Shown: positions 1-64,000 of the stretch, in pieces
Numbering within the stretch: position 1 is the stretch's first letter
Layout of the letters: every line of letters begins with the position of its first letter
Source: Patescibacteria group bacterium
GTDB lineage: Bacteria > Patescibacteriota > Patescibacteriia > UBA2196
Assembly: GCA_028748975.1 (NCBI GenBank)
Contig: JAQTPI010000001.1
Coordinates: forward strand, 354 to 64,353
Reading direction: 5' to 3'
Length of the DNA: 64,000 nucleotides
Position numbers and translations under genes: made by a program
The notes under the pieces: generated by a model
Told to the model about the DNA's origin: nothing
The model's input: the letters and a program-made list of their open reading frames with translations, nothing else
The model's database searches: none

Positions 1-2
1 GA

Positions 3-419
3 CAAAGAACCCAAATGACGCAGGCAGGGCGCAGCGGCAAACAAAATATCGCCGAGGGTTATTTGGAAAAAAGTTTGAAAATGTATATCAAATTGGCCGG
101 TGTCAGCCGCGGTTCCTTTGGCGAACTTTTAGAAGATTATGAGGATATCGCGCGCCAGAAAAAGATTCCTGTTTGGGAGAAAAACGACCAGCGCGTCGGA
201 GCGATCCGAGATATCAGGGTCGGTGAAGGGGTAAAAGTCCCCGATCTCCCCGATAACCCCGAAGAAGCCGTAAACCTTCTTATTACGCTTTTGCACCAAG
301 AAAATTTCTTGCTTGACCGCCAAATTTCCGCTTTGGAGAAAAAATTTATTGCCGAAGGCGGCTATTCGGAGAAGCTTTATCAAGACAGATTACAACAAAG
401 AAATCTTAATAAAAAATAA
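3..419 (+). CDS. hypothetical protein, 5'-partial at window edge; possible four-helix-bundle (23S rRNA IVS-type) protein
   Basis: The ORF stays open to the window start. It contains an 'NIAEGY...GS.GEL' motif reminiscent of the four-helix-bundle family. The C-terminal half is not diagnostic. Confidence 0.3.
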   Translation, partial: QRTQMTQAGRSGKQNIAEGYLEKSLKMYIKLAGVSRGSFGELLEDYEDIARQKKIPVWEKNDQRVGAIRDIRVGEGVKVPDLPDNPEEAVNLLITLLHQENFLLDRQISALEKKFIAEGGYSEKLYQDRLQQRNLNKK

Positions 420-429
420 ATATATTTAT

Positions 430-1857
430 ATGCAAAGAACTATTTCAATCGAAACACCTAAAAAGATTAATGAAAGCGTCCGCCTCTGCGGCTGGGTTAA
501 TAATCGCAGAAATATGGGCAAAATCACCTTTTTGGATTTGCGCGACCGCTCCGGAATTGTGCAGGTTGTTTGCGTGCCGGCCGAACTGGACGACGTCAGT
601 AATGAAATCTTAAAAGAAATTCGCCCGGAATTTGTTTTGGAAATTGAGGGCCTGGTGCAGGCGCGCGGCGAAAAATCCGTCAATAAAAATTTGGCCACCG
701 GCACTGTGGAAATTTTAGCAAAAAATATAAAAATACTTTCCACCGCAGAAACTCCGCCTTTTGAAATTAATAACGAGGATCTTAAGGCCAACGAAGAATT
801 GCGCCTGAAATATCGCTATCTTGATTTGCGCCACGAACGGATGAAAAACAACATCATCGTGCGCTCCAAAATGATGCAATTTGTGCGCAATTTTTTACAT
901 GGCAAAGATTTTGTGGAAATTCACACGCCGATTCTTTCCAAGTCCACGCCCGAAGGCGCGCGCGACTATTTGGTGCCTTCTCGAAAATATCCGGGCAAGT
1001 TTTTCGCTCTGCCCCAGGCCCCGCAGCAATACAAACAGCTTTTGATGGTTTCCGGCCTGGAAAAGTATTTCCAAATCGCGCCTTGTTTTCGCGATGAAGA
1101 CGCCCGCGCCGACCGCAGCCCCGGCGAATTTTATCAAATTGACATGGAAATGAGTTTTGTGAAACAAGAAGATATTTTAAATTTGGTGGAGAGTATGTTT
1201 ACCAAAATGATCAAAGAATTGTGGCCGGAAAAAAAGATGACTTTTGCCAAATGGCCCAGATTAGACTGGCAAGAGGTGATGGACAAATACAAAACCGACA
1301 AGCCCGATTTGCGCCAAGATAAAAACGACCCCAACGAATTGGCTTTTGCTTTTATTGTGGATTTTCCTCTGTTTTCCAAACAAGCAAAAGATAAAAATAG
1401 CGAAGAACATTTTCATGGCAGTTCGGGTGCTTGGGCTCCTTCCCACAATATGTTTACTCGCCCCAAAGACGAGGATTTGGCGCTTTTGGAAACCGACCCT
1501 GGTAAGGTAAAATCTTACCAGCACGATTTGGTTTTAAACGGCATTGAAGTTGGCGGCGGGGCACTCAGAATTTATGACGCCAAAATTCAGGAAAAGATTT
1601 TTGATTTGATTGGTTTTACCAAAAAAGACAAGGAAATGTTTGCGCATCTGCTTAAGGCTTTTTCTTTTGGCGTGCCGCCGCATGGTGGCATGGCGCCTGG
1701 TTTTGACAGGTTGCTCGCGATTTTACAAAAAGAAGAAAGCATTCGCGAAGTCATTGCTTTCCCGCTTCTGGCCGACGCCCACGACCCATTGATGGACGCG
1801 CCAAGCGAGGTGAGTGATGATCAACTAAAAGAACTGCATTTAAAAATTACCAAATAA
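430..1857 (+). CDS. aspS: aspartyl-tRNA synthetase (bacterial type)
   Basis: N-terminal OB-fold anticodon-binding domain followed by a class II core with the 'FRDEDARADRSPGEFYQIDMEMSF' motif 2 and 'GGGALRIYD...GMAPGFDRL' motif 3. Start chosen at the ATG at 430 (MQRTISIE), not the upstream ORF-track start. Confidence 0.9.
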   Translation: MQRTISIETPKKINESVRLCGWVNNRRNMGKITFLDLRDRSGIVQVVCVPAELDDVSNEILKEIRPEFVLEIEGLVQARGEKSVNKNLATGTVEILAKNIKILSTAETPPFEINNEDLKANEELRLKYRYLDLRHERMKNNIIVRSKMMQFVRNFLHGKDFVEIHTPILSKSTPEGARDYLVPSRKYPGKFFALPQAPQQYKQLLMVSGLEKYFQIAPCFRDEDARADRSPGEFYQIDMEMSFVKQEDILNLVESMFTKMIKELWPEKKMTFAKWPRLDWQEVMDKYKTDKPDLRQDKNDPNELAFAFIVDFPLFSKQAKDKNSEEHFHGSSGAWAPSHNMFTRPKDEDLALLETDPGKVKSYQHDLVLNGIEVGGGALRIYDAKIQEKIFDLIGFTKKDKEMFAHLLKAFSFGVPPHGGMAPGFDRLLAILQKEESIREVIAFPLLADAHDPLMDAPSEVSDDQLKELHLKITK

Positions 1858-1861
1858 AAAT

Positions 1862-2248
1862 ATGATTTTAGAAAAAAAACACCAATCACCACAAGAAAAA
1901 AGTTCTTCCGCCGCCGAGATTGAATTTCGTGCTAAAAAAAATTTGGAAACGCGCGAAGATAGGCAACAAGAAGCGGAAAAATTTATCGCCTCGCTTTCCC
2001 AGAAGCCAAAATTTTGGAAACTGACTGGCAGTTCCGCTGACGGGAGTTTTAAACTCGACAGCGACGTCGATGTCACCGCTCTTTATGAAAAAGACGCCGA
2101 TATTCCCATGGCTGAAATTCTGGCGCGCCGGGATCCGGACAATGATTTGGTTGATGGCTTTATTGATTTTCATTATTTTGCCGAAGACTGGGCCGTCTAC
2201 CAGCAAAAACCAGAATTACTGGAAGTGTTGAAGAAATCGTTACTCTAA
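1862..2248 (+). CDS. minimal nucleotidyltransferase (Pol-beta superfamily) domain protein
   Basis: 'GSSADGSFKLDSDVDV' matches the GS...DxD nucleotidyltransferase signature. The start is immediately after the aspS stop. Confidence 0.5.
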   Translation: MILEKKHQSPQEKSSSAAEIEFRAKKNLETREDRQQEAEKFIASLSQKPKFWKLTGSSADGSFKLDSDVDVTALYEKDADIPMAEILARRDPDNDLVDGFIDFHYFAEDWAVYQQKPELLEVLKKSLL

Positions 2249-2263
2249 AAAATTAAAACAGTT

Positions 2264-5179
2264 ATGTTTGAAAGAAAAATTTATTTCACCGGTATTCTTT
2301 TACTGACCGCGGTTTTTGTCGGCCAGTTTTTTTGCCACCCTGTTTTGGCCGCGCCGGCCTACAACCAGACCACCGGCGTCTACACTGATGATTTTGCCGA
2401 CAACACCGGCTTCACCACTCGAAGTTATGTCAATGTCAACGCCGGCAAACTCCAGTTGACTCATGACGATGACCAAACCGCTTTTACCGCGCCATATAAG
2501 ACTTCTGGTTACGCTTACAGCGCAAAAATTATCCCCACCAGCGTGGCCGAATGGGGAACCTTAAGTTTTGACGCGGTCATCCCCGAGGGCACAACTTTAA
2601 AAGTCCAAGTTTATGATTATTATGATGCCGATTATAACGCGCCCTATAGCGACATCTATTTGACGGGCAACAGTACCGGCTTTTCCACTTCTCCCATTGA
2701 TATCAGTGGCCTGCCAATTTATAGCAGTACCTTAACCGCTCGGGACAAAATAACTAGAATCAATATTAAAGTCACCATGACTACCACCAATACAGATACT
2801 CCGACTTTGGATAATCTGCAGCTTACTTGGACTACTTCGCAGGGCGACCTGACTGCCCAGCCGCTTTACAATTCACCTTGGCCGACAGAACTGCTGAATA
2901 ATCAGGGAACTCTTCGCTCGGCTTATGCCAACAGCAGCGTTTACCCGGCTTTTAAGTGGGCCAGGGATAAGAAAACCACCAATAATTCTCTTTATACCAA
3001 TTTAATTTATGATGGTAAAATTTATTATTCAGATTATTATGAAGATCCGTATCTATATGCCATTAATCGCGACACTGGCGTAGCGCTTTGGCAGAAACAA
3101 TATTTTCCTTTTGGCCACCCGTCCGTCAGTCAAAACGGCACTTTCTATGAGTGGGACATTTCCAACGATACTTTTATCGCCGTTGATTTGGCTGATGGTT
3201 CAGTCAAATGGACTTACGCGTCTTTGGCTGGTCATGGCAATGCCTACACTACCATCGGCGATGATGGTATGATCTATTTTATCACCGCGCCTTCCTCCAA
3301 TGCTAATTTTACGGTTTATGCCATGAATCCCGACGGTTCGGTTGAATGGACAAAAAATCTCGACCCCACCATCTATGATGATTTGATTGGTCGAATAATG
3401 ATCGGTCCCGATGATAATTTATATCTTGCGACCCCATCATCTAATGATTCAACAAATAAATACACCGGTCTTGGTCGACTCTATTCCCTCAGTCCCACCG
3501 ACGGCGCGGTTAATTGGTCTTATGAGGTGGGTGATGTTGGCGGCGAGGCCACCGCGATTGATGACGACGGTGTGATTTATGTTGGCATTGAAGACGTCAC
3601 TTCTTCTGGCCAGGCCAAAAAAATATATGCCTTCAATTCCGACGGCAGTGTCAAGTGGTCTCGAAATCATTTAAGTAGCAATGATATTGGCTATTACAAA
3701 TTTGCCCTCCGCAGTGATAATGTTTTGGTGGCGCACCGTTACAACGCCAGCTACGCTTCTTATTATCTTGATGGTTTTGATACGGCCGACGGCGACCTCT
3801 TATGGTCAATCCCGTCCAGTTATTACGGGAAAGAGTTTTTTTTAGATAAAAACAATGGTTTGTTTGAGGACTACAGCGACGACGCCGGCGTCGTCAGCGA
3901 AAAATATTATGACGCTGACAGAAATCTAAAATGGAAAATTTATTATAATTATTCCGTTGCCGACGGCACCAATAGCCAATATTATTATTTCGGTTTTTAT
4001 CGCGGGCCCATCATGGATGAGCGCGGCTGGCTTTACGGTGGTTTTAGCCGGTTTTATTATGATGCCAGCCGGACGGAAATCGTTGCCAATGAATTTCTCC
4101 AATATTTTGCCTTGGCCCCCTGGACCCTGACTAATTCCTCCAGTATCTCCGGTATTAAACTTGAGGGTGACACTTTGAATTTTTCCGCGACCACAAGCAT
4201 GCTTGAAACTAATCCGCTTTTTGGTGGCACCAATCAGGTCCAGGTGGTTCTTGACAATGGCGATAAGGTGCCCCTAAGCTACAGCTCCACCGCTGCCAAT
4301 GGCGACACAGTCTGGACAGGTTCTTATACTTTCCCTAAAAGCGGTCTTGGCTGTGGCACCCACTCCTACACCGTGGAAGCCAGCCAGACGTATCTTCAAA
4401 CCGATATCACCACGCATTTTGCTTCCGCTCCCACCAATTCCAATAACACCGGCATCACCGCTTCTGGAACTTTTACTTCCATTGGCTGTGGCGGTGGTTT
4501 TGAGCCCGAAGCCTATAATCCGCCCACCCCGCCCACTGGCGCTGGCTTTCAGGTCATTATTAACAATAATGATAAAACAACCAATGACAGAGAAGTTACC
4601 CTTAATTTAATTGGTGGTCCTGATACCGCCAAAATTTCTTTGTCTAATACTCTGGATTTTAAAAACGCGATTCAAGAAAATTATCAAGCTACAAAACAAT
4701 GGGATCTCTGTTCCAGTTCTGGCAATATTATCAAAAACACCTTCTGTCCTGCCGGAGAAAAAATAGTCTATGCCAAGTTCTTCACCAAGTACGGCGTGGC
4801 TACGAGCGCGGTCTTTGACGCCATCAGCTATCAGCCGATAAACACCCCAAGTGCGGCCCGCCCGCTTAACATCGGAAAAATATTAGGTGTCAATAATTCC
4901 AACACTTTTCTAAAAGACCTCAAACTCGGCCAAACCAATTTTGATGTCAAAAGATTGCAAATTTTTCTAAATTCCGATCCTGACACTCAAATTGCCAGAT
5001 CCGGTCCTGGTTCTCCCGGCCAGGAAACTTTCTTTTTTGGCTCTCTCACCAAACTTTCCGTGATTAAATTTCAAGAGAAATATGCCGAAGATATTTTAGT
5101 TCCTCTGGGTTTAAAGCAAGGCACTGGTTTTGTCAGTAAAAACACCAGACTGAAGATAAATGAGTTAATGGGGAAGTAA
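2264..5179 (+). CDS. large secreted PQQ-like beta-propeller repeat protein with C-terminal peptidoglycan-binding-like domain
   Basis: N-terminal signal peptide (MFERKIYFTGILLLTAVFVGQFFCHPVLAAP). Repeated 'DGSVKWT/DGSVEWT/DGAVNWS/DGDLLWS' blades typical of PQQ/BamB-like propellers. C-terminal 'VKRLQIFLN...FGSLTKLSVIKFQEKY' resembles a PG_binding_1 domain. Confidence 0.6.
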   Translation: MFERKIYFTGILLLTAVFVGQFFCHPVLAAPAYNQTTGVYTDDFADNTGFTTRSYVNVNAGKLQLTHDDDQTAFTAPYKTSGYAYSAKIIPTSVAEWGTLSFDAVIPEGTTLKVQVYDYYDADYNAPYSDIYLTGNSTGFSTSPIDISGLPIYSSTLTARDKITRINIKVTMTTTNTDTPTLDNLQLTWTTSQGDLTAQPLYNSPWPTELLNNQGTLRSAYANSSVYPAFKWARDKKTTNNSLYTNLIYDGKIYYSDYYEDPYLYAINRDTGVALWQKQYFPFGHPSVSQNGTFYEWDISNDTFIAVDLADGSVKWTYASLAGHGNAYTTIGDDGMIYFITAPSSNANFTVYAMNPDGSVEWTKNLDPTIYDDLIGRIMIGPDDNLYLATPSSNDSTNKYTGLGRLYSLSPTDGAVNWSYEVGDVGGEATAIDDDGVIYVGIEDVTSSGQAKKIYAFNSDGSVKWSRNHLSSNDIGYYKFALRSDNVLVAHRYNASYASYYLDGFDTADGDLLWSIPSSYYGKEFFLDKNNGLFEDYSDDAGVVSEKYYDADRNLKWKIYYNYSVADGTNSQYYYFGFYRGPIMDERGWLYGGFSRFYYDASRTEIVANEFLQYFALAPWTLTNSSSISGIKLEGDTLNFSATTSMLETNPLFGGTNQVQVVLDNGDKVPLSYSSTAANGDTVWTGSYTFPKSGLGCGTHSYTVEASQTYLQTDITTHFASAPTNSNNTGITASGTFTSIGCGGGFEPEAYNPPTPPTGAGFQVIINNNDKTTNDREVTLNLIGGPDTAKISLSNTLDFKNAIQENYQATKQWDLCSSSGNIIKNTFCPAGEKIVYAKFFTKYGVATSAVFDAISYQPINTPSAARPLNIGKILGVNNSNTFLKDLKLGQTNFDVKRLQIFLNSDPDTQIARSGPGSPGQETFFFGSLTKLSVIKFQEKYAEDILVPLGLKQGTGFVSKNTRLKINELMGK

Positions 5180-5284
5180 ACTAAGTTTTTTTTATCATAT
5201 AAAAATATGATATAATATCTTTGTCAATAACTAATTTTACCCACCTGTGGATAAGTCTATTGGTGTTGGTAAAAAACATAATCT

Positions 5285-6703
5285 ATGAGAAACCTCCCCG
5301 CTAAAATTTTTAAGAATACTTTTACAGTTGCTTTAACCGTGATTGTTTCTTCGTTCCTTGTTGTTGGCGTGGTTGCGGCCTCAACCACCATCAGCACCAA
5401 CATTGTCACTGATGGCACCATTACAGCTGCTACTAAAATTGGCGCGGCTACCACTACCCCTTTTTATCCTTTGGATGTGAATGGCGATATTCATCAAATT
5501 GGCACGGCTAAGTTCTACCAGAACTATCTGCCCGTGTTTGTGGCTTCTTCCACCATTAAATCTGTTTCCGTCGGTACCGAGGCGGGGAAGGTTTTGGATA
5601 ATAATGGAATAGAAAATGTTTTTGTCGGCTATCAAGCCGGTTTAATCGCCACTTCCTCTGTTGAAAATACCGTCATTGGCACCCAAGCCATGGGCAATGC
5701 CTGGGGCGGTATTAAGGGTGCTCTTGGTTTTAATGTCGCTGTTGGTTATCAGGCGCTCTATTCCGATACCGTCGGTTATAATAATATCGCCGTTGGCTAT
5801 CAAGCCCTTTACGATAACACCGAAGGCGCTGATAATGTGGCTGTTGGTACTTGGTCCTTAGCCAATAATACAACCGGTAATTTTAATACGGCCATGGGGC
5901 GTGACAGTTTATATGTGAATACAACTGGCAGAGAAAATGTGGCTTTTGGCATGCAGACTTTAAACGCTAATACCATTGGTAACTATAATACTGCCATAGG
6001 AAAAGATACCCTAAGCGGCAGTGTCAATGGAAGCAACAATTCTGCCCTTGGTTTCCAGGCGCTTAATTGGATGACGGAGGGATCTTGGAACACGGCACTT
6101 GGTTCTTATGCTTTAGGGCAAACCTATACTAAATCTTTTGCCAACACCGCTGTTGGTTTTGAAGCTGGTCTGACCAATGGCAATAGTCCCTATTATTCCA
6201 ATGCCTCGAGTACCTGGATTGGTTACCAGGCTGGTAAAAATATTCGCACCGGCTCAAGCAACATTGCTCTTGGTTATAAAGCCGCTGAAGCTTTAACCAC
6301 CGGTTCTAATAACATCGTGATTGGTTATGACGTTGACGCCCGCGCCGTGGATGCCAGTAACACTTTAAATATTGGCAATATTTTATTTGGTGATAATTTA
6401 GTTGGCACTGACACCACCATTCGTGGCCGCATCGGCATTGCCACTTCCACTCCCTGGCGGACCAACTTAATGGATTATGGTTTTGTGGTGGCCACCTCCA
6501 CCTTGATTGATGCCAACGCTACCACCACCGGTAACTTTATTATTGGTGATGGTAACACCACCCCAACTTCCACTTTGGAAATTGGCGGTGGCACTGTGGC
6601 CGGCTGTCTAAAAATCAGAGATGCCAACGCCGACGCCTGGACCTATTGCTATACTGATGATGGTAATTTAAGATGCACCACCGAAGATGTTTGCAACAAA
6701 TAA
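5285..6703 (+). CDS. secreted repeat protein with tail-fibre-like 'NxAxG(x)QAL' beta-helical repeats and Cys-rich C-terminus
   Basis: N-terminal TM/signal segment. More than 15 tandem ~15-aa repeats ('NIAVGYQALYDNTEGADNVAVGTWSLANNTTGNFNTAMG...'). C-terminus 'CLKIRDANADAWTYCYTDDGNLRCTTEDVCNK'. Confidence 0.55.
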   Translation: MRNLPAKIFKNTFTVALTVIVSSFLVVGVVAASTTISTNIVTDGTITAATKIGAATTTPFYPLDVNGDIHQIGTAKFYQNYLPVFVASSTIKSVSVGTEAGKVLDNNGIENVFVGYQAGLIATSSVENTVIGTQAMGNAWGGIKGALGFNVAVGYQALYSDTVGYNNIAVGYQALYDNTEGADNVAVGTWSLANNTTGNFNTAMGRDSLYVNTTGRENVAFGMQTLNANTIGNYNTAIGKDTLSGSVNGSNNSALGFQALNWMTEGSWNTALGSYALGQTYTKSFANTAVGFEAGLTNGNSPYYSNASSTWIGYQAGKNIRTGSSNIALGYKAAEALTTGSNNIVIGYDVDARAVDASNTLNIGNILFGDNLVGTDTTIRGRIGIATSTPWRTNLMDYGFVVATSTLIDANATTTGNFIIGDGNTTPTSTLEIGGGTVAGCLKIRDANADAWTYCYTDDGNLRCTTEDVCNK

Positions 6704-6714
6704 TCTTTGAGTAA

Positions 6715-6752
6715 AAAAAGACAGCGTCCAAGCGGGCGCTGTTTTTGTTTGA
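6715..6752. terminator. bidirectional rho-independent terminator
   Basis: Hairpin 'acagcgtccaagcgggcgctgt' is flanked by an A-run upstream and a T-run downstream. It lies between convergent genes 5285..6703 (+) and 6769..6975 (-). Confidence 0.6.
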
Positions 6753-6768
6753 GATTGAGTTGATATTA

Positions 6769-6975
6769 TCACAATCGTTTTTTAAGAGGTTCGGTGTATA
6801 AACTCCCGCAGGTAGGGCAATAATGTAAATTATCCAATGTCGTAAGGGGTGTTTTTGAATGTTCTTCTTGTAAATCTACACAATCTCCACCCACCGGCAC
6901 ATCAAATACCGTTTTGCATATTTGACATCGCCACGACTCCATCCTTGGCATAATACCGCGTTTTTCTAAGGGCAT
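6769..6975 (-). CDS. small zinc-ribbon protein
   Basis: Contains 'CQIC ... CPTC' (CxxC...CxxC) in 68 aa. Confidence 0.45.
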   Translation of the reverse strand: MPLEKRGIMPRMESWRCQICKTVFDVPVGGDCVDLQEEHSKTPLTTLDNLHYCPTCGSLYTEPLKKRL

Positions 6976-7006
6976 TTTTTTCTCCTTGTTTTTTTATTTG
7001 TAGTTC

Positions 7007-7160
7007 AGGAATCGTCGGGAAGTGATGGTTCATCTTCCACTGTCATTAACGGCCTGACGTCGGCGCTCCCACAGTAAGAACAGTTTACTACTCCAGTTAC
7101 GCCCGTGTTGACCGAAAAAGATTTTTTACAAGTATTGCAAACATGGGTATTCTTTGTCAT
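7007..7160 (-). CDS. small zinc-ribbon protein (50 aa, below the ORF-track cutoff)
   Basis: My translation of the minus strand gives MTKNTHVCNTCKKSFSVNTGVTGVVNCSYCGSADVRPLMTVEDEPSLPDDS. A strong RBS (the reverse complement of 'ccccttcctcc') lies immediately 5'. It sits in tandem with the 6769..6975 zinc ribbon. Confidence 0.45.
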
Positions 7161-7225
7161 TGGTTCCATATCCCCTTCCTCCTTGTTCTGTTTTTTGACT
7201 TGTTTTTGGGTTGACTAATGTGCTA

Positions 7226-7236
7226 TAATTTAAGTG
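7226..7236 (+). promoter_or_regulatory. putative extended -10 promoter (tgcTATAAT)
   Basis: 'TGcTATAAT' lies about 95 bp upstream of the 7333 start. Confidence 0.3.
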
Positions 7237-7332
7237 TAAATCATCGCCTATGCGGCTGTCAAATAAAGACGGTTAACAAAAAACCACCAGGCAAATAATT
7301 AGTTATTTTAAAAATTAAAAATAATCCAAGCG

Positions 7333-7776
7333 ATGATCCCCAACCTTTTTAAAAAAGAACCCATCCCGAAAAAAATTCCTCTAGAAATGCAGAAAGTGGT
7401 GAAAAAATTAAAAAAATGTAAAAGCAAAGAAGAATGTCTGAAGCTGGCTTACGGGGTGATGACAAAAAGATATCGCGGGTATAGGTTTACCACTTATTTG
7501 CGTTTGGGTGAAATTTTTGAGAATGATGTCAATAAGTTGTGGGCCAGGCGCGGTTTTTTGCACTGTAATTTAATGAATTTTCTGTTGCGAGTTTTATTAG
7601 TTAAAAGTGGCTGGTTTAAAGAAAAAGATATAGAACAAAATCATTGCTTGGTCTGGTATATTTCCCTGCATCAGTATTTGCGGGTGGCTGTGGGCGGCGG
7701 AAAGAAAATAAATGTGGATTTGTGGAACGCCTCTTATGGCAAAAAATTCGGGCAGTATGCCCACGGGTTTAGTTAA
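7333..7776 (+). CDS. transglutaminase-like (papain-fold) domain protein
   Basis: Ordered Cys/His/Asp core: 'GFLHCNLMNFLLRVLL', then 'NHCLVWYISLH', then 'INVDLWN'. Confidence 0.45.
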   Translation: MIPNLFKKEPIPKKIPLEMQKVVKKLKKCKSKEECLKLAYGVMTKRYRGYRFTTYLRLGEIFENDVNKLWARRGFLHCNLMNFLLRVLLVKSGWFKEKDIEQNHCLVWYISLHQYLRVAVGGGKKINVDLWNASYGKKFGQYAHGFS

Positions 7777-7783
7777 AAAATGT

Positions 7784-8107
7784 ATGCGCTTGTCAAACCT
7801 CCAAAAATTTATTCTGTTAGAATGCCTAAACTCAAAAACAGGCAAAATTTTGCGTGGAAAATTAAATAAGTTTTATGAGAAAATTGAAAAGAAACCTAAA
7901 ATTGAAATGATGACGAAAATTATCACGCAAAGTATGGAGCGCCTAATTGAAAAAGAACTGCTCGTCGGTTTTGGCGAGCGCACTTCGCATAAATGGTTCA
8001 TTAAAGAAATAAAAATTACGCCGTTTGGCAGAAGAGTAACCAAGAAATTGTTGGGAGAGCAGATGTCTTTGCCGTTTAGTAAAAGCATTAAAGCATTAAA
8101 GCATTAA
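7784..8107 (+). CDS. hypothetical protein (possible winged-helix fold)
   Basis: In-frame ATG (MRLSNLQKFILLECLNSKTGKIL...) lies just after the upstream stop. The 3' end is a 'gcattaaagcattaaagcattaaagcatta' tandem repeat. Confidence 0.35.
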   Translation: MRLSNLQKFILLECLNSKTGKILRGKLNKFYEKIEKKPKIEMMTKIITQSMERLIEKELLVGFGERTSHKWFIKEIKITPFGRRVTKKLLGEQMSLPFSKSIKALKH

Positions 8108-8175
8108 AGCATTATTTACCTGCCTGCCGGCAAGGCAGGAAAATTACAAAATTAAAAATTAAAAATTGTAAATAT

Positions 8176-8691
8176 ATGAACAAAAAACTACAAAAATTAT
8201 TAGATGAAAGCAAAAAGAAATACGAAATAATAAATCATCGCACCACTTTTACCGCTTATGATGTCGCGGCCACCCTGCATTTGAAATTAAGCCAAATTGC
8301 CAAAAGTTTACTCGTCAAAACCAATAAACCCCTGGTTCACGGCGCCAAGCCCTATGCTTTGGTTGTTGTGCCGGCTGACAAAAATGTGGATTTGAAAAAG
8401 CTGGCCAAAATCATGAGTACCAAAGATATCCGTGTGGCCAAAGTGGAAATTCCGAAAGAGGGGATTATGAAATCACAATTTAAGGTTAAGCCCGGCAGCA
8501 TGGCCGCCTTTGGCTCTCTTTATAAATTACCTGTTTTTGTGGATAAAGCCGTCAAAGGCCAAATGATTTTCGCCGCCGGCAGTTTTGAAGAAAGCATCAA
8601 AATTAAAGCCGAAGATTTCGTCAAAATTGAAAACGCCCAGACCGGCAGTTTTTCCGTGGCTAAAAAAGCAAATAAAAAGAAAAAGAAATAA
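8176..8691 (+). CDS. YbaK/ProX-type aminoacyl-tRNA deacylase domain protein
   Basis: 'IAKSLLVKT...YALVVVPADKNVDLKKLAKIM' and 'GSMAAFG' match the YbaK/EbsC family pattern. Confidence 0.6.
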   Translation: MNKKLQKLLDESKKKYEIINHRTTFTAYDVAATLHLKLSQIAKSLLVKTNKPLVHGAKPYALVVVPADKNVDLKKLAKIMSTKDIRVAKVEIPKEGIMKSQFKVKPGSMAAFGSLYKLPVFVDKAVKGQMIFAAGSFEESIKIKAEDFVKIENAQTGSFSVAKKANKKKKK

Positions 8692-8704
8692 TTTATAAAA
8701 GGGG

Positions 8705-8788
8705 TGTCATCCTGACGACTCGCCGACAAGGCGAGGAGGAAGGATCTCGTACGAGATTCCTCGTCGCCCCGCTCCTCGGAATGACATT
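8705..8788. repeat. intergenic palindromic repeat module ('gtcatcctga...ggaatgaca')
   Basis: Stem-loops 'cgccgacaaggcgaggagg' and 'ggatctcgtacgagattcc'. The terminal 'ggaATGACA' provides the scpA start codon. Confidence 0.7.
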
Positions 8789-9488
8789 TGTTTCAAAAAT
8801 AAACAAGTTTGAAGGTCCGCTTGATCTTCTCTTGCAACTCATTGAAGCCGCTGACTTGGATATTACTGAGGTCTCGATCGCCGATGTGGCCGAACAATTC
8901 ATGGCCTACCTCGCGGCGGTGGAAGAAAAAAATCCGGAAGAACTGGCGGATTTTTTAGTTGTGGCCACAAAACTGCTTTTGATAAAATCGCGCGTGCTTT
9001 TACCAAACGTCGTTTTGGATGAAGAGGGTGAGGGCGATGATTTGGCGCGCCAGCTCAAGATGTATAAAGAATATCTGGACGCCTCCAAAAAAATTGAACA
9101 GATTCTTTTGGACAAAAATATTCTTTTTGCCCGCGAAAAAATTCCGCTGGATATTGAAGCTGTTTTCAATCCGCCCAAAAATATGACCGCCGAAAAACTA
9201 AAAACGCTTTTGATTGGCCTCATCGCCGGCATGGAACCGTTCATTCGCTTGCCGCAAAAATCTTTGGAGCGCGCCGTGTCCATCAAAGAAAAAATCGAAC
9301 AAATCAGAAATAAAATTTTAAACAAAATTAATACCAGTTTTCGCGAACTCGTTGGCGATTCCAAAAACCGCACCGATTTAATCGTCACCTTTTTGGGTCT
9401 TCTGGAATTGGTCAAACAGCGGACAATCGTGGTCAAGCAAGATAAGATGTTTGATGATATTTCCGTATCGCGACTCAACACAGATTAA
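8781..9488 (+). CDS. scpA: segregation and condensation protein A
   Basis: N-terminal 'FEGPLDLLLQLIEAADLDITEVSIADVAEQFMAYL' is the ScpA signature. Confidence 0.8.
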   Translation: MTFVSKINKFEGPLDLLLQLIEAADLDITEVSIADVAEQFMAYLAAVEEKNPEELADFLVVATKLLLIKSRVLLPNVVLDEEGEGDDLARQLKMYKEYLDASKKIEQILLDKNILFAREKIPLDIEAVFNPPKNMTAEKLKTLLIGLIAGMEPFIRLPQKSLERAVSIKEKIEQIRNKILNKINTSFRELVGDSKNRTDLIVTFLGLLELVKQRTIVVKQDKMFDDISVSRLNTD

Positions 9489-9567
9489 TTTTTTGTCATT
9501 CCGGCCCCCGAGCCGGAATCCAGAAAAAATGTTCCTGGATCCCGGGTCACGGCCCGGGATGACATAA
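9489..9567. repeat. intergenic palindromic repeat modules ('tgtcattccggcccccgagccggaatc' plus 'ggatcccgggtcacggcccgggatgaca')
   Basis: Two hairpin modules. The same modules recur at 27125, 11700, 32890, 45400 and 52795. Confidence 0.7.
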
Positions 9568-9583
9568 TTACTACAAAAAATTT

Positions 9584-10168
9584 ATGAAACTAAAAACACT
9601 TGTTGAATCTTTGCTTTTTATCTCTAATAAACCCATGACGCCAAAGAAGTTGGGAGAACTTTGTGATTGTGGTAAAACTGAAGTAGAGACGGTTTTGGAG
9701 GTGATAAAAAATCAATATAACAAGGAAACACCAGAAAGCGGTGTAAAATTTGTAGAGCATAATGGCACGGTTCAATTAGTTACCGCGGCGGAGTCATCTG
9801 CCGTGGTGGAAAAATTCCTCAAAGAAGAACTCACCGGTGAAATGACCCGGCCGCAGCTGGAAGCCCTAACTATTATTGCTTACCGCGGGCCCATCACCAA
9901 AATGGAATTGGAGCAAATCAGAGGCGTCAATTGTTCTCTAATCTTGCGCAATTTAATGATCCGCGGACTGGTGGAAAGCCAGTTGGACAAAAAAATCGGC
10001 GCGCCGCTTTTTCAAGTCACCACTGATTTTGTGCGCTTTCTCGGCCTGACCAGTATCAAAGATCTGCCCGATTATGAAAAGCTTTCCAATAGCGAAGTAA
10101 TCCAAAGCATTCTGGAGCGCAACATGACTGCCATGGAGCCGCTTGACAAAGAAAATAAAATAGAATAA
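9584..10168 (+). CDS. scpB: segregation and condensation protein B
   Basis: 'LESLLFIS..P..L' N-terminus followed by tandem winged-helix repeats, with 'RGPITKMELEQIRGVN'. Confidence 0.75.
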   Translation: MKLKTLVESLLFISNKPMTPKKLGELCDCGKTEVETVLEVIKNQYNKETPESGVKFVEHNGTVQLVTAAESSAVVEKFLKEELTGEMTRPQLEALTIIAYRGPITKMELEQIRGVNCSLILRNLMIRGLVESQLDKKIGAPLFQVTTDFVRFLGLTSIKDLPDYEKLSNSEVIQSILERNMTAMEPLDKENKIE

Positions 10169-10201
10169 GATAGGTTTATAGAACAATTCACAATCAAATA
10201 A

Positions 10202-10432
10202 ATGGAGGCCCAAGTGATAAAAATTAAATCCTGGATGCCAGACACGGTTTATTGGCTCGGTATTCTTTTAATGATTTTGACGGTCGTTCTTTTACCCGCT
10301 GTTGAAGTCAAATTTTTCATAGCGTTTGCCTTCGCTCTTATTGGCACTTTGGCCAGTAAATCGTTGGAAGGAAATTTAAAAGAACAAAAAAACAAGGAGG
10401 CGCACGATGTCAGCCAGCCTGACCATCATTGA
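10202..10432 (+). CDS. small membrane protein, hypothetical
   Basis: One TM segment. An RBS 'ggagg' precedes an alternative GTG at 10214. Confidence 0.4.
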   Translation: MEAQVIKIKSWMPDTVYWLGILLMILTVVLLPAVEVKFFIAFAFALIGTLASKSLEGNLKEQKNKEAHDVSQPDHH

Positions 10433-10664
10433 AGTAAAATTATCTTCCGACCCGATTAATGAAAACGAAGATAAAATATTTATTAAAAATGATGACTTTA
10501 TTGAAAAAATATTTTCAGCCAACAAAGATGGTCTCGGGGTCTCTGGCGTTATTTTTTGGAAAGTGGAACCAGAGAAGAATGTGACAATTTTAGTTCCTTA
10601 TGATGATAAGTTTAAGCAGATGTTTCGTCATCCAACCATTAAGATAATTCTGGAAAAACCCTGA
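10407..10664 (+). CDS. hypothetical small protein (paralogue of 10962..11291)
   Basis: RBS 'aaggagg'. 'MSASLTIIEV...VIFWKVEPEKNVTILVPYDDKF' is similar to 'MSATRVVIEG...IVFWKTIETHNGVVHFIACDSNF' in the 10962 ORF. Confidence 0.5.
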   Translation: MSASLTIIEVKLSSDPINENEDKIFIKNDDFIEKIFSANKDGLGVSGVIFWKVEPEKNVTILVPYDDKFKQMFRHPTIKIILEKP

Positions 10665-10689
10665 ATCAAATCAAAAAAGGAAATTAAAC

Positions 10690-10938
10690 ATGGCGACAGA
10701 AATAGTGAAAATAGGTCAAGCCAGAGTTAATGAACTGGTGGCCGAAGTTCTCCAAAAGATTATCAAGAAAGGATTTTGGACAAAAGAAGAATATCGGCAT
10801 TGTTTGGAAGATAAAGATGCGCGATTCTTGGGTTTATTAGATATGATATCGCTTGATCTTCCTTCTTCTTATGTTGGTGTTATCAATGCTTCGGATGAAG
10901 AAATATCAGAAGCCATCAGAGCTTTTTGCGCCAAATAG
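10690..10938 (+). CDS. hypothetical small protein
   Basis: RBS 'aaagga' 6 nt upstream of the ATG. Confidence 0.45.
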   Translation: MATEIVKIGQARVNELVAEVLQKIIKKGFWTKEEYRHCLEDKDARFLGLLDMISLDLPSSYVGVINASDEEISEAIRAFCAK

Positions 10939-10961
10939 AGCGAAAATAAAAAGGAGGAAAA

Positions 10962-11291
10962 ATGTCAGCCACGCGGGTCGTCATTGAAGGTAGAATAGAA
11001 TCTGAAATAGTGGACGAATTAGAAAAAAAAGAAAATTTTTTTGATAGTAGAATAATCGATGCAATGTTTCCGTTTATCAAAAAAATGTTCCCCATTACTA
11101 AGGAGGAAGCAGAGAAGATCCTTCCTCAAATTGTTTTCTGGAAAACAATAGAAACACATAATGGTGTAGTACACTTTATCGCTTGTGACAGCAATTTTGA
11201 TCAACTACCAATTCTTCCGCCCATAAGGGTGTTTGTGGCAGAGTCGGAACTTATTAAGTTAGAAAAAGCAATTAAAGGGGGTCGGACATGA
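10962..11291 (+). CDS. hypothetical small protein (paralogue of 10407..10664)
   Basis: RBS 'aaaggagga'. Confidence 0.5.
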   Translation: MSATRVVIEGRIESEIVDELEKKENFFDSRIIDAMFPFIKKMFPITKEEAEKILPQIVFWKTIETHNGVVHFIACDSNFDQLPILPPIRVFVAESELIKLEKAIKGGRT

Positions 11292-11536
11292 CGATTAGAT
11301 ATCTTTTTAAAAAGATTATATTCGAAATAAATATCTCTTGTTATTACAGAAATAAAAACAAGTGGCTGGAACAGGGGAAAGAAGGGCAATTTGTGGCCAT
11401 CAAGGGCGGCCGGCGCCGTGGTTTTTTTGCCACCGCGGAAGAAGCGCATGAAAAAAATAAACCGCCATTTTTTTGCAAACAAATATTAAGACGAGAACCG
11501 GTGTATCACATTCGGAGTCCGCGATTAGCAAGATAA
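11288..11536 (+). CDS. hypothetical small basic protein
   Basis: RBS 'aaggggg'. Overlaps the upstream stop by 4 nt. Followed by a terminator. Confidence 0.45.
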   Translation: MTIRYLFKKIIFEINISCYYRNKNKWLEQGKEGQFVAIKGGRRRGFFATAEEAHEKNKPPFFCKQILRREPVYHIRSPRLAR

Positions 11537-11564
11537 AATTATAAAAATAAAACAAATCCGACCC

Positions 11565-11600
11565 TTTCTTTTGAAAGGGTCTTTTTTCTTGCCAAAATCA
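11565..11600 (+). terminator. rho-independent terminator
   Basis: 'gaccctttcttttgaaagggtc' hairpin followed by 'ttttttctt'. Confidence 0.7.
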
Positions 11601-11629
11601 CTGGGATTTAGTAGAATAAAAGTAATCAA

Positions 11630-11800
11630 AGAGTGTCATCCTGATCCGCCAGCTGGCGGAGAAGGATCTCGTCGTTTGTCATCCCGTGCCGAGACACGGG
11701 ATCCAGAAAACAAATACATGGATTCCGGGTCAAGCCCGGAATGATAAGCGGCTACGAGATTCCTCGTCCCGAGTGCTCGGGACTCGGAATGACAAACATT
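11630..11800. repeat. cluster of four palindromic repeat modules upstream of ileS
   Basis: 'gtcatcctgatccgccagctggcggagaaggatctcg', 'gtcatcccgtgccgagacacgggatc', 'ggattccgggtcaagcccggaatga' and 'cgtcccgagtgctcgggactcggaatgaca'. Confidence 0.75.
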
Positions 11801-11805
11801 TCTGT

Positions 11806-14742
11806 ATGTTTAATTTACCCACTAAAGAACAGGAAATTCTCAAGCTCTGGCAAGAGAATAATATTTTTGAAAAATCCCTGGCTAAAGACGCACCCAAGGG
11901 CGATTTTGTTTTTTATGACGGTCCGCCGTTTGCCACCGGCACCCCGCACTATGGTCACATCGTCGCCAGTTTAATGAAAGACATTGTGCCAAGATATTGG
12001 ACCATGAAGGGCTTTCGCGTGGAGCGCCGCTGGGGTTGGGATTGCCACGGTTTGCCGATTGAAAATATTGTGGAGGAAGAAATGGGCATCAAAAGCAAAA
12101 AAGATATTGAAAAAATTGGTATTGAAAAATTTAATGAAGCTTGCCACTCCAAAGTTTTAATGTACGCCGAAGAATGGCGTAAAGTTGTGGCCAGAATGGG
12201 CCGCTGGGTTGACATGGACAACGATTATAAAACCATGGATAAAGATTATATGGAATCGATTTGGTGGGTTTTTAAGGAGCTTTGGAATAAAGATTTAATC
12301 TACGAGGGCTACAAATCCATGCACATTTGCCCGCGCTGTGAAACCACTCTTTCACAGTCAGAGGTGGCCGAAGGTTATCGCGACACCAAAGACATTTCTG
12401 TCACTGTAAAATTTGAACTGGTTGATGAACCGGGAACTTTTGTTTTGGCCTGGACCACCACGCCGTGGACTTTAATGGGCAACGTGGCACTCGCGGTTGG
12501 TAAGGATGTTGAGTATTTTAGATTTAAAGGAAAAAATAAAAAAACAGGCGAAGAAATTATTTATATAGTTGCTAAAGATTTAGCCGCAAAAATTTTTGAT
12601 GTTAAAGACGGAAGAATTGCAAATAGATTTATTTATGATGATTTTGAATTTGAATGGAATGGCGCCTACTCGGGAAACACTTTAGCTCATAAATTTAAGA
12701 AGTACAAACCACTTTTTGATTATTATCAAGATAAAAATTTAGAAAACAAAGAAAATCTTTATACCATTCAAACGGCTGATTTTGTGACGACCGAGGATGG
12801 CACCGGCGTAGTGCATATTGCTCCGGCTTTTGGCGAAGACGATCTAAATTTGGGCCGTGCGAAAAAATTGCCGTTTATTCAGCACGTTGGCATGGATGGA
12901 AGGATTAAAGATGAAGTCAAAGATTTTGCCGGCTTGGAAGTCAAACCCAAGGACGACCCGACTGCCACCGACAAAAAAATTATAGAATTTTTGCAAAAGA
13001 AAAATTTGGTTTTTGCCACGGAAGAATACACCCACAGTTATCCGTTTTGTTGGCGCTGTGACAGTCCGCTTTTAAATTACGCCACCAGTTCGCTTTTTGT
13101 CAAAGTGGAAGAAATAAAGAAGCAGGCGCTAAAAACAGCTGAAAGAATAAATTGGGTGCCGGCGCACCTGAAAGAGGGTCGTTTTGGACAATGGCTGGAA
13201 GGCGCCAGAGATTGGTCAATTTCTCGTCAGAGATTTTGGGGTTCGGTCGTTCCGCTTTGGGTTTGCGATAAGTGCGGCGAGAAAAAAGTAATGGGTGGTG
13301 TGGAAGAACTGGAAAAAATAAGTGGCAAAAAAGTTGAAGATTTACACAAACATTATATTGATAAAATTACTTTCAAGTGTGAAAAGCATGACGGCATAAT
13401 GAAAAGAGTTCCCGATGTTTTAGATTGCTGGTTTGAATCCGGCTCCATGCCCTATGCCCAGATGCATTATCCTTTCGAAAATAAGGAAAAATTTGAAGCC
13501 AATTTTCCGGCGGAATTTATTGCCGAAGGCGTGGACCAGACTCGCGCCTGGTTCTATTATATGCATATTTTGGCCAATGGCTTGAAAAAAACCAATGCTT
13601 TCAAAAATGTCATTGCCAACGGTATTGTTTTGGCCGAAGATGGCAAAAAGATGTCCAAGAAATTGCGCAATTACCCCGACCCGATGGATTTAATGGAAAA
13701 ATCCGGTGCTGACACTATGCGTTATTATCTCTGCGCTTCGCAGGTGATGAAGGCCGACAATCTTTGTTTTTCCGAAAAAGACATGAAAGAGCAAACTCGA
13801 TTTTTCAACACGCTTTTTAATGTTTTGTCTTTTTATCAAATGTATGAAAATCAGTTTTCCGGAACAGAACTTTTTCAAGCCGACGCCAAACCGAAAAACA
13901 TTTTGGATAAATGGATTTTGGCGCGCCTTCACGAAACAATAAAAAAGATGACAGAAAAATTGGATGCTTATGACTTGCATGCTGTGCGCGAACTCCCGCT
14001 TTTTATTGACGAACTTTCCACCTGGTATGTCCGCCGATCGCGCGACCGGTTTAAGGGGGATGATGAAAAAGATAAAAACCAGGCCATTTTCACCCTGGGC
14101 AAGGTTTTGTTTGAATTATCAAAATTACTGGCTCCTTTCACTCCTTTTACTGCCGAGCATCTCTATCAAGAACTTGGTAAAAATTGTGGCAGTTTGAAAG
14201 AGTCGGTGCATTTGGAGGATTGGACTGAATATAATAAAAAACTAATTGACCAAAAAGTTTTGGACTACATGAGTGTCACGCACCAAGTGGTGGAGTTGGG
14301 TTTGGCCAAACGCGCGGAAGTTGGGATAAAAGTGAGACAGCCGTTACAAAAATTAACAATTAACAATCAACAATTAACAATAGAATATACAGATTTAATA
14401 AAAGACGAATTGAATGTCAAAGGGGTTGTTTGTGAAAAGGGAAGTGGGGAACTTGCCGTGGAATTAGATACCGAACTCACTGACGAACTTAAAGAAGAGG
14501 GAATTTTACGTGAATTGACCCGCACCATTAATGGCTTAAGAAAAGATGCCAAATTAACCATTGACGATTTTATTAAATTGGAATACAATACTACTGATGA
14601 ACAAATCAGCCGGGTTTTTGAAAAATACAGTGACGATCTCAAAAAATCAATTTTAGCCAAAGAAATCTCCAAAATAGAGGAGGATTTGGAGAAAGTAAAA
14701 ATCAATGAAGCTGAAATTGGTCTGAAAATCACTAAAATTTAA
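11806..14742 (+). CDS. ileS: isoleucyl-tRNA synthetase
   Basis: HIGH motif 'PHYGHIV' and 'KMSKKLRN'. The canonical start MFNLPTKEQEILKLW lies downstream of the repeat cluster. The ORF-track extension through the repeats is rejected. Confidence 0.9.
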   Translation: MFNLPTKEQEILKLWQENNIFEKSLAKDAPKGDFVFYDGPPFATGTPHYGHIVASLMKDIVPRYWTMKGFRVERRWGWDCHGLPIENIVEEEMGIKSKKDIEKIGIEKFNEACHSKVLMYAEEWRKVVARMGRWVDMDNDYKTMDKDYMESIWWVFKELWNKDLIYEGYKSMHICPRCETTLSQSEVAEGYRDTKDISVTVKFELVDEPGTFVLAWTTTPWTLMGNVALAVGKDVEYFRFKGKNKKTGEEIIYIVAKDLAAKIFDVKDGRIANRFIYDDFEFEWNGAYSGNTLAHKFKKYKPLFDYYQDKNLENKENLYTIQTADFVTTEDGTGVVHIAPAFGEDDLNLGRAKKLPFIQHVGMDGRIKDEVKDFAGLEVKPKDDPTATDKKIIEFLQKKNLVFATEEYTHSYPFCWRCDSPLLNYATSSLFVKVEEIKKQALKTAERINWVPAHLKEGRFGQWLEGARDWSISRQRFWGSVVPLWVCDKCGEKKVMGGVEELEKISGKKVEDLHKHYIDKITFKCEKHDGIMKRVPDVLDCWFESGSMPYAQMHYPFENKEKFEANFPAEFIAEGVDQTRAWFYYMHILANGLKKTNAFKNVIANGIVLAEDGKKMSKKLRNYPDPMDLMEKSGADTMRYYLCASQVMKADNLCFSEKDMKEQTRFFNTLFNVLSFYQMYENQFSGTELFQADAKPKNILDKWILARLHETIKKMTEKLDAYDLHAVRELPLFIDELSTWYVRRSRDRFKGDDEKDKNQAIFTLGKVLFELSKLLAPFTPFTAEHLYQELGKNCGSLKESVHLEDWTEYNKKLIDQKVLDYMSVTHQVVELGLAKRAEVGIKVRQPLQKLTINNQQLTIEYTDLIKDELNVKGVVCEKGSGELAVELDTELTDELKEEGILRELTRTINGLRKDAKLTIDDFIKLEYNTTDEQISRVFEKYSDDLKKSILAKEISKIEEDLEKVKINEAEIGLKITKI
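14351..14383 (+). repeat. in-frame 'aattaacaat' tandem repeat inside ileS (encodes INNQQLTI)
   Basis: 'attaacaattaacaatcaacaattaacaat'. The same nucleotide repeat is inserted in-frame in tatD (28703), the helicase (38088) and pheS (41467). Confidence 0.7.
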
Positions 14743-14763
14743 CAAGTCAAACGAGGAGGAAAA

Positions 14764-15342
14764 ATGAACGTGGAAGCTGGAAAGAAGAAAAAAATCTTTT
14801 TGATTTGTCCGGTGCGCGAGGTTACCGATACGGAAAAAGAAGCCATTGCGCAATATGTTGCCGCTTTGAAAAAAGACGGTCACTCGGTTTATTGGCCGCT
14901 GACCGATACCAATCAAGATGACTCCGTCGGCCTGCGTATTTGCCAGGATAATCGTGCCGCCATCATCGCCGCTGACGAAATTCATATTTGGTGGAATGGC
15001 AAATCTCAAGGATCTATTTTTGATTTTGGCATGGCCTTTGGTTTAAATAAAAAAATAGTTCTTGTTAATTATGATGAAGTTCCAGCCACTCCGTATAAAA
15101 GTTTCAATAATGTCTTAAGAGAAATTGGTACCACCAAAGAAACTTTAACGCCCTTAGAAAAATTTAAGCTGGCGGCATTGTCGACCGAGGAAGTTACGGA
15201 CGATCAAGTTGAAGGGCTTTTTTTGGAATTTGAAGCTGGCTCCGAAGAAGAGTTATTGGAAGTAATCGAAATCGTGGAAATATATCGGCCAGTGCTTTGG
15301 CAAAAACTACAAAAAGAACATCGTGAGAGAATGGGTAAGTAA
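14764..15342 (+). CDS. nucleoside 2-deoxyribosyltransferase-like protein
   Basis: 'IFLICPVR...EIHIWWNGKSQGSIFDFGMAF' resembles the nucleoside deoxyribosyltransferase fold. RBS 'aggagga'. Confidence 0.45.
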   Translation: MNVEAGKKKKIFLICPVREVTDTEKEAIAQYVAALKKDGHSVYWPLTDTNQDDSVGLRICQDNRAAIIAADEIHIWWNGKSQGSIFDFGMAFGLNKKIVLVNYDEVPATPYKSFNNVLREIGTTKETLTPLEKFKLAALSTEEVTDDQVEGLFLEFEAGSEEELLEVIEIVEIYRPVLWQKLQKEHRERMGK

Positions 15343-15365
15343 TCATCCCATCTTTTTATCGGTAA

Positions 15366-15400
15366 CCCGCCTTCAATCATCGGCGGGTTTTTTCTTTTTT
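15366..15400 (+). terminator. rho-independent terminator
   Basis: 'cccgccttcaatcatcggcggg' hairpin followed by 'ttttttctttttt'. Confidence 0.7.
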
Positions 15401-15456
15401 GTTTTTGGTGATAAGATTATTTTGTCGTTCCAACTTTCCAATAAACGTGCCGTTAT

Positions 15457-15571
15457 CCCCTCCTTTCGAAGGAGGGGTCGGCCGATACCAATCGGCCGGG
15501 GGTGGTTGTGGTGTTTTTACAACCCCTCCGGTCCCGAGGACTCGGGACCACCTCCCCTTCGAAAGGGGAGG
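15457..15571. mobile_element. ~115-bp MITE-like element with terminal inverted repeats 'cccctcctttcgaaggagggg'/'cctccccttcgaaaggggagg'
   Basis: A second copy at 52433..52548 has the same ends and a related core. In both copies the 3' terminal repeat 'ggggagg' serves as the SD for the next gene (recO, secE). Confidence 0.6.
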
Positions 15572-15579
15572 ATAAAAAT

Positions 15580-16236
15580 ATGTATTTCTCATTAAATTCC
15601 ATCATTCTCTCCCGCACCGCTTTCCGTGAAGATGATCTCCTGGTAAAAATCTATTCCCAAGAGCGCGGCAAGCTGACGCTCGTGGCGCGGGGCGCGAAAA
15701 AAATAAAAAGCAAATTGGCCGGACATCTGGAACCAATTTCTTTGTCATTTCTGGAAAGCGCGCGCGGAAAAAGTTTGGACCAGCTCATCGGCGCGCAAAT
15801 CATCAAAAGCTATGCCGGTATAAAAAACGATATTTTAAAAACCGCTTACGCCAATTATTTTTTGGAGCTTTTGGATGAACTCACTTTTGAAAACCACGCC
15901 GACCGCCGCGTTTTTGAATTAACCAGAAAATACCTTGACTTCCTAGATACCGCAGTCTACAATGATTTAGTCATCGGCAGAATTACGGCTGTTTTCAAAT
16001 TACTCTCATTTCTGGGTTTTAACCCGGCCCACAAAGCCGAACTTGGCTTTAAAAATGAAATAAATTATGTTGTCAGTAAGGGCCTAAGCGAAATCAAAAG
16101 AAATATAAAAATAATTTCAGTTCTTTCAAAATTAGATAAAATTCTCAAAGCCGAACTGGAGGAACACCTGCGCCAAAACCTAAAATCAGAGGAGTTTTTG
16201 AAAAATATTACTAATACAGGGGTGAAAGATGGATAA
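15580..16236 (+). CDS. recO: DNA repair protein RecO
   Basis: 'MYFSLNSIILSRTAFREDDLLVKIYSQERGKLTLVARGAKK' is the RecO N-terminal OB-fold signature. Confidence 0.7.
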   Translation: MYFSLNSIILSRTAFREDDLLVKIYSQERGKLTLVARGAKKIKSKLAGHLEPISLSFLESARGKSLDQLIGAQIIKSYAGIKNDILKTAYANYFLELLDELTFENHADRRVFELTRKYLDFLDTAVYNDLVIGRITAVFKLLSFLGFNPAHKAELGFKNEINYVVSKGLSEIKRNIKIISVLSKLDKILKAELEEHLRQNLKSEEFLKNITNTGVKDG

Positions 16237-16351
16237 AATATTTTTACTGCACCATTTAAAAACTTGCGGGCAACGTCTAAAACCCTAGTCCCGCCGGCTA
16301 ACACCAGCCACGGGATTTTTTATTTTTTTCTATAAAATCTATAAAACACAT

Positions 16352-16387
16352 TCTGTAAATACCTCACGATCGTGAGGTATTTACAGA
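16352..16387. promoter_or_regulatory. 36-bp perfect palindrome centred on CGATCG
   Basis: 'tctgtaaatacctcacgaTCGtgaggtatttacaga'. Related CGATCG-centred palindromes occur at 39589 and 63457. Confidence 0.5.
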
Positions 16388-16555
16388 AATTACCAAGTGT
16401 CAATAAACTTGATTTTTAAGAGAAAAACAGCTAAGATAAAAATACTACGAATTATGAATTTTTTACAAATAGACAGATGTACAAATCGGACGGATTTGAA
16501 TTATTTGTATATTTGTACTTGATTTGTAATTCGTATTAAATTCAGTATTAAATTT

Positions 16556-17788
16556 ATGTTTGAGATACTCCACCAATCCAAAAAATCTTCCGCTCGGCGC
16601 GGAATTTTAAAAACCGCGCACGGCGCAATCCCGACGCCATTTTTTTTGCCCATTGCCACCAAGGGCTCGGTCAAAGCCCTTGCTTCTTCTGATCTAAAAA
16701 ATTTGGGCGCCGAAATTATTCTTTCCAACACTTATCACTTATATCTTCAGCCAGGGCTAAAAGTTCTAAAAAAATTTGGCGGTTTGCACAAGTTTATGAA
16801 CTGGCAGGGGCCAATTCTAACCGATTCCGGTGGCTATCAGGTGTTTTCTCTTGGCGCTGGCAAAAGAGAAAAGAAAGACGTCAGTTTTGTAAAAATTATC
16901 AAAGATGGTGTCAAATTCAAATCATTTCTTGACGGCAGTGAACATTTTTTTACACCCGAGAGTGTCCAAGAAATTCAAGACATAATCGGTGCCGATATTA
17001 AAATGGTTTTGGACGTTTGTTCTCCGCACCCTTGTTCTAAAAAGCAAGCGGCCAAAGATCTAGAATTAACCCACGAATGGGCCAAGCGGGCGCTGGAGTA
17101 CCAAAGAGATAAGAGATATGAGATAAGAGATAAGAATAACAAAAATCGATCCGCCAAATTGGCGGGCGAAATTCAAAATTCCCTTTTGTTTGGCATTGTC
17201 CAGGGTTCAACCTATAAAGATCTGCGCCTCAAGTCCGCCAAGTTTTTGAGCAAATTAAATTTCGATGGTCTAGCCATCGGCGGTTTGGCCGTGGGCGAAG
17301 AAAACAAAAAAATGTATGAAGTTTTAAAATATACCGTGCCCGAATTGCCAAAAAATAAACCGCGCTATTTAATGGGCGTGGGCAAACCGGAAAATATAAT
17401 TGAGGCAGTCAAACAGGGGATTGATATGTTTGATTGCGTTATCCCGACGCGCGAAGCGCGCCACGGCCGGCTCTATTTGTGGTGCCATCCTGAGCGAAGC
17501 CCGCTTCGGTCGCGAAGCGAGGCGAGCGAAGGACCTCATAGAAACATTACTAAGAAAAACTTCTATAAAATTATCAATATTAATAATGCCAAATTCAAAA
17601 ACAATACCAAGCCAATTGATAAAAATTGCTCTTGCGAATTCTGCCAAAACTACAGCGCCGGCTATTTACAGCATCTTTTTAAAGCTGGTGAGCCTTTGGC
17701 CTTGCGTTTGGCCACTTTGCATAATTTAAAATTCTTCCTTGACCTATTTTTTCAAATACGTTACGATATAAAAAAGGGCACTTTGTAA
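16556..17788 (+). CDS. tgt: queuine tRNA-ribosyltransferase
   Basis: 'LTDSGGYQVFSL' and the zinc site 'CSCEFCQNYSAGYLQHL'. Carries two in-frame repeat insertions (17103-17140 and 17483-17536). Confidence 0.85.
   Translation: MFEILHQSKKSSARRGILKTAHGAIPTPFFLPIATKGSVKALASSDLKNLGAEIILSNTYHLYLQPGLKVLKKFGGLHKFMNWQGPILTDSGGYQVFSLGAGKREKKDVSFVKIIKDGVKFKSFLDGSEHFFTPESVQEIQDIIGADIKMVLDVCSPHPCSKKQAAKDLELTHEWAKRALEYQRDKRYEIRDKNNKNRSAKLAGEIQNSLLFGIVQGSTYKDLRLKSAKFLSKLNFDGLAIGGLAVGEENKKMYEVLKYTVPELPKNKPRYLMGVGKPENIIEAVKQGIDMFDCVIPTREARHGRLYLWCHPERSPLRSRSEASEGPHRNITKKNFYKIININNAKFKNNTKPIDKNCSCEFCQNYSAGYLQHLFKAGEPLALRLATLHNLKFFLDLFFQIRYDIKKGTL
17483..17536 (+). repeat. palindromic repeat module inserted in-frame in tgt
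   Basis: 'catcctgagcgaagcccgcttcggtcgcgaagcgaggcgagcgaagg' encodes 'HPERSPLRSRSEASEGP'. It belongs to the same family as the intergenic 'gtcattccgagcgaagc...' modules. Confidence 0.65.
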
Positions 17789-17816
17789 ATTAGGAACCAA
17801 AAAGGAGGAACCAAGC

Positions 17817-18332
17817 ATGTCTCAGGCAACCTGGGATGATTATTTCATTATGCTGGCATTTGCGGTCGCTTCTAAATCAAAAGATACCAGCACAAAAGTG
17901 GGTGTGGTAATTGTCGGCCCCAATCATGGCATGCGCTCAACTGGTTATAATGATTTTCCAAGAAGAGTCAAAGATGATATTCCTGAGCGCCGCGTGCGTC
18001 CGGAAAAGTATCTTTGGACTGAACACACTGAACGTAATGCAATTTACAACGCGGCTAATGCTGGAATTGCCATCAATGGTTGCACCATGTATATTAATTG
18101 GGAACCATATCCTTGTCCTGATTGTGCCAGAGCCGTCATCCAGGCTGGTATTATAGAAGTGGTTGGTCCCGACAGGCCGTTCGTTAGCGTCGCTTCTGCC
18201 AACCGACAAAACTGGGAAGAGGGTTTCAAAAGAACCAAAGAAATGTTTGCTGAAGCTGGCATTGTTTCTCGTATCGTTCCCTTTACTCAAGACCGGATTT
18301 TATTTATGAACCATTTTAGCCCGTCATCATGA
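17817..18332 (+). CDS. dCMP deaminase (ComEB-type)
   Basis: 'HTERNAI' and 'PCPDCARAV' zinc-binding motifs. RBS 'aaaggagga'. Confidence 0.8.
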   Translation: MSQATWDDYFIMLAFAVASKSKDTSTKVGVVIVGPNHGMRSTGYNDFPRRVKDDIPERRVRPEKYLWTEHTERNAIYNAANAGIAINGCTMYINWEPYPCPDCARAVIQAGIIEVVGPDRPFVSVASANRQNWEEGFKRTKEMFAEAGIVSRIVPFTQDRILFMNHFSPSS

Positions 18333-18374
18333 TGGGCTTTTTTATTTGACTCTGAAAAATGATATAATTAAACT

Positions 18375-19523
18375 ATGTTAATCTTCTGTTCGCACTGCCA
18401 AGGACAAAATGATTCCTGCCCGGTTTGCGGTGGCCGTCGTGTCGCCCTGGTTTCTTTTGGCCGGGCGGTTTTTTGGCGCCGAAATTTATCTTTGTCAGCC
18501 ATCCGCGCAAGAATTTTTTGGCGGCTGGCACGGCAAATCATGGAAGGCCTGCTTTTGGTCTATTTAATTTCAGCCATCACTATAATTTTTTATCTGCTTC
18601 TTTTTTCTCAAAACATTGATCATCGTCTTCTGGCGCGTCTGGGTTTCACCGCCTTGATAATAATTTTATATTTTTTCTATGGCGTTAATCGTCAGCGTTT
18701 GAGTCAAGAAAAAACAGCGCCATCTTTTCTGCCAACCGCGCTCTGGCCAGCGGAAGAAAATGAAATTTGGCAAAAATATTCGCGTTTTGAAAAAGTTAAT
18801 TGCGCCCCCGCTTTTGCTTCCACCGCCCTGATTTTAATTGACCAGGCCGCCGGTTTGGCGCGAGCCAGAAAACAAACCTTCGGCCCTGCCCATCTTTTTT
18901 ATCTGCTTATTTTCAAAACTGAAATTAAATATTATCTGGCTCGTTTTGAAATTGATTTAATGGTTTTGCAAAAACGCCTTAAAAAAGGCTTAGCATTAAT
19001 ACCAGTTGGTTCGGGTCTAGCCAAGGAAATGCTGGAAATATTTTTATTGGCTTATCGCGGGGCAATTGAAAGCGGTCGGAGGGTAGTCGGTCTTGATGAA
19101 ATTTTTCTTTCTTTTTTCACGCATAAAAATTTGGCCGGGAATATTTTAAGAGATTTGGGTCTGACGGAAGTTGATGGGCGTAATTTAATTTTTTGGTCAG
19201 AGGCGCAAAAAGAAGCGGCCCTAACTTCCAGAAAAACAGCACCAAAAACGAACGTCCCAGTCGCGCCCCAAGCGGATTTGAATGAAATTTTTAAGAAAAT
19301 CGCGGTCCAAACGCCTTTTTGGGAACGCCGAGAGCGGATACATTTTTCTTACCGTGCGCTTTTGGCGGCGGCCAAAATTCACCAGAATCTGTTTTCAGGA
19401 GAGACGACTTTGGATAAAATTTTTGCCGTCCTGAATTCCGCGGCGCAGCGCGTCCGGCACGAGCGCGGAGCGGGTGCGCTGGTGATGGCAGAGGATGTAA
19501 AAGGAATAAGTATTAAGGAATAG
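18375..19523 (+). CDS. membrane protein with N-terminal zinc ribbon, hypothetical
   Basis: N-terminal 'CSHCQGQNDSCPVCGG' followed by TM helices. An extended -10 'TGaTATAAT' lies about 15 bp upstream. Confidence 0.5.
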   Translation: MLIFCSHCQGQNDSCPVCGGRRVALVSFGRAVFWRRNLSLSAIRARIFWRLARQIMEGLLLVYLISAITIIFYLLLFSQNIDHRLLARLGFTALIIILYFFYGVNRQRLSQEKTAPSFLPTALWPAEENEIWQKYSRFEKVNCAPAFASTALILIDQAAGLARARKQTFGPAHLFYLLIFKTEIKYYLARFEIDLMVLQKRLKKGLALIPVGSGLAKEMLEIFLLAYRGAIESGRRVVGLDEIFLSFFTHKNLAGNILRDLGLTEVDGRNLIFWSEAQKEAALTSRKTAPKTNVPVAPQADLNEIFKKIAVQTPFWERRERIHFSYRALLAAAKIHQNLFSGETTLDKIFAVLNSAAQRVRHERGAGALVMAEDVKGISIKE

Positions 19524-19570
19524 GGAAGTAAGTAATAAAAGCAATGGAGTAATAAAAGTAATAAAAAATT

Positions 19571-19607
19571 AGAGGCCGGGCCGACGTCTGTCGGCCCGGC
19601 CTTCTCT
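19571..19607 (+). terminator. GC-rich perfect hairpin terminator
   Basis: 'agaggccgggccgacgtctgtcggcccggcctct'. Confidence 0.6.
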
Positions 19608-19612
19608 ATATT

Positions 19613-19643
19613 TGCCAAGAAATCGTCTTTATTCTATAATTAA
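19613..19643 (+). promoter_or_regulatory. sigma70-like promoter (TTGCCA-17-TATAAT) for glyRS
   Basis: 'TTGCCAagaaatcgtctttattcTATAAT'. Followed by a ~105-nt leader rich in 'tacgaat'/'attcgta' inverted repeats. Confidence 0.55.
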
Positions 19644-19748
19644 GTATATGAATTTTCTACGAATGTACGAATAAAACGAATATACGAATAGCTTCATTTT
19701 TATAGATTCGTACATTCGTAAAATTCGTAAATTTGTAGCTTTCAAACT

Positions 19749-21137
19749 ATGAAAAAAAAGACAGAACAACTAAATGACAAAATGGACAAGTTGATATCTT
19801 TAGCCAAGCGCCGCGGGTTCATTTTTCAGTCCTCGGAAATTTATGGCGGTTTTGGCGCCTATGATTACGGCCCCTTGGGCGTGGAGCTAAAAAATAACAT
19901 TAAAAAAGCTTGGTGGAAGCTGTTTGTCACCGACCGCTCCGATATGTTTGGCTTGGATGCTTCCATCTTGATGAATCCTAAGGTTTGGGAAGCTTCGGGC
20001 CATCTTAAAAATTTTTCCGACCCACTCGTGGATTGCAAGAAATGCCGCAAGCGTTTTCGCGCCGACCATCTTTTAGAATTGAATTCAGCCGAACCCAAAC
20101 ATGAAAAAGAAAAAATCAGCGAGCTGCCCCAAACTTGTCCTGAATGCGGCGGAGAATTGACCGCGGCGCGCAATTTCAATTTGATGCTGAAAACCTTCAT
20201 CGGTCCGGTGGAAGATGAGGGCGCGGTTTGTTATCTTCGCCCGGAAACAGCCGGTGGAATTTTTACCAATTTTAAAAATGTTTTAAATTCCATGCGCGCG
20301 CGCGTGCCTTTTGGCATCGGCCAAATTGGCAAAGCTTTTCGCAATGAAATCACCACGGAAAACTGGATCTATCGCACTCGCGAATTTGAACAGATGGAAA
20401 TTGAATATTTCATCAATTCCAAGGACTGGAAAAAGAAATTTGAAGAATGGCTGGAACTCATGAAAAAGTGGTGCGAATTTTTGGGCATCAAAAAAGAAAA
20501 TTTGGTTTTGCACGAAATTGAAGACAAAGACCGCGCTTTCTACTCCAAGCGCACAGTTGATTTTGAATATAAATATCCTTTCGGCACCAAAGAACTTTAC
20601 GGTTTGGCCTATCGCACTGATTATGATTTAAGCCAGCACCAGAAATTTTCCGGCGAGGATTTAAATTACACCGACCCGGTGACTGGCGAAAAATTTTTAC
20701 CGCATGTGATTGAGCCTTCGCTTGGTGTTGACCGCACAATTTTGCCGGTTTTACTTGAGGCTTACAGCGAAGTGGAAGCGCGCAGTGGCGAAGATGATGC
20801 CAAACACGAAAAGGAAGTGGTTTTGAAACTGCCCTATGAACTCGCGCCGATTAAAGTTGCCATTTTGCCTTTGTCTAAAAAAGAACCGCTCGGGGAAATC
20901 GCGCATAAAATTGAAATGGATTTAAGAAGAAATTTGGTGGTGCAATACGACGAAACTGGCTCCATTGGCAAACGCTATCGCCGCCAAGACGAAATCGGCA
21001 CGCCCTTTTGCGTGACCGTGGATTTTGACAGTGTGGCAGATAAAAAAGTGACCGTCAGAGATAGAGATAGTATGAGTCAAGATAGGATTTTAATTAGTGA
21101 ATTGAGAAACTACTTAAATAATAAATTAATACGCTGA
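19749..21137 (+). CDS. glyQS: glycyl-tRNA synthetase (alpha2 dimeric type)
   Basis: 'RRGFIFQSSEIYGGFGAYDYGPLG', 'VWEASGHLKNFSDPLVDCKKC' and 'YLRPETAGGIF'. Confidence 0.85.
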   Translation: MKKKTEQLNDKMDKLISLAKRRGFIFQSSEIYGGFGAYDYGPLGVELKNNIKKAWWKLFVTDRSDMFGLDASILMNPKVWEASGHLKNFSDPLVDCKKCRKRFRADHLLELNSAEPKHEKEKISELPQTCPECGGELTAARNFNLMLKTFIGPVEDEGAVCYLRPETAGGIFTNFKNVLNSMRARVPFGIGQIGKAFRNEITTENWIYRTREFEQMEIEYFINSKDWKKKFEEWLELMKKWCEFLGIKKENLVLHEIEDKDRAFYSKRTVDFEYKYPFGTKELYGLAYRTDYDLSQHQKFSGEDLNYTDPVTGEKFLPHVIEPSLGVDRTILPVLLEAYSEVEARSGEDDAKHEKEVVLKLPYELAPIKVAILPLSKKEPLGEIAHKIEMDLRRNLVVQYDETGSIGKRYRRQDEIGTPFCVTVDFDSVADKKVTVRDRDSMSQDRILISELRNYLNNKLIR

Positions 21138-21146
21138 TTTACGCAG

Positions 21147-21590
21147 ATGAGAACACAGATCAACGCAGATTTGAAAAATTCTAATTTTCTTCATGGGGAT
21201 TTGACTTTTGTGATTCGCGGAGTTTTTTATGAGATTCGCAATCAATATGGGCCGGGTCAAAAAGAATCGGTTTATGAAAATTTAGTTTACGAATATTTAA
21301 AAGAAAAAGGTTACGTGGTGGAGAAACAACCGACCATTAATATATATTCTGCTAAAACAAATAACAAAGTTGGGGTTTATAGACCAGATCTTTTAGTAGA
21401 AAATAAAATAATCATTGAAATCAAATCTGCCAGGATTACCACGATTCAAGATGAAAAACAATTATATTTTTATTTACGCAACAGCCAATATGAACTAGGT
21501 CTATTAGTAAATTTTTCCACGCCACATTTTTTTATTAAAAGAATAATTTACTCAAATAGCAAAAAATTATTCCTAAAAAAATCAGTGTAA
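21147..21590 (+). CDS. GxxExxY family protein (PD-(D/E)xK fold)
   Basis: 'GQKESVYENLVYEYLKEKGY...YRPDLLVENKIIIEIKS...GLLVNF'. The start and stop codons are embedded in inverted repeats at 21141-21173 and 21589-21611. Confidence 0.7.
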   Translation: MRTQINADLKNSNFLHGDLTFVIRGVFYEIRNQYGPGQKESVYENLVYEYLKEKGYVVEKQPTINIYSAKTNNKVGVYRPDLLVENKIIIEIKSARITTIQDEKQLYFYLRNSQYELGLLVNFSTPHFFIKRIIYSNSKKLFLKKSV

Positions 21591-21646
21591 ATCTGCGTTC
21601 GCATCTGTGTTTATCGGCGTGATTATTATTTATCTGAGAATAAGTT

Positions 21647-22915
21647 ATGTATAAGAAGTATAAACTCTCAAACGGTACACGTGTAATCTTAGCGCCGCAG
21701 AAAAATACCAAGGCCGCCACGGTTTTGGTTTTGTATGGCGTGGGCTCGCGCTATGAAAAAGAAAGCGAAGCCGGCATCTCCCATTTTTTGGAACACGTGG
21801 TTTTTAAGGGCACAACCAAGCGGCCGAATACCCTGGAAATTTCTAGGGAATTAGATGCAATTGGTGCTAAATATAATGCTTTTACCGGTAAAGACCACAC
21901 CGGTTATTATGTCAAAGCCAATGCCGAGCATCTGGGTTTGGCTGTGGAAATTTTATCCGACATGCTTTTTAACTCCAAATTTGAGAGTCAGGAAATTAAA
22001 CGCGAAAAAGGCACAATTATTGAAGAAATAAATATGTTTGAAGATAACCCAAGTTTTGGTGTTAATCTTTTGCTTGATAATATAGTTTTTAAAAATAATT
22101 CTTTATCTCGTGATGAAGGTGGCACTAAAAAAACCGTGTCTGCCGTGACGCGCGCCAAAATCATAAATTATAGAAACACGCACTATCGGCCGGAGAATTG
22201 TGCCATCGTCATTGCCGGAAATGTTGACAATCAAAAAGCCAGAAGAATAATAGAAAAATATTTTGGCGGCGAAGCAAAAAAGAAAAAGAAACCGGATTTT
22301 GAAAAATTTAAAGAATTCCAAAAAGCACCGCAGATTAAATTGAAATACAAAAAAACCGAGCAAGTGCATCTAGTGTTTGGTTTCACTGGTCCCAAAGCGA
22401 CTGATAAAGATTTTATGGCGACGCAGATTCTTTCCGTAATTCTTGGCGGCTCCATGAGTTCGCGCCTGTTCATTAATATTCGCGAACGCTATGGCCTTTG
22501 TTATTATATTCGTTCTTCTTTTGACAGTTACCATGATGTCGGACTTTTTTCCATTACAGCGGGGTTGGATAAAAAAAGAATTTTTTTAGCCATTAATCTA
22601 ATTTTGAAAGAATTAAGAAAAATTAAACAAAAGGGAATTACCAAAGAAGAATTGAAAAAGGCGCAAGAATTTTTGAAAGGCCACATTATTTTGGAAATGG
22701 AAGATTCGGCCGCAGTGGCCGAATGGTTCGGCCGGCAGGAAATTTTGGTGCGCCAGACCAAAACACCGGAGCAAAAAATCGCGGAAGTTATGAAAGTGAC
22801 CAAAAATAAAGTAGACGCGATTGCCAGAAAAATTTTTCAGACCGAAAAACTGAATTTAGCTTTGATCGGCCCATACCGAGATGATAAAAAATTTAAAAAA
22901 TTATTAAAAATATAA
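21647..22915 (+). CDS. M16 family zinc peptidase (insulinase-like)
   Basis: 'HFLEHVVFKGT' is the inverted zinc-binding motif HxxEH. Confidence 0.7.
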   Translation: MYKKYKLSNGTRVILAPQKNTKAATVLVLYGVGSRYEKESEAGISHFLEHVVFKGTTKRPNTLEISRELDAIGAKYNAFTGKDHTGYYVKANAEHLGLAVEILSDMLFNSKFESQEIKREKGTIIEEINMFEDNPSFGVNLLLDNIVFKNNSLSRDEGGTKKTVSAVTRAKIINYRNTHYRPENCAIVIAGNVDNQKARRIIEKYFGGEAKKKKKPDFEKFKEFQKAPQIKLKYKKTEQVHLVFGFTGPKATDKDFMATQILSVILGGSMSSRLFINIRERYGLCYYIRSSFDSYHDVGLFSITAGLDKKRIFLAINLILKELRKIKQKGITKEELKKAQEFLKGHIILEMEDSAAVAEWFGRQEILVRQTKTPEQKIAEVMKVTKNKVDAIARKIFQTEKLNLALIGPYRDDKKFKKLLKI

Positions 22916-22928
22916 TTTAATAAATAAT

Positions 22929-23104
22929 TTCCAATAACCAAGAAACAATTTCCAAATAAGTTCCAAATACCAAATTCCAAATAATCATATTTTGAATTTT
23001 GGTTATTGAAATTTGTGGTTGTCCTTAGGACAACCATCCCGCAATTCTGCGGGATGCCAGCGAAGCTGGCATTTATTTGGAAATTGGAACTTGTATCTTG
23101 GAAC
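22929..23104. mobile_element. ~176-bp MITE-like element, copy 1 of 3
   Basis: Near-identical to 39031..39205 and 53443..53618. Three hairpins: 'ggttgtccttaggacaacc', 'cccgcaattctgcggg' and 'gccagcgaagctggc'. Ends 'gttccaaata...' and '...tatcttggaac' are inverted. Begins 14 bp after the M16 peptidase stop. Confidence 0.65.
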
Positions 23105-23116
23105 TTAAAAAATTTT

Positions 23117-24154
23117 ATGCCCATGCCTAAAACTTCTCACAATTTATCCTACACTTCCATCCTGCGCGTGGTCGTGGTCGCCCTCGCGCTTGGCTTCCTC
23201 TACATCGTGCGCGATGTCATCGGTTTGGTTTTTGTCTCCGTCATTTTGGCCGCCGCTTTTGACCCTTTTATTGATTTTTTTGAAAATCGAAAAATTCCGC
23301 GTGCCGTTTCCATTTTGGTCATCTATCTCATCCTCTTGGCTGTCATCAGTCTGGTTGTTGTTCTTTTAATTCCTCCGATTTCCGAGCAGGTGGGGCAATT
23401 GGCGCGCAATTTACCAGATTATTATGAACGGGTGGCCTTGGATTTAAACAGTTTACGTGACGGACAACAAAGTGTGGCCCCCACTTTGCCCCAGGCCCTT
23501 TCTGGTTTAAGCAATAATTTGGCCAAAACTACCAGTAGTGTTTTTTCCACTTTAACTGGAATTTTTGGTGGCCTGGTTTCTTTTGTTTCCGTGCTGGTCA
23601 TGACTTTCTATCTGGCCGTGCAGAAAAATGGTCTTAAATTTTTTATCAGATTTCTGACGCCCGCTGAACACCATGGTTATGTTTTGGGTCTGGCCGACCG
23701 GGTGCAAAATAAAATCGGCACCTGGTTGAGGGGACAAATGATTTTGTGTTTGGTAGTAGGCCTCGCTGTTTACGTTGGCTTGACCCTTCTTGGTGTTAAA
23801 TATGCCCTGCTGCTTGGCGTCATCGCCGGCATTACGGAAATAATTCCTTATGTCGGTCCTTTCATTGGCGCCATTCCCGGCGTCTTCATCGCTTTTTCTG
23901 ATTCTTTGCCCAAAGTCATCATGGTGGCCGCGATGTATTTTTTGGTTCAACAATTGGAAAATTACATTTTGGTGCCAAAAGTAATGCAGCGCACCACCGG
24001 CCTAAACGCCGTGGTGGTCATGGCCGCCATTTTAATTGGCGGCAAATTGGGCGGCATTGTCGGCGCGCTTTTAGCCGTGCCCGTGGTTTCCATGCTAGAA
24101 GTGTTTTTGTTGGAAAGATTCCCATATATGAGGCAGGTGGAGGAGAAATCCTAA
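23117..24154 (+). CDS. AI-2E family transporter (PerM/UPF0118)
   Basis: Multi-TM protein with 'TEIIPYVGPFIGAIPGVFIAF'. Start at MPMPKTS, downstream of the MITE copy. Confidence 0.7.
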   Translation: MPMPKTSHNLSYTSILRVVVVALALGFLYIVRDVIGLVFVSVILAAAFDPFIDFFENRKIPRAVSILVIYLILLAVISLVVVLLIPPISEQVGQLARNLPDYYERVALDLNSLRDGQQSVAPTLPQALSGLSNNLAKTTSSVFSTLTGIFGGLVSFVSVLVMTFYLAVQKNGLKFFIRFLTPAEHHGYVLGLADRVQNKIGTWLRGQMILCLVVGLAVYVGLTLLGVKYALLLGVIAGITEIIPYVGPFIGAIPGVFIAFSDSLPKVIMVAAMYFLVQQLENYILVPKVMQRTTGLNAVVVMAAILIGGKLGGIVGALLAVPVVSMLEVFLLERFPYMRQVEEKS

Positions 24155-24266
24155 AAGGGGAAGTCGTTATACGGCGTCGCCGCTCGTATCGTGATAAGTT
24201 TTACGTTTAACGACCGTTCAACAACAAACGATTGCCGAAACGGGCTGCGATGCCGTTAAACGATTA

Positions 24267-25064
24267 ATGAATTATTTTATGTTGTATATAGTGGCGACTC
24301 CCATCGGCAATTTGGAAGATATCACCTTGCGCGCCTTGCGCATTCTGAAAGAAGTGGATTATATTTTATGTGAAGATACGCGGGTGACGGCGCGACTTTT
24401 GGCGCATTATAAAATTTACCCTGTCAAATCCACCACGGGTGGTTCGCCAGAGGCGAAATTTGACAGGGTAAAAGGGAAAAAACTAATTGCTTATCATCAG
24501 CATACCGACGAAAGAAAAATAAAAGAAATCGTGAAATTGGTGGAAAATAATAATGTGGCGCTGGTAACCGATGCTGGCACGCCGGGGATTTCCGATCCGG
24601 GGAATAGATTAATTAATGAACTTCTAACCCCCTTTAGGGGAGGTGGAAACGAAACCTCGGCTAAAGCCGGTAGGAATTTTCGAATAGAACCAATACCGGG
24701 CGCGTGCGCTTTAGTAACGGCTTTATCCATAAGCGGTCTGCCCACTGATAAATTTATTTTCAAAGGTTTCGTGCCACATAAAAAGGGGAGAGAAACTTTT
24801 TTGAAAGAAGTAATCGCCAGCGCTGAAACTGTGGTCTATTATGATTCGCCCTATAGAATAATAAAAAATTTGGAAAAAATTCGCGATTTATTAGCTGGCA
24901 TTCGCGACGGATTTGCGAAACCAAAGCATTTTATTGTCTGCCGCGAACTGACCAAAAAATTTGAAACCATCTACCGCGGTTCTGCCGAGGAAATTTTGGC
25001 AGAAATAAAAAAGGAGTTCCATGAGGGAACTCCGAAGGGTGAATTTGTGGTGGTGGCTGGATAA
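24267..25064 (+). CDS. rsmI: 16S rRNA (cytidine1402-2'-O)-methyltransferase
   Basis: 'LYIVATPIGNLEDITLRALRILKEVDYILCEDTR'. An in-frame repeat insertion around 24640 ('ccccctttaggggagg') encodes 'TPFRGGG'. Confidence 0.8.
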   Translation: MNYFMLYIVATPIGNLEDITLRALRILKEVDYILCEDTRVTARLLAHYKIYPVKSTTGGSPEAKFDRVKGKKLIAYHQHTDERKIKEIVKLVENNNVALVTDAGTPGISDPGNRLINELLTPFRGGGNETSAKAGRNFRIEPIPGACALVTALSISGLPTDKFIFKGFVPHKKGRETFLKEVIASAETVVYYDSPYRIIKNLEKIRDLLAGIRDGFAKPKHFIVCRELTKKFETIYRGSAEEILAEIKKEFHEGTPKGEFVVVAG

Positions 25065-25076
25065 ACTAAGTGTTTT

Positions 25077-25313
25077 TTAATCCGGCATTTTCCCCAAATT
25101 TTTTGTTACCCAATGATCACCGTAAATGTAATTTAATTTTTCTTTATTCCAAATCCATATTTTCCAAATCAATAATTTAAAAGCCACTTTTCTATCTTCC
25201 TCAAATTCAAATAATTTATTAGAAGATTTTCTTATTTCATTATATAACCATTTACTTCTAATAAATATTAAAATACTAAGAATTAATGCAATAATTATTA
25301 ACGTGGTAGGCAT
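25077..25313 (-). CDS. small membrane protein, hypothetical
   Basis: N-terminal TM helix. Trp-rich. Confidence 0.4.
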   Translation of the reverse strand: MPTTLIIIALILSILIFIRSKWLYNEIRKSSNKLFEFEEDRKVAFKLLIWKIWIWNKEKLNYIYGDHWVTKNLGKMPD

Positions 25314-25331
25314 TTTTCCTCCTTTTAATTT

Positions 25332-25604
25332 TTATTCCCCAAAATCTTTCCCGTCTTCTGCTAGCACATTACCAACACTTTTTTCAACAGCCGGTTTTCC
25401 CGGCGGAAAATGTTTATCCAGTAGCGCCAATGATTTTTGCAGTTCTTTCATGATTTTATTTATTTCTTCTCTTACTTCTGCTACTGTGCCATCTCCATCG
25501 TCTTGTTTTAAAATTTGCAAGAAAATATTCAAAGCAATAATCAGATCGGTTTTGATTTCTTGAAGCCGGGTGCCGATATTTTCACCAGTCAGCTTAGCCG
25601 CCAT
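25332..25604 (-). CDS. hypothetical protein
   Basis: RBS 'aaggagg' (reverse complement of 25607-25613). Confidence 0.5.
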   Translation of the reverse strand: MAAKLTGENIGTRLQEIKTDLIIALNIFLQILKQDDGDGTVAEVREEINKIMKELQKSLALLDKHFPPGKPAVEKSVGNVLAEDGKDFGE

Positions 25605-25682
25605 AGGTCCTCCTTGTTTGGATTGTGAATGTGAGACAGGCTTGATTTTTACCTTATTTCATCTTAGTAAATTTATAGAAAT

Positions 25683-27122
25683 ATGTCAAAGAAATTCTAC
25701 ATTACCACCCCGATTTATTACGTGAATGACAAGCCGCACATCGGCCACGCCTACACTACGATTGTGGCGGATGTTTTGGCGCGCTGGCACCGCCAGAATA
25801 AGGGTGATGTGTTTTTTTTAACCGGCACGGATGAGCATGGCACGAAAGTGGCTGAATCAGCCGCGGCTGTCGGCAAAACCCCGCAGGAATTTTGCGATGA
25901 AATTTCCGCTCTGTTTGAGGCGAAATGGAAAAACTTAAATATCAGCAACGATGATTTCATTCGCACCACTTCCGCCCGGCATAAAAAAAGAGTTATAGAA
26001 ATTTTTAATTTATTGAAAGACGCGAAGACGCCACAAGGCAGGGAAGTAATTTATCAGGGTGAATATAAAGGGCTTTATTGCACCGGCTGCGAAAAATTTT
26101 TAACCGAAAAAGAATTGGTGGACGGCAAATGTCCTGACCATAAAACCGCGCCGGCAGAATTAAAAGAAAAAAATTATTTTTTTCGTTTGTCCGATTACAA
26201 AGATATTTTGCGTAAAAAAATTGAAAAAGATGAAATAAATATTTTTCCTGTTAAACGTAAAAATGAGGCGCTCGCCATGCTGGAATTTATTGATGATTTT
26301 TCCGTCTCTCGCGAAACCGTAAAATGGGGAATTGATTTGCCTTTTGATAAATCGCAGAAAATTTATGTCTGGGTTGATGCACTTTCAAATTATTTGACCG
26401 CCCTGGGCTATCCCGATGACAAGAATTATAAAAAATGGTGGCCGGCCGATGTCCAATTGATGGCGCAGGATATTTTGAAATTTCACACGCTTTATTGGCC
26501 GGCAATTCTAATGGCGCTCGGTTTGTCTTTGCCAAAAAATATTTGCATTCATGGTTTCTTCACGATTAATGGCGAGAAGATGAGCAAGTCTTTGGGCAAC
26601 GCCATTGATCCCGATGAATTGGTGGAAAAATATGGGGTGGATGCCACGCGGTATTTGCTTTTATCGCAATTTGCTTTTGGCGAAGAAGCCGATGTCCAAG
26701 TGGCGCGGTTTCCGGAAAAATTTAATTCCAATTTGGCCAATGGCCTCGGCAATTTGGTGGCGCGAGTTTCCAATCTATTGGAAAAGAATAAGATACCCAC
26801 CGATTTACGTCATGATTATAATCATGACAGGAAACTGACAAAAGAATTTGAAGAAAAAATGGAAAATTATAAATTCAACGAAGCTCTGGAGGTTTTGTGG
26901 AAAAGACTGCGCGCCTGCGATGAAATTTTAACCAAAACCGAACCCTGGAAAATGAAAAACAAAGAAGAAATTAAAAAAGTTTTGGAGCCGGTGGCGCAGG
27001 ACATTTTAAGCGTGGCCGAACTCCTGCAGCCCTTTATGCCCGCCACTTCTGAAAAAATCGTGGCACAATTTGGCGCGAAACAAATTAAAAAAGGCGAGAC
27101 ATTATTTCCAAGAATAAGTTAA
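25683..27122 (+). CDS. metG: methionyl-tRNA synthetase (short form)
   Basis: 'PIYYVNDKPHIGHAYTT' (HIGH motif), zinc knuckle 'CTGCEKF...CPDH', and 'KMSKSLGN'. Confidence 0.9.
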   Translation: MSKKFYITTPIYYVNDKPHIGHAYTTIVADVLARWHRQNKGDVFFLTGTDEHGTKVAESAAAVGKTPQEFCDEISALFEAKWKNLNISNDDFIRTTSARHKKRVIEIFNLLKDAKTPQGREVIYQGEYKGLYCTGCEKFLTEKELVDGKCPDHKTAPAELKEKNYFFRLSDYKDILRKKIEKDEINIFPVKRKNEALAMLEFIDDFSVSRETVKWGIDLPFDKSQKIYVWVDALSNYLTALGYPDDKNYKKWWPADVQLMAQDILKFHTLYWPAILMALGLSLPKNICIHGFFTINGEKMSKSLGNAIDPDELVEKYGVDATRYLLLSQFAFGEEADVQVARFPEKFNSNLANGLGNLVARVSNLLEKNKIPTDLRHDYNHDRKLTKEFEEKMENYKFNEALEVLWKRLRACDEILTKTEPWKMKNKEEIKKVLEPVAQDILSVAELLQPFMPATSEKIVAQFGAKQIKKGETLFPRIS

Positions 27123-27209
27123 GTGTTTTGTCATTCCGGCCCCCGAGCCGGAATCTAGGAAATAAAAAAAGACCCAAACTCGTGTTGATGAGTCGGGCCC
27201 CCGCGAAGA

Positions 27210-27533
27210 TTACTTCATTTGATCGGCCGGAATAAATCCGTCGGGTAGCAACGGCATTTTTATACAACCGACGCTAACTTTTCTGATTTTCAATGCTTGG
27301 ATTATTCTATCTATTTGTTCCAGACCTTTGGTTGAACAAATGATAAGGTAGGGCATTCGTCTATTTTTTCCATCGCACGACCTAACATCGGAATAACGGA
27401 GACGTGATGTAATAACAATGTCGTTATCATAAGAACCGGCCATAAACTTAACAAAAATTACTGCGTCATCTATTTTCTTCTTCATTTTTTTGGCCTCGTG
27501 ACGATTAAAGCCAATCATCATAATATTCAGCAT
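27210..27533 (-). CDS. hypothetical protein
   Basis: Start MLNIMMIGF with RBS 'aagggggt'. The longer ORF-track start is less likely. Confidence 0.4.
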   Translation of the reverse strand: MLNIMMIGFNRHEAKKMKKKIDDAVIFVKFMAGSYDNDIVITSRLRYSDVRSCDGKNRRMPYLIICSTKGLEQIDRIIQALKIRKVSVGCIKMPLLPDGFIPADQMK

Positions 27534-27697
27534 TTTAGTACCCCCTTTCTTGTTTTTTGAATTTGATTGTATTTTCATTTTAGCATGTCTAATTTTTTGT
27601 GTCAAGCTCAAGATTAAAATATTAAAATATTTAAAATTTACGAGATCCCTCGGCTTGGCCGATTGCTATCGGCCTCGCTCGGGATAAACTACAAAAT

Positions 27698-28231
27698 ATG
27701 TCTCTATCCATCCTGGACTTTGTCCTGCTCATCCTGCTCTTTGCCTTTGCCGGCGGAGGGTTTGCCATGGGCCTAATTAACGAGGTCGGAAATTTGGTCG
27801 GTACCGTTGTCGGTGCCGTGGCCGCCACCAATTTTTTTGAAAAATTAGCCAGCTGGGTTGGCACGCCGTTTAATCTCTCGGAAAATTTAGTAAAAATTCT
27901 TTGTTTCCTTTTAATTTTCATCGTAGCCAATCGCTTGGTCGTAGCCATTTTCAGTATTGCGAATAAAGTTTTCAATGCCTTGGCAATTATTCCGTTTCTC
28001 AAAACCATTAATCGCGTGGCCGGCGCGGTTTTGGGCGTGGTCACCGGCGGGCTGATTATCGGATTGTTCTTGGTTTTCATTGCCAAATTTCCTTTCGCCA
28101 CTTTCATTATGAAGCCGATGGAAAATTCCGAAGTCGCCCAGTTTTTGTTCAAGTACGGCAAAATTTTAATGCCGCTTCTGCCGGAATATTTCCGTAAAGC
28201 GACGGAAATGGTGAATATGTATAAGATATAA
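27698..28231 (+). CDS. cvpA: CvpA family membrane protein
   Basis: Four TM helices with the CvpA-like 'MSLSILDFVLLILLFAFAGGGFAMGL' N-terminus. Confidence 0.6.
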   Translation: MSLSILDFVLLILLFAFAGGGFAMGLINEVGNLVGTVVGAVAATNFFEKLASWVGTPFNLSENLVKILCFLLIFIVANRLVVAIFSIANKVFNALAIIPFLKTINRVAGAVLGVVTGGLIIGLFLVFIAKFPFATFIMKPMENSEVAQFLFKYGKILMPLLPEYFRKATEMVNMYKI

Positions 28232-28237
28232 AACACC

Positions 28238-28347
28238 TTACGTCATTCCGAGAGCCGATATTATCGGCTCGATGGAATCTTGGTCGCAAAGATCCCATCG
28301 CTCGCCTCGCTTCGCGGTCGAAGCGGGCTTCGCTCGGGATGACAAAT
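28238..28347. repeat. composite palindromic repeat ('cgtcattccgagagccgatattatcggctcgatggaatcttg...cgggatgaca')
   Basis: Nested hairpins. Related to 31981..32058. Confidence 0.7.
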
Positions 28348-28353
28348 TAATTT

Positions 28354-29238
28354 ATGCTTTTTGATTCGCATTGCCACCTCAATTTTTCCGTTTTTGCGGA
28401 AAATTATAGAGAAATAATCGCCGATTGCTTAAAAAAAGAAATCGGCGTTATTAATATCGGTTCGCAATTTGACACCTCCAAGCGCGCGGCCGAAATCGCG
28501 GCGGAATTTCCTAATAAAGAAATTTATGCCAGTGTTGGACTTCATCCGATTCATATTTCTGGCACCGAAGTTGACGATGAAGAGATAAAATTTAAGGGTC
28601 GCGAAGAAAAATTTGATGAAGAAAAATATCAGGAGTTAATTGATAATTATAAAAATAAAATAATTGCGGTGGGAGAAATTGGTTTGGATTATTGGCATAT
28701 ACCAATTAACAATCAACAATTAACAGTTAACAAAAAAGAAAACTGGAAAGAAAAACAAAAAGAAAGTTTTATCGCGCAACTAAATTTTGCGGTGAAAAAT
28801 AACTTACCGGTAATTTTACACGCGCGGGGCAGTAAGGAGAATTCGAACGATGCTTATGAAGATATGTTAAAAATTATCCAATTACAAATTACTAATTACA
28901 AATTACGGATTACTGGCGTCCTTCATTGTTTCGGCTCCAGTCGTAAAATCGCCCAGCAGTTTTTAGACCTCGGCTTCTACCTTGGTTTCACCGGCATCAT
29001 TACTTTCAAAAACAAAAACGTGGAAGAATTAAAAGAGGTGGTAAAAATGGCGCCACTTGATAAAATTTTGGTGGAAACCGACGCGCCCTATCTTTCACCG
29101 GAGCCCTTTCGTGGCAAAAAAAATACGCCACAAAATGTTGAATTTGTGGCGCGCCAAGTGGCGGAGTTGAAAAATACGACTTTTGAAAAAGTGTGCGAAC
29201 AAACAACCAAGAACATTGAAAAGGTTTTCAGGATTTAG
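28354..29238 (+). CDS. tatD: TatD family metal-dependent DNase/hydrolase
   Basis: 'MLFDSHCHLNF' and 'GEIGLDY'. In-frame 'aattaacaat' repeat insertion at 28703-28733. Confidence 0.85.
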   Translation: MLFDSHCHLNFSVFAENYREIIADCLKKEIGVINIGSQFDTSKRAAEIAAEFPNKEIYASVGLHPIHISGTEVDDEEIKFKGREEKFDEEKYQELIDNYKNKIIAVGEIGLDYWHIPINNQQLTVNKKENWKEKQKESFIAQLNFAVKNNLPVILHARGSKENSNDAYEDMLKIIQLQITNYKLRITGVLHCFGSSRKIAQQFLDLGFYLGFTGIITFKNKNVEELKEVVKMAPLDKILVETDAPYLSPEPFRGKKNTPQNVEFVARQVAELKNTTFEKVCEQTTKNIEKVFRI

Positions 29239-29363
29239 GTTTGTGTTTTTTGCGTAAGACATTTTCCAGCCAACGTAGATCATTGGAACTGAATCCTGCC
29301 ACTATGAAGTAAGTTATCACCATACAAACAGCGATGATACCGAGAACAATCCAAATATTCATT
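29228..29363 (-). CDS. small membrane protein (44 aa), hypothetical
   Basis: Strong RBS 'aagaggagg'. MNIWIVLGIIAVCMVITYFIVAGF... Overlaps the convergent tatD 3' end. Confidence 0.4.
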
Positions 29364-29557
29364 TATTTTCCTCCTCTTAAAATATTGTATGTTTTATCGT
29401 GTTATTTTTTGACAGAACAAAGCTTTGATCTTTTTCCGATTTTTATCAATCAAAAAAACTAAAAATCCCAGATAAAGTAATCCTTTGGGAGAAAGTACTA
29501 GTACAGAAACCGCCAATATAAAGATGATTAATTTGATTGCCATGGGCGCTTCTTTCT

Positions 29558-29782
29558 TCATCTTGGTGATCCTTTGGGGTTTGGTTCGGTTGTTAGCAAA
29601 TGATCACAACCACCCTTTCCTTTAATCAAAATACTTTTTCTTTTAGGTAAAAGCAGAAAAAGTTTGGAGTGTTTGTGGCCAAAAGATGTATTTCTGGCTC
29701 GACGTTTTTCTTCAATGGTATTTCTCACACATAATAGAAGAAAAGCAAGAAGCAGGCACAAAATAGCTGCTAACCATTCCAT
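29558..29782 (-). CDS. small membrane protein, hypothetical
   Basis: RBS 'aagggagga'. N-terminal TM helix. Confidence 0.45.
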   Translation of the reverse strand: MEWLAAILCLLLAFLLLCVRNTIEEKRRARNTSFGHKHSKLFLLLPKRKSILIKGKGGCDHLLTTEPNPKGSPR

Positions 29783-29862
29783 AAGTTCCTCCCTTTTTGT
29801 TGATTTTTAAATGAGTGATTTGTTAAACTAAGTTTAATACTTTAAGGTGCGCCAGTCAAATT

Positions 29863-30510
29863 ATGAGTTACCAATCCTGGCAAAGAATCAATTTAGAAAA
29901 CTTAGACGAAAAGGCGCTTGAAGAAAAATACGCCCAAGGTTTTGTTTTGACACGGATTTTTAAACAAATGGATCAGGTGCGCAGTTTGCGGGTAGTTTTG
30001 GAAAAATTCGTGCCCTCTTCGGAAAATAGGCGGATTTTAAGAAAAGGCGAGGAAATTGAAATGCGGGCGCTAAGTTTGCCAATGCCGATAGAAAATTATG
30101 ATTGGCGGATTCACGCCACTGGCGCGAAATTTTATAGTGAAAAATTCGGCCCTGGGACTTTCAGCGCCAATAAAATCAAGGAATTAATCACCAGCAATAA
30201 ATCAAATTTTAATTGCTTGTTAGTTTTTAGCGACAAAAAAACCAACCAAGATATCGGCTGGTCAATTTGTTTTTTAAGTAAAAATATCTTACACTACGCT
30301 TACCCCTTTTATAATTTGTCATATAATAATTTGGGAATTATCATGATGACCAAAACGATTGAATGGGCGAGTGGACAGGGAATTAATTTTTGCTATCTTG
30401 GTTCAATTTGGGATGAAAAGGCAAAATATAAATTGCAATTTTTTCCAGAAGAATTTTTTGACGGAAAAGAATGGCAAGGTGTAGATAAATTATTTTTTAA
30501 CCTGCCCTGA
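29863..30510 (+). CDS. hypothetical protein
   Basis: No family recognised with confidence. Confidence 0.4.
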   Translation: MSYQSWQRINLENLDEKALEEKYAQGFVLTRIFKQMDQVRSLRVVLEKFVPSSENRRILRKGEEIEMRALSLPMPIENYDWRIHATGAKFYSEKFGPGTFSANKIKELITSNKSNFNCLLVFSDKKTNQDIGWSICFLSKNILHYAYPFYNLSYNNLGIIMMTKTIEWASGQGINFCYLGSIWDEKAKYKLQFFPEEFFDGKEWQGVDKLFFNLP

Positions 30511-30640
30511 GGACTCCGACCTAATGTCGGAGGACGAAGGGCACCCTGCGAACTTGGGCAGATAGTATTTTGTAAATCTTATCTTTCTGCCACGGGATCC
30601 TTCGCCCTCGATTGCTATCGGGGCTCAGGATAGATCGTAG
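30505..30640. mobile_element. ~125-bp MITE-like element
   Basis: About 80% identical to the reverse complement of 33418..33545. Shared blocks include 'gacgaagggcaccctgcgaac' and 'tgccacgggatccttcg'. Confidence 0.55.
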
Positions 30641-30648
30641 TTTGTTTA

Positions 30649-30801
30649 CTTATCCGCCTCTACTTTTCTAACTTTAACTTCTTCGCCTTCCACGCCCTCC
30701 ACAGTTAAAGTCATTTGGCAGGCCGGGCATTCAATAAAAGAGCCGGCTTCAGCCGTTTCCACTTCCCAGACATTAGCGCATTCGGGGCAAGTTATTTTCA
30801 T
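30649..30801 (-). CDS. LysW-like zinc-ribbon protein (50 aa)
   Basis: MKITCPECANVWEVETAEAGSFIECPACQMTLTVEGVEGEEVKVRKVEADK. The CPEC-x16-CPAC architecture matches LysW/ArgW carriers, but the C-terminal EDWGE tail is missing. No strong SD. Confidence 0.35.
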
Positions 30802-31002
30802 ATTTTTTTCTTTCTTTGTTTATTCATCTAATAAAGAATAAACTTTAATTATAATAATTTTGTCATTCCGACCGGAGCGACCCCGAGTACTCGGGGGAGC
30901 GAAGTGGAGGAATCCCTTATACTTTCCATTCAAGAAAGTCGAAGGGATCCCTCGACAAGCTCGGGATGACACTGATAATATTGTAATATTTAATAAAGAC
31001 CA

Positions 31003-31977
31003 ATGTCAAATATTTTTTTATCAAAATTTTTGTCAGAGAAATACGGACGTAAAATTTTTATCTGTGACGAGACAAAAAATCCGACTGGTTCGCATAAGGA
31101 CCACTCTTTTGGCGTCTGGCTGGAAAAAATAAAGGAGGAGGGAAATATAAAAGACTCGGTAATTTCGTCTTCCGGCAATGCCGCGGCTTCGGCAGCATAT
31201 TTTGCGCGGCAATTTGGTTTGCTGCTGCATATTTTTGTTTCGGAAAAAATTAGTAAAGAAAAATTGGAGAAAATAAGATTTTTTGCGGATGGCGGCGTCG
31301 GAAATATCCTCCCCTTTCGAAGGGGAGGTCTCCGACAGCAGTCGGAGGGAGGGGTTGTAATTGGAAACAACAACCACCCCGGCTCTCCGCCAGCTGGCGG
31401 ATTCGCCACCCCTCCTTCGAAAGGAGGGGATAGTGACATTGAAATTAAATTAGTGGCGCGGCCAAAATTTGAAGCAGCCAAAGCAGTTAAAGAAAACGAT
31501 TGGTTATTATTGCGCTCGTCCATTAATGATGATGCGCTACTTGGATATGAGTTCTTGGCAAAAGAGCTGGATGTAATTAATCCTAAAACTATTTTTATTC
31601 CCAGTTCTTCTGGTACGCTGGCGGCGGGCTTAGCTAAATTTTTGAAATCAAAACCAGCTTTTCATTTGGTGCAAACGACAAAAGTTAATACTTTGGTTAA
31701 AAATTTTGATCAAGATTTTGTGCCGGAAGAAAAATCTTTGGCCGACGCGATTGTGGATTTAATCGGCCAGCGCCGGCCGCAAGCGGAAGAAATAATCACA
31801 AGTTCCGGTGGTTTTGGTTGGGTAATCAATAATAAAGAAATAGAATCCGCGCGAGCAGAACTAAAAGAAGCCGGGATTGAGTGTTCCTATACTTCGGCGC
31901 TGGGGCTGGCGGGAATGAAGAAAGCGGTGGAGAAAAATTTTGAAGTTAGAGAACCGATTGTTATAATTGTCACTTAG
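31003..31977 (+). CDS. PLP-dependent enzyme, tryptophan-synthase-beta-like fold (threonine synthase/cysteine synthase superfamily)
   Basis: 'DETKNPTGSHKD' is the PLP-lysine motif. Carries a ~125-nt in-frame repeat insertion at 31309-31435. Confidence 0.55.
   Translation: MSNIFLSKFLSEKYGRKIFICDETKNPTGSHKDHSFGVWLEKIKEEGNIKDSVISSSGNAAASAAYFARQFGLLLHIFVSEKISKEKLEKIRFFADGGVGNILPFRRGGLRQQSEGGVVIGNNNHPGSPPAGGFATPPSKGGDSDIEIKLVARPKFEAAKAVKENDWLLLRSSINDDALLGYEFLAKELDVINPKTIFIPSSSGTLAAGLAKFLKSKPAFHLVQTTKVNTLVKNFDQDFVPEEKSLADAIVDLIGQRRPQAEEIITSSGGFGWVINNKEIESARAELKEAGIECSYTSALGLAGMKKAVEKNFEVREPIVIIVT
31309..31435 (+). repeat. palindromic repeat modules inserted in-frame in the PLP-enzyme gene
   Basis: 'cccctttcgaaggggagg...ccgccagctggcgg...cccctccttcgaaaggagggg' encodes 'ILPFRRGGLRQQSEGG...PPAGGFATPPSKGGD'. 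Confidence 0.7.
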
Positions 31978-32059
31978 TAGCACGTCATTCCGAGCGAAGC
32001 GATGGAATCTTGCGACGAGATCCCATCGCCCCTTTGGGGCTCGGGATGACACTGTAATT

Positions 32060-33412
32060 ATGTCTAATATTCTTTTGCTTTCCACCGACCTGGAAAAATT
32101 CTCCTACCTTATGGAAAAAGGCGGTTTTGGTTTGACGACTTTTGCAGACCAAAAAGAAAAGGCAATACCGGAAAACTGGCCAGTGGATTTTGTGGAATAT
32201 AAAGGGAAAAATTCGACACTGGATATTTTGATGGATGAAAAAATAAAAGAAATAAAAGAAAAAACCGGCGCGCGTTTGGTTTATGTTTTTAAAAATAGTT
32301 TTTTAATAGAAAAAGAACTGGCAAAATTAGATTTTTCACCGCTTAATCCGCCAGCGGAATTAACAGAAAAAATTGAAGGCAAAATTAGTCAGGCTGATTT
32401 TTTTCCGGAAATAAAAGAATTTTTTCCGGAATTTATAATTGCCAAACCTGGCGAAAAAACTTGGGAAGAAATAAAAAAAGAATTAGGCGAAAATTTAATC
32501 GCGCAGTTCAACACCAGTCATTCTGGCGCGGGAACTTTTGAACTTTCGGAAAATTTGTGGCAAGAATGGCAAAAGAAATTTCCGCATCGGCCAATTCGTA
32601 TCAGTAAATTTATTGTCGGTGAAACTTTAACTTTAAATCTGGTAGTTTTGCCAACAGCTATAATTCTGGGCGTGCCAAGCAAGCAACTGACCGGCACGCC
32701 GGGTTTGACTGAACATAAATTCACCACCGTCGGCAATGCCTGGATTACTTTTGACGGAGAAACAAAAAATCAAATGGAAACAATTGCCAAGGGTGTCGGC
32801 GCAATTTTACAAAAGAATAATTTTTTTGGTCCGGCGGGTTTGGATTTGATAGTTGAAAAAATACCCAGCACCGATGTCATCCCCGCGCAGGCGGGGATCC
32901 AGAAAAACGGTTCCTGGATTCCGGGTCAAGCCCGGAATGACAGTAGTGGTGAGCGAAAAACTTATTTGATTGAAATTAACGCGCGCCAGCCGGCCTCTTT
33001 CAATTTGGAAAGTTGGCTCGCGAAATTGGCAAACAGAAAAGGGCTATTTGATTATTTGGTTGATTTTTGGCAGGGGAAAATTTTGCCAGCGGAAATGGAG
33101 CCACTCGCGATTTCGGGCGGACAGATTGTGGTGCGTGCCAAAAGCGACTGGTGTGGTATAATAAAATCGACCCCAAAAACAGGCGTTTATGGCCTGGATA
33201 ATGGCCAACTGGTGTTAGTGACCGAGAGGCTCTTTTTAGCCTCAAAAAACGAGTTTTTAGCCCATTTTTGCCCTATAGGACGGCAATGTTTGCCTGGAGG
33301 CGAGGTTTTTCGGGTGCAGACAGGGAAGAACTTTATTGATTCTAATGGTGGGCTAAGTGAAGAGATTTTGACGATAATTGAGAAATTGAAGAAGGAAATA
33401 ATTTTTTATTAA
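32060..33412 (+). CDS. ATP-grasp family ligase
   Basis: C-terminal 'GLDLIVEK...TYLIEINARQP' is the ATP-grasp E-x-N-x-R motif. Start MSNILLL after repeat 31981..32058. In-frame repeat insertion at 32881-32942. Confidence 0.5.
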   Translation: MSNILLLSTDLEKFSYLMEKGGFGLTTFADQKEKAIPENWPVDFVEYKGKNSTLDILMDEKIKEIKEKTGARLVYVFKNSFLIEKELAKLDFSPLNPPAELTEKIEGKISQADFFPEIKEFFPEFIIAKPGEKTWEEIKKELGENLIAQFNTSHSGAGTFELSENLWQEWQKKFPHRPIRISKFIVGETLTLNLVVLPTAIILGVPSKQLTGTPGLTEHKFTTVGNAWITFDGETKNQMETIAKGVGAILQKNNFFGPAGLDLIVEKIPSTDVIPAQAGIQKNGSWIPGQARNDSSGERKTYLIEINARQPASFNLESWLAKLANRKGLFDYLVDFWQGKILPAEMEPLAISGGQIVVRAKSDWCGIIKSTPKTGVYGLDNGQLVLVTERLFLASKNEFLAHFCPIGRQCLPGGEVFRVQTGKNFIDSNGGLSEEILTIIEKLKKEIIFY

Positions 33413-33417
33413 CTTGA

Positions 33418-33545
33418 TTGAAGTCTATCCTGAGGAGGTCCGACAGCAGTCGGACCGACGAAGGATCCCGTGGCAAGCGGGCAAATCTTGCAAAATAAGT
33501 CTGCCCATGTTCGCAGAGGGTCCTTCGTCGCGTGGCTCCTCAGGA
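33418..33545. mobile_element. ~125-bp MITE-like element (inverted relative to 30505..30640)
   Basis: Terminal inverted repeats 'tatcctgaggag'/'ctcctcaggaca'. Confidence 0.55.
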
Positions 33546-33559
33546 CAGGTTTAAAAAAT

Positions 33560-34597
33560 ATGTTGACTCAAATAATTATTTTAATAATCGTCATTGTCGG
33601 CTTCGCGCTGATGTATTTTTTGCTGTCTAAAAAAACCGGTGCGGACGCGGGGCAGGACGAAAAATTGAAAGAAGTGCGCGAGGAGATTGGAAAAATAAAA
33701 GATGAAATGAAAAATAGTTTGGAAAAGAACTTGGATTTTATTCAGAAACAATCATTTAATACTTCACGGATTGTGCAGGATGTCACGAGCAAACTGGAAA
33801 AATTGGAAGCGACCAATAAACAAGTGGTCAGTTTCACCGACCAATTGCAAAACCTGGAAAAAGTTTTGACCAATTCCAAAAATCGCGGCTCCTTGGGCGA
33901 AGCGAATTTGGAATTGATTTTAAGCAACATTTTGCCTCCACAGAATTATGAAATGCAATATCGCTTTAAAGACGGCGAAACCGTGGACGCGGTGATTAAA
34001 ATCAAAAACCACCTTTTGCCGGTGGACGCCAAGTTTTCTTTGGAAAATTATCGCCGGATCTTGGCGGAAACGGATTTGGGCAAAAAAGTGGAACTGGAAA
34101 AAATGTTTAAAAACGATTTGAAAAAAAGAATTGATGAGACCTCCAAATATATCCGGCCGAACGAAGACACCCTGGATTTTGCTTTCATGTTCATTCCGGC
34201 GGAAGGAATTTATTATGATTTGTTAATCAATGAAGTCGGCGCAGTCAAAGTGGACACCGGCGGACTGATTGATTACGCGTTTAAAGAAAAAAAAGTGATT
34301 ATTGTTTCGCCGACGACTTTCGCCGCCTATTTGCAAACGGTTTTGCAGGGTCTGCGCGCACTCCAAATCGAAGAGTCCGCGAAAGAAATTCGGAAGCGCG
34401 TGGAAGAACTCGGCCGGCACATGATTTCGGTTGATTCTTACATGCAAAAACTTGGGAATAATTTGGGCACGGTGGTGAATTCCTATAACGCGACATATAA
34501 AGAATTAGGTAAGGTGGATAAGGATGTAGTTAAGATTACGGAAGGAGAGCGGAAAATAGAGCCATTAACTTTAGAAAAACCACAAATAGAACAATAA
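33560..34597 (+). CDS. rmuC: DNA recombination protein RmuC
   Basis: N-terminal TM helix, coiled coil, 'NRGSLGEANLELILSNILPPQNYEMQYRF' and 'DAVIKIKNHLLPVDAKF'. Confidence 0.75.
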   Translation: MLTQIIILIIVIVGFALMYFLLSKKTGADAGQDEKLKEVREEIGKIKDEMKNSLEKNLDFIQKQSFNTSRIVQDVTSKLEKLEATNKQVVSFTDQLQNLEKVLTNSKNRGSLGEANLELILSNILPPQNYEMQYRFKDGETVDAVIKIKNHLLPVDAKFSLENYRRILAETDLGKKVELEKMFKNDLKKRIDETSKYIRPNEDTLDFAFMFIPAEGIYYDLLINEVGAVKVDTGGLIDYAFKEKKVIIVSPTTFAAYLQTVLQGLRALQIEESAKEIRKRVEELGRHMISVDSYMQKLGNNLGTVVNSYNATYKELGKVDKDVVKITEGERKIEPLTLEKPQIEQ

Positions 34598-34660
34598 AAA
34601 ATTTATCCGCCGGAGCGTTTAAAGGGCTGTTAGGGAGCGCAGGCGGAGAAATTTTAAGTT

Positions 34661-34744
34661 GATAAAGATGTGGTGAAAATTACGGAAGGTGAAAGAAAAA
34701 TAGAACCGCTGGTACTAGAAAAACCAGTAGTGGGGGAGGAATAA
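34661..34744 (+). pseudogene. duplicated remnant of the rmuC 3' end
   Basis: 'gataaagatgtggtgaaaattacggaaggtgaaagaaaaatagaaccg...' is about 80% identical to rmuC codons at 34517-34597 (DKDVVKITEGERKIEP). Confidence 0.6.
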
Positions 34745-34853
34745 AAGTATTAGAAATAATAAAAGTAAAAATAAAAAATCCCGCTTGGTCGAGCCTGGCG
34801 GAATTTTAAATCTGTAGATTTTTGGAAGTTCTTGGCAAAGTGGCCAAGGGTCA

Positions 34854-35153
34854 TTACTCACAACAGATAAAGTCAGAAGCATCCGGCATATCCTCAAATC
34901 GCGTTTCTCCTTTTTCTGTTTTTAAATAAAATTTTATTTTGCCACACGGCCACTTGACTATTCGCGATATGGTATAGGGTCCTTTACCGAGTGATTTCTT
35001 CAAAAAATCAATATGACGCTCGTGGGGGCTGGGGCGTATTTCTACCACATCTCCAATCTTTACCAATTTTTCTTCATCATTTTTGTCTCGTAGCCAAGTC
35101 ATGGCTAACCATAAAAGACCGTAAGTCTTTGTGACTAACGCAAGATCTTCCAT
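34854..35153 (-). CDS. hypothetical protein
   Basis: RBS 'aaaggagag'. The TTGACA-18-TAAGAT promoter at 35190-35235 reads on the minus strand. Confidence 0.45.
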   Translation of the reverse strand: MEDLALVTKTYGLLWLAMTWLRDKNDEEKLVKIGDVVEIRPSPHERHIDFLKKSLGKGPYTISRIVKWPCGKIKFYLKTEKGETRFEDMPDASDFICCE

Positions 35154-35189
35154 AGCACTCTCCTTTATTTGGTTTATGAAACTCACCGA

Positions 35190-35235
35190 TTTTCGATATT
35201 TTTATCTTAGCGCACCTTAATTTTTTTGTCAAGCG
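35190..35235 (-). promoter_or_regulatory. sigma70-like promoter (minus strand) 'gcTTGACAaaaaaatt...TAAGAT'
   Basis: The same 'gcttgacaaaaaaatt' -35 context recurs at 35577-35595 and, in variant form, at 49447-49465. Confidence 0.5.
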
Positions 35236-35289
35236 GAAATAAAAAATCCCGTTCTGGTATCGACCAGGCGGGATTTATTTTTGACACCT

Positions 35290-35523
35290 TTATTTTCTTG
35301 ATACGATGTGTCGGATGGTGGAAATCAGATAGAAAAGAGGCCAAAAAAGTAATATGCCAATTGCAGCAAAGATAAAGCCGAAAATGCCAGCGCCACCAAT
35401 TGCATCCAGCCAACGTGGATTTCCATAGTAATAACCAATTATAGCCCCGATGATCATTCCAATGATGGTGACCCAAAACAAAATATCACCTTCTTTTTCT
35501 ACTATCCTCCAACTGGGTTCCAT
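35290..35523 (-). CDS. small membrane protein, hypothetical
   Basis: RBS 'aaaggaga'. Two TM helices. Terminator-like hairpin just downstream on the minus strand (35245-35285). Confidence 0.5.
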   Translation of the reverse strand: MEPSWRIVEKEGDILFWVTIIGMIIGAIIGYYYGNPRWLDAIGGAGIFGFIFAAIGILLFWPLFYLISTIRHIVSRK

Positions 35524-35554
35524 TTTTTTCTCCTTTTTACTTGGTTTGTATTTT

Positions 35555-35595
35555 TATAGTTTTATTTTACTGCACTGAATTTTTTTGTCAAGCAA
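35555..35595 (-). promoter_or_regulatory. sigma70-like promoter (minus strand) TTGACA-17-TAAAAT
   Basis: Reverse complement reads 'cttgcTTGACAaaaaaattcagtgcagTAAAAT'. Confidence 0.5.
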
Positions 35596-35619
35596 GTATT
35601 CTTATGATAAAGTAGAGCT

Positions 35620-35697
35620 ATGGAAAAATCTCTTAATCCACAACAACTGGAAGCTGTGCGGCAGACCGAAGGACCGCTTTTAATTGTGGTCCCGTAA
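35620..35697 (+). pseudogene. duplicated remnant of the helicase 5' end
   Basis: 'MEKSLNPQQLEAVRQTEGPLLIVVP*' is a truncated copy of the true N-terminus MNEKLNPQQKIAVEQTEGPLLIVAG. It is terminated by the repeat module 'ggtcccgtaaaattcgcttcgctcatcacgggac'. Confidence 0.55.
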
Positions 35698-35732
35698 AAT
35701 TCGCTTCGCTCATCACGGGACGACTTAAATTT

Positions 35733-38700
35733 ATGAATGAAAAATTAAATCCTCAACAAAAAATAGCCGTAGAGCAGACGGAAGGCCCACTACTTATCGT
35801 CGCGGGCGCGGGGACCGGCAAAACCACGGTGATTACGGAAAAAATCGCCTATTTAATTATGGAAAAGAAAATCAAGGCCGACGAAGTTTTGGCCCTGACT
35901 TTCACGGACAAAGCCGCCGGAGAAATGGAAGAACGCGTGGACAAACTTCTGCCCTATGGCTATGTGGATTTGTGGGTGATGACTTTTCATTCTTTTTGCG
36001 AAAGAATTTTGCAAATCCACGGTCTGGACATCGGCCTCGCCAATGATTTCAAACTTTTGAACCAAACCGATCAGTGGCTTTTGGCCCGCGAAAATTTGGA
36101 CAAATTTAATTTGGATTATTATCGACCATTGGGCAACCCCACCAAATTCATTCACGCTTTGATCAAGCATTTTTCCCGCTGTAAAGATGAAGAAATTTGG
36201 CCGGGGGATTATTTGAAGTACGCGGAAAATTTGAAAATAAATTTGGATTCAATGGAGGCGAGCGGGGGAGTGGCATTAAAACATGAAAGCATTAAAACAT
36301 TAAAGCAAGACCCCCTCCCTCCGACTGCTGTCGTAGGACTCCCCCTTATCAAGGGGGAGAGCTTAAAAGCTCCCCTCCTTTATAAGCCTGCCTCGCCAAG
36401 TCAAGGCGGGGATGGGGTTGGGGGAGGTAATAAAGAAATAGATATTTCAGAAATTAGGCGCCTAGAAGAAGTGGCCAACGCCTACCACGTTTATCAAAAT
36501 TTACTGCTGGAATCCGGCAGTTTGGATTTCGGCGATCTAATAAATTATACTTTGAAACTTTTCCGCGAGCGGCCGAATATCTTGAAAAAATATCAGGAAC
36601 AATTCAAATATATTTTGGTGGATGAATTTCAGGACACCAATTTCGCGCAATATGAACTGGTAAAATTATTGTCGGCTGGGCACCAGAATTTGACCGTGGT
36701 CGGCGACGACGACCAGTCAATCTACAAATTCCGCGGCGCCAGCGTTTCCAACATTTTGCAGTTTAAGGAAGATTTTCCAGAGTCCAAAGAAATTTTTTTG
36801 AATCAAAATTATCGCTCCAGCCAGAATATTTTGGATCTGGCGTATAATTTTATTCAATTGAATAATCCGGAGAGGCTGGAGGTGAAACTAAGAAATCAGA
36901 AACTAGAAAACAGAAATCAGGAACTGACCAAAAAATTGATAGCGAATACGAATGAAATGGGGATTATTGAGCATCTACATTTTTCTTCCGAGACAGAGGA
37001 GGTAGCTGGCGTCATTAATAAAATTGTAGAATTATATAACACAGAAAGCCGAGGTAAAGAAAATACACAAGACCTGAAGGACGGAGATTCCCGATTTCCG
37101 ATTTCTGATTTCCGATTACCGTCGTCATGGAACGACTTTGCCATTTTAATCCGCGCCAATAATCAGGCGGAAGTTTTTATCAATGCCTTGCGCGGTGCCG
37201 GCATTCCCTATAATTTTGTGGCGTCAAAGGGCTTGTATTCCAAAGAAATAATTTTGGATATTTTTGCTTACTTGAAACTCTTGGACAATTATCATGAATC
37301 CTTGGCTTTGTGGCGCGTTTTAAACATGCCGATGGTCGGCATCAAAATTGAAGATTTGATGGAAATTACCAATTTTGCCAAACGCAAAGCAATTTCGCTT
37401 TTTGAAACCTGCGCGCAAATTAATTTATTCAATAATATACAGCCAGAAACCAAGCGCAAAGTGGAAAAAATTTTGAAATTAATTTCACTCCACACCAAAT
37501 TGGCCAAAGAAAAATCCATCAAAGCAGTCATTCTTAAATTTTTGGAAGATTTCAATTACAGCCAGTTTTTGCTGGCCAAAAACGATGAGTTGTCTTTTGC
37601 ATTTGTCAATCAGCTCATAAAAAAGATTGATGATTTCCAAAAGTCGTTTGCTGACAAGTCGCTGAAAAATTTCATGCGTTTGATTGAACTGGAAGTGGAA
37701 TCGGGCGAGGCCGGGAGCTTGAGCAAAGAATTGGAAGAAGGGCCGGAAGCGGTGAAAATTATGACCGTGCATTCGGCCAAGGGCTTGGAATTTAAATATG
37801 TTTTTATCGTCAATTTGGTGGATAAAAGATTTCCCTCTCTGGAGCGCTCCGAAACGATTGAAATTCCAGACGCCCTGGTCAAAGAAATTATTCCTTCCGG
37901 CGACATTCACCTGCAGGAAGAACGGCGCTTGTTTTATGTGGCCATGACGCGCGCCAAAACCGGCTTATTTTTCACTTCGGCGGAAAATTATGGCGGCGCG
38001 CGCAAGAAAAAATTGTCGCAGTTTTTGTATGAGACGGGTTTGTCATTAAAACATGAAAACATTAAAACATTAAAGCAAGAAGTAGATAATAAATTAACAA
38101 TTAACAACCAACAATTAGCAATAAACAAGGAACAAAAACCCTTATTACTTATTACTCATTACTCATTACCCGTTACTTTTTCCTTCTCCGCCCTTAAGGC
38201 CTATGAAACCTGTCCCTATCAATATCATCTGGGTTACGTTGTTAAAATCCCCACGCCCGGCCGCCCTAATTTCAGTTTTGGCAAAACCATGCACACCACT
38301 CTCCAAAGATTTTTTTCTTTGGCAAAAGAACGTGATAGTATAAAACAGAGTGATTTATTTGGTAAGCAGAAGTTAGAAGTCGGAAGTCGGGAGTTGGGAG
38401 TTAATTTGCCACCGCTAGAAGAATTATTAAAATTATATAAAGAATCTTGGATTGACGACTGGTATGATGATCAAAAACAAAAAGAAGAATATCGCGCGCG
38501 CGGCGAACAATCGCTTAAAAATTTATATGAACAATTAAAAGAAAATGGCGCGCCGCAAGTTTTCGCCTTGGAAAGAGATTTCAATTTAAAAATTGGCGGT
38601 TATACAATTAAAGGTAGAATTGATCGAGTTGATTTAATAAAAAGGCCAGATTCGCAAAATTCGCAGGAGATTAGCAATAATTCGCAAAACCAAACATCAC

Positions 38701-39023
38701 CGACGGTACGGGCGGTTGAGGTAATAGATTACAAAACAGGCACACCCAAGAGAGAGAAGTTTGTAGAAAAAGATCAGCTCTTAATTTACCAAATGGCGGG
38801 CGAAGAAGTTTTTGGCTGGCCGGTGGAAAAATTAACTTTTTATTATCTTGACAACAATTCCGCGGTTTCTTTTTTAGGTACCGCGGAAGACAAAGAAGAA
38901 CAAAAGGGAGAAATTTTGGAAACAATTGAAAAAATTAATAGTGGTGATTTTTCTGCCACGCCCAATCAATTCAAATGTAAATATTGCGACTTCGTGAGCA
39001 TTTGTAAATTTAGAGAAATATAA
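35733..39023 (+). CDS. UvrD/PcrA-type ATP-dependent DNA helicase fused to a C-terminal PD-(D/E)xK (Cas4/AddB-like) nuclease with Fe-S Cys cluster
   Basis: Walker A 'AGAGTGKT', 'YILVDEFQDTN', 'VGDDDQSIYKFRGA', and C-terminal 'CPYQYHLGY...FKCKYCDFVSICKF'. At least six in-frame repeat insertions (e.g. 36273-36432 and 38042-38130). Confidence 0.8.
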   Translation: MNEKLNPQQKIAVEQTEGPLLIVAGAGTGKTTVITEKIAYLIMEKKIKADEVLALTFTDKAAGEMEERVDKLLPYGYVDLWVMTFHSFCERILQIHGLDIGLANDFKLLNQTDQWLLARENLDKFNLDYYRPLGNPTKFIHALIKHFSRCKDEEIWPGDYLKYAENLKINLDSMEASGGVALKHESIKTLKQDPLPPTAVVGLPLIKGESLKAPLLYKPASPSQGGDGVGGGNKEIDISEIRRLEEVANAYHVYQNLLLESGSLDFGDLINYTLKLFRERPNILKKYQEQFKYILVDEFQDTNFAQYELVKLLSAGHQNLTVVGDDDQSIYKFRGASVSNILQFKEDFPESKEIFLNQNYRSSQNILDLAYNFIQLNNPERLEVKLRNQKLENRNQELTKKLIANTNEMGIIEHLHFSSETEEVAGVINKIVELYNTESRGKENTQDLKDGDSRFPISDFRLPSSWNDFAILIRANNQAEVFINALRGAGIPYNFVASKGLYSKEIILDIFAYLKLLDNYHESLALWRVLNMPMVGIKIEDLMEITNFAKRKAISLFETCAQINLFNNIQPETKRKVEKILKLISLHTKLAKEKSIKAVILKFLEDFNYSQFLLAKNDELSFAFVNQLIKKIDDFQKSFADKSLKNFMRLIELEVESGEAGSLSKELEEGPEAVKIMTVHSAKGLEFKYVFIVNLVDKRFPSLERSETIEIPDALVKEIIPSGDIHLQEERRLFYVAMTRAKTGLFFTSAENYGGARKKKLSQFLYETGLSLKHENIKTLKQEVDNKLTINNQQLAINKEQKPLLLITHYSLPVTFSFSALKAYETCPYQYHLGYVVKIPTPGRPNFSFGKTMHTTLQRFFSLAKERDSIKQSDLFGKQKLEVGSRELGVNLPPLEELLKLYKESWIDDWYDDQKQKEEYRARGEQSLKNLYEQLKENGAPQVFALERDFNLKIGGYTIKGRIDRVDLIKRPDSQNSQEISNNSQNQTSPTVRAVEVIDYKTGTPKREKFVEKDQLLIYQMAGEEVFGWPVEKLTFYYLDNNSAVSFLGTAEDKEEQKGEILETIEKINSGDFSATPNQFKCKYCDFVSICKFREI
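36273..36432 (+). repeat. ~160-nt composite repeat inserted in-frame in the helicase gene
   Basis: 'cattaaaacatgaaagcattaaaacattaaagcaag' plus 'ccccctccctccgactgctgtcg...cccccttatcaagggggag...cccctcctttataagcctgcctcgccaagtcaaggcggg'. Confidence 0.7.
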
Positions 39024-39030
39024 CAAAAGC

Positions 39031-39205
39031 TCCAATAACCAAGAAACAATTTCCAAATAAGTTCCAAATACCAAATTCCAAAAAATTATATTTTGAATTT
39101 TGGTTATTGAAATTTGTGGTTGTCCTTAGGACAACCATCCCGCAATTCTGCGGGATGCCAGCGAAGCTGGCATTTATTTGGAAATTGGAACTTGTATCTT
39201 GGAAA
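39031..39205. mobile_element. ~176-bp MITE-like element, copy 2 of 3
   Basis: Starts 8 bp after the helicase stop. The ORF-track 'MKFVVVLRTTIPQFCGMPAKLAFIWKLEL' N-terminus lies inside it and is rejected. Confidence 0.65.
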
Positions 39206-39214
39206 TTTATTTTT

Positions 39215-39511
39215 ATGTCATTCAGTGCAATTTCCTCCATCCTCAACAACACCGTGAAACAGCAAAAGGGTCTCTCTGCCCAAGTGACCGCTGCTTTGGC
39301 CTGCGAGGAATTTGATAAAATCGTGCGCCAGAAGTGGGGAGAAAAGGGCGCCAATAAAGTCAAAGCCCTGTATTTGAAAGATGGGGTTTTAACCATCGCT
39401 TCGCTTTCCTCGGTCATGGCGCAGGAAATAAAATTGAATGAAAGAGAAATTTTAGCGGAACTAAAAACAAAATTTGGCGGAGCAGTGGAGAGGATAAGGT
39501 ACGTGATCTAG
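39215..39511 (+). CDS. DUF721-like protein
   Basis: 'KALYLKDGVLTIASLSSVMAQEIKLNEREILAELKTKFGGAVERIRY' fits the DUF721 C-terminal pattern. Confidence 0.45.
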   Translation: MSFSAISSILNNTVKQQKGLSAQVTAALACEEFDKIVRQKWGEKGANKVKALYLKDGVLTIASLSSVMAQEIKLNEREILAELKTKFGGAVERIRYVI

Positions 39512-39588
39512 GTTTATAATGGGGTGTCATCCTGACCCCGCAAATGCGGGGGAAGGATCTCGTGGAGATATAAAAACATAAAAATATT

Positions 39589-39628
39589 TTGTTCAACGTA
39601 TACGACGATCGTCGTATTTATTGAACAA
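39589..39628. promoter_or_regulatory. 40-bp near-perfect palindrome centred on CGATCG
   Basis: 'ttgttcaacgtatacgacgaTCgtcgtatttattgaacaa'. A perfect copy is at 63457..63496. Confidence 0.5.
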
Positions 39629-39725
39629 ATAAAATTATAGTTTTTGGATTTTTGAAGAATAAAAAATCCCCGACGGAAGTGTCCGCTGGGGATTTTTGTT
39701 TTTTTCAACAATTAAATTGAAAAAC

Positions 39726-40145
39726 TTATCTTATTAGGCAGCGTTTTTTCAGGCCGTCAACATAGGCCTTGGCCAGTGTTGGATTGGTCATTTCGCTCAA
39801 AAGCTTTTCAAAAAATTTTATTTTTGGTTCCGGTTCGGTTTCGATAATCCTTAATAATCCTTGTGCTATAGTTTTGCAAGATTCCGTTAATGGGATACTG
39901 TCAGTCGCCACGTGTATTATGTTGCCCGTTTTTTTCTCCGCACCCAAAAAGACAAAATGAGGTGCCACCAAGTCATAGTTTTTTTTAACAAAAACAACCA
40001 TAGAATCTTCTTCCGCCGGATTGAGAGCCAATAGACTACCGTTAAATTCAAACGTTATAGCTGTGTCTTTGGGTTGGTTTTGCGGGTAAGAATGGGGGAC
40101 CAGCAAGGTAAAAATCACACCAATCAGACAAAACACACGCTTCAT
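39726..40145 (-). CDS. secreted hypothetical protein
   Basis: RBS 'aggagg'. Signal peptide MKRVFCLIGVIFTLLVPHSYP. Confidence 0.5.
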   Translation of the reverse strand: MKRVFCLIGVIFTLLVPHSYPQNQPKDTAITFEFNGSLLALNPAEEDSMVVFVKKNYDLVAPHFVFLGAEKKTGNIIHVATDSIPLTESCKTIAQGLLRIIETEPEPKIKFFEKLLSEMTNPTLAKAYVDGLKKRCLIR

Positions 40146-40236
40146 TTTTTTGCCTCCTACTTTAAGTTGTAAATCGGGATTGAAAAAACACTAAAATTGT
40201 GTCCTTTTACATCTTACACTATCTTTTGGTTTGTGT

Positions 40237-40277
40237 CAAATCTTAATTTGCGGCCTTTGGCTGGAATTGCTATAATT
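40237..40277 (+). promoter_or_regulatory. sigma70-like promoter TTGCGG-17-TATAAT
   Basis: 'TTGCGGcctttggctggaattgcTATAAT'. Confidence 0.45.
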
Positions 40278-40281
40278 AAAG

Positions 40282-40686
40282 GTGGAAAAAGCTATATTTA
40301 TGACCCTTGGCAAATACCTGTTTTTAATGACCATTGCCACCGTTCTTTGCTTGGGGGCGCTTGCCCTTGTGGTGTTTTTTGTTGACCCGGAAACCTCCGG
40401 CACTCTCGGCGTTTTCATTTTTTTTGCCGCCGCCTTTTTTGCCGCCGCCGGCCTGGCTTCCCTTATCGGATTTTTTCTGCGCTATTTTTTTCAAAAGCAC
40501 GAATTTGCTTTTATTCAGGTCAAAGATTCTTTTCGCCAGGCGCTTTGGCTGGCCATTCTGATTGTGGTGGCCCTTTTTCTTTCCAGCCAGGGGCTGGCGC
40601 GCTGGTGGAACCTTCTGATTTTGGTTTTGATTTTGGCGGCGCTGGAAATGTTTTGGGTGTCCATGAATAAAAATAATAATAATTAA
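40282..40686 (+). CDS. membrane protein, hypothetical
   Basis: Three or four TM helices. GTG start at 40282, or ATG at 40300. Confidence 0.5.
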   Translation: MEKAIFMTLGKYLFLMTIATVLCLGALALVVFFVDPETSGTLGVFIFFAAAFFAAAGLASLIGFFLRYFFQKHEFAFIQVKDSFRQALWLAILIVVALFLSSQGLARWWNLLILVLILAALEMFWVSMNKNNNN

Positions 40687-40695
40687 AATAATTTT

Positions 40696-41055
40696 ATGAA
40701 AACAACAATAGAATTAAAATCAATGGAAAAAGAATTCATGCCGCTGGAAATAAAGATTCAAAAAGTTGATGATAGTGTTTGTATTTTTTTTGATTCGCTA
40801 GAAGACGAATTAGCCCAGGCCTATAACACGGCAATAGAAAAAGTGCTGGAAAAAAAATTGAGCGGACAAAGCCCTCTGATTACCGTGGAACACGACAATA
40901 ATCTGGGTGCTAATAAATACGGCCGGCATGCTTGGAGAATAAACGGTTTGGATGTTGGAATTTTATTGCAGGACAAAAATCTTTTGAAAAACATAAAAGA
41001 AACAGCGGCGAAAGAATACGCGGGGAATAAAATATTCTTACAGACTGCCGCGTAG
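40696..41055 (+). CDS. hypothetical protein
   Basis: Immediately downstream of the membrane protein. No family recognised. Confidence 0.4.
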   Translation: MKTTIELKSMEKEFMPLEIKIQKVDDSVCIFFDSLEDELAQAYNTAIEKVLEKKLSGQSPLITVEHDNNLGANKYGRHAWRINGLDVGILLQDKNLLKNIKETAAKEYAGNKIFLQTAA

Positions 41056-41200
41056 TTTCCGCGCCTACCTGCCTCGCCGGCCCGCTTCGACGCGAGGCGA
41101 GTAGGCGGGTCGGCGAAACAAACAACCACCCCCAGCCGATTACTATCGGCTGACCCCTCCTTCGAAAGGAGGGGATAGCGACGCAGTGTCCCCCTTGTTA
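41056..41200. repeat. cluster of palindromic repeat modules
   Basis: 'gcctcgccggcccgcttcgacgcgaggcgagtaggcgggtcggcg', 'cagccgattactatcggctg' and 'cccctccttcgaaaggagggg'. Followed by 'ttactttattactttgttattttattac'. Confidence 0.7.
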
Positions 41201-41231
41201 CTTTATTACTTTGTTATTTTATTACTAACCT

Positions 41232-42296
41232 ATGCAAAAAAAACTTGACCAACTCAAAGGCGAATTTTTGGAAAAGTTGAATTTAACTAAAACCGAAAGA
41301 GATTTGGAAAAAATCTATATGGACTATTTTGGCCGCAAAGGAAAATTGACGGAAGTTTTTAAGGATGTTAAAAATGTGGCCGTGGAAGAAAAGCCAATTA
41401 TCGGGAAAATTATTAATGATATCAAAATTGAAGCAGAGAAAGTTTATAGTGAAATGAAAGAGACACTAACTAACAATAAACAACAAACAATAAACAATAA
41501 ACAACTTTTTGATCCAACGGTGCCGGGAACACTGCGTGAAGTTGGTTCTTTGCATCCGACCACGATTATTAAAAATGAATTGAATGACGCGTTTCGCCAG
41601 ATGGGTTTTGAAATTTATGATCCGGCAGAAGAAATTACGAGTGAGGGTTATGCTTTTGACAGCATGAATTTTCCACCTGACCATCCGGCGCGCGAATCAA
41701 TGGATACGTTTTGGATAAAACAACAAACAACAAACAACAAACAACAAACAACCAACGGATTTGAGAGATTATGCTTAAGACCACACTTAACGGGAGCAAG
41801 CGTGCGTTTTATGCAAACGCACCAGCCGCCGTTTCGGTTTGTTTATCCGGGCCGGGTTTTCCGAAGTGAAGCCACGGACGCCGGACATGAAGCGACTTTT
41901 TATCAATATGAAGCTTTAATTGTGGATGATAAAATCTCTTTTTCCGCCGGAAAAATTTTAGTCAAAGCGATTTTGGAGAGGGTTTTTGGTAAGGAAATTA
42001 AAATCCGCATGCGCGCGGGATTTTTTCCTTTTGTGGAACCGGGTTTTGAAATTGATATGGAATGCCAGGTTTGTGGAGGGAAAGGATGCTCGGTTTGCAA
42101 ACACAAGGGCTGGGTGGAAATTATGCCGGGCGGCGCACCGCATCCGAATGTTTTGAAAGCGGGAGGATTAGATCCGAAAAAATGGCAGGGGTTTTATATC
42201 AATGTCGGTTTGGACCGACTCGCGATGATGAAATTTGGCATTGACGACATTCGTCTGATGCATTCCGGCGATTTGAGATTTTTGAAACAGTTTTAA
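41232..42296 (+). CDS. pheS: phenylalanyl-tRNA synthetase alpha subunit
   Basis: 'FPPDHPARESMDTFWI' and 'GWVEIMPGG'. Two in-frame A/C-rich repeat insertions (41467-41506 and 41718-41757). Confidence 0.9.
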   Translation: MQKKLDQLKGEFLEKLNLTKTERDLEKIYMDYFGRKGKLTEVFKDVKNVAVEEKPIIGKIINDIKIEAEKVYSEMKETLTNNKQQTINNKQLFDPTVPGTLREVGSLHPTTIIKNELNDAFRQMGFEIYDPAEEITSEGYAFDSMNFPPDHPARESMDTFWIKQQTTNNKQQTTNGFERLCLRPHLTGASVRFMQTHQPPFRFVYPGRVFRSEATDAGHEATFYQYEALIVDDKISFSAGKILVKAILERVFGKEIKIRMRAGFFPFVEPGFEIDMECQVCGGKGCSVCKHKGWVEIMPGGAPHPNVLKAGGLDPKKWQGFYINVGLDRLAMMKFGIDDIRLMHSGDLRFLKQF

Positions 42297-42299
42297 AAT

Positions 42300-42824
42300 A
42301 TGGAAAATAAAGTTAACAATTTTGCCTACATTGACGGCGCGAATTTGCACAAGGGTGTTAAAGAGCTCGGTTGGAGTTTGGATTACCGCCGTTTTCGGAT
42401 TTGGCTTAAAGAAAAATATCAAATTGAAAGGGCGTACATTTTTATCGGTTTGATTCCGAGCAATAAAAATTTATACACTTTTTTGCAGGAAGCCGGTTTT
42501 ACTTTAATTTTTAAAGAAACAAGCTATGATGGTATAGGAAAAGTAAAAGGAAATTGCGACGCTGATTTGGTTTTGAAAGCAGTCGTGGATTATTATGAAA
42601 AGCAATTTAACAAAGCAGTGATTGTCGCGAGCGACGGCGATTATGCCGGACTGGTGAATTTTTTCAAAGAGAAAGGCGTTTTAATCTCGCTTATTTCTCC
42701 CAGCGATAAATGCTCTTTTTTAATAAGAAAGCTTAATATTTCTTTGCTTTATTTAAGCACGCAATTTAACAAATTAAGATATATCATAAATAAAAAAGCC
42801 CCCGATGGAGACGAAACTCCATAA
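42300..42824 (+). CDS. NYN-domain (LabA-like, PIN-fold) protein
   Basis: 'AYIDGANLHKG', 'RAYIFIG', 'GNCDADLVL' and 'IVASDGDYAGLV'. Confidence 0.65.
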   Translation: MENKVNNFAYIDGANLHKGVKELGWSLDYRRFRIWLKEKYQIERAYIFIGLIPSNKNLYTFLQEAGFTLIFKETSYDGIGKVKGNCDADLVLKAVVDYYEKQFNKAVIVASDGDYAGLVNFFKEKGVLISLISPSDKCSFLIRKLNISLLYLSTQFNKLRYIINKKAPDGDETP

Positions 42825-43011
42825 GGGTCTTTTTCATGGTGATCAACTCTATTGTAGCATAGTCCATAAAATCTTGTCAAATTGAGTTATCCACATGCCC
42901 GTTTGTCATTCCGACCGGCCTCTATGGCCGTTAGGAGTGGAGGAATCCCTTCGCGGAAAAAAATTAAAAAATAATTTGTCATTCCCGCGCAGGCGTGAAT
43001 CAAGAAAAATT

Positions 43012-43266
43012 ATGAGGAAAATTATTACGCCAATATTTTTGATCCTTTTGATTTTTACTTTGACCAGCTGTTCAAGTAATGTTTTTAACAAACTTTTCAG
43101 CTCCGAGCCAAAAGATCTTAAAACATGCGAAGAGATTAATAATTCTAAACAAAGAGATAATTGTTATAGTCAAGTCGCCAGTCAATTAAAAGACCGTTCT
43201 ATTTGTAAAAAAATTAAAGATGACCACATTAAAACCGTTTGTTTTGAAAATTTTAATTTATTCTAA
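43012..43266 (+). CDS. small lipoprotein, hypothetical
   Basis: Signal peptide plus lipobox 'FTLTSC'. Cys-rich. Confidence 0.5.
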   Translation: MRKIITPIFLILLIFTLTSCSSNVFNKLFSSEPKDLKTCEEINNSKQRDNCYSQVASQLKDRSICKKIKDDHIKTVCFENFNLF

Positions 43267-43277
43267 TCTTAAAATTT

Positions 43278-44126
43278 ATGGCCAACCAAGCAATCTTGCC
43301 AAATCAACAGTCGCAAATTCAAAAACCAAAAAAGAGACATGGTAAGGGGTTTATCATTACTTTTGTTTTGCTAGTAGTATTAGTATCGGGTTGGGCTGGA
43401 TTAACAAAGGCCGGATATATTCCTAATTATTTTGGTATTGATTTACTATGTTCAAAAAAAGATAATCCATATAATATTCCAAATGATACTCCAACGCCAA
43501 ACGAAGATTGTAAAAAGTGTATAGATGCCGACGGCAACTTTAATGAAAAAACATGTCCGTCATTTTGTATACTTGATTACAAACCAGTTATTTATCTTTA
43601 CCCACCCCAAAAACAACAGGTTAATGTAAAAATCAATTATGCTGGTAATTTTGTCGTTACTTATCCGGAATATAATAATGGCTGGAATGTTACAGCCTAT
43701 CCCGATGGGAAAATTATAAGTTTAGCTGATAATAAGGAATATAGTTATCTTTTTTGGGAAGGTAATCCTAATAATGTGAATTATGATTTATCTTCTGGTT
43801 TTGTTGTGGAGGGAAAAAATACAATTGATTTTTTACAAGCCAAACTTAAAGATTTGGGACTTACAGCAAAAGAATACAATGAATTTATTGTTTATTGGTA
43901 TCCGCAAATGATGAATAATAAATATAATTTGATTCATTTTGCCACCAAAGAAGAATATAATGATCGAGCGATTTTAAATATCACACCGAAACCCGATTCC
44001 ATGCTCAGGGTGTTTATGGTCTTTAAAAAATTGGATGAAAAAATTGAAACTAATCCGCAAGAAATCATGTCTTTTGAAAGAAAGGGATTTACGGTGGTGG
44101 AGTGGGGTGGAACAGAAATTAAATAA
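43278..44126 (+). CDS. membrane-anchored hypothetical protein
   Basis: N-terminal TM helix. No family recognised. Confidence 0.45.
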   Translation: MANQAILPNQQSQIQKPKKRHGKGFIITFVLLVVLVSGWAGLTKAGYIPNYFGIDLLCSKKDNPYNIPNDTPTPNEDCKKCIDADGNFNEKTCPSFCILDYKPVIYLYPPQKQQVNVKINYAGNFVVTYPEYNNGWNVTAYPDGKIISLADNKEYSYLFWEGNPNNVNYDLSSGFVVEGKNTIDFLQAKLKDLGLTAKEYNEFIVYWYPQMMNNKYNLIHFATKEEYNDRAILNITPKPDSMLRVFMVFKKLDEKIETNPQEIMSFERKGFTVVEWGGTEIK

Positions 44127-44139
44127 ATTAAAAATTAAA

Positions 44140-44235
44140 TTTCTGGATTCCCGCTTTCGTGGGAATGACACGACTATCGACGACCTCGCCCCGACCCTCT
44201 CCTTGTAAAGGAGAGGGGGACGAACCTTTTCCCTT
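44140..44235. repeat. repeat modules including 'gacgacctcgccccgaccctctccttgtaaaggagagggggacga'
   Basis: The same module is at 49465-49525. Both are followed by 'ttattac' tandem repeats preceding a start codon. Confidence 0.7.
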
Positions 44236-44279
44236 ATTACTTTATTGCTTTATTACTCTATTACTTTATTACCGAGCTT

Positions 44280-45353
44280 ATGTCCATCGCAAAAATTTTC
44301 ATTCTAACATTTCTCGCCTTTGTGGGCGCGTTTTGGTGGGCGCCGATTTTGGCGCGGAAACTAACGAAGTGGCAGTTGTGGAAAGAACCGCGCAAATACA
44401 CTTCCGACGGACATTTGATTGTCACTTTGAAACAAATTGAAAAAGACCACATCGTCAAAACTCCGCGCGGCGGAGGACTGATTATCTGGGTGACCATCGC
44501 GGTTTTGGCGCTGGTAATCTTTTTAATTAATAAAATTTTTAATGGCGCTTTGGACAGTTTAAGCTTTCTGTCCCGCAACGAAACCTGGCTGCCGATTTTT
44601 ACTTTGGTCGTGGCCGGCTTAATCGGTTTAATTGATGACATTTTAACAGCCAAAGGCACAGGCAAATATTTTGCCGGCGGCATGGGCCTGACGCGCCGGA
44701 TTATCATTGTGGCGGGCATCGCTCTCGTCGGCGCGCTCTGGTTCCATTTCAAACTTGGCTGGGACACAATTCATGTGCCGTTTTTTGGCGATTTCTATAT
44801 TAATGGTTTTTACATTCCTCTTTTCATCATTTCCATGGTCGCGGTTTTTTCTTCCGGCGTGATTGACGGCATTGACGGGCTTTCGGGCGGAGTTTTCGCG
44901 GCGCTTTTCATGACTTTTGGCGTGATTGCTTTCATGCGCGGACAAGTTAATTTAGCTGCTTTTTGCGCCATGGTAGCCGGGACTTTGGCCGTGTTTCTGT
45001 GGTTCAACGCTCCGCCGGCCAGATTCTATGTCGGGGAAACAGGCATCATCGCTTTGACCACGACTTTGACCGTGATTGCTTTTTTAACCAACACCGTTTT
45101 GCTTTTGCCCTTGGCCGGAATTGTGCTCGTGGCCACGACTGGTTCGGATATTATTCAATTACTTTATCGCCAGCATGGAATTAAAAAGGGCTGGTCGCTT
45201 GAAAAAAGAAAATTTTTCAAAGCCGCACCCCTGCATCATCATTTTCAACTGAAAGGCATGAAAAGCGAAACGGTGGTGATGCGCTATTGGATTGTCACCG
45301 GCATTGCCTGCATCGCCTCGCTGATGATTTATTTGTTGGATAAAGGACTATAA
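44280..45353 (+). CDS. mraY: phospho-N-acetylmuramoyl-pentapeptide transferase
   Basis: 'GLIDDIL', 'VIDGIDGLSGG' and the MraY-specific 'PLHHHFQLKG'. Confidence 0.65.
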   Translation: MSIAKIFILTFLAFVGAFWWAPILARKLTKWQLWKEPRKYTSDGHLIVTLKQIEKDHIVKTPRGGGLIIWVTIAVLALVIFLINKIFNGALDSLSFLSRNETWLPIFTLVVAGLIGLIDDILTAKGTGKYFAGGMGLTRRIIIVAGIALVGALWFHFKLGWDTIHVPFFGDFYINGFYIPLFIISMVAVFSSGVIDGIDGLSGGVFAALFMTFGVIAFMRGQVNLAAFCAMVAGTLAVFLWFNAPPARFYVGETGIIALTTTLTVIAFLTNTVLLLPLAGIVLVATTGSDIIQLLYRQHGIKKGWSLEKRKFFKAAPLHHHFQLKGMKSETVVMRYWIVTGIACIASLMIYLLDKGL

Positions 45354-45477
45354 TTCACGAATGCCTCGCGAATGCTCTCACTAATTTTCACAAATAAACT
45401 AACCTGTCATCCCGGGCTTGACCCGGGATCCAGAAAACAACTCCTAGATTCCGGCTCACGGGCCGGAATGACACAAA

Positions 45478-46302
45478 ATGAATATAATAAAAAAAATAAA
45501 ATACTTCGGCGGGAGCATCTATCGCGGACTGATTGGCATCTGGCAAAATGCTTTTGACAAAGCGCCGGAAATTAAGACGACGGTGGAGTGGTTTGTTTTG
45601 GGCAACTCGCGCGAAGGACGAAACATCCGTTGTTACAAAATTGGCACTGGCCCGAAAAAAATTCTTTTTGTCGCCGGCATCCATGGCAATGAAGTGGGTA
45701 CTATAAAATTAGCGCATAATCTAATAAATTGGTTATATAATCATCAAGAAAAATTTTTCAATCTTTCAATTTATATTATTTCTTGCTTAAATCCCGATGG
45801 CTTTGAAATTGCCAAGCAATTTCCCGACTATTTCAGGCGCGGACGCTTTGGCCGCTTTAATCTCAATAATGTGGATTTGGACCGCAATTTTCCTTCTAAA
45901 AATTGGCAGCCGCAATCAATTTGGCCGCGCGGCCGCGACTATGGCGACGAAGCCATCGAAGTTCTTTGCGGCGACTCGCCAGGTTCCGAGCCGGAAGTTC
46001 AAGGATTTGTTTCTTTTGCCGGCATTGAAAGAATTAAAAATATTATTTCTTTTCACAACATGGCGGGCGATGTGATCATTAATTTGGAAAATCCGATAGC
46101 GGTGAAATGGGCAAATATTTATAACAAAAAAGCAAAATTCCGCATCGTCAAGAGCCCGAGGCTGTCCGGCAACATGTCGGAGTGGTGTTTGGAAAATAAT
46201 ATCAATTACATGACCGTGGAAGGAACCACGCGGTGGGGAAGCGACTGGCGAAAGCAGAGGGTGGCGATTCAGGAAGTATTAAATAATTTACAAAATAGTT
46301 AA
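45478..46302 (+). CDS. M14 family zinc carboxypeptidase (MpaA/gamma-D-Glu-DAP peptidase-like)
   Basis: 'GIHGNEVGT' is the HxxE zinc motif, in an M14-like context. Confidence 0.55.
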   Translation: MNIIKKIKYFGGSIYRGLIGIWQNAFDKAPEIKTTVEWFVLGNSREGRNIRCYKIGTGPKKILFVAGIHGNEVGTIKLAHNLINWLYNHQEKFFNLSIYIISCLNPDGFEIAKQFPDYFRRGRFGRFNLNNVDLDRNFPSKNWQPQSIWPRGRDYGDEAIEVLCGDSPGSEPEVQGFVSFAGIERIKNIISFHNMAGDVIINLENPIAVKWANIYNKKAKFRIVKSPRLSGNMSEWCLENNINYMTVEGTTRWGSDWRKQRVAIQEVLNNLQNS

Positions 46303-46309
46303 AATAACA

Positions 46310-46420
46310 AAAAGTGTCATTCTGAACGAAAGCCGATAGTAATCGGCTGAAGTGAAGAATCCCTTAAACAAACAATGACGAAGGGATCCTTCGCTAACGC
46401 TCAGGATGACAGTCACTCAA
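46310..46420. repeat. palindromic repeat modules upstream of pheT
   Basis: 'gtcattctgaacgaaagccgatagtaatcggctgaagtgaagaatccc...gaagggatccttcgctaacgctcaggatgaca'. Confidence 0.7.
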
Positions 46421-46422
46421 AT

Positions 46423-49065
46423 ATGCTACTCTCACTAAACTGGCTAAAAACCTACGTCGATTTACCAAAAAACCTGACTGCCAAAAAACTGGCGGCGGAC
46501 TTGACCATGACCACTTGCGAAGTGGAACGGGTGGAAAATCTGGCGGAAAAGTTTGACAACATGGTTGTTGGTAAAATTATTTCTATAAAAAATCATCCTA
46601 ATGCTGATAAACTTAAAATTGTCATGACGGATATAGGCAATCAGAAATTAGAAATCAGAAATCAGGGGCAAAAAAATATTGTTCAAATTGTCTGCGGGGG
46701 AACGAATCTACGCGAAAATATGCTCGTGGCGGTGGCCCTGCCCGGCGCCAAAGTGCGCTGGCATGGCGAGGGCGAGTCGGTGGTTATGGAAAAGGCAAAA
46801 ATCCGGGGCGAAGAATCTTTTGGCATGATTTGCGCCAGTAGCGAAATCGGTCTTGCTGATGTGTTTCCGGCTGAAAGCGATCGAGAAATTATTGATTTAA
46901 GCGGAATTAAGAAAATAAAAGCCGGACAAAACCTGGCCGAGGCTTTGGGCATGGACGATATGATTATTGAAATTGAAAATAAGACAATTACTAACAGACC
47001 TGACTTATGGAATCATCTTGGAATAGCGAGGGAGTTATCAGTCATATATAATACAAGTTTGAAGGCTAAAAATTTCCAATTTCCAATTTCCAATTTCCAA
47101 AAAAATTTCAAATCTAAAATTTCAAATTCCAAACTTGACATTCAAATCGATGATAAACAAGCTTGTTCCAGATATATTGGTTGTTTAGTAAAAAATGTTA
47201 AAGTCGCGGCGTCGCCGGAATGGCTGCAAAAAAGTTTGGCGAGCGTGGGCATTCGGCCGATTAACAACATTGTGGACATCACTAATTATGTCATGCTGGA
47301 CGTCGGACAGCCGATGCATGCTTTTGATAAAGCAAAGCTTTATCAAAAGCAATTTCCAATTTCCAAGATACAATTTCCAAACGATAAAAATATAAATATC
47401 ATTGTAAGAAAAGCCAAAAATGGTGAAAAAATAAAATCACTGGACGGAATAGAAAGAAAACTTGATGATTCAATGTTGATTATTGCGGACGCTAAAAAAC
47501 CAATCGCCATTGCCGGAATTATGGGCGGGGAGGAATCGGGCATTGATGAAAAAACAAATGAAATTATTTTTGAGGCGGCGAATTTCAACGCCATGTCAAT
47601 TCGGAAAACTTCGCAAAAATTGGGTTTGCGTTCCGAATCTTCCAATCGGTTTGAAAAAAATCTGGATCCGAATTTTGCCGAGCTGGCCATGGCGCGCGCG
47701 CTAAAATTAGTCAAAGAACTTTGTCCCGAAGCGGAAATTGTTGCTTACCAAGATGAAAATTTGGTGAAGGAGAAAAAAATAGTGATAAAAGTAGATCATA
47801 GTTTCCTTGAGAAAAAGATCGGGCAGACGCTTGATATGAAGGATATAGTAAAAAAACTAGAGAGCCTTGGTTTTAAGGTTGATACTAAAAAAGATAAAAA
47901 AGAAATAACGAAATATCGCGCCTCGTCCCGCAATTCTGCGGGACTCGGCGCTGGAAATAACGATATAATTTATCAAATTGAAGTTCCGAGCTGGCGGGCG
48001 ACTGGGGACATTTTCATTCCTGAGGATATAGTAGAAGAAGTAGCGCGGGTGATTGGTTATGACAATTTGGCAGAGCACAAAATTCTGGTGGAATTGGCAA
48101 AACCCAAAATTCAAATGGAGCAAATTTTGGAGAACAGAACCAAGAAATTTTTGGCTTTGGCCGGCGGTTTTAGCGAGGTTTTTAACTATCCTTGGGCCAA
48201 AGAAATTACCTTGAAAATACTTGGAAAAAATGATAAAATTATAAGTGTGGCAAACCCCCAAAGCGACGATAATTCGGCCCTGCAAAATAGCCTAATTCCA
48301 AACTTGCTTAAAAACACCGAAGACAATCTGCGCTATTTTGATGAGTTTAAAATTTTTGAATTGGCGCGGGTGTATCTGCCGGAATTTAATAAGATTGATA
48401 GTAAATTTCAAGACAAACTTCCCAATCAGCCAAAAATGTTGGCCGGTGTTGTGGTGACGCAAAAAGACAAAAACGCATTTTTGGAGCTAAAGGGAGTATT
48501 AGAAGGACTATTTAAGAAACTAGAAACTAGGAATTGGAAACTCGTCATCCCGAGCGAGCGGAGCGAAGCGATGGGATCTTTTTCATATTTAGATAAAGAA
48601 AAACTTTTGTCTATTGAAATCGACGGGAAAGAAATTGGTTTTATTGGTGAGTTGAAAGAAAATATTTATCGTCAGTTTGGTTTCAAAAACAGAAAAGTGG
48701 CGTTGTTTGAAATTAATTTTGATAAGTTGGTTTTGGCAGAGCAAAAAACGGAAGGTGTAAAATACGCGCCCTTGCCGCAGTTTCCATCAATAATTCGTGA
48801 TTTGGCGTTTGAATTGGATTGGAAAGTCAGGTGGTCTGAGATAGTCGAAGGGATTCTTCGCTTCGCTCAGAATGACAAACTCATTAAAAATGTGGAATTT
48901 CTTTCTGAGTTTGGACTGGGCGACAGAAAATCAGTGGCTTTCAGAATTGTCTATCAAGCCGACCGGACGCTTAAAGAGGAAGAGGTGGAAGTGGTGGAAA
49001 AGAAAATTGTGGAAATAATAAGTAAAAAATTTAACGCGCGGCTTCGCGCGGCGCTGGGGAAATAA
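46423..49065 (+). CDS. pheT: phenylalanyl-tRNA synthetase beta subunit
   Basis: Canonical start MLLSLNWLKTYVD, tRNA-binding and B3/B4 regions, C-terminal FDX-like domain. Several in-frame repeat insertions (46635-46665, 47071-47135, 47340-47395, 47925-47944, 48540-48585, 48845-48880). Confidence 0.9.
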   Translation: MLLSLNWLKTYVDLPKNLTAKKLAADLTMTTCEVERVENLAEKFDNMVVGKIISIKNHPNADKLKIVMTDIGNQKLEIRNQGQKNIVQIVCGGTNLRENMLVAVALPGAKVRWHGEGESVVMEKAKIRGEESFGMICASSEIGLADVFPAESDREIIDLSGIKKIKAGQNLAEALGMDDMIIEIENKTITNRPDLWNHLGIARELSVIYNTSLKAKNFQFPISNFQKNFKSKISNSKLDIQIDDKQACSRYIGCLVKNVKVAASPEWLQKSLASVGIRPINNIVDITNYVMLDVGQPMHAFDKAKLYQKQFPISKIQFPNDKNINIIVRKAKNGEKIKSLDGIERKLDDSMLIIADAKKPIAIAGIMGGEESGIDEKTNEIIFEAANFNAMSIRKTSQKLGLRSESSNRFEKNLDPNFAELAMARALKLVKELCPEAEIVAYQDENLVKEKKIVIKVDHSFLEKKIGQTLDMKDIVKKLESLGFKVDTKKDKKEITKYRASSRNSAGLGAGNNDIIYQIEVPSWRATGDIFIPEDIVEEVARVIGYDNLAEHKILVELAKPKIQMEQILENRTKKFLALAGGFSEVFNYPWAKEITLKILGKNDKIISVANPQSDDNSALQNSLIPNLLKNTEDNLRYFDEFKIFELARVYLPEFNKIDSKFQDKLPNQPKMLAGVVVTQKDKNAFLELKGVLEGLFKKLETRNWKLVIPSERSEAMGSFSYLDKEKLLSIEIDGKEIGFIGELKENIYRQFGFKNRKVALFEINFDKLVLAEQKTEGVKYAPLPQFPSIIRDLAFELDWKVRWSEIVEGILRFAQNDKLIKNVEFLSEFGLGDRKSVAFRIVYQADRTLKEEEVEVVEKKIVEIISKKFNARLRAALGK
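47071..47135 (+). repeat. 'caatttccaa' tandem repeat inserted in-frame in pheT
   Basis: 'aatttccaatttccaatttccaatttccaaaaaaatttcaaatctaaaatttcaaattccaaac' encodes 'NFQFPISNFQKNFKSKISNSK'. It resembles the arms of the 176-bp MITE. Confidence 0.7.
47925..47944 (+). repeat. MITE hairpin 'gtcccgcaattctgcgggac' inside pheT (in-frame, 'SRNSAGL')
   Basis: Identical core to the 'cccgcaattctgcggg' hairpin of the three MITE copies and of 56958. Confidence 0.7.
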
Positions 49066-49092
49066 AAAAATCCCGCACGGGCGGGATTATGA
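49066..49092. terminator. bidirectional terminator hairpin
   Basis: 'aaaaaaatcccgcacgggcgggatt' between convergent pheT and 49109..49354 (-). Confidence 0.6.
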
Positions 49093-49108
49093 GAAGTAAA
49101 TAAGCATT

Positions 49109-49354
49109 TTAATATTGTTTGTTGTTGGCTTCAAATTCTTTTTTTGAGATTTTTTTATAAAATAATATCACGACCCTTGTCTCCCTTTTATACCTCTTTT
49201 TAGATGATTTTTCTATCTCTTTTTCTGATGAGTGTCTCAAAAAAATTCCACCTTTTTGAGAAAAATATCCATTACCGAAACCAATTGGTTGATTAAGAGC
49301 GTCTCTGTAAGCATGTGACACAAACCAGTAGGTTAACTTTTTTGGTTTTCTCAT
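49109..49354 (-). CDS. hypothetical basic protein
   Basis: RBS 'agggaggaaag'. Promoter TTGACA-17-TAGAAT (minus strand) at 49420-49465. Confidence 0.45.
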   Translation of the reverse strand: MRKPKKLTYWFVSHAYRDALNQPIGFGNGYFSQKGGIFLRHSSEKEIEKSSKKRYKRETRVVILFYKKISKKEFEANNKQY

Positions 49355-49505
49355 ACTTTCCTCCCTATTTTGATTGTTTTAGCTCAATTGAGCTGGTTTT
49401 AGCAGAGACGTGGCTCTGCCGTGAATTACTAATTCAATTCTATCGTACCTAAAATTTTATGTCAAGCGACGGCTGGACGACCTCACCCCGACCCTCTCCT
49501 TGTAA

Positions 49506-51737
<2,232 letters not shown>

Positions 51738-51741
51738 TTTT

Positions 51742-51884
51742 ACCTCCCCCAACCCCCTCCTTATAAAGGAGGGGAGCTCCTGGCATCTCCCCCTTGATAA
51801 GGGGGAGCGCGAGGGAGTCAGTTAGCTGATATATTAATTTGTCATTCCCGCGATCCGCCAGCTGGCGGAGGGAATTCAGAAAAT
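51742..51884. repeat. cluster of palindromic repeat modules
   Basis: 'cccctccttataaaggagggg', 'ctcccccttgataagggggag' and 'gtcattcccgcgatccgccagctggcggagggaat'. Confidence 0.7.
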
Positions 51885-52307
51885 ATGGTAAAATCCAAGG
51901 AAACAATTAATTGTCAAGAAAATAGATTATCAGAAGCAGAGTGGAAGCTTATTACAAAAACAGCAGCGGAATTTTTGCAGGCCGATATGAAAGGATTGGT
52001 CGACTGGTATACTAGTCTATTAACAGAAGATGGTAAAAAATTTGTTGCCGAAGAATTAAAATTAGAAGACGGAGAAATAATGGTTCCTTTTGTTGTTTAT
52101 CTTTACCAGAAACCCAAAGAAGAGAGAAAAAAAATAATTACCGCAATAAATCATCTGCCAGAATTTTTTGGTCTGCCAGGAATCGGCGGTCACCATAAAG
52201 TAGGAACCTTTATTGATCATCTTGATAAAAAAATAATAGTAAAAAGAATTAACAAGAGGAATGACTATTTTATAGGGAAACCACTTGAGCCTTTAATAGA
52301 AGAATGA
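51885..52307 (+). CDS. hypothetical protein
   Basis: No family recognised. Confidence 0.4.
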   Translation: MVKSKETINCQENRLSEAEWKLITKTAAEFLQADMKGLVDWYTSLLTEDGKKFVAEELKLEDGEIMVPFVVYLYQKPKEERKKIITAINHLPEFFGLPGIGGHHKVGTFIDHLDKKIIVKRINKRNDYFIGKPLEPLIEE

Positions 52308-52432
52308 CGAAGAAATAGTTAAACCTGTTTTATCCCTATTTGACAACCCAAACATGCCTGTGCTATCATTACAGCATAAGGCCTCCAGGGCCTTTTAAAA
52401 TCGATAAAAAATAGCTTTAAAAGCGGAATTTA

Positions 52433-52548
52433 TCCCCTCCTTTCGAAGGAGGGGTGCCGAGTGAAACGAGGCGGGGTGGTTGTAACTTCAACCACAACCC
52501 CTCTGGGTTTCGCTTCGCTCAACCCACCTCCCCTTCGAAAGGGGAGGA
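52433..52548. mobile_element. ~115-bp MITE-like element, second copy of the 15457..15571 family
   Basis: Terminal repeats 'cccctcctttcgaaggagggg'/'cctccccttcgaaaggggagg'. The 3' end supplies the secE SD. Confidence 0.6.
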
Positions 52549-52559
52549 TAACAAAACAT

Positions 52560-52742
52560 ATGCCCAACAAATTAATAACTTACATCAAAGATTCCAAAAC
52601 CGAACTTAAGAAAGTTGTTTGGCCGACCAAAAAAATGGTCACCAACCACACGCTTTTGGTCATTGGTTTTGTGCTGGCCATGGCCGTCTTTTTAGGCGCG
52701 GTGGATTTTGGATTGAATAAATTGATTTCAAGTATCATTTAA
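52560..52742 (+). CDS. secE: preprotein translocase subunit SecE
   Basis: 60 aa with 'KDSKTELKKVVWPTKKMVTNHTLLVIGFVLAMAVFLGAVDF'. Lies upstream of nusG. Confidence 0.7.
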   Translation: MPNKLITYIKDSKTELKKVVWPTKKMVTNHTLLVIGFVLAMAVFLGAVDFGLNKLISSII

Positions 52743-52886
52743 ACAAATAGACACAGATATTAGACAGATAGATACAAATACACAGATTCCTGTATTCCAG
52801 GTCAAGCCCGGAAAGACAAGGAGAATAAACCCGTGTATCTGTGAAAATCTGTAGTCAAACTGTGAAAATCTGTTTTTAATATAACT

Positions 52887-53432
52887 ATGCCACGACAAAC
52901 CCTAAATCAAGGCAAACGCTGGTACGCCATTCACACCTATTCCGGCTACGAAGACAGCGTGGTCCACAACCTCAAACAAAGAATCGAGTCCTTGGACATG
53001 CAGGACAGAATTTTTAATGTCTTGGCGCCCAAAGAAAAAAAGATTAAAATTAAAAACGGCAAGCGCTCGGTCGTGGAAGAAAAAATTTATCCCGGTTATG
53101 TTTTGGTGGAAATGGAAGTGACCGACGCCTCTTGGTATGTCGTGCGCAATACGCCGAATGTCACCGGTTTCATCGGCGCCGGCACCACGCCCTCGCCTTT
53201 AAGTGAAAAAGAAATTGAAGAAATGCAGAAACGCATGGGCATTGAAGAGCCGAAATATAAAATTGATATTTCCATCAATATGCCGGTCAGAGTGGTGGAC
53301 GGGCCCTTCAAAGAAATGGAAGGCAAAGTGGCGGAAATTGATGAAGCGCGCGGCCGCGTCAAAGTTCTTGTTTCCATGTTCGGCCGCGAAACTCCGGTGG
53401 ATTTGGACTTTTTGCAAATTAAGAAAATATAA
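52887..53432 (+). CDS. nusG: transcription termination/antitermination factor NusG
   Basis: NGN domain 'RWYAIHTYSGYEDSV' and KOW 'VRVVDGPFKEMEGKVAEID'. Confidence 0.9.
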   Translation: MPRQTLNQGKRWYAIHTYSGYEDSVVHNLKQRIESLDMQDRIFNVLAPKEKKIKIKNGKRSVVEEKIYPGYVLVEMEVTDASWYVVRNTPNVTGFIGAGTTPSPLSEKEIEEMQKRMGIEEPKYKIDISINMPVRVVDGPFKEMEGKVAEIDEARGRVKVLVSMFGRETPVDLDFLQIKKI

Positions 53433-53442
53433 CAGTAATAAT

Positions 53443-53618
53443 TTCCAATAACCAAGAAACAATTTCCAAATAAGTTCCAAATACCAAATTCCAAATAATC
53501 ATATTTTGAATTTTGGTTATTGAAATTTGTGGTTGTCCTTAGGACAACCATCCCGCAATTCTGCGGGATGCCAGCGAAGCTGGCATTTATTTGGAAATTG
53601 GAACTTGTATCTTGGAAC
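53443..53618. mobile_element. ~176-bp MITE-like element, copy 3 of 3
   Basis: Starts 10 bp after the nusG stop. Nearly identical to copies 1 and 2. Confidence 0.65.
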
Positions 53619-53700
53619 TTAAAAGATAAAGAATAAGAAATAAACGCGATTAACTTTGTCTTGCTTCTGGATAAAATTAATCTCCAATAAAGATGATTAT

Positions 53701-54123
53701 ATGGCTAAAGAAATTAAAACAATATTAAAATTACAAATTAAAGGCGGAGCCGCCAATCCGGCGCCGCCGGTTGGTCCGGCTTTGGGCCAGCATGGCTTGA
53801 ACATCCAGGATTTTTGCAGTAAGTTTAATGCCGCCACTAAAGACAAAGCTGGCCAGGTCATTCCGGCCGAAATCACGGTTTTTACCGACCGCACTTTTAC
53901 TTTTAAACTGAAAACTCCGCCCGCGGCCGAACTTTTGAAAAAAGCCGCCAAAATTGAAAAAGGTTCAGGCAAGCCGAATTCGGAAAAAGTCGGCACGGTA
54001 ACCAAAGCCCAAATTAAAGAAATCGCCGAAATTAAAATGCCGGATTTGAATGCTCACGATGTAGCGGCGGCGATGAAAATTATTGAGGGAACAGCCAGAC
54101 AGATGGGAATAACTGTAGAGTAA
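53701..54123 (+). CDS. rplK: 50S ribosomal protein L11
   Basis: '[39 protein letters not shown]'. Confidence 0.95.
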
Positions 54124-54265
54124 TTTTCAATTTTATAATTTTTAATTTTTAATAAGTTGGCGCTTCGCGCCAATTATGTGGGAGATTTACTAGTCCTAAA
54201 TCGTTTGCACCACTAAATCTGCGATTATTAGCATTATTCGCCAACATTCGCACGATTAGCATCGT

Positions 54266-54943
54266 ATGAAAAAACCAATCAAGAAAAAGAAAAAAGTTTA
54301 TCCTCAAATCGAAAAGGGTAAAACCTATTCAATTGAAGAAGCAATTAAGTTAGTCAAAGAAACTACCAAGGCCAAGTTTGACGAATCTTTGGAAATTCAT
54401 GTGCATCTCGGAGTTGATACTTCCAAAGGCGAACAGCAAGTGCGCTCCACTGTGGTTCTGCCAGCTGGTTCCGGTAAGACCAAAAAAATCGTGGTCTTTA
54501 CGGAAAATGAAAAAGAAGCCTTGGAAGCCGGCGCGGACATTGCCGGCGGCAAAGAATTAATCAATAAAATTAAAACTTCTGGCGTGATTGATTTTGAAGT
54601 GGCGGTGGCCACTCCTTCCATGATGAAAGAATTGGCCGGCGTGGCGAAAATTTTAGGTCCCAAAGGCCTCATGCCCAGCCCCAAAAACGAGACCGTGACC
54701 ACTAACATCAAAAAGGCCGTGAGCGAGCTCAAAGGCGGCAAAGTGGCCTTTAAAAGCGATGATACGGGCAACATTCACCAGCTCATTGGCAAGGTCTCCT
54801 GGGACGCCTCTAAACTGAAATCCAACGTGGAAGCGTTTATGGAAGCCGTGCGTAAAGCCAAACCAGCGAGCGCCAAAGGCGACTATATTAAAAAAGTGGT
54901 GATTTGTTCCACGATGGGACCGGGAGTGAGAATCGCAATATAA
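54266..54943 (+). CDS. rplA: 50S ribosomal protein L1
   Basis: 'FDESLEIHVHLGVD' and 'VRSTVVLP.GSGK'. A 'ttggcgcttcgcgccaa' hairpin lies in the rplK-rplA spacer. Confidence 0.9.
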   Translation: MKKPIKKKKKVYPQIEKGKTYSIEEAIKLVKETTKAKFDESLEIHVHLGVDTSKGEQQVRSTVVLPAGSGKTKKIVVFTENEKEALEAGADIAGGKELINKIKTSGVIDFEVAVATPSMMKELAGVAKILGPKGLMPSPKNETVTTNIKKAVSELKGGKVAFKSDDTGNIHQLIGKVSWDASKLKSNVEAFMEAVRKAKPASAKGDYIKKVVICSTMGPGVRIAI

Positions 54944-55046
54944 AAAATTAAAAATAAAATATAAAAAACAGATTCGACACTATGTCGGACCTGTTTTTGT
55001 TTTGACAAATAAAAAAGCCCTAATATATAGGGCTGGGTAGAAGCGT

Positions 55047-55370
55047 TTAGTTGGCGACTTCTTTTATTGAAAGATGGTGGTAAATCGGTTCAGCAAAATG
55101 CGTAAAAAAGAAAATCGCGATCAATATCCACCTAATGAAGTATGGAACAATGTGATTATTAAGTCCAAAGATGTGAAAGGCATAACCGATCAATAAAAAT
55201 ATGATTCCATTTCCAAGATGTAACCAATAAAAAAGTTTTCTGTTTTTCATATGAGCGGGAATGGACCAATCTTCAAAATAAGTTTTCAAGCCAGTCAGTC
55301 TGCAGAGAGAACCAATAAAAGTTATCAAACTTACTAATACTGCGATCGCACAAAGCCAATCAAGAAACAT
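55047..55370 (-). CDS. membrane protein, hypothetical
   Basis: RBS 'aaggagggttt'. Three TM helices. Confidence 0.5.
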   Translation of the reverse strand: MFLDWLCAIAVLVSLITFIGSLCRLTGLKTYFEDWSIPAHMKNRKLFYWLHLGNGIIFLLIGYAFHIFGLNNHIVPYFIRWILIAIFFFTHFAEPIYHHLSIKEVAN

Positions 55371-55520
55371 AAACCCTCCTTTTTTGTTAAATTTTCCAAA
55401 GAGATTTTGTTTGAAATAAGCCCAAATGGCCTATCCCAGTTTTCAAGAGGTATTATAGCAAATCCAAAAATTTTTGTCAAACCTAAATTGGTAAATGCTG
55501 TTTTGTGGTATAATTACTTT

Positions 55521-56918
55521 ATGAAATGTATAATTATTCCCCTTTTCTTGCTTTCCTTGTTTTTTCCTTTTTCCCCCGTCTCCGCGGCGGAGAATTTTAA
55601 TGTCTTGAAATTATATAATGCCGAGACGCTGGAATTTAAAAAAGAAATTCCATTAATGGAAAATATAGTTGGCTGGAATTTGAGCGCGGTGGATTTGGGT
55701 GGCGATGGCACCAGTGAAATTGTTTTTGGCGCGCCAGCTGGCGGGGAACCGAAGGTAAAAATTTTGCGCGCTGACGGCTCCAAAGTAAATGAGTTTTTGG
55801 CGTATGATAAAAATTTTAAAGGCGGTGTTTCCGTGGCTGGTTGTGATTTGGACGGCGATAAAAAAGGCGAGATTGTCACTGGCGCGGAATCCCTCGGCGG
55901 GCCACATATTAGAATTTTTGATGGTTTTGGAAAAGTAAAAATGATTGGAGGTTTTTTTGCGGCGGATAAGAAAGTCGTAGCTGGTGTGACAGTTGGTTGC
56001 GCGGATACTAATGGCGATGCAAAGGATGAAATAGTAGCACTGATTGGCGCGGTTTATCAGAAAAAAGTTTTAAAGATTTTTGATAGAGAAGGGAAGACGC
56101 TTGCGGAAACAAAAACAGATTTGGTCGGCCGTGGCGTGAAAATTTCCCGTGTGGACTTGGGCAATGACAAAGTGGAAGAAATTTTAATTTCCGGCGGATA
56201 TTTGGACGGGCCGAAAATTAAAATTTATCGCGGTGATTTAAGTTTGGTGAATGAATTTTGGTCATTTGATAAAAATCTTAAAGATGGAGTGGCGGCAGTC
56301 GGCGCGGATCTTAATAACGACGGCAAAGGAGAAATTGTAGCTTTGGCCGGGGTCTTGATGAATCCGCGCGTGAAGATTTTGGACGGTTTTGGCAACGAGA
56401 AAAATTCTTTCTTGCCCTGGGGTGAAATTTTTTTGGGCGGTTTAAACGGCTTAGTCGCTGATTTTGACGGCGACACCAAAAAAGAAATTATGGTAATGGC
56501 CAGGCGAGTTCCAACCGGCCGGACTGATTGGGAAAAATATATTGAAATTAATGTCACCACGCAAAGATTCAAATATTTTGAAAAAGGGATAATGCTTGGC
56601 GATTTTCTGACTTCCACTGGCAAACCCTCCACGCCCACGCGCCTCGGCGAATTTACTGCTTTTTCCAAATATATTATCGCTTATGGTGGTGCTGATGGAC
56701 AAAAATGGGGCATGCCATATTTTATTGGCTTTTATACTTCCGGTGGCTTGGTTAATGGCATCCACGAATTGCCGTTTTTGGACGGAGTGCGTGAAGGCAT
56801 TTGGGATTTGGGCCACGCTGTTTCGCATGGTTGCGTCCGCTTGGCCATGGACGGTACAGCCAAAGAGGTTTATGATTGGGTGGAGATTAATAAGACGAAG
56901 GTGTGGGTGCATAAATAA
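55521..56918 (+). CDS. secreted FG-GAP/VCBS-like repeat protein with C-terminal L,D-transpeptidase (YkuD) catalytic domain
   Basis: Signal peptide. Repeated 'DLGGDGTSEIV', 'DLDGDKKGEIV', 'DTNGDAKDEIV', 'DLNNDGKGEIV' and 'DFDGDTKKEIM'. C-terminal 'HAVSHGCVRL' is the LDT active-site motif. Confidence 0.6.
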   Translation: MKCIIIPLFLLSLFFPFSPVSAAENFNVLKLYNAETLEFKKEIPLMENIVGWNLSAVDLGGDGTSEIVFGAPAGGEPKVKILRADGSKVNEFLAYDKNFKGGVSVAGCDLDGDKKGEIVTGAESLGGPHIRIFDGFGKVKMIGGFFAADKKVVAGVTVGCADTNGDAKDEIVALIGAVYQKKVLKIFDREGKTLAETKTDLVGRGVKISRVDLGNDKVEEILISGGYLDGPKIKIYRGDLSLVNEFWSFDKNLKDGVAAVGADLNNDGKGEIVALAGVLMNPRVKILDGFGNEKNSFLPWGEIFLGGLNGLVADFDGDTKKEIMVMARRVPTGRTDWEKYIEINVTTQRFKYFEKGIMLGDFLTSTGKPSTPTRLGEFTAFSKYIIAYGGADGQKWGMPYFIGFYTSGGLVNGIHELPFLDGVREGIWDLGHAVSHGCVRLAMDGTAKEVYDWVEINKTKVWVHK

Positions 56919-56943
56919 AATATCAAAAATCAAATATCAAAAA

Positions 56944-57120
56944 TGCCAGCTCCGCTGGCATCCCGCAATTCTGCGGGATGGTTGCCCCAGGGCAATCAAA
57001 ATTTTGGTGTGCCGCTGTTGCGGCACGTAATGATAATAAACCCCTCCCAAACCCTCCCCTTAGTAAGGGGAGGAGCTTATGACGAGCTCCCCTCCTTTAT
57101 AAGGAGGGGGTTGGGGGAGG
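56944..57120. repeat. repeat cluster including MITE hairpins 'gccagctccgctggc' and 'cccgcaattctgcggg' plus 'cccctccccttagtaaggggaggag'/'cccctcctttataaggaggggg' modules
   Basis: Partial, rearranged relative of the 176-bp MITE. Confidence 0.65.
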
Positions 57121-57186
57121 TAATTAATTTGCGTAAGTTTATATTTCGGGAGTATAATTGTTTTAAGAAAACTAATCCAAAAACAT

Positions 57187-58275
57187 ATGGAAAACCAAAC
57201 TTCCTATGTACGTCCCAGTTGGGATGAATATTTTCTGCAGATGCTGCCGGTGGTGGCCAGCCGGGCTACCTGCGACCGTGGCCGCAGTGGTTGTGTGATT
57301 GTGCGTGAAAAACGCATCATTTGCACCGGCTATGTGGGCGCGCCGCCGGGCCAGGCGCATTGTGATGAAGCCGGGCATTTAATATGGAAAACCATTGATG
57401 AGAATGGCGTGGAAACGGAACATTGCGTGCGTACAATTCACGCCGAGGCCAACGCCATCTATCAGGCGGCGCGTTTTGGACTGCCTCTTAAAGACGCCAC
57501 ACTTTATTGCCACATGGAACCCTGCTATAACTGCGCCATGGCTATTATTTCAGCCGGCATCAAACGTGTGGTTTGCGATAAACGTTATCATAAAGCCGAA
57601 CGCACCAGAAAATATTTCAACGATGCGGGGATTGAATTAGTTGTTTTACACAATGAAATAGAGGATTATGGTCAGAAGCCATCCAATAATTCCCAATTAA
57701 AGACGGTTTTTTTAGTTGGAATGTGTGGCGCTGGCAAAAGCGAAATAGCCGATTTTTTTATCAAGCATGGTTATGGTTATTTTCGTTTTGGTCAGATTAC
57801 TTTAGACGAAGTAAAAAGGCGTGGTTTGGAGCCGAACGAAGCAAATGAAAAACCAATTAGAGAGGGTTTTAGAAAAAAGTATGGCATGGCCGCTTTTGCT
57901 ATTTTGAATATGCCCAGAATTGATCAATTTTTAAATGAAGGAAAAAATGTCTTGGGTGATGGACTTTACAGCTGGTCAGAATATAAAGTTTTAAAAGAAA
58001 AATATGGCGACCAAATGATTGTCATCGCGGTTTACGCGGCGCCGAAAACTCGCTATGAACGCTTGGTTAATCGAGCGGAAAAATATAAAGACGATCCGAA
58101 TTTGAAATACCGTTCCTTTTCTTCCGCCGAAGCCAAAGCGCGCGATTACGCCGAACTGGAAAACATCGAAAAAGGCGGTCCGATTGCCATGGCGGATTAT
58201 ACCATTGTTAATGATGGGGACATGGAAAATTTGAAAAAGCAGATTGAGGAAGTTTGGGAGAAAATAAACCAGTAA
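57187..58275 (+). CDS. dCMP/cytidine deaminase domain fused to a P-loop nucleotide kinase domain
   Basis: N-terminal half has 'HAEANAI' and 'PCYNCAMAI'. C-terminal half has Walker A 'GMCGAGKS' and a small kinase-like fold. Confidence 0.6.
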   Translation: MENQTSYVRPSWDEYFLQMLPVVASRATCDRGRSGCVIVREKRIICTGYVGAPPGQAHCDEAGHLIWKTIDENGVETEHCVRTIHAEANAIYQAARFGLPLKDATLYCHMEPCYNCAMAIISAGIKRVVCDKRYHKAERTRKYFNDAGIELVVLHNEIEDYGQKPSNNSQLKTVFLVGMCGAGKSEIADFFIKHGYGYFRFGQITLDEVKRRGLEPNEANEKPIREGFRKKYGMAAFAILNMPRIDQFLNEGKNVLGDGLYSWSEYKVLKEKYGDQMIVIAVYAAPKTRYERLVNRAEKYKDDPNLKYRSFSSAEAKARDYAELENIEKGGPIAMADYTIVNDGDMENLKKQIEEVWEKINQ

Positions 58276-58650
58276 AATAATATGTCATTCCCGCGCAGGC
58301 CTGCCCGACTGAATGACTTCAGTCGTTCGGGCGGGCGGGAATCTTGAAAATAAAAAAGACACGCATCGCATTCGTTATTGTGAACGGGCCAATAAAGTGA
58401 ATGTAACGCGCGTCCGACCGCTTATTTATTAGTCGCAGCGGGTTTGATGTTGATTGGCGACAGCATTTTTTTACGAGCGCTATCCTCGAAGGGTTGTTTT
58501 CTTTGACTTTCCCTCAAAGTCGCGTGGCGCAGAAACCGGATTATGCCCGTCCATAACTTATCCAGTGTTATCAGTTTATATTGTTTCCAAAAAATATGCA
58601 AATTAAAATCAAAAAACTAATAAATAAAAAATAAACAATCAGGAGGAATT

Positions 58651-59229
58651 ATGAAAAATCAAGGCAAATTAATTGCCATTGCCGGGTGCATGTTTTCGGG
58701 TAAAAATCGGTTGGCTCACAACCTAGTTCAAAATTTTAAAGAACAAGGCTTAACCAGTTGTTTTTTTAAAGCTTCTTGTGATCAGCGCGGCGGCAAAAAT
58801 ATTATCATTCGTGGCTTAGGTCAGGTTTCCGCCACCATCATTGATGATCGTAACCCCGAGCAGATTTTGTCTCATGCCCAAAATGAAGTAATAGTGATTG
58901 ATGAGGGCCAGTTTTTTAATCAGAAAATTATCGGGGTTTTGGAAGAATTAAGAAAAAGAGGGAAAATTGTCGTTGTGATTGGCTTGGATACGAATTTTAA
59001 GGGCGAGCCCTTTCATCCGATGCCGGAAATCATCGCCATTGCCGACGAAAGATTTTTTCCTCAAATGGCTCGGTGCGCGGTCTGTGGCCAGGTCGCCTCG
59101 CGCACCCAAAAACTTAATCTCGACGGCACGCCCGCCGGCCACAATTCCCCCCTGATTGATTCTGGCGGCGAACACTCTGGCGACCGTTATGAACCGCGCT
59201 GCCGCAGCTGTTATCAACCACCCCAATGA
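58651..59229 (+). CDS. tdk: thymidine kinase
   Basis: 'GCMFSGKN', 'VIVIDEGQFF' and zinc ribbon 'CAVCGQVASRTQK'. RBS 'aggagga'. Confidence 0.85.
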   Translation: MKNQGKLIAIAGCMFSGKNRLAHNLVQNFKEQGLTSCFFKASCDQRGGKNIIIRGLGQVSATIIDDRNPEQILSHAQNEVIVIDEGQFFNQKIIGVLEELRKRGKIVVVIGLDTNFKGEPFHPMPEIIAIADERFFPQMARCAVCGQVASRTQKLNLDGTPAGHNSPLIDSGGEHSGDRYEPRCRSCYQPPQ

Positions 59230-59344
59230 GCAAAATAAAGGATGGATCACATTCCATCCTTTTTAATTTGACCGCCATTTTTTATTTTGTTAAGATATGG
59301 TGGACAACTGAACGTTTACAACTAAAACCAAACAGGAGGAAGGC

Positions 59345-60016
59345 ATGGAAAGAGGTATTTTTGTCGCGTTTGAGGGCATTGATTTGTGTGGCAAAAGCAC
59401 GCAAAAAAAAATGTTGGCCGAGAGATTAAGAAAGACCGATTGTTTCGTCCATGAAACTCGAGAACCAGGTAGTCCCCTGATCGAATTAACTATAAAAATA
59501 AGGCAGCTGATTAAAGAATATAACATGGATTCCCGATGTGAACTGGCGCTTTTTTTTGCCGATCGCGCGCAACACACCCAGTTGGTTATGGAATTATTGC
59601 GACGAACGGGAACCATCACTTTAACTGACCGGCAATGGGCTTCATCAGTGGCGTATCAAATTTTTGGTCGCGGGCTTTTTGGGGAAGAAAGGACGTTGGA
59701 AGAAAGGCTTGCTGACTTTTTTGTCTTTAATGATTTCTTTTCTCATGGGATTTATCCCCACCTCAATATTTTAATTGACGTGCCGGTGGAAGTGGCTCAG
59801 GCGCGTGTCCGTGACCCCAAAGCTAGAACTCGATTTGATAATGAACAGATCAATTTTCATCAGCGAGTTAGAAATGGTTATTTACAACTCGCTCAAAAAA
59901 GCACGAAGGGCGATTGGCTGGTTTTTGACGGCACCAAAAAAGCGGAAAAATTACACGAAGACGTTTATCAAAAATTCGTGGAATGGTTGAAAAACAAAAA
60001 AGAAGAAAAGGAGTAG
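59345..60016 (+). CDS. tmk: thymidylate kinase
   Basis: 'FVAFEGIDLCGKSTQ' P-loop and a 'DRQWASSVAYQ' lid region. Confidence 0.85.
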   Translation: MERGIFVAFEGIDLCGKSTQKKMLAERLRKTDCFVHETREPGSPLIELTIKIRQLIKEYNMDSRCELALFFADRAQHTQLVMELLRRTGTITLTDRQWASSVAYQIFGRGLFGEERTLEERLADFFVFNDFFSHGIYPHLNILIDVPVEVAQARVRDPKARTRFDNEQINFHQRVRNGYLQLAQKSTKGDWLVFDGTKKAEKLHEDVYQKFVEWLKNKKEEKE

Positions 60017-60019
60017 ATA

Positions 60020-61714
60020 ATGAAACAAGAATTACTTGCTTGTGGGCGGAGTTTTGTCCAAACGCCGCTGGAAATGGATTGGACCAGAAATGAAAAACTA
60101 GTTCTGGAGAGATTTTTTACCAATCTGACGGGAAGAATTTTTTGCATCTACAACGTTCTGCCGGCCAACATGATTGGCGTCCTTTTTGCCATGTATTCTC
60201 GCATGAAAAATTCACGCGGACTCCGCGGCACTTTTGTTGACAGTTTCCTACCGCAAGTTCTGGCGGCTTTTGTCCCTGAGTGTCAGGAAAGATTTGGCGG
60301 CAACGCAGTTATTTTTTTGAAGGAAAACAAGATAAAATCTCTGGATGACTTTATTGACTGTTCGAAAGAAACCAGGCAAGCCCTCGGAATTTTTCTATTA
60401 GGTATGAACACCAATCCGGATTATCTGGAAAAACTGTGCAACGCCGAAAAAATGAGGAAATTTTTATCAGACTGGCTGGACAAATGGGGTCACAACTCCA
60501 TTGGCCGTCCGGTCATGTTTTATATTTGCTGTGAGGAGATCTCCATCCGCGCGGCCAAATCACTTGAATGGTCGCGGCCCGGCTCCGGTTACATTGAATT
60601 GAGCACCAGATATGTCCGCATGTCAGATAAAGGCGTTTATCCCATTTGGAACGAACTCGGTCTTTTTGGCATCTCACCAAGCGATGTGCAAGCGGTAATT
60701 AATGAAAGTTTTCAAAAATATCAAGAATTGCAAGGAGAAAATTTTGATGGTCCGTTTCCAAATTTTTTAAGGGAGAAATACGCGGCATTAATGAATGAAG
60801 AGCAATTGAAGCAGGGAGTTATTGGCGAGTCGTGTGATGTTTTGGGAAACTTGCTTCCTACCGCCACTTTAACTTCAGTTGGCATTGGTGTTTCCGGCGA
60901 AGGCATACCGGACATGCTCCGGCATTTGCTTTTGGATAATTCGCCTGAAAATGAAGCCATTTCCGAATCAATCATTCAAGAATTGGGGAAAGTTGGTGGC
61001 GGGCAGTTTGTGCGCCATTTGGAAATTTCTGAATGGCAAAAAGCTGATTGGGGATATCTTGATAATGAACCAGTCACGCCAGTCATGTTTGCGCCAGATG
61101 AAGATTATGTAGAAAACTTGCTGTGGTATATTATGGGAAAGAAGATTTGTTTTTCTGACATTATTGTATGGCCGGAACGTATTTGGCACATGGAAAGTTT
61201 ACAACGAGGCTCACACGATAAGTTATTCGCCGATTTTGAAGCCGTGGCCGTGCACTTTGTGAACCAGATGACTTTCCGTGGTTGGCGCGATTTGCATCGC
61301 ATGAGTTTTTGCACGCATCACCGCGGATATTTAACGCCTGAAATCGGTTTTTACCGCTATGACAAACCACATCCGCAATTATTGTGTGACACTTTTAATA
61401 ACATTCATATCAAAAACAAATCAATTTATAAATTGATGAAATCAAAAGCCGTCCCCGACGAATTGATTGAATATCCGTTGGCATTGGGAAATTTGATTCA
61501 GTTCACGCTTTCGGCCAATCTTCGCGAGTGTGAGTTCATGAATTGGCAAAGAACCAAGCCCGACGTTAATCACGAGGTCAGGCGCGTATTTCTTTCTTTT
61601 GAACAGAGGTTGAGAGAAAAATATTGGTGGTGGAAAAAAATCTCGCGTGCCGACATGACACCCGGTTATGTCTTTGCTCGAGGAGGTAGTAACATTCCTT
61701 TGGGCAAAATATGA
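60020..61714 (+). CDS. large ThyX-like (flavin-dependent thymidylate synthase) tandem-domain protein, divergent
   Basis: 'RPGSGYIELSTRYV' and 'THHRGYLTPEIGFYRY' resemble the ThyX 'RHRxxSxxxxSxRY' motif in two halves. Sits in the tdk-tmk context. The assignment is an inference. Confidence 0.35.
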   Translation: MKQELLACGRSFVQTPLEMDWTRNEKLVLERFFTNLTGRIFCIYNVLPANMIGVLFAMYSRMKNSRGLRGTFVDSFLPQVLAAFVPECQERFGGNAVIFLKENKIKSLDDFIDCSKETRQALGIFLLGMNTNPDYLEKLCNAEKMRKFLSDWLDKWGHNSIGRPVMFYICCEEISIRAAKSLEWSRPGSGYIELSTRYVRMSDKGVYPIWNELGLFGISPSDVQAVINESFQKYQELQGENFDGPFPNFLREKYAALMNEEQLKQGVIGESCDVLGNLLPTATLTSVGIGVSGEGIPDMLRHLLLDNSPENEAISESIIQELGKVGGGQFVRHLEISEWQKADWGYLDNEPVTPVMFAPDEDYVENLLWYIMGKKICFSDIIVWPERIWHMESLQRGSHDKLFADFEAVAVHFVNQMTFRGWRDLHRMSFCTHHRGYLTPEIGFYRYDKPHPQLLCDTFNNIHIKNKSIYKLMKSKAVPDELIEYPLALGNLIQFTLSANLRECEFMNWQRTKPDVNHEVRRVFLSFEQRLREKYWWWKKISRADMTPGYVFARGGSNIPLGKI

Positions 61715-61859
61715 CAAGTTCAATCCCCGCGAACATTCAGTTCGCGGGCTTTTTTTTATTTTTTAGGCGTGATAAAATTAAAGTATAAATAATTGTCATT
61801 CCGACTGAAGCGAAGGGATCCTTCGACTTCGTCCTCGCTTCGCTCGGACTTCGCTCAGG

Positions 61860-63428
61860 ATGACACAAACCAAATACAAACCAACAATCGGTCTGGAAAT
61901 TCACGTGGAATTGAAGACCAAGACCAAAATGTTTTGCTCCTGCCTAAACGAAACCTGGAAAATCGGGCAGGAAGAATTACCACCCAACATTAATGTTTGT
62001 CCGGTGTGTTTGGCGCACCCGGGAACCTTGCCTGTGCCAAACATAGAAGCAATTAAAGCCGTAATCAAAGCCGGCCTGGCCCTGAATTGCCAAATCGCGG
62101 AAAAATCAAAATTTGACCGCAAACAATATTTTTACCCTGACTTGCCCAAAGGTTATCAAATTTCCCAATATGACCAGCCGCTTTGCGAGCATGGGTCAAT
62201 TGAAATTAATGGCAAAAAAATTGGCATCACTAGAATTCATTTGGAAGAAGACACTGGCAAGCTTTCACACGTGAGTGACGGCACCTTGGTTGATTTTAAT
62301 CGCGCCGGCGTGCCGCTCATGGAACTCGTAACTGAACCGGATATTGAAAGCGGGGCGGAAGCCAAAGAATTTTGTCAGGAAATTCAGGCAATTTTCAGAG
62401 AGTTAAAAATTTCCGACGCGGATATGGAAAAAGGGCAGATGCGTTGTGAAGTTAATATCTCAATAAGCGACAAGGGACAAGAGACAAGAGACAAGAAAAA
62501 ATTGGGGACAAAGGTAGAAATAAAGAATCTCAATTCGTTTAGAACAGTGGAAAGAGCAATTGATTACGAAATTAAGCGTCAGACGGAAATTTTGGAAGCT
62601 GGTGAAAAAGTAGTTCAGGAAACGCGCGGTTTTGATGATGTCAAACAAAATACTTTTTCCCAGCGAATTAAAGAAGGTGCGGCTGATTATCGTTATTTTC
62701 CAGAGCCGGACATTCCGCCGATGGTCTTCCAACCCCCTTTAGGGGAGGTCGCGGAAACCTTGCCTAAAGGCAGTAAGAATTTTTTTATTGACATCGAAAA
62801 AATCAAGCAGGAATTGCCCGAAATGCCGCAGGCCAAAAGAAAAAGATTTGCGGATGAATATGGTTTTGCTTTGGCTGATGCCAAAATTATCACCGCCACG
62901 CCGAAGCTGGCGGACTACGCGGAACAAGTGATTTCCGAATTGCGCCAGTGGCTTTTGGATTCCGGCCAGTTTGAAGGTACCGAGGAAGAAATTTGGGCCG
63001 CCAATCGCGACAGAGCGGTAAAATTAGTAGCGGGCTGGCTCATTAATAAACTCGGCGGACTTTTAAACGCGCGCAAATTAACTTTAGCCGATAACACGAT
63101 TACGGCGGAAAATTTTGCCGAATTTATTACCATGATTTTCACGCGCAAAGTTTCTTCCACCAATGCCAATAAACTTTTGGAAAGAATGTTGGAAACCGGT
63201 GGTGATCCAAGTAATATCTTGGAAGATGAAGATTTGGGTGGGGGAGAGGATTTGGATTTGAATAAATTGATTGAAGAAATTATCAACAAAAACCCCGAGA
63301 CCGTGGCCCAGTTTAAAGCCGGCAAAACCGCGCTCTTAAAATTTTTCCTCGGTCAAGCGATGAAAGAATCCAAGGGCAAAGCCGATCCCGTGGAAGCAGA
63401 AAACTTACTACTTCAAAAATTAAGTTAA
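61860..63428 (+). CDS. gatB: aspartyl/glutamyl-tRNA amidotransferase subunit B
   Basis: 'KPTIGLEIHVELKTKTKMFCSC' and 'YQISQYDQPLCEHG'. The start codon lies inside the repeat end 'ctcaggATGACA'. In-frame repeats at 62463-62500 and 62725-62745. Confidence 0.9.
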   Translation: MTQTKYKPTIGLEIHVELKTKTKMFCSCLNETWKIGQEELPPNINVCPVCLAHPGTLPVPNIEAIKAVIKAGLALNCQIAEKSKFDRKQYFYPDLPKGYQISQYDQPLCEHGSIEINGKKIGITRIHLEEDTGKLSHVSDGTLVDFNRAGVPLMELVTEPDIESGAEAKEFCQEIQAIFRELKISDADMEKGQMRCEVNISISDKGQETRDKKKLGTKVEIKNLNSFRTVERAIDYEIKRQTEILEAGEKVVQETRGFDDVKQNTFSQRIKEGAADYRYFPEPDIPPMVFQPPLGEVAETLPKGSKNFFIDIEKIKQELPEMPQAKRKRFADEYGFALADAKIITATPKLADYAEQVISELRQWLLDSGQFEGTEEEIWAANRDRAVKLVAGWLINKLGGLLNARKLTLADNTITAENFAEFITMIFTRKVSSTNANKLLERMLETGGDPSNILEDEDLGGGEDLDLNKLIEEIINKNPETVAQFKAGKTALLKFFLGQAMKESKGKADPVEAENLLLQKLS

Positions 63429-63456
63429 ATTTATTAAAATTAAATTATTATGTTTT

Positions 63457-63496
63457 TTGTTCAACAAATACGTCGATCGACGTATTTGTTGAACAA
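63457..63496. promoter_or_regulatory. 40-bp perfect palindrome centred on CGATCG
   Basis: 'ttgttcaacaaatacgtcgaTCgacgtatttgttgaacaa' lies 10 bp upstream of the 63506 start. Confidence 0.5.
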
Positions 63497-63505
63497 ATTA
63501 TTTTA

Positions 63506-64000
63506 TGAAAAAAATAAAAGAAAAGATAACGGATTTACTTTTAGAAATCATGTATGAATCAAGAAGGGCGCTTACCACCCATTCTTTAGTGGAGCAGGCA
63601 TATTTTGATTTGATTCAAGAAAATAAAATAAAAAATAAAGAATGGAAAGAAAAAGCAAAACAGAAAAGGGAAATTCAAAAAATGATTTATTATTTAAGAA
63701 AAGCAAGTTATATAAAATTTGAGAAAGATAATAAAATCAAACTTTCATCTAAAGGCACAATCAAAAATATTATTTTTAGATCAAGAAGAATAAAGGCCAG
63801 AAAACGAGCCAAACATTACTACGTGGTAATTTTTGACATACCCGAAAGTATGAGAAGAATCAGGGATCTCTTTAGAAAGGTTTTGTATAATTTTGGTTCC
63901 GATAAATTACAAAAGAGCGTCTTTATGGTGGAAAGCGAAGAAGGGCACCAAATGATAAAAGAGTTGATAAAAGAAAGTAAAATGTTTAAATATGTTAGAA
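63506..64000 (+). CDS. HTH plus Cas2/VapD-like fold protein (3'-partial at window edge)
   Basis: 'HYYVVIFDIPESMRRIRDLFRKVLYNFGSDKLQKSVFM' follows the Cas2-like beta-alpha-beta pattern (YDI...R.R...L...G.R.Q.SVF). It is preceded by an ~80-aa helical, possibly HTH-like, region. No stop before the window end. Confidence 0.4.

Follow-up and report, generated by a model that had tools for sequence, protein, structure and literature searches.

A LysW-like zinc ribbon, a PLP enzyme, an ATP-grasp ligase and an ATE-like transferase form a conserved, cell-wall-linked gene block in Patescibacteria

Genes and hairpin repeats at the locus

The window analysed here, a 64-kb stretch of a Patescibacteria genome, carries four adjacent genes interspersed with palindromic repeats (a dot marks features without strand):

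29863-30510 (+): ATE/Bpt-like aminoacyl-tRNA-protein transferase homologue, 215 aa, a member of the conserved module
30505-30640 (.): copy A of a hairpin (MITE/REP-like) repeat, between the ATE-like and zinc-ribbon genes, which converge
30646-30801 (-): LysW-like zinc-ribbon protein, 51 aa, acidic, MKITCPEC-x16-CPAC...VEADK
30855-30980 (.): palindromic repeat C, with an internal palindrome, in the spacer between the divergent zinc-ribbon and PLP-enzyme genes
31003-31977 (+): fold-type-II PLP enzyme, 324 aa, PALP E 2.6e-35, carrying DETKNPTGSHKD
31288-31425 (+): 46-aa in-frame insertion in the PLP enzyme (residues 96-141), a palindromic repeat (element 31305-31432)
31975-32058 (.): palindromic repeat D, in the PLP-enzyme/ATP-grasp spacer
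32060-33412 (+): ATP-grasp ligase, 450 aa, ATP-grasp_3 E 9e-4, carrying YLIEINARQP
32861-32950 (+): in-frame insertion of ~30 aa (IPSTDVIPAQAGIQKNGSWIPGQARNDSSG) in the ATP-grasp ligase (residues 268-297), a hairpin repeat
33418-33555 (.): copy B of the same hairpin repeat as A, inverted relative to it, between the ATP-grasp gene and RmuC

Copies A and B are related and inverted, as a first-pass annotation of this DNA had proposed, but they are less alike than the ~80% over 125 nt given there, and copy B, present from 33418, does not end at 33545 but extends to 33555. We take ~75% over ~109 nt as the true identity because blastn aligned A with inverted B at 73% over 107 nt (E 1.6e-10) and Smith-Waterman at 82/109 positions (75%, score 72). 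Shuffled sequences scored 14.9 +/- 2.1 with a maximum of 23 (500 shuffles), and the direct orientation reached a score of 28 only. Each copy alone folds into a long imperfect hairpin (RNA-fold z-scores -3.2 to -9.6), and the family has two copies in the window, A and B only. Copy A has orthologues in L095 (1571-1674) and L097 (13-144) and none at the orthologous site in L001, L004, L007, L008 and L009. No relative examined carries copy B at the orthologous site, which is occupied by a 102-aa ORF instead in L095 and L097.

The other spacers behave similarly. Repeat C has an orthologue in L095 (1928-2031, 82% identity) and repeat D is 97.6% identical to L095 2989-3072; in L004 and L007 the zinc-ribbon/PLP-enzyme spacer is ~60 nt long and repeat-free, and the PLP-enzyme/ATP-grasp spacer measures 6-7 nt. 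When translated, repeat D yields a spurious N-terminal extension of the ATP-grasp ORF from a TTG start at 31967; the true start codon is the ATG at 32060.

In-frame repeat insertions had been reported in both enzymes, and we located both, each belonging to a family that recurs in the window. The insertion in the PLP enzyme has repeat arms of 25 nt that are 84% complementary, has family members at 15454-15574, 52431-52550 and 41122-41182, and is missing in L096, L097 and P0128; residues 106-141 form a disordered loop in the AlphaFold model (pLDDT < 50). The ATP-grasp insertion has family members at 9494-9565, 11698-11744, 45404-45436 and 52787-52818 and is missing in every relative examined, and residues 272-290 are again modelled as a disordered loop. 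Across the window we counted 51 local inverted-repeat pairs, and its repeats fall into many families. Six repeat elements lie inside the 3-kb segment, and hairpin repeats occupy all four spacers of the block as well as the interior of two of its genes. The hairpin repeats are late insertions, part of a genome-wide repeat invasion. By description they resemble Rickettsia palindromic elements (RPEs) and REP/MITE-like repeats, of which many short palindromic families fill intergenic spacers and sit in frame within loops of housekeeping proteins without destroying them. Unlike RPEs, the elements described here are found in Patescibacteria and are GC-rich hairpins in an AT-rich genome; the module's hairpin repeats had no match in Rfam.

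An ancestral block linked to cell-wall synthesis

A and B are homologous, inverted and the sole members of their family in the window, which would fit the earlier suggestion that they delimit a 2.8-kb island, acquired or inverted through recombination between MITE copies. The relatives say otherwise. In every one examined, the ATE-like gene (+), the zinc ribbon (-), the PLP enzyme (+) and the ATP-grasp ligase (+) lie between TatD and RmuC, and gene set, order and orientation are all kept in relatives at 47-80% identity (identical order and orientation in L001, L004-L010 and L095-L097). The spacers of L004 to L009 are 3 to 17 nt long and free of repeats. In L095 and L097 the site orthologous to A has a copy of that family but the B site has none; thus, A and B arrived at different times, into a pre-existing block. 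Genes, flanks and orientation are the same in repeat-free and in copy-A-only relatives, neither a transposase nor a recombinase is encoded close by, the GC profile shows nothing unusual, and every spacer of the segment, not just its ends, is filled with hairpin repeats. The island model is already contradicted by these observations and we give it almost no credence. Instead, the four genes are a functionally linked ancestral block conserved across Patescibacteria, and the trio of zinc ribbon, PLP enzyme and ATP-grasp ligase co-occurs in distant members of the group.

We derived cluster orders from 80 metagenome loci centred on the ATP-grasp gene, 40 of them with enough flanking sequence. Among these 40, the ATE-like gene accompanies the ATP-grasp gene in 28, and zinc ribbon, PLP enzyme and ATE-like gene are all present in 27. 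The commonest order, MurB- AG+ P60L+ MraY+ ATE+ MurLig+ ZnR- PALP+, occurs at 17/80 loci, and four more add a MurD-like gene. In most lineages the order reads MurB / ATP-grasp, NlpC/P60-like amidase, MraY, ATE-like, MurC/Mpl-like ligase / zinc ribbon / PLP enzyme / MurD, and the four genes stay linked through three different arrangements. The cluster Mur ligase is MurC/Mpl-like (MurC 274 vs Mpl 247 bits) and its neighbour is MurD-like. Pfam-annotated loci and L011 provide examples of the cluster, and the L013 cluster holds a FemAB gene. This gene context shows that the block is linked to cell-wall (peptidoglycan precursor) synthesis and that, in the lineage of the window, the four genes left the mur cluster together. 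Two further genes of the window bear on this context:

44280-45353 (+): MraY (Glycos_transf_4; TIGR00445 mraY E 1.4e-29)
45478-46302 (+): MpaA-like M14 amidase adjoining MraY (Peptidase_M14 E 1.4e-22)

MraY, which in most Patescibacteria is inside the module's cluster, lies 11 kb from the module here. The M14 amidase matches the murein tripeptide amidase MpaA model NF007897 at E 4.3e-17, under its cut-off. The 64-kb window contains no NlpC/P60-like homologue, and the M14 amidase may stand in for the NlpC/P60-like amidase of other lineages. We found no published description of the module.

The zinc ribbon and its partner enzymes

The CPEC-x16-CPAC zinc ribbon lacks an EDWGE tail, as first described, and is 51 rather than 50 aa long. 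Its ORF, whose conservation had been questioned, is conserved in relatives. In the window it matches the LysW/ArgW model NF041070 (E 4.2e-5) and PF21344 (E 1e-3), and 30/31 relatives match both (best E 1.4e-10 and 1.9e-12, respectively). The best PDB matches are LysW entries (5k2m_E and 3wwl_A), and in an exhaustive search the next relative beyond the family was a true LysW with a ...DWGE end. Judged by sequence, the family is homologous to the globular domain of LysW. Like LysW it is strongly acidic, with a mean net charge of -6.3. All 38 distinct relatives (38/38) end in Lys, mostly as -DEGK, vs -EDWGE in LysW; independently sampled short matches belonging to the family share the terminal Lys, and an acidic residue is conserved within the last three positions (EGK, xDK or xEK). 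The zinc-ribbon gene is divergent from and directly upstream of the PLP gene in 31/31 cases with upstream room, and in L100 it is divergent to a PLP-enzyme/P60-like operon.

The first-pass assignment of the PLP enzyme to fold type II stands (PALP, listed above). It is closest to class II threonine synthases, yet it is no equivalog: the best NCBIfam threonine-synthase model gives 75 bits vs a cut-off of 358. The AlphaFold2 model (pLDDT 88.7) has ThrC 2zsj as its top Foldseek match (TM 0.74, 20% identity), with serine and aspartate racemases also among the structural neighbours, and the family profile matches ThrC in the PDB at E 8e-28. Besides being the best structural and profile match, class II ThrC shares the PLP-binding Lys within NPTGSHKD and the conserved SSSGN and SSSGT loops. 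Unlike ThrC, the enzyme is ~60 residues shorter, only ~20% identical and far under equivalog cut-offs, and the HMMER alignment shows R-x-S-T-D-x-x-A-L-x-G-Y in place of NSVNPYRIEGQKT, the part of ThrC with the residues binding the substrate phosphate.

The ATP-grasp ligase, also correctly recognised at first pass, gave an AlphaFold2 model of pLDDT 91.8 with biotin carboxylase, PurD, PurK, BacD and PylC as top Foldseek matches (TM ~0.6, 10-15% identity); the L-amino-acid ligases BacD/YwfE are among them. The model places it in the biotin-carboxylase / PurD / L-amino-acid-ligase structural class; it is a member of an uncharacterised Patescibacteria family, and nearly all of its 122 homologues are from Patescibacteria. 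In some lineages it is fused to NlpC/P60 (P0031) or to NUDIX, and in L019 and L046 the ATP-grasp and P60-like pair occurs without the remaining module genes. It is not of RimK/LysX type. That it might be the housekeeping Ddl, raised at first pass, we reject as well: Pfam, NCBIfam, phmmer and Foldseek do not identify it as Ddl, Pfam gave neither a Ddl nor a RimK match, and the top Foldseek matches are other ATP-grasp enzymes. The ATE-like gene, finally, matches Pfam ATE_C at E 6.7e-5 (23.9 bits vs a cut-off of 25) and NCBIfam arginyltransferase PRK01305 at E 9e-12; its orthologue in L038 reaches 35.5 bits, above the Pfam cut-off.

Could these simply be housekeeping genes that are neighbours by chance, namely a threonine synthase, a D-Ala-D-Ala ligase or canonical LysX and an unrelated zinc finger? 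The PLP enzyme is annotated by JGI as 'threonine synthase', and an ATP-grasp gene beside murB recalls the murB-ddl arrangement. We nevertheless consider this very improbable: the threonine-synthase score falls far below the equivalog cut-off, Ddl and RimK Pfam matches are lacking, phmmer with an E. coli DdlB query found no match in any locus, CPR genomes commonly also carry Ddl/Van-type ligases (PMC8651080), and the strict co-occurrence argues against chance neighbours.

Possible roles in peptidoglycan synthesis

What could the block contribute to the cell wall? AslA, an ATP-grasp enzyme with a racemase gene in the same operon, attaches D-Asp to the Lys of the stem peptide, and side-chain L-amino acids are supplied by aminoacyl-tRNA transferases (PMC4155827). 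By description, the module would resemble this AslA/Aslfm, RacD and Fem/Bpp system of lactic acid bacteria and enterococci in an ATP-grasp enzyme acylating the Lys epsilon-amine, in an amino-acid-supplying partner in the same operon and in tRNA-dependent L-amino-acid transferases, all serving peptidoglycan synthesis (PMC4155827). A side-chain (cross-bridge) module of this kind, without a covalent protein carrier, is possible, though in our view doubtful. The PLP enzyme would be a fold-type-II racemase making a D-amino acid, which the ATP-grasp ligase would add to the stem-peptide Lys epsilon-amine on UDP-MurNAc-peptide; like the Fem/Bpp transferases, the ATE-like enzyme would add an L-amino acid taken from aminoacyl-tRNA, and the zinc ribbon would only assist the PLP enzyme, regulate it or mimic its substrate. 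The paradigm is documented (PMC4155827), the module sits within a peptidoglycan cluster that includes FemAB in L013, ATP-grasp/NUDIX fusions suggest nucleotide-linked substrates, and racemases for serine and aspartate are neighbours of the PLP enzyme in structure. Unlike the AslA system, the module has a ThrC-like fold-type-II enzyme where RacD is a PLP-independent Asp/Glu-type racemase; its transferase is ATE/Bpt-like rather than FemAB; and it adds a LysW-like protein and an NlpC/P60-like amidase as invariant members. Against a cross-bridge module, the PLP enzyme is nearer to threonine synthases than to known racemases. Such a module also leaves unexplained both the LysW homologue with its invariant terminal Lys at 31/31 PLP loci and a cytoplasmic NlpC/P60-like amidase that adjoins the ligase or is fused to it and shares an operon with the PLP enzyme.

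Alternatively, the block could serve murein-peptide salvage and re-synthesis in epibionts unable to make amino acids. Amidases (P60-like, MpaA-like) and ligases (Mpl-like, L-amino-acid-ligase-type ATP-grasp) would recycle imported or host-derived wall peptides, and the PLP enzyme with the zinc ribbon would convert one recovered residue. The MpaA-like amidase beside MraY, the nearly equal Mpl and MurC scores of the Mur ligase, BacD/YwfE among the top structural matches and the NlpC/P60-like amidase adjoining the ligase are consistent with salvage. We regard it as improbable: all these matches are under curated cut-offs, MurB, MurD and MraY in the cluster belong to de novo synthesis, the cluster has no associated transporter, and the terminal Lys of the zinc ribbon is left unexplained.

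The closest parallel for that protein is the LysW/ArgW and LysX/ArgX system (AAA-lysine and arginine biosynthesis in Thermus/archaea; AmCP in Streptomyces). Shared features are a small acidic CxxC...CxxC zinc ribbon, a flexible C-terminal tail whose last residue never varies, and linkage to an ATP-grasp ligase, a PLP enzyme and an amidase able to release the product. The idea of a carrier pathway, put forward at first pass, thus holds insofar as a LysW homologue is linked to an ATP-grasp ligase and a PLP enzyme, but the system is not canonical LysW/LysX. The tail reads -DEGK, -xDK or -xEK in place of -EDWGE and ends in Lys, so a terminal amine rather than a carboxyl is offered; the ligase is of the biotin-carboxylase / L-amino-acid-ligase class, not RimK/LysX; no LysZ, LysY, LysJ or LysK (ArgB/C/D/E-like) genes lie nearby; and the context is peptidoglycan precursor synthesis in Patescibacteria. 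The glutathionylspermidine synthetase/amidase Gss, in which a CHAP/NlpC-P60-type amidase is fused to an ATP-grasp-like synthetase, likewise has a papain-like amidase fused or adjacent to an ATP-dependent amide ligase; by analogy, this suggests that one amide bond may be both made and broken. Unlike Gss, the module adds a protein partner and a PLP enzyme, and the sequence families differ.

Several observations touch on a carrier role. Homology to LysW, the strong acidity, the invariant terminal Lys and the AslA paradigm speak for it, as does PylC, a structural neighbour of the ATP-grasp ligase in Foldseek. Against it, the ligase is not of RimK/LysX type and shares only ~12% identity with any protein of solved structure. 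An amide-tethered substrate might have no free alpha-carboxylate, the group that fold-type-II PLP enzymes normally bind. The 64-kb window has no NlpC/P60-like amidase, and the ATP-grasp and P60-like pair occurs alone elsewhere. The closest tie of the zinc ribbon is to the PLP enzyme rather than to the ligase. Because an acidic residue is conserved near the end, attachment could also be to an acidic side chain, as in LysW, rather than to Lys.

From context and analogy, we tentatively favor, at a little under even chances, an ancestral mur-linked block with late repeats in which LysW-like carrier-assisted amino-acid ligation and editing would feed peptidoglycan synthesis. The acidic LysW paralogue would act as a covalent carrier, as LysW does, with reversed polarity, its terminal Lys providing the epsilon-amine. 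The ATP-grasp ligase would acylate this amine with an amino acid through the carboxyl of the latter, a reaction with precedents in AslA/Aslfm and PylC. The tethered amino acid would keep a free alpha-amine, so that the ThrC-like PLP enzyme could edit it, by racemisation or beta/gamma-replacement. Release of the product would then fall to the NlpC/P60-like amidase, or here perhaps to the MpaA-like M14 amidase; the product may enter the peptidoglycan stem or side chain by a Mur ligase or be extended by the tRNA-dependent ATE-like transferase.

A gene block between inverted repeats

The first-pass annotation had noticed that two MITE-like repeats, here called copies A and B, bracket the zinc-ribbon, PLP-enzyme and ATP-grasp genes, and had suggested that the segment between them could be acquired or invertible. 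The repeats themselves are real: A and B are homologous and lie inverted relative to each other at the two segment ends, with 73% identity across 107 nt by blastn (E 1.6e-10) and 82/109 = 75% identity by Smith-Waterman (score 72, against 14.9 +/- 2.1 for shuffles, maximum 23, n=500). In direct orientation, the Smith-Waterman score reaches only 28. Each copy forms a long nested hairpin (fold z-scores -3.2 to -9.6), and the family has just these two members within the window.

Genes and repeat elements of the segment and its flanks
28354-29238, +, TatD (upstream flank)
29863-30510, +, ATE/Bpt-like transferase homologue
30505-30640, repeat copy A
30646-30801, -, zinc ribbon, 51 aa
30855-30980, repeat of the zinc-ribbon/PLP spacer
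31003-31977, +, PALP-fold enzyme
31288-31425, repeat within the PLP gene
31975-32058, repeat of the PLP/ATP-grasp spacer
32060-33412, +, ATP-grasp protein
32861-32950, repeat within the ATP-grasp gene
33418-33555, repeat copy B
33560-34597, +, RmuC (downstream flank)

The window is part of a metagenome-assembled genome of Patescibacteria (CPR). All three motifs first quoted for these proteins (CPEC-x16-CPAC, DETKNPTGSHKD and YLIEINARQP) are present in the window. A TTG at 31967 was rejected as the ATP-grasp start, being translated repeat; in orthologues, the start corresponds to the ATG at 32060.

What do relatives carry at this place? We collected loci for synteny via the ATP-grasp and PLP proteins. 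In all of them the block has the same order and orientation as in the window, namely ATE-like (+), zinc ribbon (-), PLP enzyme (+) and ATP-grasp (+), with TatD upstream and RmuC downstream on every contig long enough to show them. Four relatives at about 47-50% protein identity (L004, L007, L008 and L009) are repeat-free, their genes being separated by spacers of 3, about 60, 6 and 17 nt. Two closer ones (L095 and L097, about 78-87% nucleotide identity) have an A-family copy at the orthologous site, where the ATE-like gene and the zinc ribbon meet, and no B copy in the spacer between ATP-grasp and RmuC, which holds a 102-aa ORF instead. Thus, the block is ancestral and was already in place when A and B inserted, each on a separate occasion. 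No transposase, recombinase or invertase gene was found in the segment or its flanks, base composition is unremarkable, and we see no sign that it was acquired or inverted. The mobile-island model is contradicted by relatives in which the same block is repeat-free or has A only. Where repeats saturate a genome, a pair of similar hairpins on either side of some genes is not enough to call the stretch between them a mobile island.

The 102-aa ORF (L095 4393-4701, L097 2661-2969) is conserved in these closest relatives, has no Pfam match and sits exactly at the site of copy B in the window. A further locus, L010 (CAZDKR010000037.1, 6.3 kb), is labelled 'uncultured Gammaproteobacteria bacterium' and carries the four-gene block of Patescibacteria type, with an ATP-grasp protein 47% identical to the lead ATP-grasp sequence of our alignment; it is probably mis-binned.

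Repeat bracketing is ordinary for this genome, and A and B are nothing special to the segment. The window contains dozens of palindromic repeat families and 51 local inverted pairs, and six elements fall within these 3 kb. A GC-island scan proved too noisy for counting repeats; only its strong-fold islands, roughly 18 in 64 kb, are element-like. Rfam gave nothing meaningful for the segment repeats, all matches being far under the gathering score. The spacer repeat at 31975-32058 is 97.6% identical to L095 2989-3072, whereas the flanking coding DNA is merely 78-85% identical; the repeat may have inserted independently and recently, gene conversion may have homogenised the copies, or selection may have acted. 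Elsewhere, a 191-nt AT-rich element occurs in three copies (22923-23113, 39024-39214 and 53437-53627; mutual identity 94-99%), each beginning right after a stop codon and made of a GC-rich hairpin core with terminal inverted repeats of 41-52 nt on both sides; at 56941-56992 there is a related inverted arm. It looks like a recently active MITE family. Short AT-rich tandem repeats of 7-8 nt, for instance (AACAATT)n, (ACAAGAG)n and (GCATTAAA)n, turn up at several places, both in genes and in spacers (14350-14382, 28703-28735 within TatD, 38091-38137 and 41467-41499; 51355-51418 and 62463-62512; 8070-8122 and 36258-36310), some of them in frame, as with 'NNQQLTVNKKEN' in TatD.

Alignment with insertion-free relatives bore out the earlier remark that both enzymes carry in-frame repeat insertions: 46 aa at residues 96-141 of the PLP enzyme and about 30 aa at residues 268-297 of the ATP-grasp protein. 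AlphaFold2 models are confident overall (pLDDT 88.7 for the PLP enzyme, 91.8 for ATP-grasp), with the inserts below 50 as disordered surface loops. In L001 and L095, unrelated sequences occupy the same loop of the PLP enzyme, and the ATP-grasp proteins of L095 to L097 have an insert at another loop than in the window. When the ATP-grasp protein was searched with its insertion removed, an NCBI 'Patescibacteria group bacterium' entry matched at 95% identity, the shortfall being due solely to the removal. Such inserts are a genome-wide habit of the window's lineage. GC-rich palindromic repeats lie in frame in loops of several housekeeping proteins, including those of the tRNA-guanine transglycosylase gene (17483-17532, 'CHPERSPLRSRSEASEGP') and the UvrD-like helicase gene (36302-36431, 'PLPPTAVVGLPLIKGESLKAPLLYKPASPSQGGDGVGGG'); relatives have other inserts in other loops of these proteins. 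Such insertions in a Patescibacteria genome resemble the palindromic elements of Rickettsia.

Peptidoglycan genes around the module

Among Pfam-annotated examples, MurB, MraY, Mur ligases, FtsW, MurG and FemAB surround the module. A scan of genome contigs returned only 4 loci, its peptide patterns being too specific. A broader query, an alignment of 57 ATP-grasp sequences, yielded 80 loci from metagenomes, which we searched with HMMs built from the annotated examples. In the dominant arrangement (17 loci, and 4 more with an added MurD-like gene), MurB on the minus strand is followed by ATP-grasp, an NlpC/P60-like amidase of about 260 aa (P60-like), MraY, the ATE-like gene and a MurC/Mpl-like ligase, all on the plus strand, then by the zinc ribbon (-) and the PLP enzyme (+), often with MurD (-) after it. 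A second arrangement runs ATE-like, MurC-like, zinc ribbon (-), PLP enzyme, ATP-grasp, P60-like, MraY, FtsW and MurG; in a third, that of the window, the four module genes stand alone, remote from mur genes. These four stay together in both alternatives. L100 has an operon of the PLP enzyme and P60-like, with the zinc ribbon divergent to it.

The grouping of zinc ribbon, PLP enzyme and ATP-grasp ligase noted at the outset holds across Patescibacteria loci. Zinc ribbon, PLP enzyme and ATE-like gene are all present in 27/40 loci that extend 7 kb or more to one side, the remainder being mostly truncated contigs, and a divergent zinc-ribbon gene lies directly upstream of every PLP gene that has upstream room (31/31). 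The module is tied to peptidoglycan precursor genes. Besides a LysW homologue whose last residue is always Lys, it comprises a ligase, a PLP enzyme, a homologue of tRNA-dependent transferases and, usually, a cytoplasmic papain-like amidase.

Within the window, MraY (44280-45353) lies 11 kb from the module, beside an MpaA-like M14 amidase (45478-46302), and an HMM search of the window found no P60-like gene. The 282-aa ORF upstream of MraY (43278-44126) was considered for that role and rejected (BLASTP E 6.4, no Pfam or NCBIfam match). A YkuD L,D-transpeptidase with FG-GAP repeats follows at 55407-56918, 9 kb past the MpaA-like amidase; the two could bear on the peptidoglycan type of the organism.

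The zinc ribbon and its neighbouring enzymes

Doubt had attached to the zinc-ribbon ORF, which proved to be a real gene with 38 distinct orthologues recovered from the loci. A word-indexed search with the 50-aa protein found 6 close relatives only, and the family was built from the 38 locus-derived sequences instead. The four Cys are kept and the last residue is Lys in 38/38; the ends read -EGK in 29/38 (typically -V-D-E-G-K) and -x-D-K in the window's clade, the window copy ending in -ADK. The family is acidic like LysW (mean net charge -6.3). PF21344 (Zn_ribbon_LysW) and NF041070 (LysW/ArgW) match 30/31 members, with best E values of 1.4e-10 and 1.9e-12, and the globular domain is homologous to that of LysW/ArgW; the window protein alone is weak (19.1 bits vs a cut-off of 27, and 23.5 vs 75). 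The best PDB matches are LysW of Thermococcus and Thermus (5k2m_E, 3wwl_A).

LysW has an EDWGE tail, whose terminal Glu carries the amino group of the substrate on its gamma-carboxyl. In an exhaustive HMMER search (1.8 billion representatives), the narrow zinc-ribbon profile hit mostly generic multi-zinc-ribbon proteins; among the short matches, which alone were informative, family members end in K, and the neighbouring true LysW ends in -LPDWGE. The initial description of a LysW-like protein lacking the EDWGE tail is therefore right, with a terminal Lys in place of Glu. Its analogy to the LysW carrier and LysX ligase holds for the homology to LysW and fails for the terminal Glu and for the ligase: the partner of LysW/ArgW is of RimK/LysX/ArgX type, and the module's ATP-grasp protein is not. 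LysZ/LysY/LysJ/LysK (ArgB/C/D/E-like) proteins were absent among the Pfam-annotated neighbours of L001-L014 and the scanned window ORFs. The zinc ribbon is related to LysW but does not belong to the LysW pathway. One of the short HMMER matches, P0309, was not counted in the family because its context looks archaeal (DNA polymerase D genes), with no module genes nearby.

The PLP enzyme has the fold-type-II fold (PALP, E 2.6e-35) with a catalytic lysine, K32, that is invariant in 63 sequences. It is nearest to class II threonine synthases (Foldseek TM 0.74 to ThrC 2zsj, 20% identity; family profile vs ThrC, E 8e-28), with threonine/serine dehydratases and serine/aspartate racemases close behind. 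It differs from ThrC at the stretch NSVNPYRIEGQKT and was rejected as a ThrC equivalog (PRK08329, the best model, 75.1 bits vs 358; TIGR00260, 51.4 vs 167).

For the ATP-grasp protein, the sole Pfam match is a weak one to ATP-grasp_3 (PF02655), and PDB sequences gave a single marginal match, 7r8p. Its structural neighbours by Foldseek are biotin carboxylase, PurD, PurK, L-amino-acid ligases (BacD) and PylC, at TM of about 0.6 and 10-15% identity. Could it be a housekeeping Ddl, as the first-pass annotation allowed? Similarity to Ddl was undetectable by Pfam, NCBIfam and phmmer; the last, run with E. coli DdlB as query over all ORFs of 94 loci and the window, had no match up to E 10. The L038 orthologue does match the archaeal pseudomurein 'Ddl_archaea' model weakly (E 1e-4). 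Ddl/Van-type ligases are reported to be common in CPR genomes (PMC8651080), and it therefore seems unlikely that the ATP-grasp protein simply replaces Ddl. In Magasanikbacteria and other lineages, members of the family are fused to a NUDIX hydrolase (P0016, P0020, P0032, P0039, P0061, P0080, P0087, P0090) or to NlpC/P60 (P0031); L022 2948-4972 is also among the fusions. They hint at nucleotide-linked substrates and coupled ligase/amidase activity.

The ATE-like protein of the window scores slightly under the cut-off for ATE_C (PF04377; 23.9 bits vs 25), and its L038 orthologue scores 35.5, which places the catalytic domain in the family. NCBIfam arginyltransferase models match at E 9e-12 to 5e-18, under equivalog cut-offs. 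There is no ATE_N match, and alignments begin at about profile position 70-78 of 247. Databases (NCBI, JGI) label the module proteins 'hypothetical', 'PLP-dependent lyase/thiolase', 'threonine synthase', 'ribosomal protein S27E' or 'HypA'.

Possible carrier chemistry

What could the module do? Quite possibly, though we hold this tentatively, it is a carrier mechanism that feeds peptidoglycan synthesis. The ATP-grasp ligase would acylate the epsilon-amine of the carrier's terminal Lys; the tethered amino acid would keep its alpha-amine free and so available to PLP chemistry; the amidase would then free the product, which Mur ligases or the transferase would take up. LysW/LysX provides a precedent for the carrier logic, and PylC one for ATP-grasp acylation of a Lys epsilon-amine. 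Such acylation is also known from the AslA/RacD system of cross-bridge synthesis (PMC4155827), which is the model for the main rival: a side-chain module of AslA/RacD type, with the zinc ribbon as an accessory only. The ATP-grasp protein resembles the D-aspartate ligase AslA/Aslfm in operon logic. We judge the side-chain reading unlikely and a salvage role for the module, though conceivable, less likely still.

A more specific form of the carrier mechanism, for which our expectation is rather low, is that the zinc ribbon founds a 'reverse-polarity' branch of LysW, its Lys epsilon-amine holding an amino acid by the carboxyl. The ThrC-like PLP enzyme would edit the tethered residue, by racemising or rebuilding it, and an NlpC/P60-type amidase would release it for the peptidoglycan stem or bridge. 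The carrier idea is open to direct testing by mass spectrometry on recombinant proteins.

A large part of bacterial diversity belongs to the Patescibacteria (CPR). Their metabolism is minimal, but they do build peptidoglycan, and little is understood of how they come by unusual building blocks for the wall. In full-text literature, we found no description of a LysW-like or ATP-grasp system in their peptidoglycan synthesis. The module is best filed as a new relative of the carrier-protein (AmCP/LysW) systems in a new biological context. In the middle of the mur cluster, a conserved and so far unannotated five-gene set (LysW-like protein with a Lys end, ThrC-like PLP enzyme, ATP-grasp, P60-like and ATE-like) points to an undescribed step of wall-precursor synthesis and to a possible second chemical mode of LysW-type carrier proteins. 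If the reverse-polarity reading is true, many Patescibacteria would use a protein carrier, its gene lying inside the mur cluster, to make a building block of the wall such as a D-amino acid.

What the first reader, a model, noticed from the sequence alone, without database searches (positions are those of the whole stretch)
57187..61714. Thymidylate island with a deaminase-kinase fusion and an oversized, motif-divergent ThyX-like protein
Four consecutive co-directional genes: a dCMP deaminase fused to a P-loop kinase (57187), thymidine kinase, thymidylate kinase, and a 564-aa protein (60020). The two halves of the last protein each carry a degenerate version of the ThyX 'RHRxxSxxxxSxRY' motif ('RPGSGYIELSTRYV' and 'THHRGYLTPEIGFYRY'). 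A second, conventional dCMP deaminase exists at 17817. The deaminase-kinase fusion and the altered catalytic motif resemble phage pyrimidine hypermodification pathways as much as housekeeping dTMP synthesis. If the protein is a genuine ThyX, it is an unusual tandem form. If not, dTMP supply here relies on salvage (tdk) plus an unknown enzyme.
Basis: inference. Interest (0 to 1): 0.65.

Follow-up and report, generated by a model that had tools for sequence, protein, structure and literature searches.

The report
Thymidylate operon with tandem-duplicated ThyX
This is an ordinary chromosomal gene cluster for making the DNA building block dTMP in an uncultured ultra-small (CPR) bacterium; its thymidylate synthase is a double-domain ThyX, a common but unstudied form, and this lineage has also lost the enzyme's signature flavin-binding "RHR" residues.

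Summary
Four co-directional genes encode a dCMP deaminase fused to a P-loop kinase, thymidine kinase, dTMP kinase and a 564-aa ThyX-like protein.

The 564-aa protein is a real tandem ThyX. The N half passes Pfam Thy1. The C half alone, modelled at pLDDT 93, matches ThyX crystal structures along its whole length.

The tandem form is not rare. It aligns end to end (E 3e-66) with a ~540-aa double-ThyX class that has at least 8000 database clusters, and no member has a solved structure.

In that class the ThyX motif is split. The N half keeps E..S.RY, and the C half keeps RHR plus the R174 equivalent. The CPR subfamily goes further: only the first Arg of RHR survives (R427, then Q/M and G/S in 116/116 sequences).

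The residues matching S88, R90, R78 and R174 are invariant, and Y91 is nearly so. tmk sits within ~3 kb of the gene in at least 14 of 45 related genomes. In one relative a ThyA-Tmk fusion fills the same slot.

I therefore read it as a working thymidylate synthase with one composite site per chain. That site architecture is inferred, not shown.

The phage-hypermodification idea is not supported. The window is housekeeping chromosome.

It is a new variant of a known kind, of moderate interest.

The parts
57187..58275 (+). dCMP deaminase fused to a P-loop kinase (362 aa). The deaminase covers residues ~9-155 and has HAE and PCxxC zinc/catalytic motifs. The kinase covers residues ~171-360 and has the Walker A motif GMCGAGKS.
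   Evidence: Pfam hits. PDB sequence matches: dCMP deaminase 2hvv (E 9e-25) and Sulfolobus SSO1041 / UPF0200 'AdkA-like' 3lw7 (E 1.2e-14, full length). Motifs read from the translation. The identical ORF occurs in an independent Logan assembly.
58651..59229 (+). Thymidine kinase (tdk, 192 aa)
   Evidence: Pfam TK 106.6 bits. An AGGAGG ribosome-binding site lies just upstream (sequence).
59237..59262 (+). 10-bp hairpin just after the tdk stop; a possible weak terminator or attenuator
   Evidence: Consensus scan. Function not tested.
59345..60016 (+). dTMP kinase (tmk, 223 aa). Its stop codon lies 3 nt before the thyX start.
   Evidence: TIGR00041 119.6 bits, above the 83.25 cut-off. Pfam hit.
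60020..61021 (+). N-terminal ThyX domain of the tandem ThyX (residues 1-334). It includes a CPR-specific insertion of ~45 aa at residues ~83-140.
   Evidence: Pfam Thy1 on residues 137-285. hhalign against the ~540-aa class and against T. maritima ThyX.
60569..60613 (+). N-half remnant of the ThyX motif, W184-S-R186-P-G-S-G-Y-I-E193-L-S195-T-R197-Y198. It keeps the equivalents of Tm E86, S88, R90 and Y91. RHR is reduced to the single R186.
   Evidence: HMMER alignment to T. maritima ThyX. R186, S195 and R197 are 116/116; E193 is 114/116; Y198 is Y or F in 115/116.
61022..61714 (+). C-terminal ThyX domain of the tandem ThyX (residues 335-564, plus the stop codon)
   Evidence: AF2 model of this half alone has pLDDT 92.8. 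Foldseek matches ThyX structures over 214-225 of 230 columns, E 1e-9 to 1e-7, TM ~0.62-0.67.
61286..61324 (+). C-half counterpart of the RHR region, R423-D-L-H-R427-M-S-F-C-T-H433-H-R435. R423 corresponds to Tm R74 and R427 to Tm R78. H79 and R80 are replaced. H433 and R435 are invariant and specific to the CPR subfamily.
   Evidence: hhalign of A1 against A3. Motif scan of the ~540-aa class, 'RD[LI]QRHR'. Column counts.
61550..61552 (+). Codon of R511, the equivalent of T. maritima R174, the residue that activates dUMP
   Evidence: Alignments. R511 is 116/116. The role of R174 is described in PMC8316439.
61726..61758 (+). Intrinsic-terminator-like hairpin (9 bp, 7 G-C) followed by a T8 run, 12 nt after the thyX stop. 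It probably marks the end of the tmk-thyX transcription unit.
17817..18332 (+). Second, stand-alone dCMP/CMP-type deaminase paralogue (171 aa)
   Evidence: Pfam 67.3 bits. 32% identity to the fused deaminase.

Best explanation
The region is the chromosomal dTMP/dTTP supply cluster of a Patescibacteria (CPR) bacterium, closest to Komeilibacteria.

The proposed flow is as follows. dCMP is deaminated to dUMP by the deaminase domain. The fused kinase, of unknown specificity, most likely feeds or drains this step. dUMP is methylated to dTMP by the 564-aa enzyme. Salvaged thymidine enters through Tdk. Tmk then makes dTDP.

The 564-aa enzyme is a tandem-duplicated flavin-dependent thymidylate synthase. 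It has two ThyX folds in one chain, so a homodimer would mimic the canonical homotetramer.

The two halves have divided the roles that three identical subunits play in a canonical active site. The C half supplies the 'subunit A' residues, R427 (Tm R78) and R511 (Tm R174). The N half supplies the dUMP loop, K180, E193, S195, R197 and Y198 (Tm R74, E86, S88, R90, Y91). The N half probably also supplies the 'subunit B' residues H158 and S160. This gives one composite active site per chain and two per dimer.

Shown here: the fold of both halves, homology, residue conservation and gene context.

Inferred: the dimer, the number of sites, and the activity.
For: Fold and family:
- Pfam Thy1 is above its gathering score on the N half.
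- The full-length AF2 model has pLDDT 93.6 and pTM 0.92 and hits ThyX structures at probability 1.0.
- The C half alone matches ThyX over its whole length.
- T. maritima ThyX aligns to the N and C halves of the ~540-aa class at E 3e-10 and 2e-14.
- The CPR family aligns to that class over 497 columns at E 3e-66.
- Foldseek finds full-length two-domain matches to predicted phage proteins, including one from Microcystis phage LMM01.

Catalytic residues:
- S88, R90 and Y91 assist methylene transfer, and R174 activates dUMP (PMC8316439).
- The subunit assignment is A = RHR + Arg199(Mtb), B = Ser71 + Arg190, C = Ser105/Arg107/Tyr108 (PMC6514825).
- Their equivalents S195, R197, R427 and R511 are 116/116. 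Y198 is 106 Y plus 9 F.

Context:
- tmk lies within ~3 kb of the long thyX in at least 14 of 45 GTDB CPR loci, and directly beside it in 13.
- Falkowbacteria have secE-nusG-rplK-rplA-kinase-x-tmk-thyX-gatB.
- In L054/L055 the same slot, after rplA and a deaminase-kinase fusion, holds a ThyA+pterin-binding+Tmk fusion. That is a non-orthologous displacement of the thymidylate synthase.
- The tmk stop and the thyX start are 3 nt apart, and a terminator-like hairpin follows thyX.
Against: - The canonical contiguous motif RHRxxSxxxxSxRY is absent from both halves.
- In the CPR subfamily the His and second Arg of RHR, which hydrogen-bond the FAD phosphates and ribityl (PMC6514825), are replaced in every sequence: Q/M at 428 and G/Q/S/T at 429.
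- The N-half equivalent of the FAD-binding Arg (Tm R165) is an invariant Glu, E294. Flavin binding must therefore differ from known ThyX, or could be lost.
- No activity, cofactor or oligomer data exist. No tandem ThyX has a solved structure.
- I could not inspect model coordinates, so the packing of the two halves and the composite site are inferred from sequence alone.
Only parts of it were checked against HMMER printouts.
- Folate and FAD supply in this organism is unknown.
Confidence: 0.72

Rival explanations
1. The long ThyX-like protein binds its flavin in a remodelled way, or uses a different flavin form (for example FMN rather than FAD). The three FAD-phosphate/ribityl ligands of canonical ThyX are all gone, and new invariant residues (H433, R435, E294) have appeared. 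It would still make dTMP, but with altered cofactor chemistry. This refines the best explanation rather than excluding it.
For: H79 and R80 are replaced in both halves, and the N-half R165 equivalent is an invariant Glu, in 116/116 sequences. The ~540-aa tandem class keeps RHR in its C half (R invariant, H and R at 90% or more) and its consensus keeps NAR in its N half. The roles of these residues in FAD binding are given in PMC6514825.
Against: The C half keeps N500 (116/116) and R502 (75/116) at the N163/R165 positions. The fold is intact. No cofactor evidence of any kind is available. Relocating ligands within a pocket is common and need not change the cofactor.
Confidence: 0.18
2. The 564-aa protein is a catalytically dead ThyX relic, or a ThyX-fold protein with another role. 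In that case dTMP comes only from thymidine salvage through Tdk and a deoxyribosyltransferase-like protein.
For: The signature motif is degenerate in both halves. tdk is present in the cluster. A nucleoside 2-deoxyribosyltransferase-like gene lies at 14764-15342. CPR bacteria are generally salvage-dependent (general knowledge).
Against: About 50 columns are invariant across 116 sequences that are only 44-56% identical to the window protein, and they include the S88, R90, R78 and R174 equivalents. The Y91 equivalent is Y or F in 115/116. The gene is conserved next to tmk. A ThyA fusion occupies the same slot in a relative. A dCMP deaminase that makes dUMP would have no consumer.
Confidence: 0.08
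3. The deaminase-kinase fusion is an AvcD/DCD-like anti-phage deoxycytidylate deaminase rather than a housekeeping enzyme.
For: There are weak hits of both halves to NF041025 'anti-phage dCTP deaminase' (73.5 bits for the whole protein; 24 bits for the kinase half). PADLOC 'dCTPase' scores 95.8 bits on the deaminase core. AvcD-type proteins also pair a P-loop domain with a deaminase domain (from memory).
Against: The score is far below the NCBIfam cut-off (73.5 against 400). The domain order here is deaminase then kinase, the reverse of that model. The PADLOC match covers only ~60 residues of the deaminase core. The stand-alone deaminase at 17817 hits the same models. The gene sits in a conserved tmk/thyX or ThyA cluster after rplA.
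Confidence: 0.04
4. The cluster is a phage-derived pyrimidine hypermodification module.
For: Phages do encode dCMP deaminases, dNMP kinases and ThyX (PHROG hits for three of the four proteins). Foldseek finds full-length two-domain matches to predicted phage proteins.
Against: There are no phage structural, integrase or replication genes in the ORFs scanned, which are instead aminoacyl-tRNA synthetases, gyrB, ribosomal proteins, nusG and similar. The GC content is not distinct from the rest of the window. The long ThyX has no PHROG hit. All 45 related GTDB loci are uncultured-bacterium MAGs, mostly labelled Patescibacteria-group. The order rplA-...-tmk-thyX-gatB is conserved. No hydroxymethylase, glycosyl- or amino-transferase is adjacent.
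Confidence: 0.02

Closest known systems
Canonical homotetrameric ThyX / FDTS (e.g. T. maritima TM0449, PDB 1O26; M. tuberculosis 3GWC)
   Same: The fold is the same in both halves. Pfam Thy1 is matched. The equivalents of R78, E86, S88, R90, Y91, N163 and R174 are present and invariant or nearly invariant. The enzyme sits in the same pathway position, next to tmk.
   Different: There are two domains in one 564-aa chain instead of one domain of ~220-260 aa. No single domain has the full RHRxxSxxxxSxRY motif. The catalytic set is split between the halves. H79 and R80 are absent altogether. At most two sites are expected per pseudo-tetramer instead of four (inferred).
The ~540-aa duplicated ThyX class, annotated 'FAD-dependent thymidylate synthase' in Acidimicrobiia, Actinomycetota, Parabacteroides and Woesearchaeota. 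A duplicated ThyX was noted in Chloroflexi as 'not characterized' (PMC3224940). Chlamydia ThyX, ~529 aa, may belong here; that is from memory and was not tested.
   Same: The two families align end to end (E 3e-66, 497 columns). Both have the N-half '...R..SY.E.STRY' and a C half that carries the R78 and R174 equivalents.
   Different: The CPR subfamily has a ~45-aa insertion in the N half. Its C-half RHR has become R-Q/M-G/S. The N-half R147, N163 and R165 equivalents have become G276, S292 and E294. New invariant residues H433 and R435 have appeared. Scores fall from over 300 bits within the CPR family to ~130-170 bits for the ~540-aa class.
Kinase-deaminase fusion proteins (~340-370 aa, AAA_18 + dCMP_cyt_deam_1) of CPR bacteria, DPANN archaea and Bacteroidales
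   Same: The two domains are the same, at 50-63% identity per domain.
   Different: The domain order is permuted. Of the 120 best homologues, 93 are kinase-deaminase, 25 are kinase only and only 2 are deaminase-kinase like the window. In L034 the two are separate overlapping genes in the window's order, so the window's fusion is probably an independent, recent event.
Sulfolobus SSO1041 / UPF0200 'AdkA-like' protein (PDB 3LW7, 3H0K)
   Same: The kinase half aligns over its full length at E 1.2e-14.
   Different: SSO1041 is a stand-alone archaeal protein. Its substrate is not named in the PDB entries, and nothing was found in the paper library.

Membership tests
ThyX / Thy1 flavin-dependent thymidylate synthase (PF02511) | Matches the Pfam Thy1 profile above its gathering score | tested here: met
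   46.3 bits against 24.8, on residues 137-285. NCBIfam has no hit.
ThyX / Thy1 flavin-dependent thymidylate synthase (PF02511) | [quoted passage not shown] | tested here: met
   Foldseek probability 1.0 to T. maritima and T. thermophilus ThyX for the full-length model and for the C half alone over 214-225 of 230 columns. The N half is covered by Pfam and hhalign.
ThyX / Thy1 flavin-dependent thymidylate synthase (PF02511) | Contiguous ThyX motif RHRxxSxxxxSxRY within one domain | tested here: not met
   The N half has R-P-G...E.S.RY. The C half has R-M-S and no S.RY. This holds across the family.
ThyX / Thy1 flavin-dependent thymidylate synthase (PF02511) | Catalytic residues equivalent to Tm R78, S88, R90, Y91 and R174 are present | tested here: met
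   R427, S195, R197 and R511 are 116/116. Y198 is 106 Y plus 9 F of 116. They are distributed over the two halves.
ThyX / Thy1 flavin-dependent thymidylate synthase (PF02511) | FAD-phosphate ligands (Tm H79, R80, R165) | tested here: not met
   Position 428 is Q or M. Position 429 is G, Q, S or T. The N half has P187 and G188. The N-half R165 equivalent is E294 (116/116). The C-half R502 is Arg in only 75/116.
ThyX / Thy1 flavin-dependent thymidylate synthase (PF02511) | Flavin-, NADPH- and CH2-THF-dependent conversion of dUMP to dTMP; tetrameric assembly with sites at three-subunit interfaces | not testable with these tools
   This needs biochemistry, or a multimer model with coordinates.
Tandem (duplicated) ThyX class, ~540 aa | Two ThyX domains in one chain, alignable with the class from end to end | tested here: met
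   hhalign probability 100, E 3.4e-66, 497 columns. Foldseek finds full-length matches to two-domain predicted phage proteins.
Tandem (duplicated) ThyX class, ~540 aa | Split motif: N half E.STRY and C half RD[LI]QRHR | tested here: inconclusive
   The N-half part is met (E193, S195, T196, R197, Y198). The C half keeps RDL.R, but the H and R are replaced.
dCMP/CMP deaminase (PF00383) | Profile match plus the H-x-E and P-C-x-x-C zinc/catalytic motifs | tested here: met
   86.4 bits. 'HAE' and 'PCYNC' are seen in the translation. The closest PDB entry is dCMP deaminase 2hvv at E 9e-25.
Anti-phage dCTP deaminase (NF041025, AvcD/DCD-like) | Score above the curated cut-off, with the kinase-like domain N-terminal to the deaminase | tested here: not met
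   73.5 bits against a cut-off of 400. The domain order is reversed. The PADLOC hit is limited to the deaminase core.
Thymidine kinase (PF00265) and dTMP kinase (TIGR00041) | Profile match above the cut-off, with a P-loop | tested here: met
   TK 106.6 bits. DTMP_kinase 119.6 bits against 83.25.
Phage pyrimidine hypermodification cluster | Phage genomic context, plus a pyrimidine hydroxymethylase and downstream kinase/transferase genes | tested here: not met
   The context is housekeeping. The related loci are CPR chromosomes. The ThyX has no PHROG hit. No transferase genes are adjacent.

The most novel reading that the evidence does not exclude
The CPR long ThyX would be a thymidylate synthase that has dispensed with the whole canonical FAD-phosphate-binding triad: the His and second Arg of RHR, and the R165-type Arg, which is replaced by an invariant Glu. 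It would hold or use its flavin in a new way, perhaps a different flavin form, through H433, R435 and E294. It would work as a half-of-sites pseudo-tetramer in which the N and C domains have permanently divided the three subunit roles.
Probability: 0.18. Interest if true: 0.6.

Novelty: new variant of a known kind. Interest (0 to 1): 0.42.

Why it matters
ThyX is an antibiotic target, and its chemistry is still debated. All structural and mechanistic work has used single-domain homotetramers.

The double-domain class is very common, with at least 8000 clusters, yet it has no solved structure. I found nothing in the literature beyond a 2009 remark that it is uncharacterised.

Its split motif is a natural version of mixed-mutant heterotetramer experiments. 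It shows directly which residues act together from different subunits.

The CPR branch also removes the RHR residues that are regarded as universally conserved FAD ligands. It would therefore test which contacts are truly essential.

For CPR biology, the cluster indicates that these reduced genomes keep both a de novo route to dTMP (dCMP to dUMP to dTMP) and a salvage route. The thymidylate synthase slot can be filled by either ThyX or ThyA.

Tried and rejected
- Single-sequence search of the 564-aa protein against the PDB found nothing at E up to 1. Profiles were needed.
- hhalign of the N half against the C half of the CPR family gave no significant internal repeat (E 0.054, wrong register). 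The duplication is visible only through structure and through the ~540-aa class.
- The AFDB Foldseek library was unavailable.
- Model coordinates cannot be read in the sandbox. I could not measure how the halves pack, or how far S195/R197 lie from R427/R511.
- Literature searches for CPR or Patescibacteria ThyX, tandem or duplicated ThyX, and UPF0200/SSO1041 gave only the 2009 Chloroflexi remark.
- The Chlamydia ThyX paper (JBC 2005) and Leduc et al. 2004 are not held. My recollection that Chlamydia ThyX is ~529 aa and tandem therefore stays untested.
- Rfam and tRNA scans of the window found nothing.
- The 375-nt gap between the fusion gene and tdk folds no better than shuffled sequence (z = -1.4).
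- Pfam on the kinase half alone gave only generic P-loop families, so its substrate remains unknown.
- The phage-hypermodification and antiphage-deaminase readings were considered and rejected. The reasons are given under the rival explanations.

Full report
**Observation**

- 57187-58275 (362 aa) has Pfam dCMP_cyt_deam_1 on residues 11-130 (E 1.4e-24) and AAA_18 on residues 174-303 (E 2.4e-10).
- 58651-59229 is a thymidine kinase (E 1.7e-30).
- 59345-60016 is a dTMP kinase (Pfam E 1.5e-29). It scores 119.6 bits against TIGR00041, above the 83.25 cut-off.
- 60020-61714 (564 aa) passes Pfam Thy1 (46.3 bits against 24.8), but only on residues 137-285.

The flanking genes are a YkuD/FG-GAP protein upstream and gatB downstream. 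The second deaminase at 17817-18332 is real and is 32% identical to the fused one.

**What the window is**

I scanned 46 ORFs with Pfam in total: 40 across the rest of the window and six in the finding region and its flanks. This covered all but two of those of 130 aa or more (2264-5179 and 5285-6703 were not scanned).
- They encode AspRS, IleRS-type, GlyRS/ProRS-type, MetRS and PheRS alpha and beta.
- They also encode GyrB, NusG, L11, L1, ScpA/B, RecO, Tgt, RsmI-like, TatD, RmuC and an AddA-like helicase-nuclease.
- No ThyA, short ThyX, DHFR or SHMT was found. No phage genes were found.

The best homologues of the 564-aa protein are all from Patescibacteria/CPR metagenome-assembled genomes, including Komeilibacteria, Falkowbacteria, Niyogibacteria and Giovannonibacteria. 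This is a CPR chromosome, not a mobile element. GC content is flat across the region.

**The 564-aa protein is a tandem ThyX**

- An alignment of 116 full-length CPR homologues (A1, 44-56% identical to the window protein) gave an AlphaFold model with pLDDT 93.6 and pTM 0.92. The model hits T. maritima ThyX structures at probability 1.0.
- The C half alone (residues 335-564, alignment A2, pLDDT 92.8) matches ThyX structures over 214-225 of its 230 columns. E is 1e-9 to 1e-7 and TM is ~0.62-0.67.
- The N half carries the Pfam hit.
- The two halves are no longer recognisably similar to each other in sequence (hhalign E 0.054).

**The tandem form is common, not exceptional**

- A profile search of 1.84 billion representatives found about 60 high-scoring CPR clusters. 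Below them lies a second tier of 460-740-aa proteins that match both halves at E 1e-45 to 1e-33. In total 2266 representatives had E up to 1e-3.
- An alignment of 78 second-tier proteins (A3) retrieved at least 8000 clusters at E up to 1e-10, typically ~540 aa. Sources name them 'FAD-dependent thymidylate synthase' in Acidimicrobiia, Actinomycetota and Parabacteroides distasonis and in Woesearchaeota.
- A1 and A3 align over 497 columns at E 3.4e-66.
- Foldseek against predicted viral structures gives full-length two-domain matches, including one to Microcystis phage LMM01.
- Valas and Bourne (PMC3224940) noted in 2009 that Chloroflexi ThyX 'contains a domain duplication' and 'has not been characterized'.
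- No tandem ThyX is in the PDB. All matches are chains of 216-270 aa.
- I recall that Chlamydia ThyX is ~529 aa. I could not test whether it belongs to this class.

**The motif is split between the halves**

In the ~540-aa class:
- The N half carries '...R-[LI]-x-S-[YF]-x-E-[KQ]-S-T-R-Y'. The S.RY half is intact and RHR is reduced to one Arg.
- The C half carries 'R-D-[LI]-Q-R-H-R'. RHR is intact and S.RY is gone.

T. maritima ThyX aligns to the N half at E 3e-10 and to the C half at E 2e-14.

Through these alignments, and HMMER alignments to PDB chains, the window residues map as follows.

| T. maritima residue | N half of window protein | C half of window protein |
|---|---|---|
| H53 | H158 | not mapped |
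| T55 (Mtb Ser71) | S160 | not mapped |
| E58 | not mapped | E407 |
| R74 | K180 | R423 |
| R78 | single R186 (stands for R78/R80) | R427 |
| H79 | P187 | M428 |
| R80 | G188 | S429 |
| E86 | E193 | lost |
| S88 | S195 | lost |
| R90 | R197 | lost |
| Y91 | Y198 | lost |
| E144 | D273 | not mapped |
| R147 | G276 | not mapped |
| N163 | S292 | N500 |
| R165 | E294 | R502 |
| R174 | H302 | R511 |

Column counts over the 116 sequences:
- Invariant (116/116): H158, S160, K180, R186, S195, R197, R423, R427, H433, R435, N500 and R511.
- Y198 is Y in 106 and F in 9.
- Position 428 is only Q or M. Position 429 is only G, Q, S or T.
- E294 is invariant. R502 is Arg in 75/116.

The second, 'THHRGY...FYRY', is six residues out of register with the true RHR counterpart, although it contains the invariant H433 and R435.

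**Mechanistic reading (inference)**

In canonical ThyX each site is built from three subunits (PMC6514825).
- Subunit A gives RHR and Arg199(Mtb), which is Tm R174.
- Subunit B gives Ser71 and Arg190, which is Tm R165.
- Subunit C gives Arg87, Ser105, Arg107 and Tyr108, of which the last three are Tm S88, R90 and Y91.

S88, R90 and Y91 assist methylene transfer, and R174 activates dUMP (PMC8316439).

The tandem proteins keep the A-role residues only in the C half. They keep the C-role residues, and in the ~540-aa class the B-role residues, only in the N half. The simplest model is a homodimer that mimics the 222 tetramer with two live sites. Each site would use one C half and both N halves.

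The CPR subfamily has additionally replaced all three FAD-phosphate/ribityl ligands: H79 and R80 in the C half, and the R165 equivalent in the N half, which is now Glu. It has gained invariant H433 and R435. Flavin binding must therefore be remodelled. I could not inspect coordinates, so the packing and the number of sites are not shown.

**Gene context supports a real thymidylate synthase**

- tmk lies within ~3 kb of the long thyX in at least 14 of 45 GTDB CPR loci, and directly beside it in 13. tdk is adjacent in two loci. gatB lies downstream in seven.
- A Falkowbacteria contig has secE-nusG-rplK-rplA, then a stand-alone AAA_18 kinase, a 186-aa ORF, tmk, the long thyX and gatB. This mirrors the window's nusG-rplK-rplA ... 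fusion-tdk-tmk-thyX-gatB.
- In L054/L055 the slot after rplA and a deaminase-kinase fusion is filled by a 690-aa ThyA + pterin-binding (DUF4346) + Tmk fusion. ThyA and the long ThyX therefore replace one another in the same cluster.
- In the window, the tmk stop and the thyX start are 3 nt apart. A strong terminator-like hairpin (61726-61748, then T8) follows thyX.

**The deaminase-kinase fusion**

- The deaminase half has the HAE and PCxxC motifs. It is closest to the S. mutans dCMP deaminase 2hvv (E 9e-25).
- The kinase half matches Sulfolobus SSO1041 (UPF0200, 'AdkA-like') over its full length at E 1.2e-14. In Pfam it matches only generic P-loop families. Its substrate is unknown.
- The pairing of the two domains is widespread in CPR bacteria, DPANN archaea and Bacteroidales, but usually in the opposite order. 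Of the 120 best homologues, 93 are kinase-deaminase, 25 are kinase only and 2 are deaminase-kinase.
- In L034 the deaminase and kinase are separate, overlapping genes in the window's order, followed by tmk and thyX. The window's fusion is thus a probable independent fusion of neighbouring genes.
- The identical ORF occurs in an independent assembly.
- Weak similarity to anti-phage dCTP deaminase models is far below the cut-off and limited to generic domain cores. It scores 73.5 bits against 400 in NCBIfam and matches PADLOC only on the deaminase core. The stand-alone deaminase hits the same models.

**Verdict**

The 'tandem ThyX' reading is supported. The claims of rarity and of a link to phage hypermodification are not.

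The cluster is an ordinary, conserved CPR thymidylate operon. What is of real interest is the enzyme class. It is a very common double-domain ThyX that has not been studied structurally or, as far as I could find, biochemically, and its motif is split between the domains. This CPR branch has also lost the RHR flavin ligands entirely.

I rate it a new variant of a known kind, with interest about 0.4.

Noticed in passing
L054:2436-4508 and L055:2428-4500: A 690-aa single protein combines ThyA (PF00303), a pterin-binding DUF4346 domain and thymidylate kinase. It lies directly after a deaminase-kinase fusion and rplA in a relative. It is a triple fusion occupying the slot that the long ThyX plus Tmk hold in the window.
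   Followed up: partly
window:14764-15342 (+): A 192-aa protein scores just above the Pfam gathering score for nucleoside 2-deoxyribosyltransferase (30.4 bits against 28.8). It has no NCBIfam hit. It is a possible extra nucleoside-salvage enzyme.
   Followed up: partly
window:57187-58275 compared with homologues P0121-P0240: The domain order is permuted. Most homologous fusions are kinase-deaminase (93 of 120). The window's deaminase-kinase order is rare (2 of 120), which implies independent fusion events in both orders.
   Followed up: yes
window:58288-58340 (+): A long G+C-rich hairpin (CCCGCGCAGGCCUGCCCGACUGAA...GGGCGGGCGGG) lies right after the stop of the fusion gene. It is followed by an A-rich rather than a T-rich tract. 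The 375-nt gap before tdk holds no ORF of 60 aa or more and no Rfam match.
   Followed up: partly
window:1-64000: There are no tRNA genes and no Rfam family at gathering score in 64 kb. That includes the region upstream of rplK-rplA, where a ribosomal-protein leader might be expected.
   Followed up: partly
L050:6001-11287 (Parabacteroides distasonis): The ~540-aa tandem ThyX of a Bacteroidota genome is followed by an AAA ATPase, a HIT/DcpS-like protein, a PRA-PH (MazG-like) protein and DHFR. A ThyX-type synthase next to DHFR is an unusual pairing.
   Followed up: no
window:21147-21590 (+): A stand-alone PD-(D/E)XK nuclease family protein (PDDEXK_3, E 2.5e-25) lies between a class II aminoacyl-tRNA synthetase and an M16 peptidase.
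   Followed up: no
window:2264-6703 (+): Two large, probably secreted or surface proteins (971 and 472 aa) have repetitive, low-complexity sequence. They were not scanned against any library.
   Followed up: no
BFVD entries A0A6B7EUB9 and A0A7D4 (Microcystis phage LMM01): Predicted phage proteins of 461-491 aa match the whole two-domain model (484-520 columns, E ~1e-12). Tandem ThyX-like proteins therefore also occur in phages.
   Followed up: no
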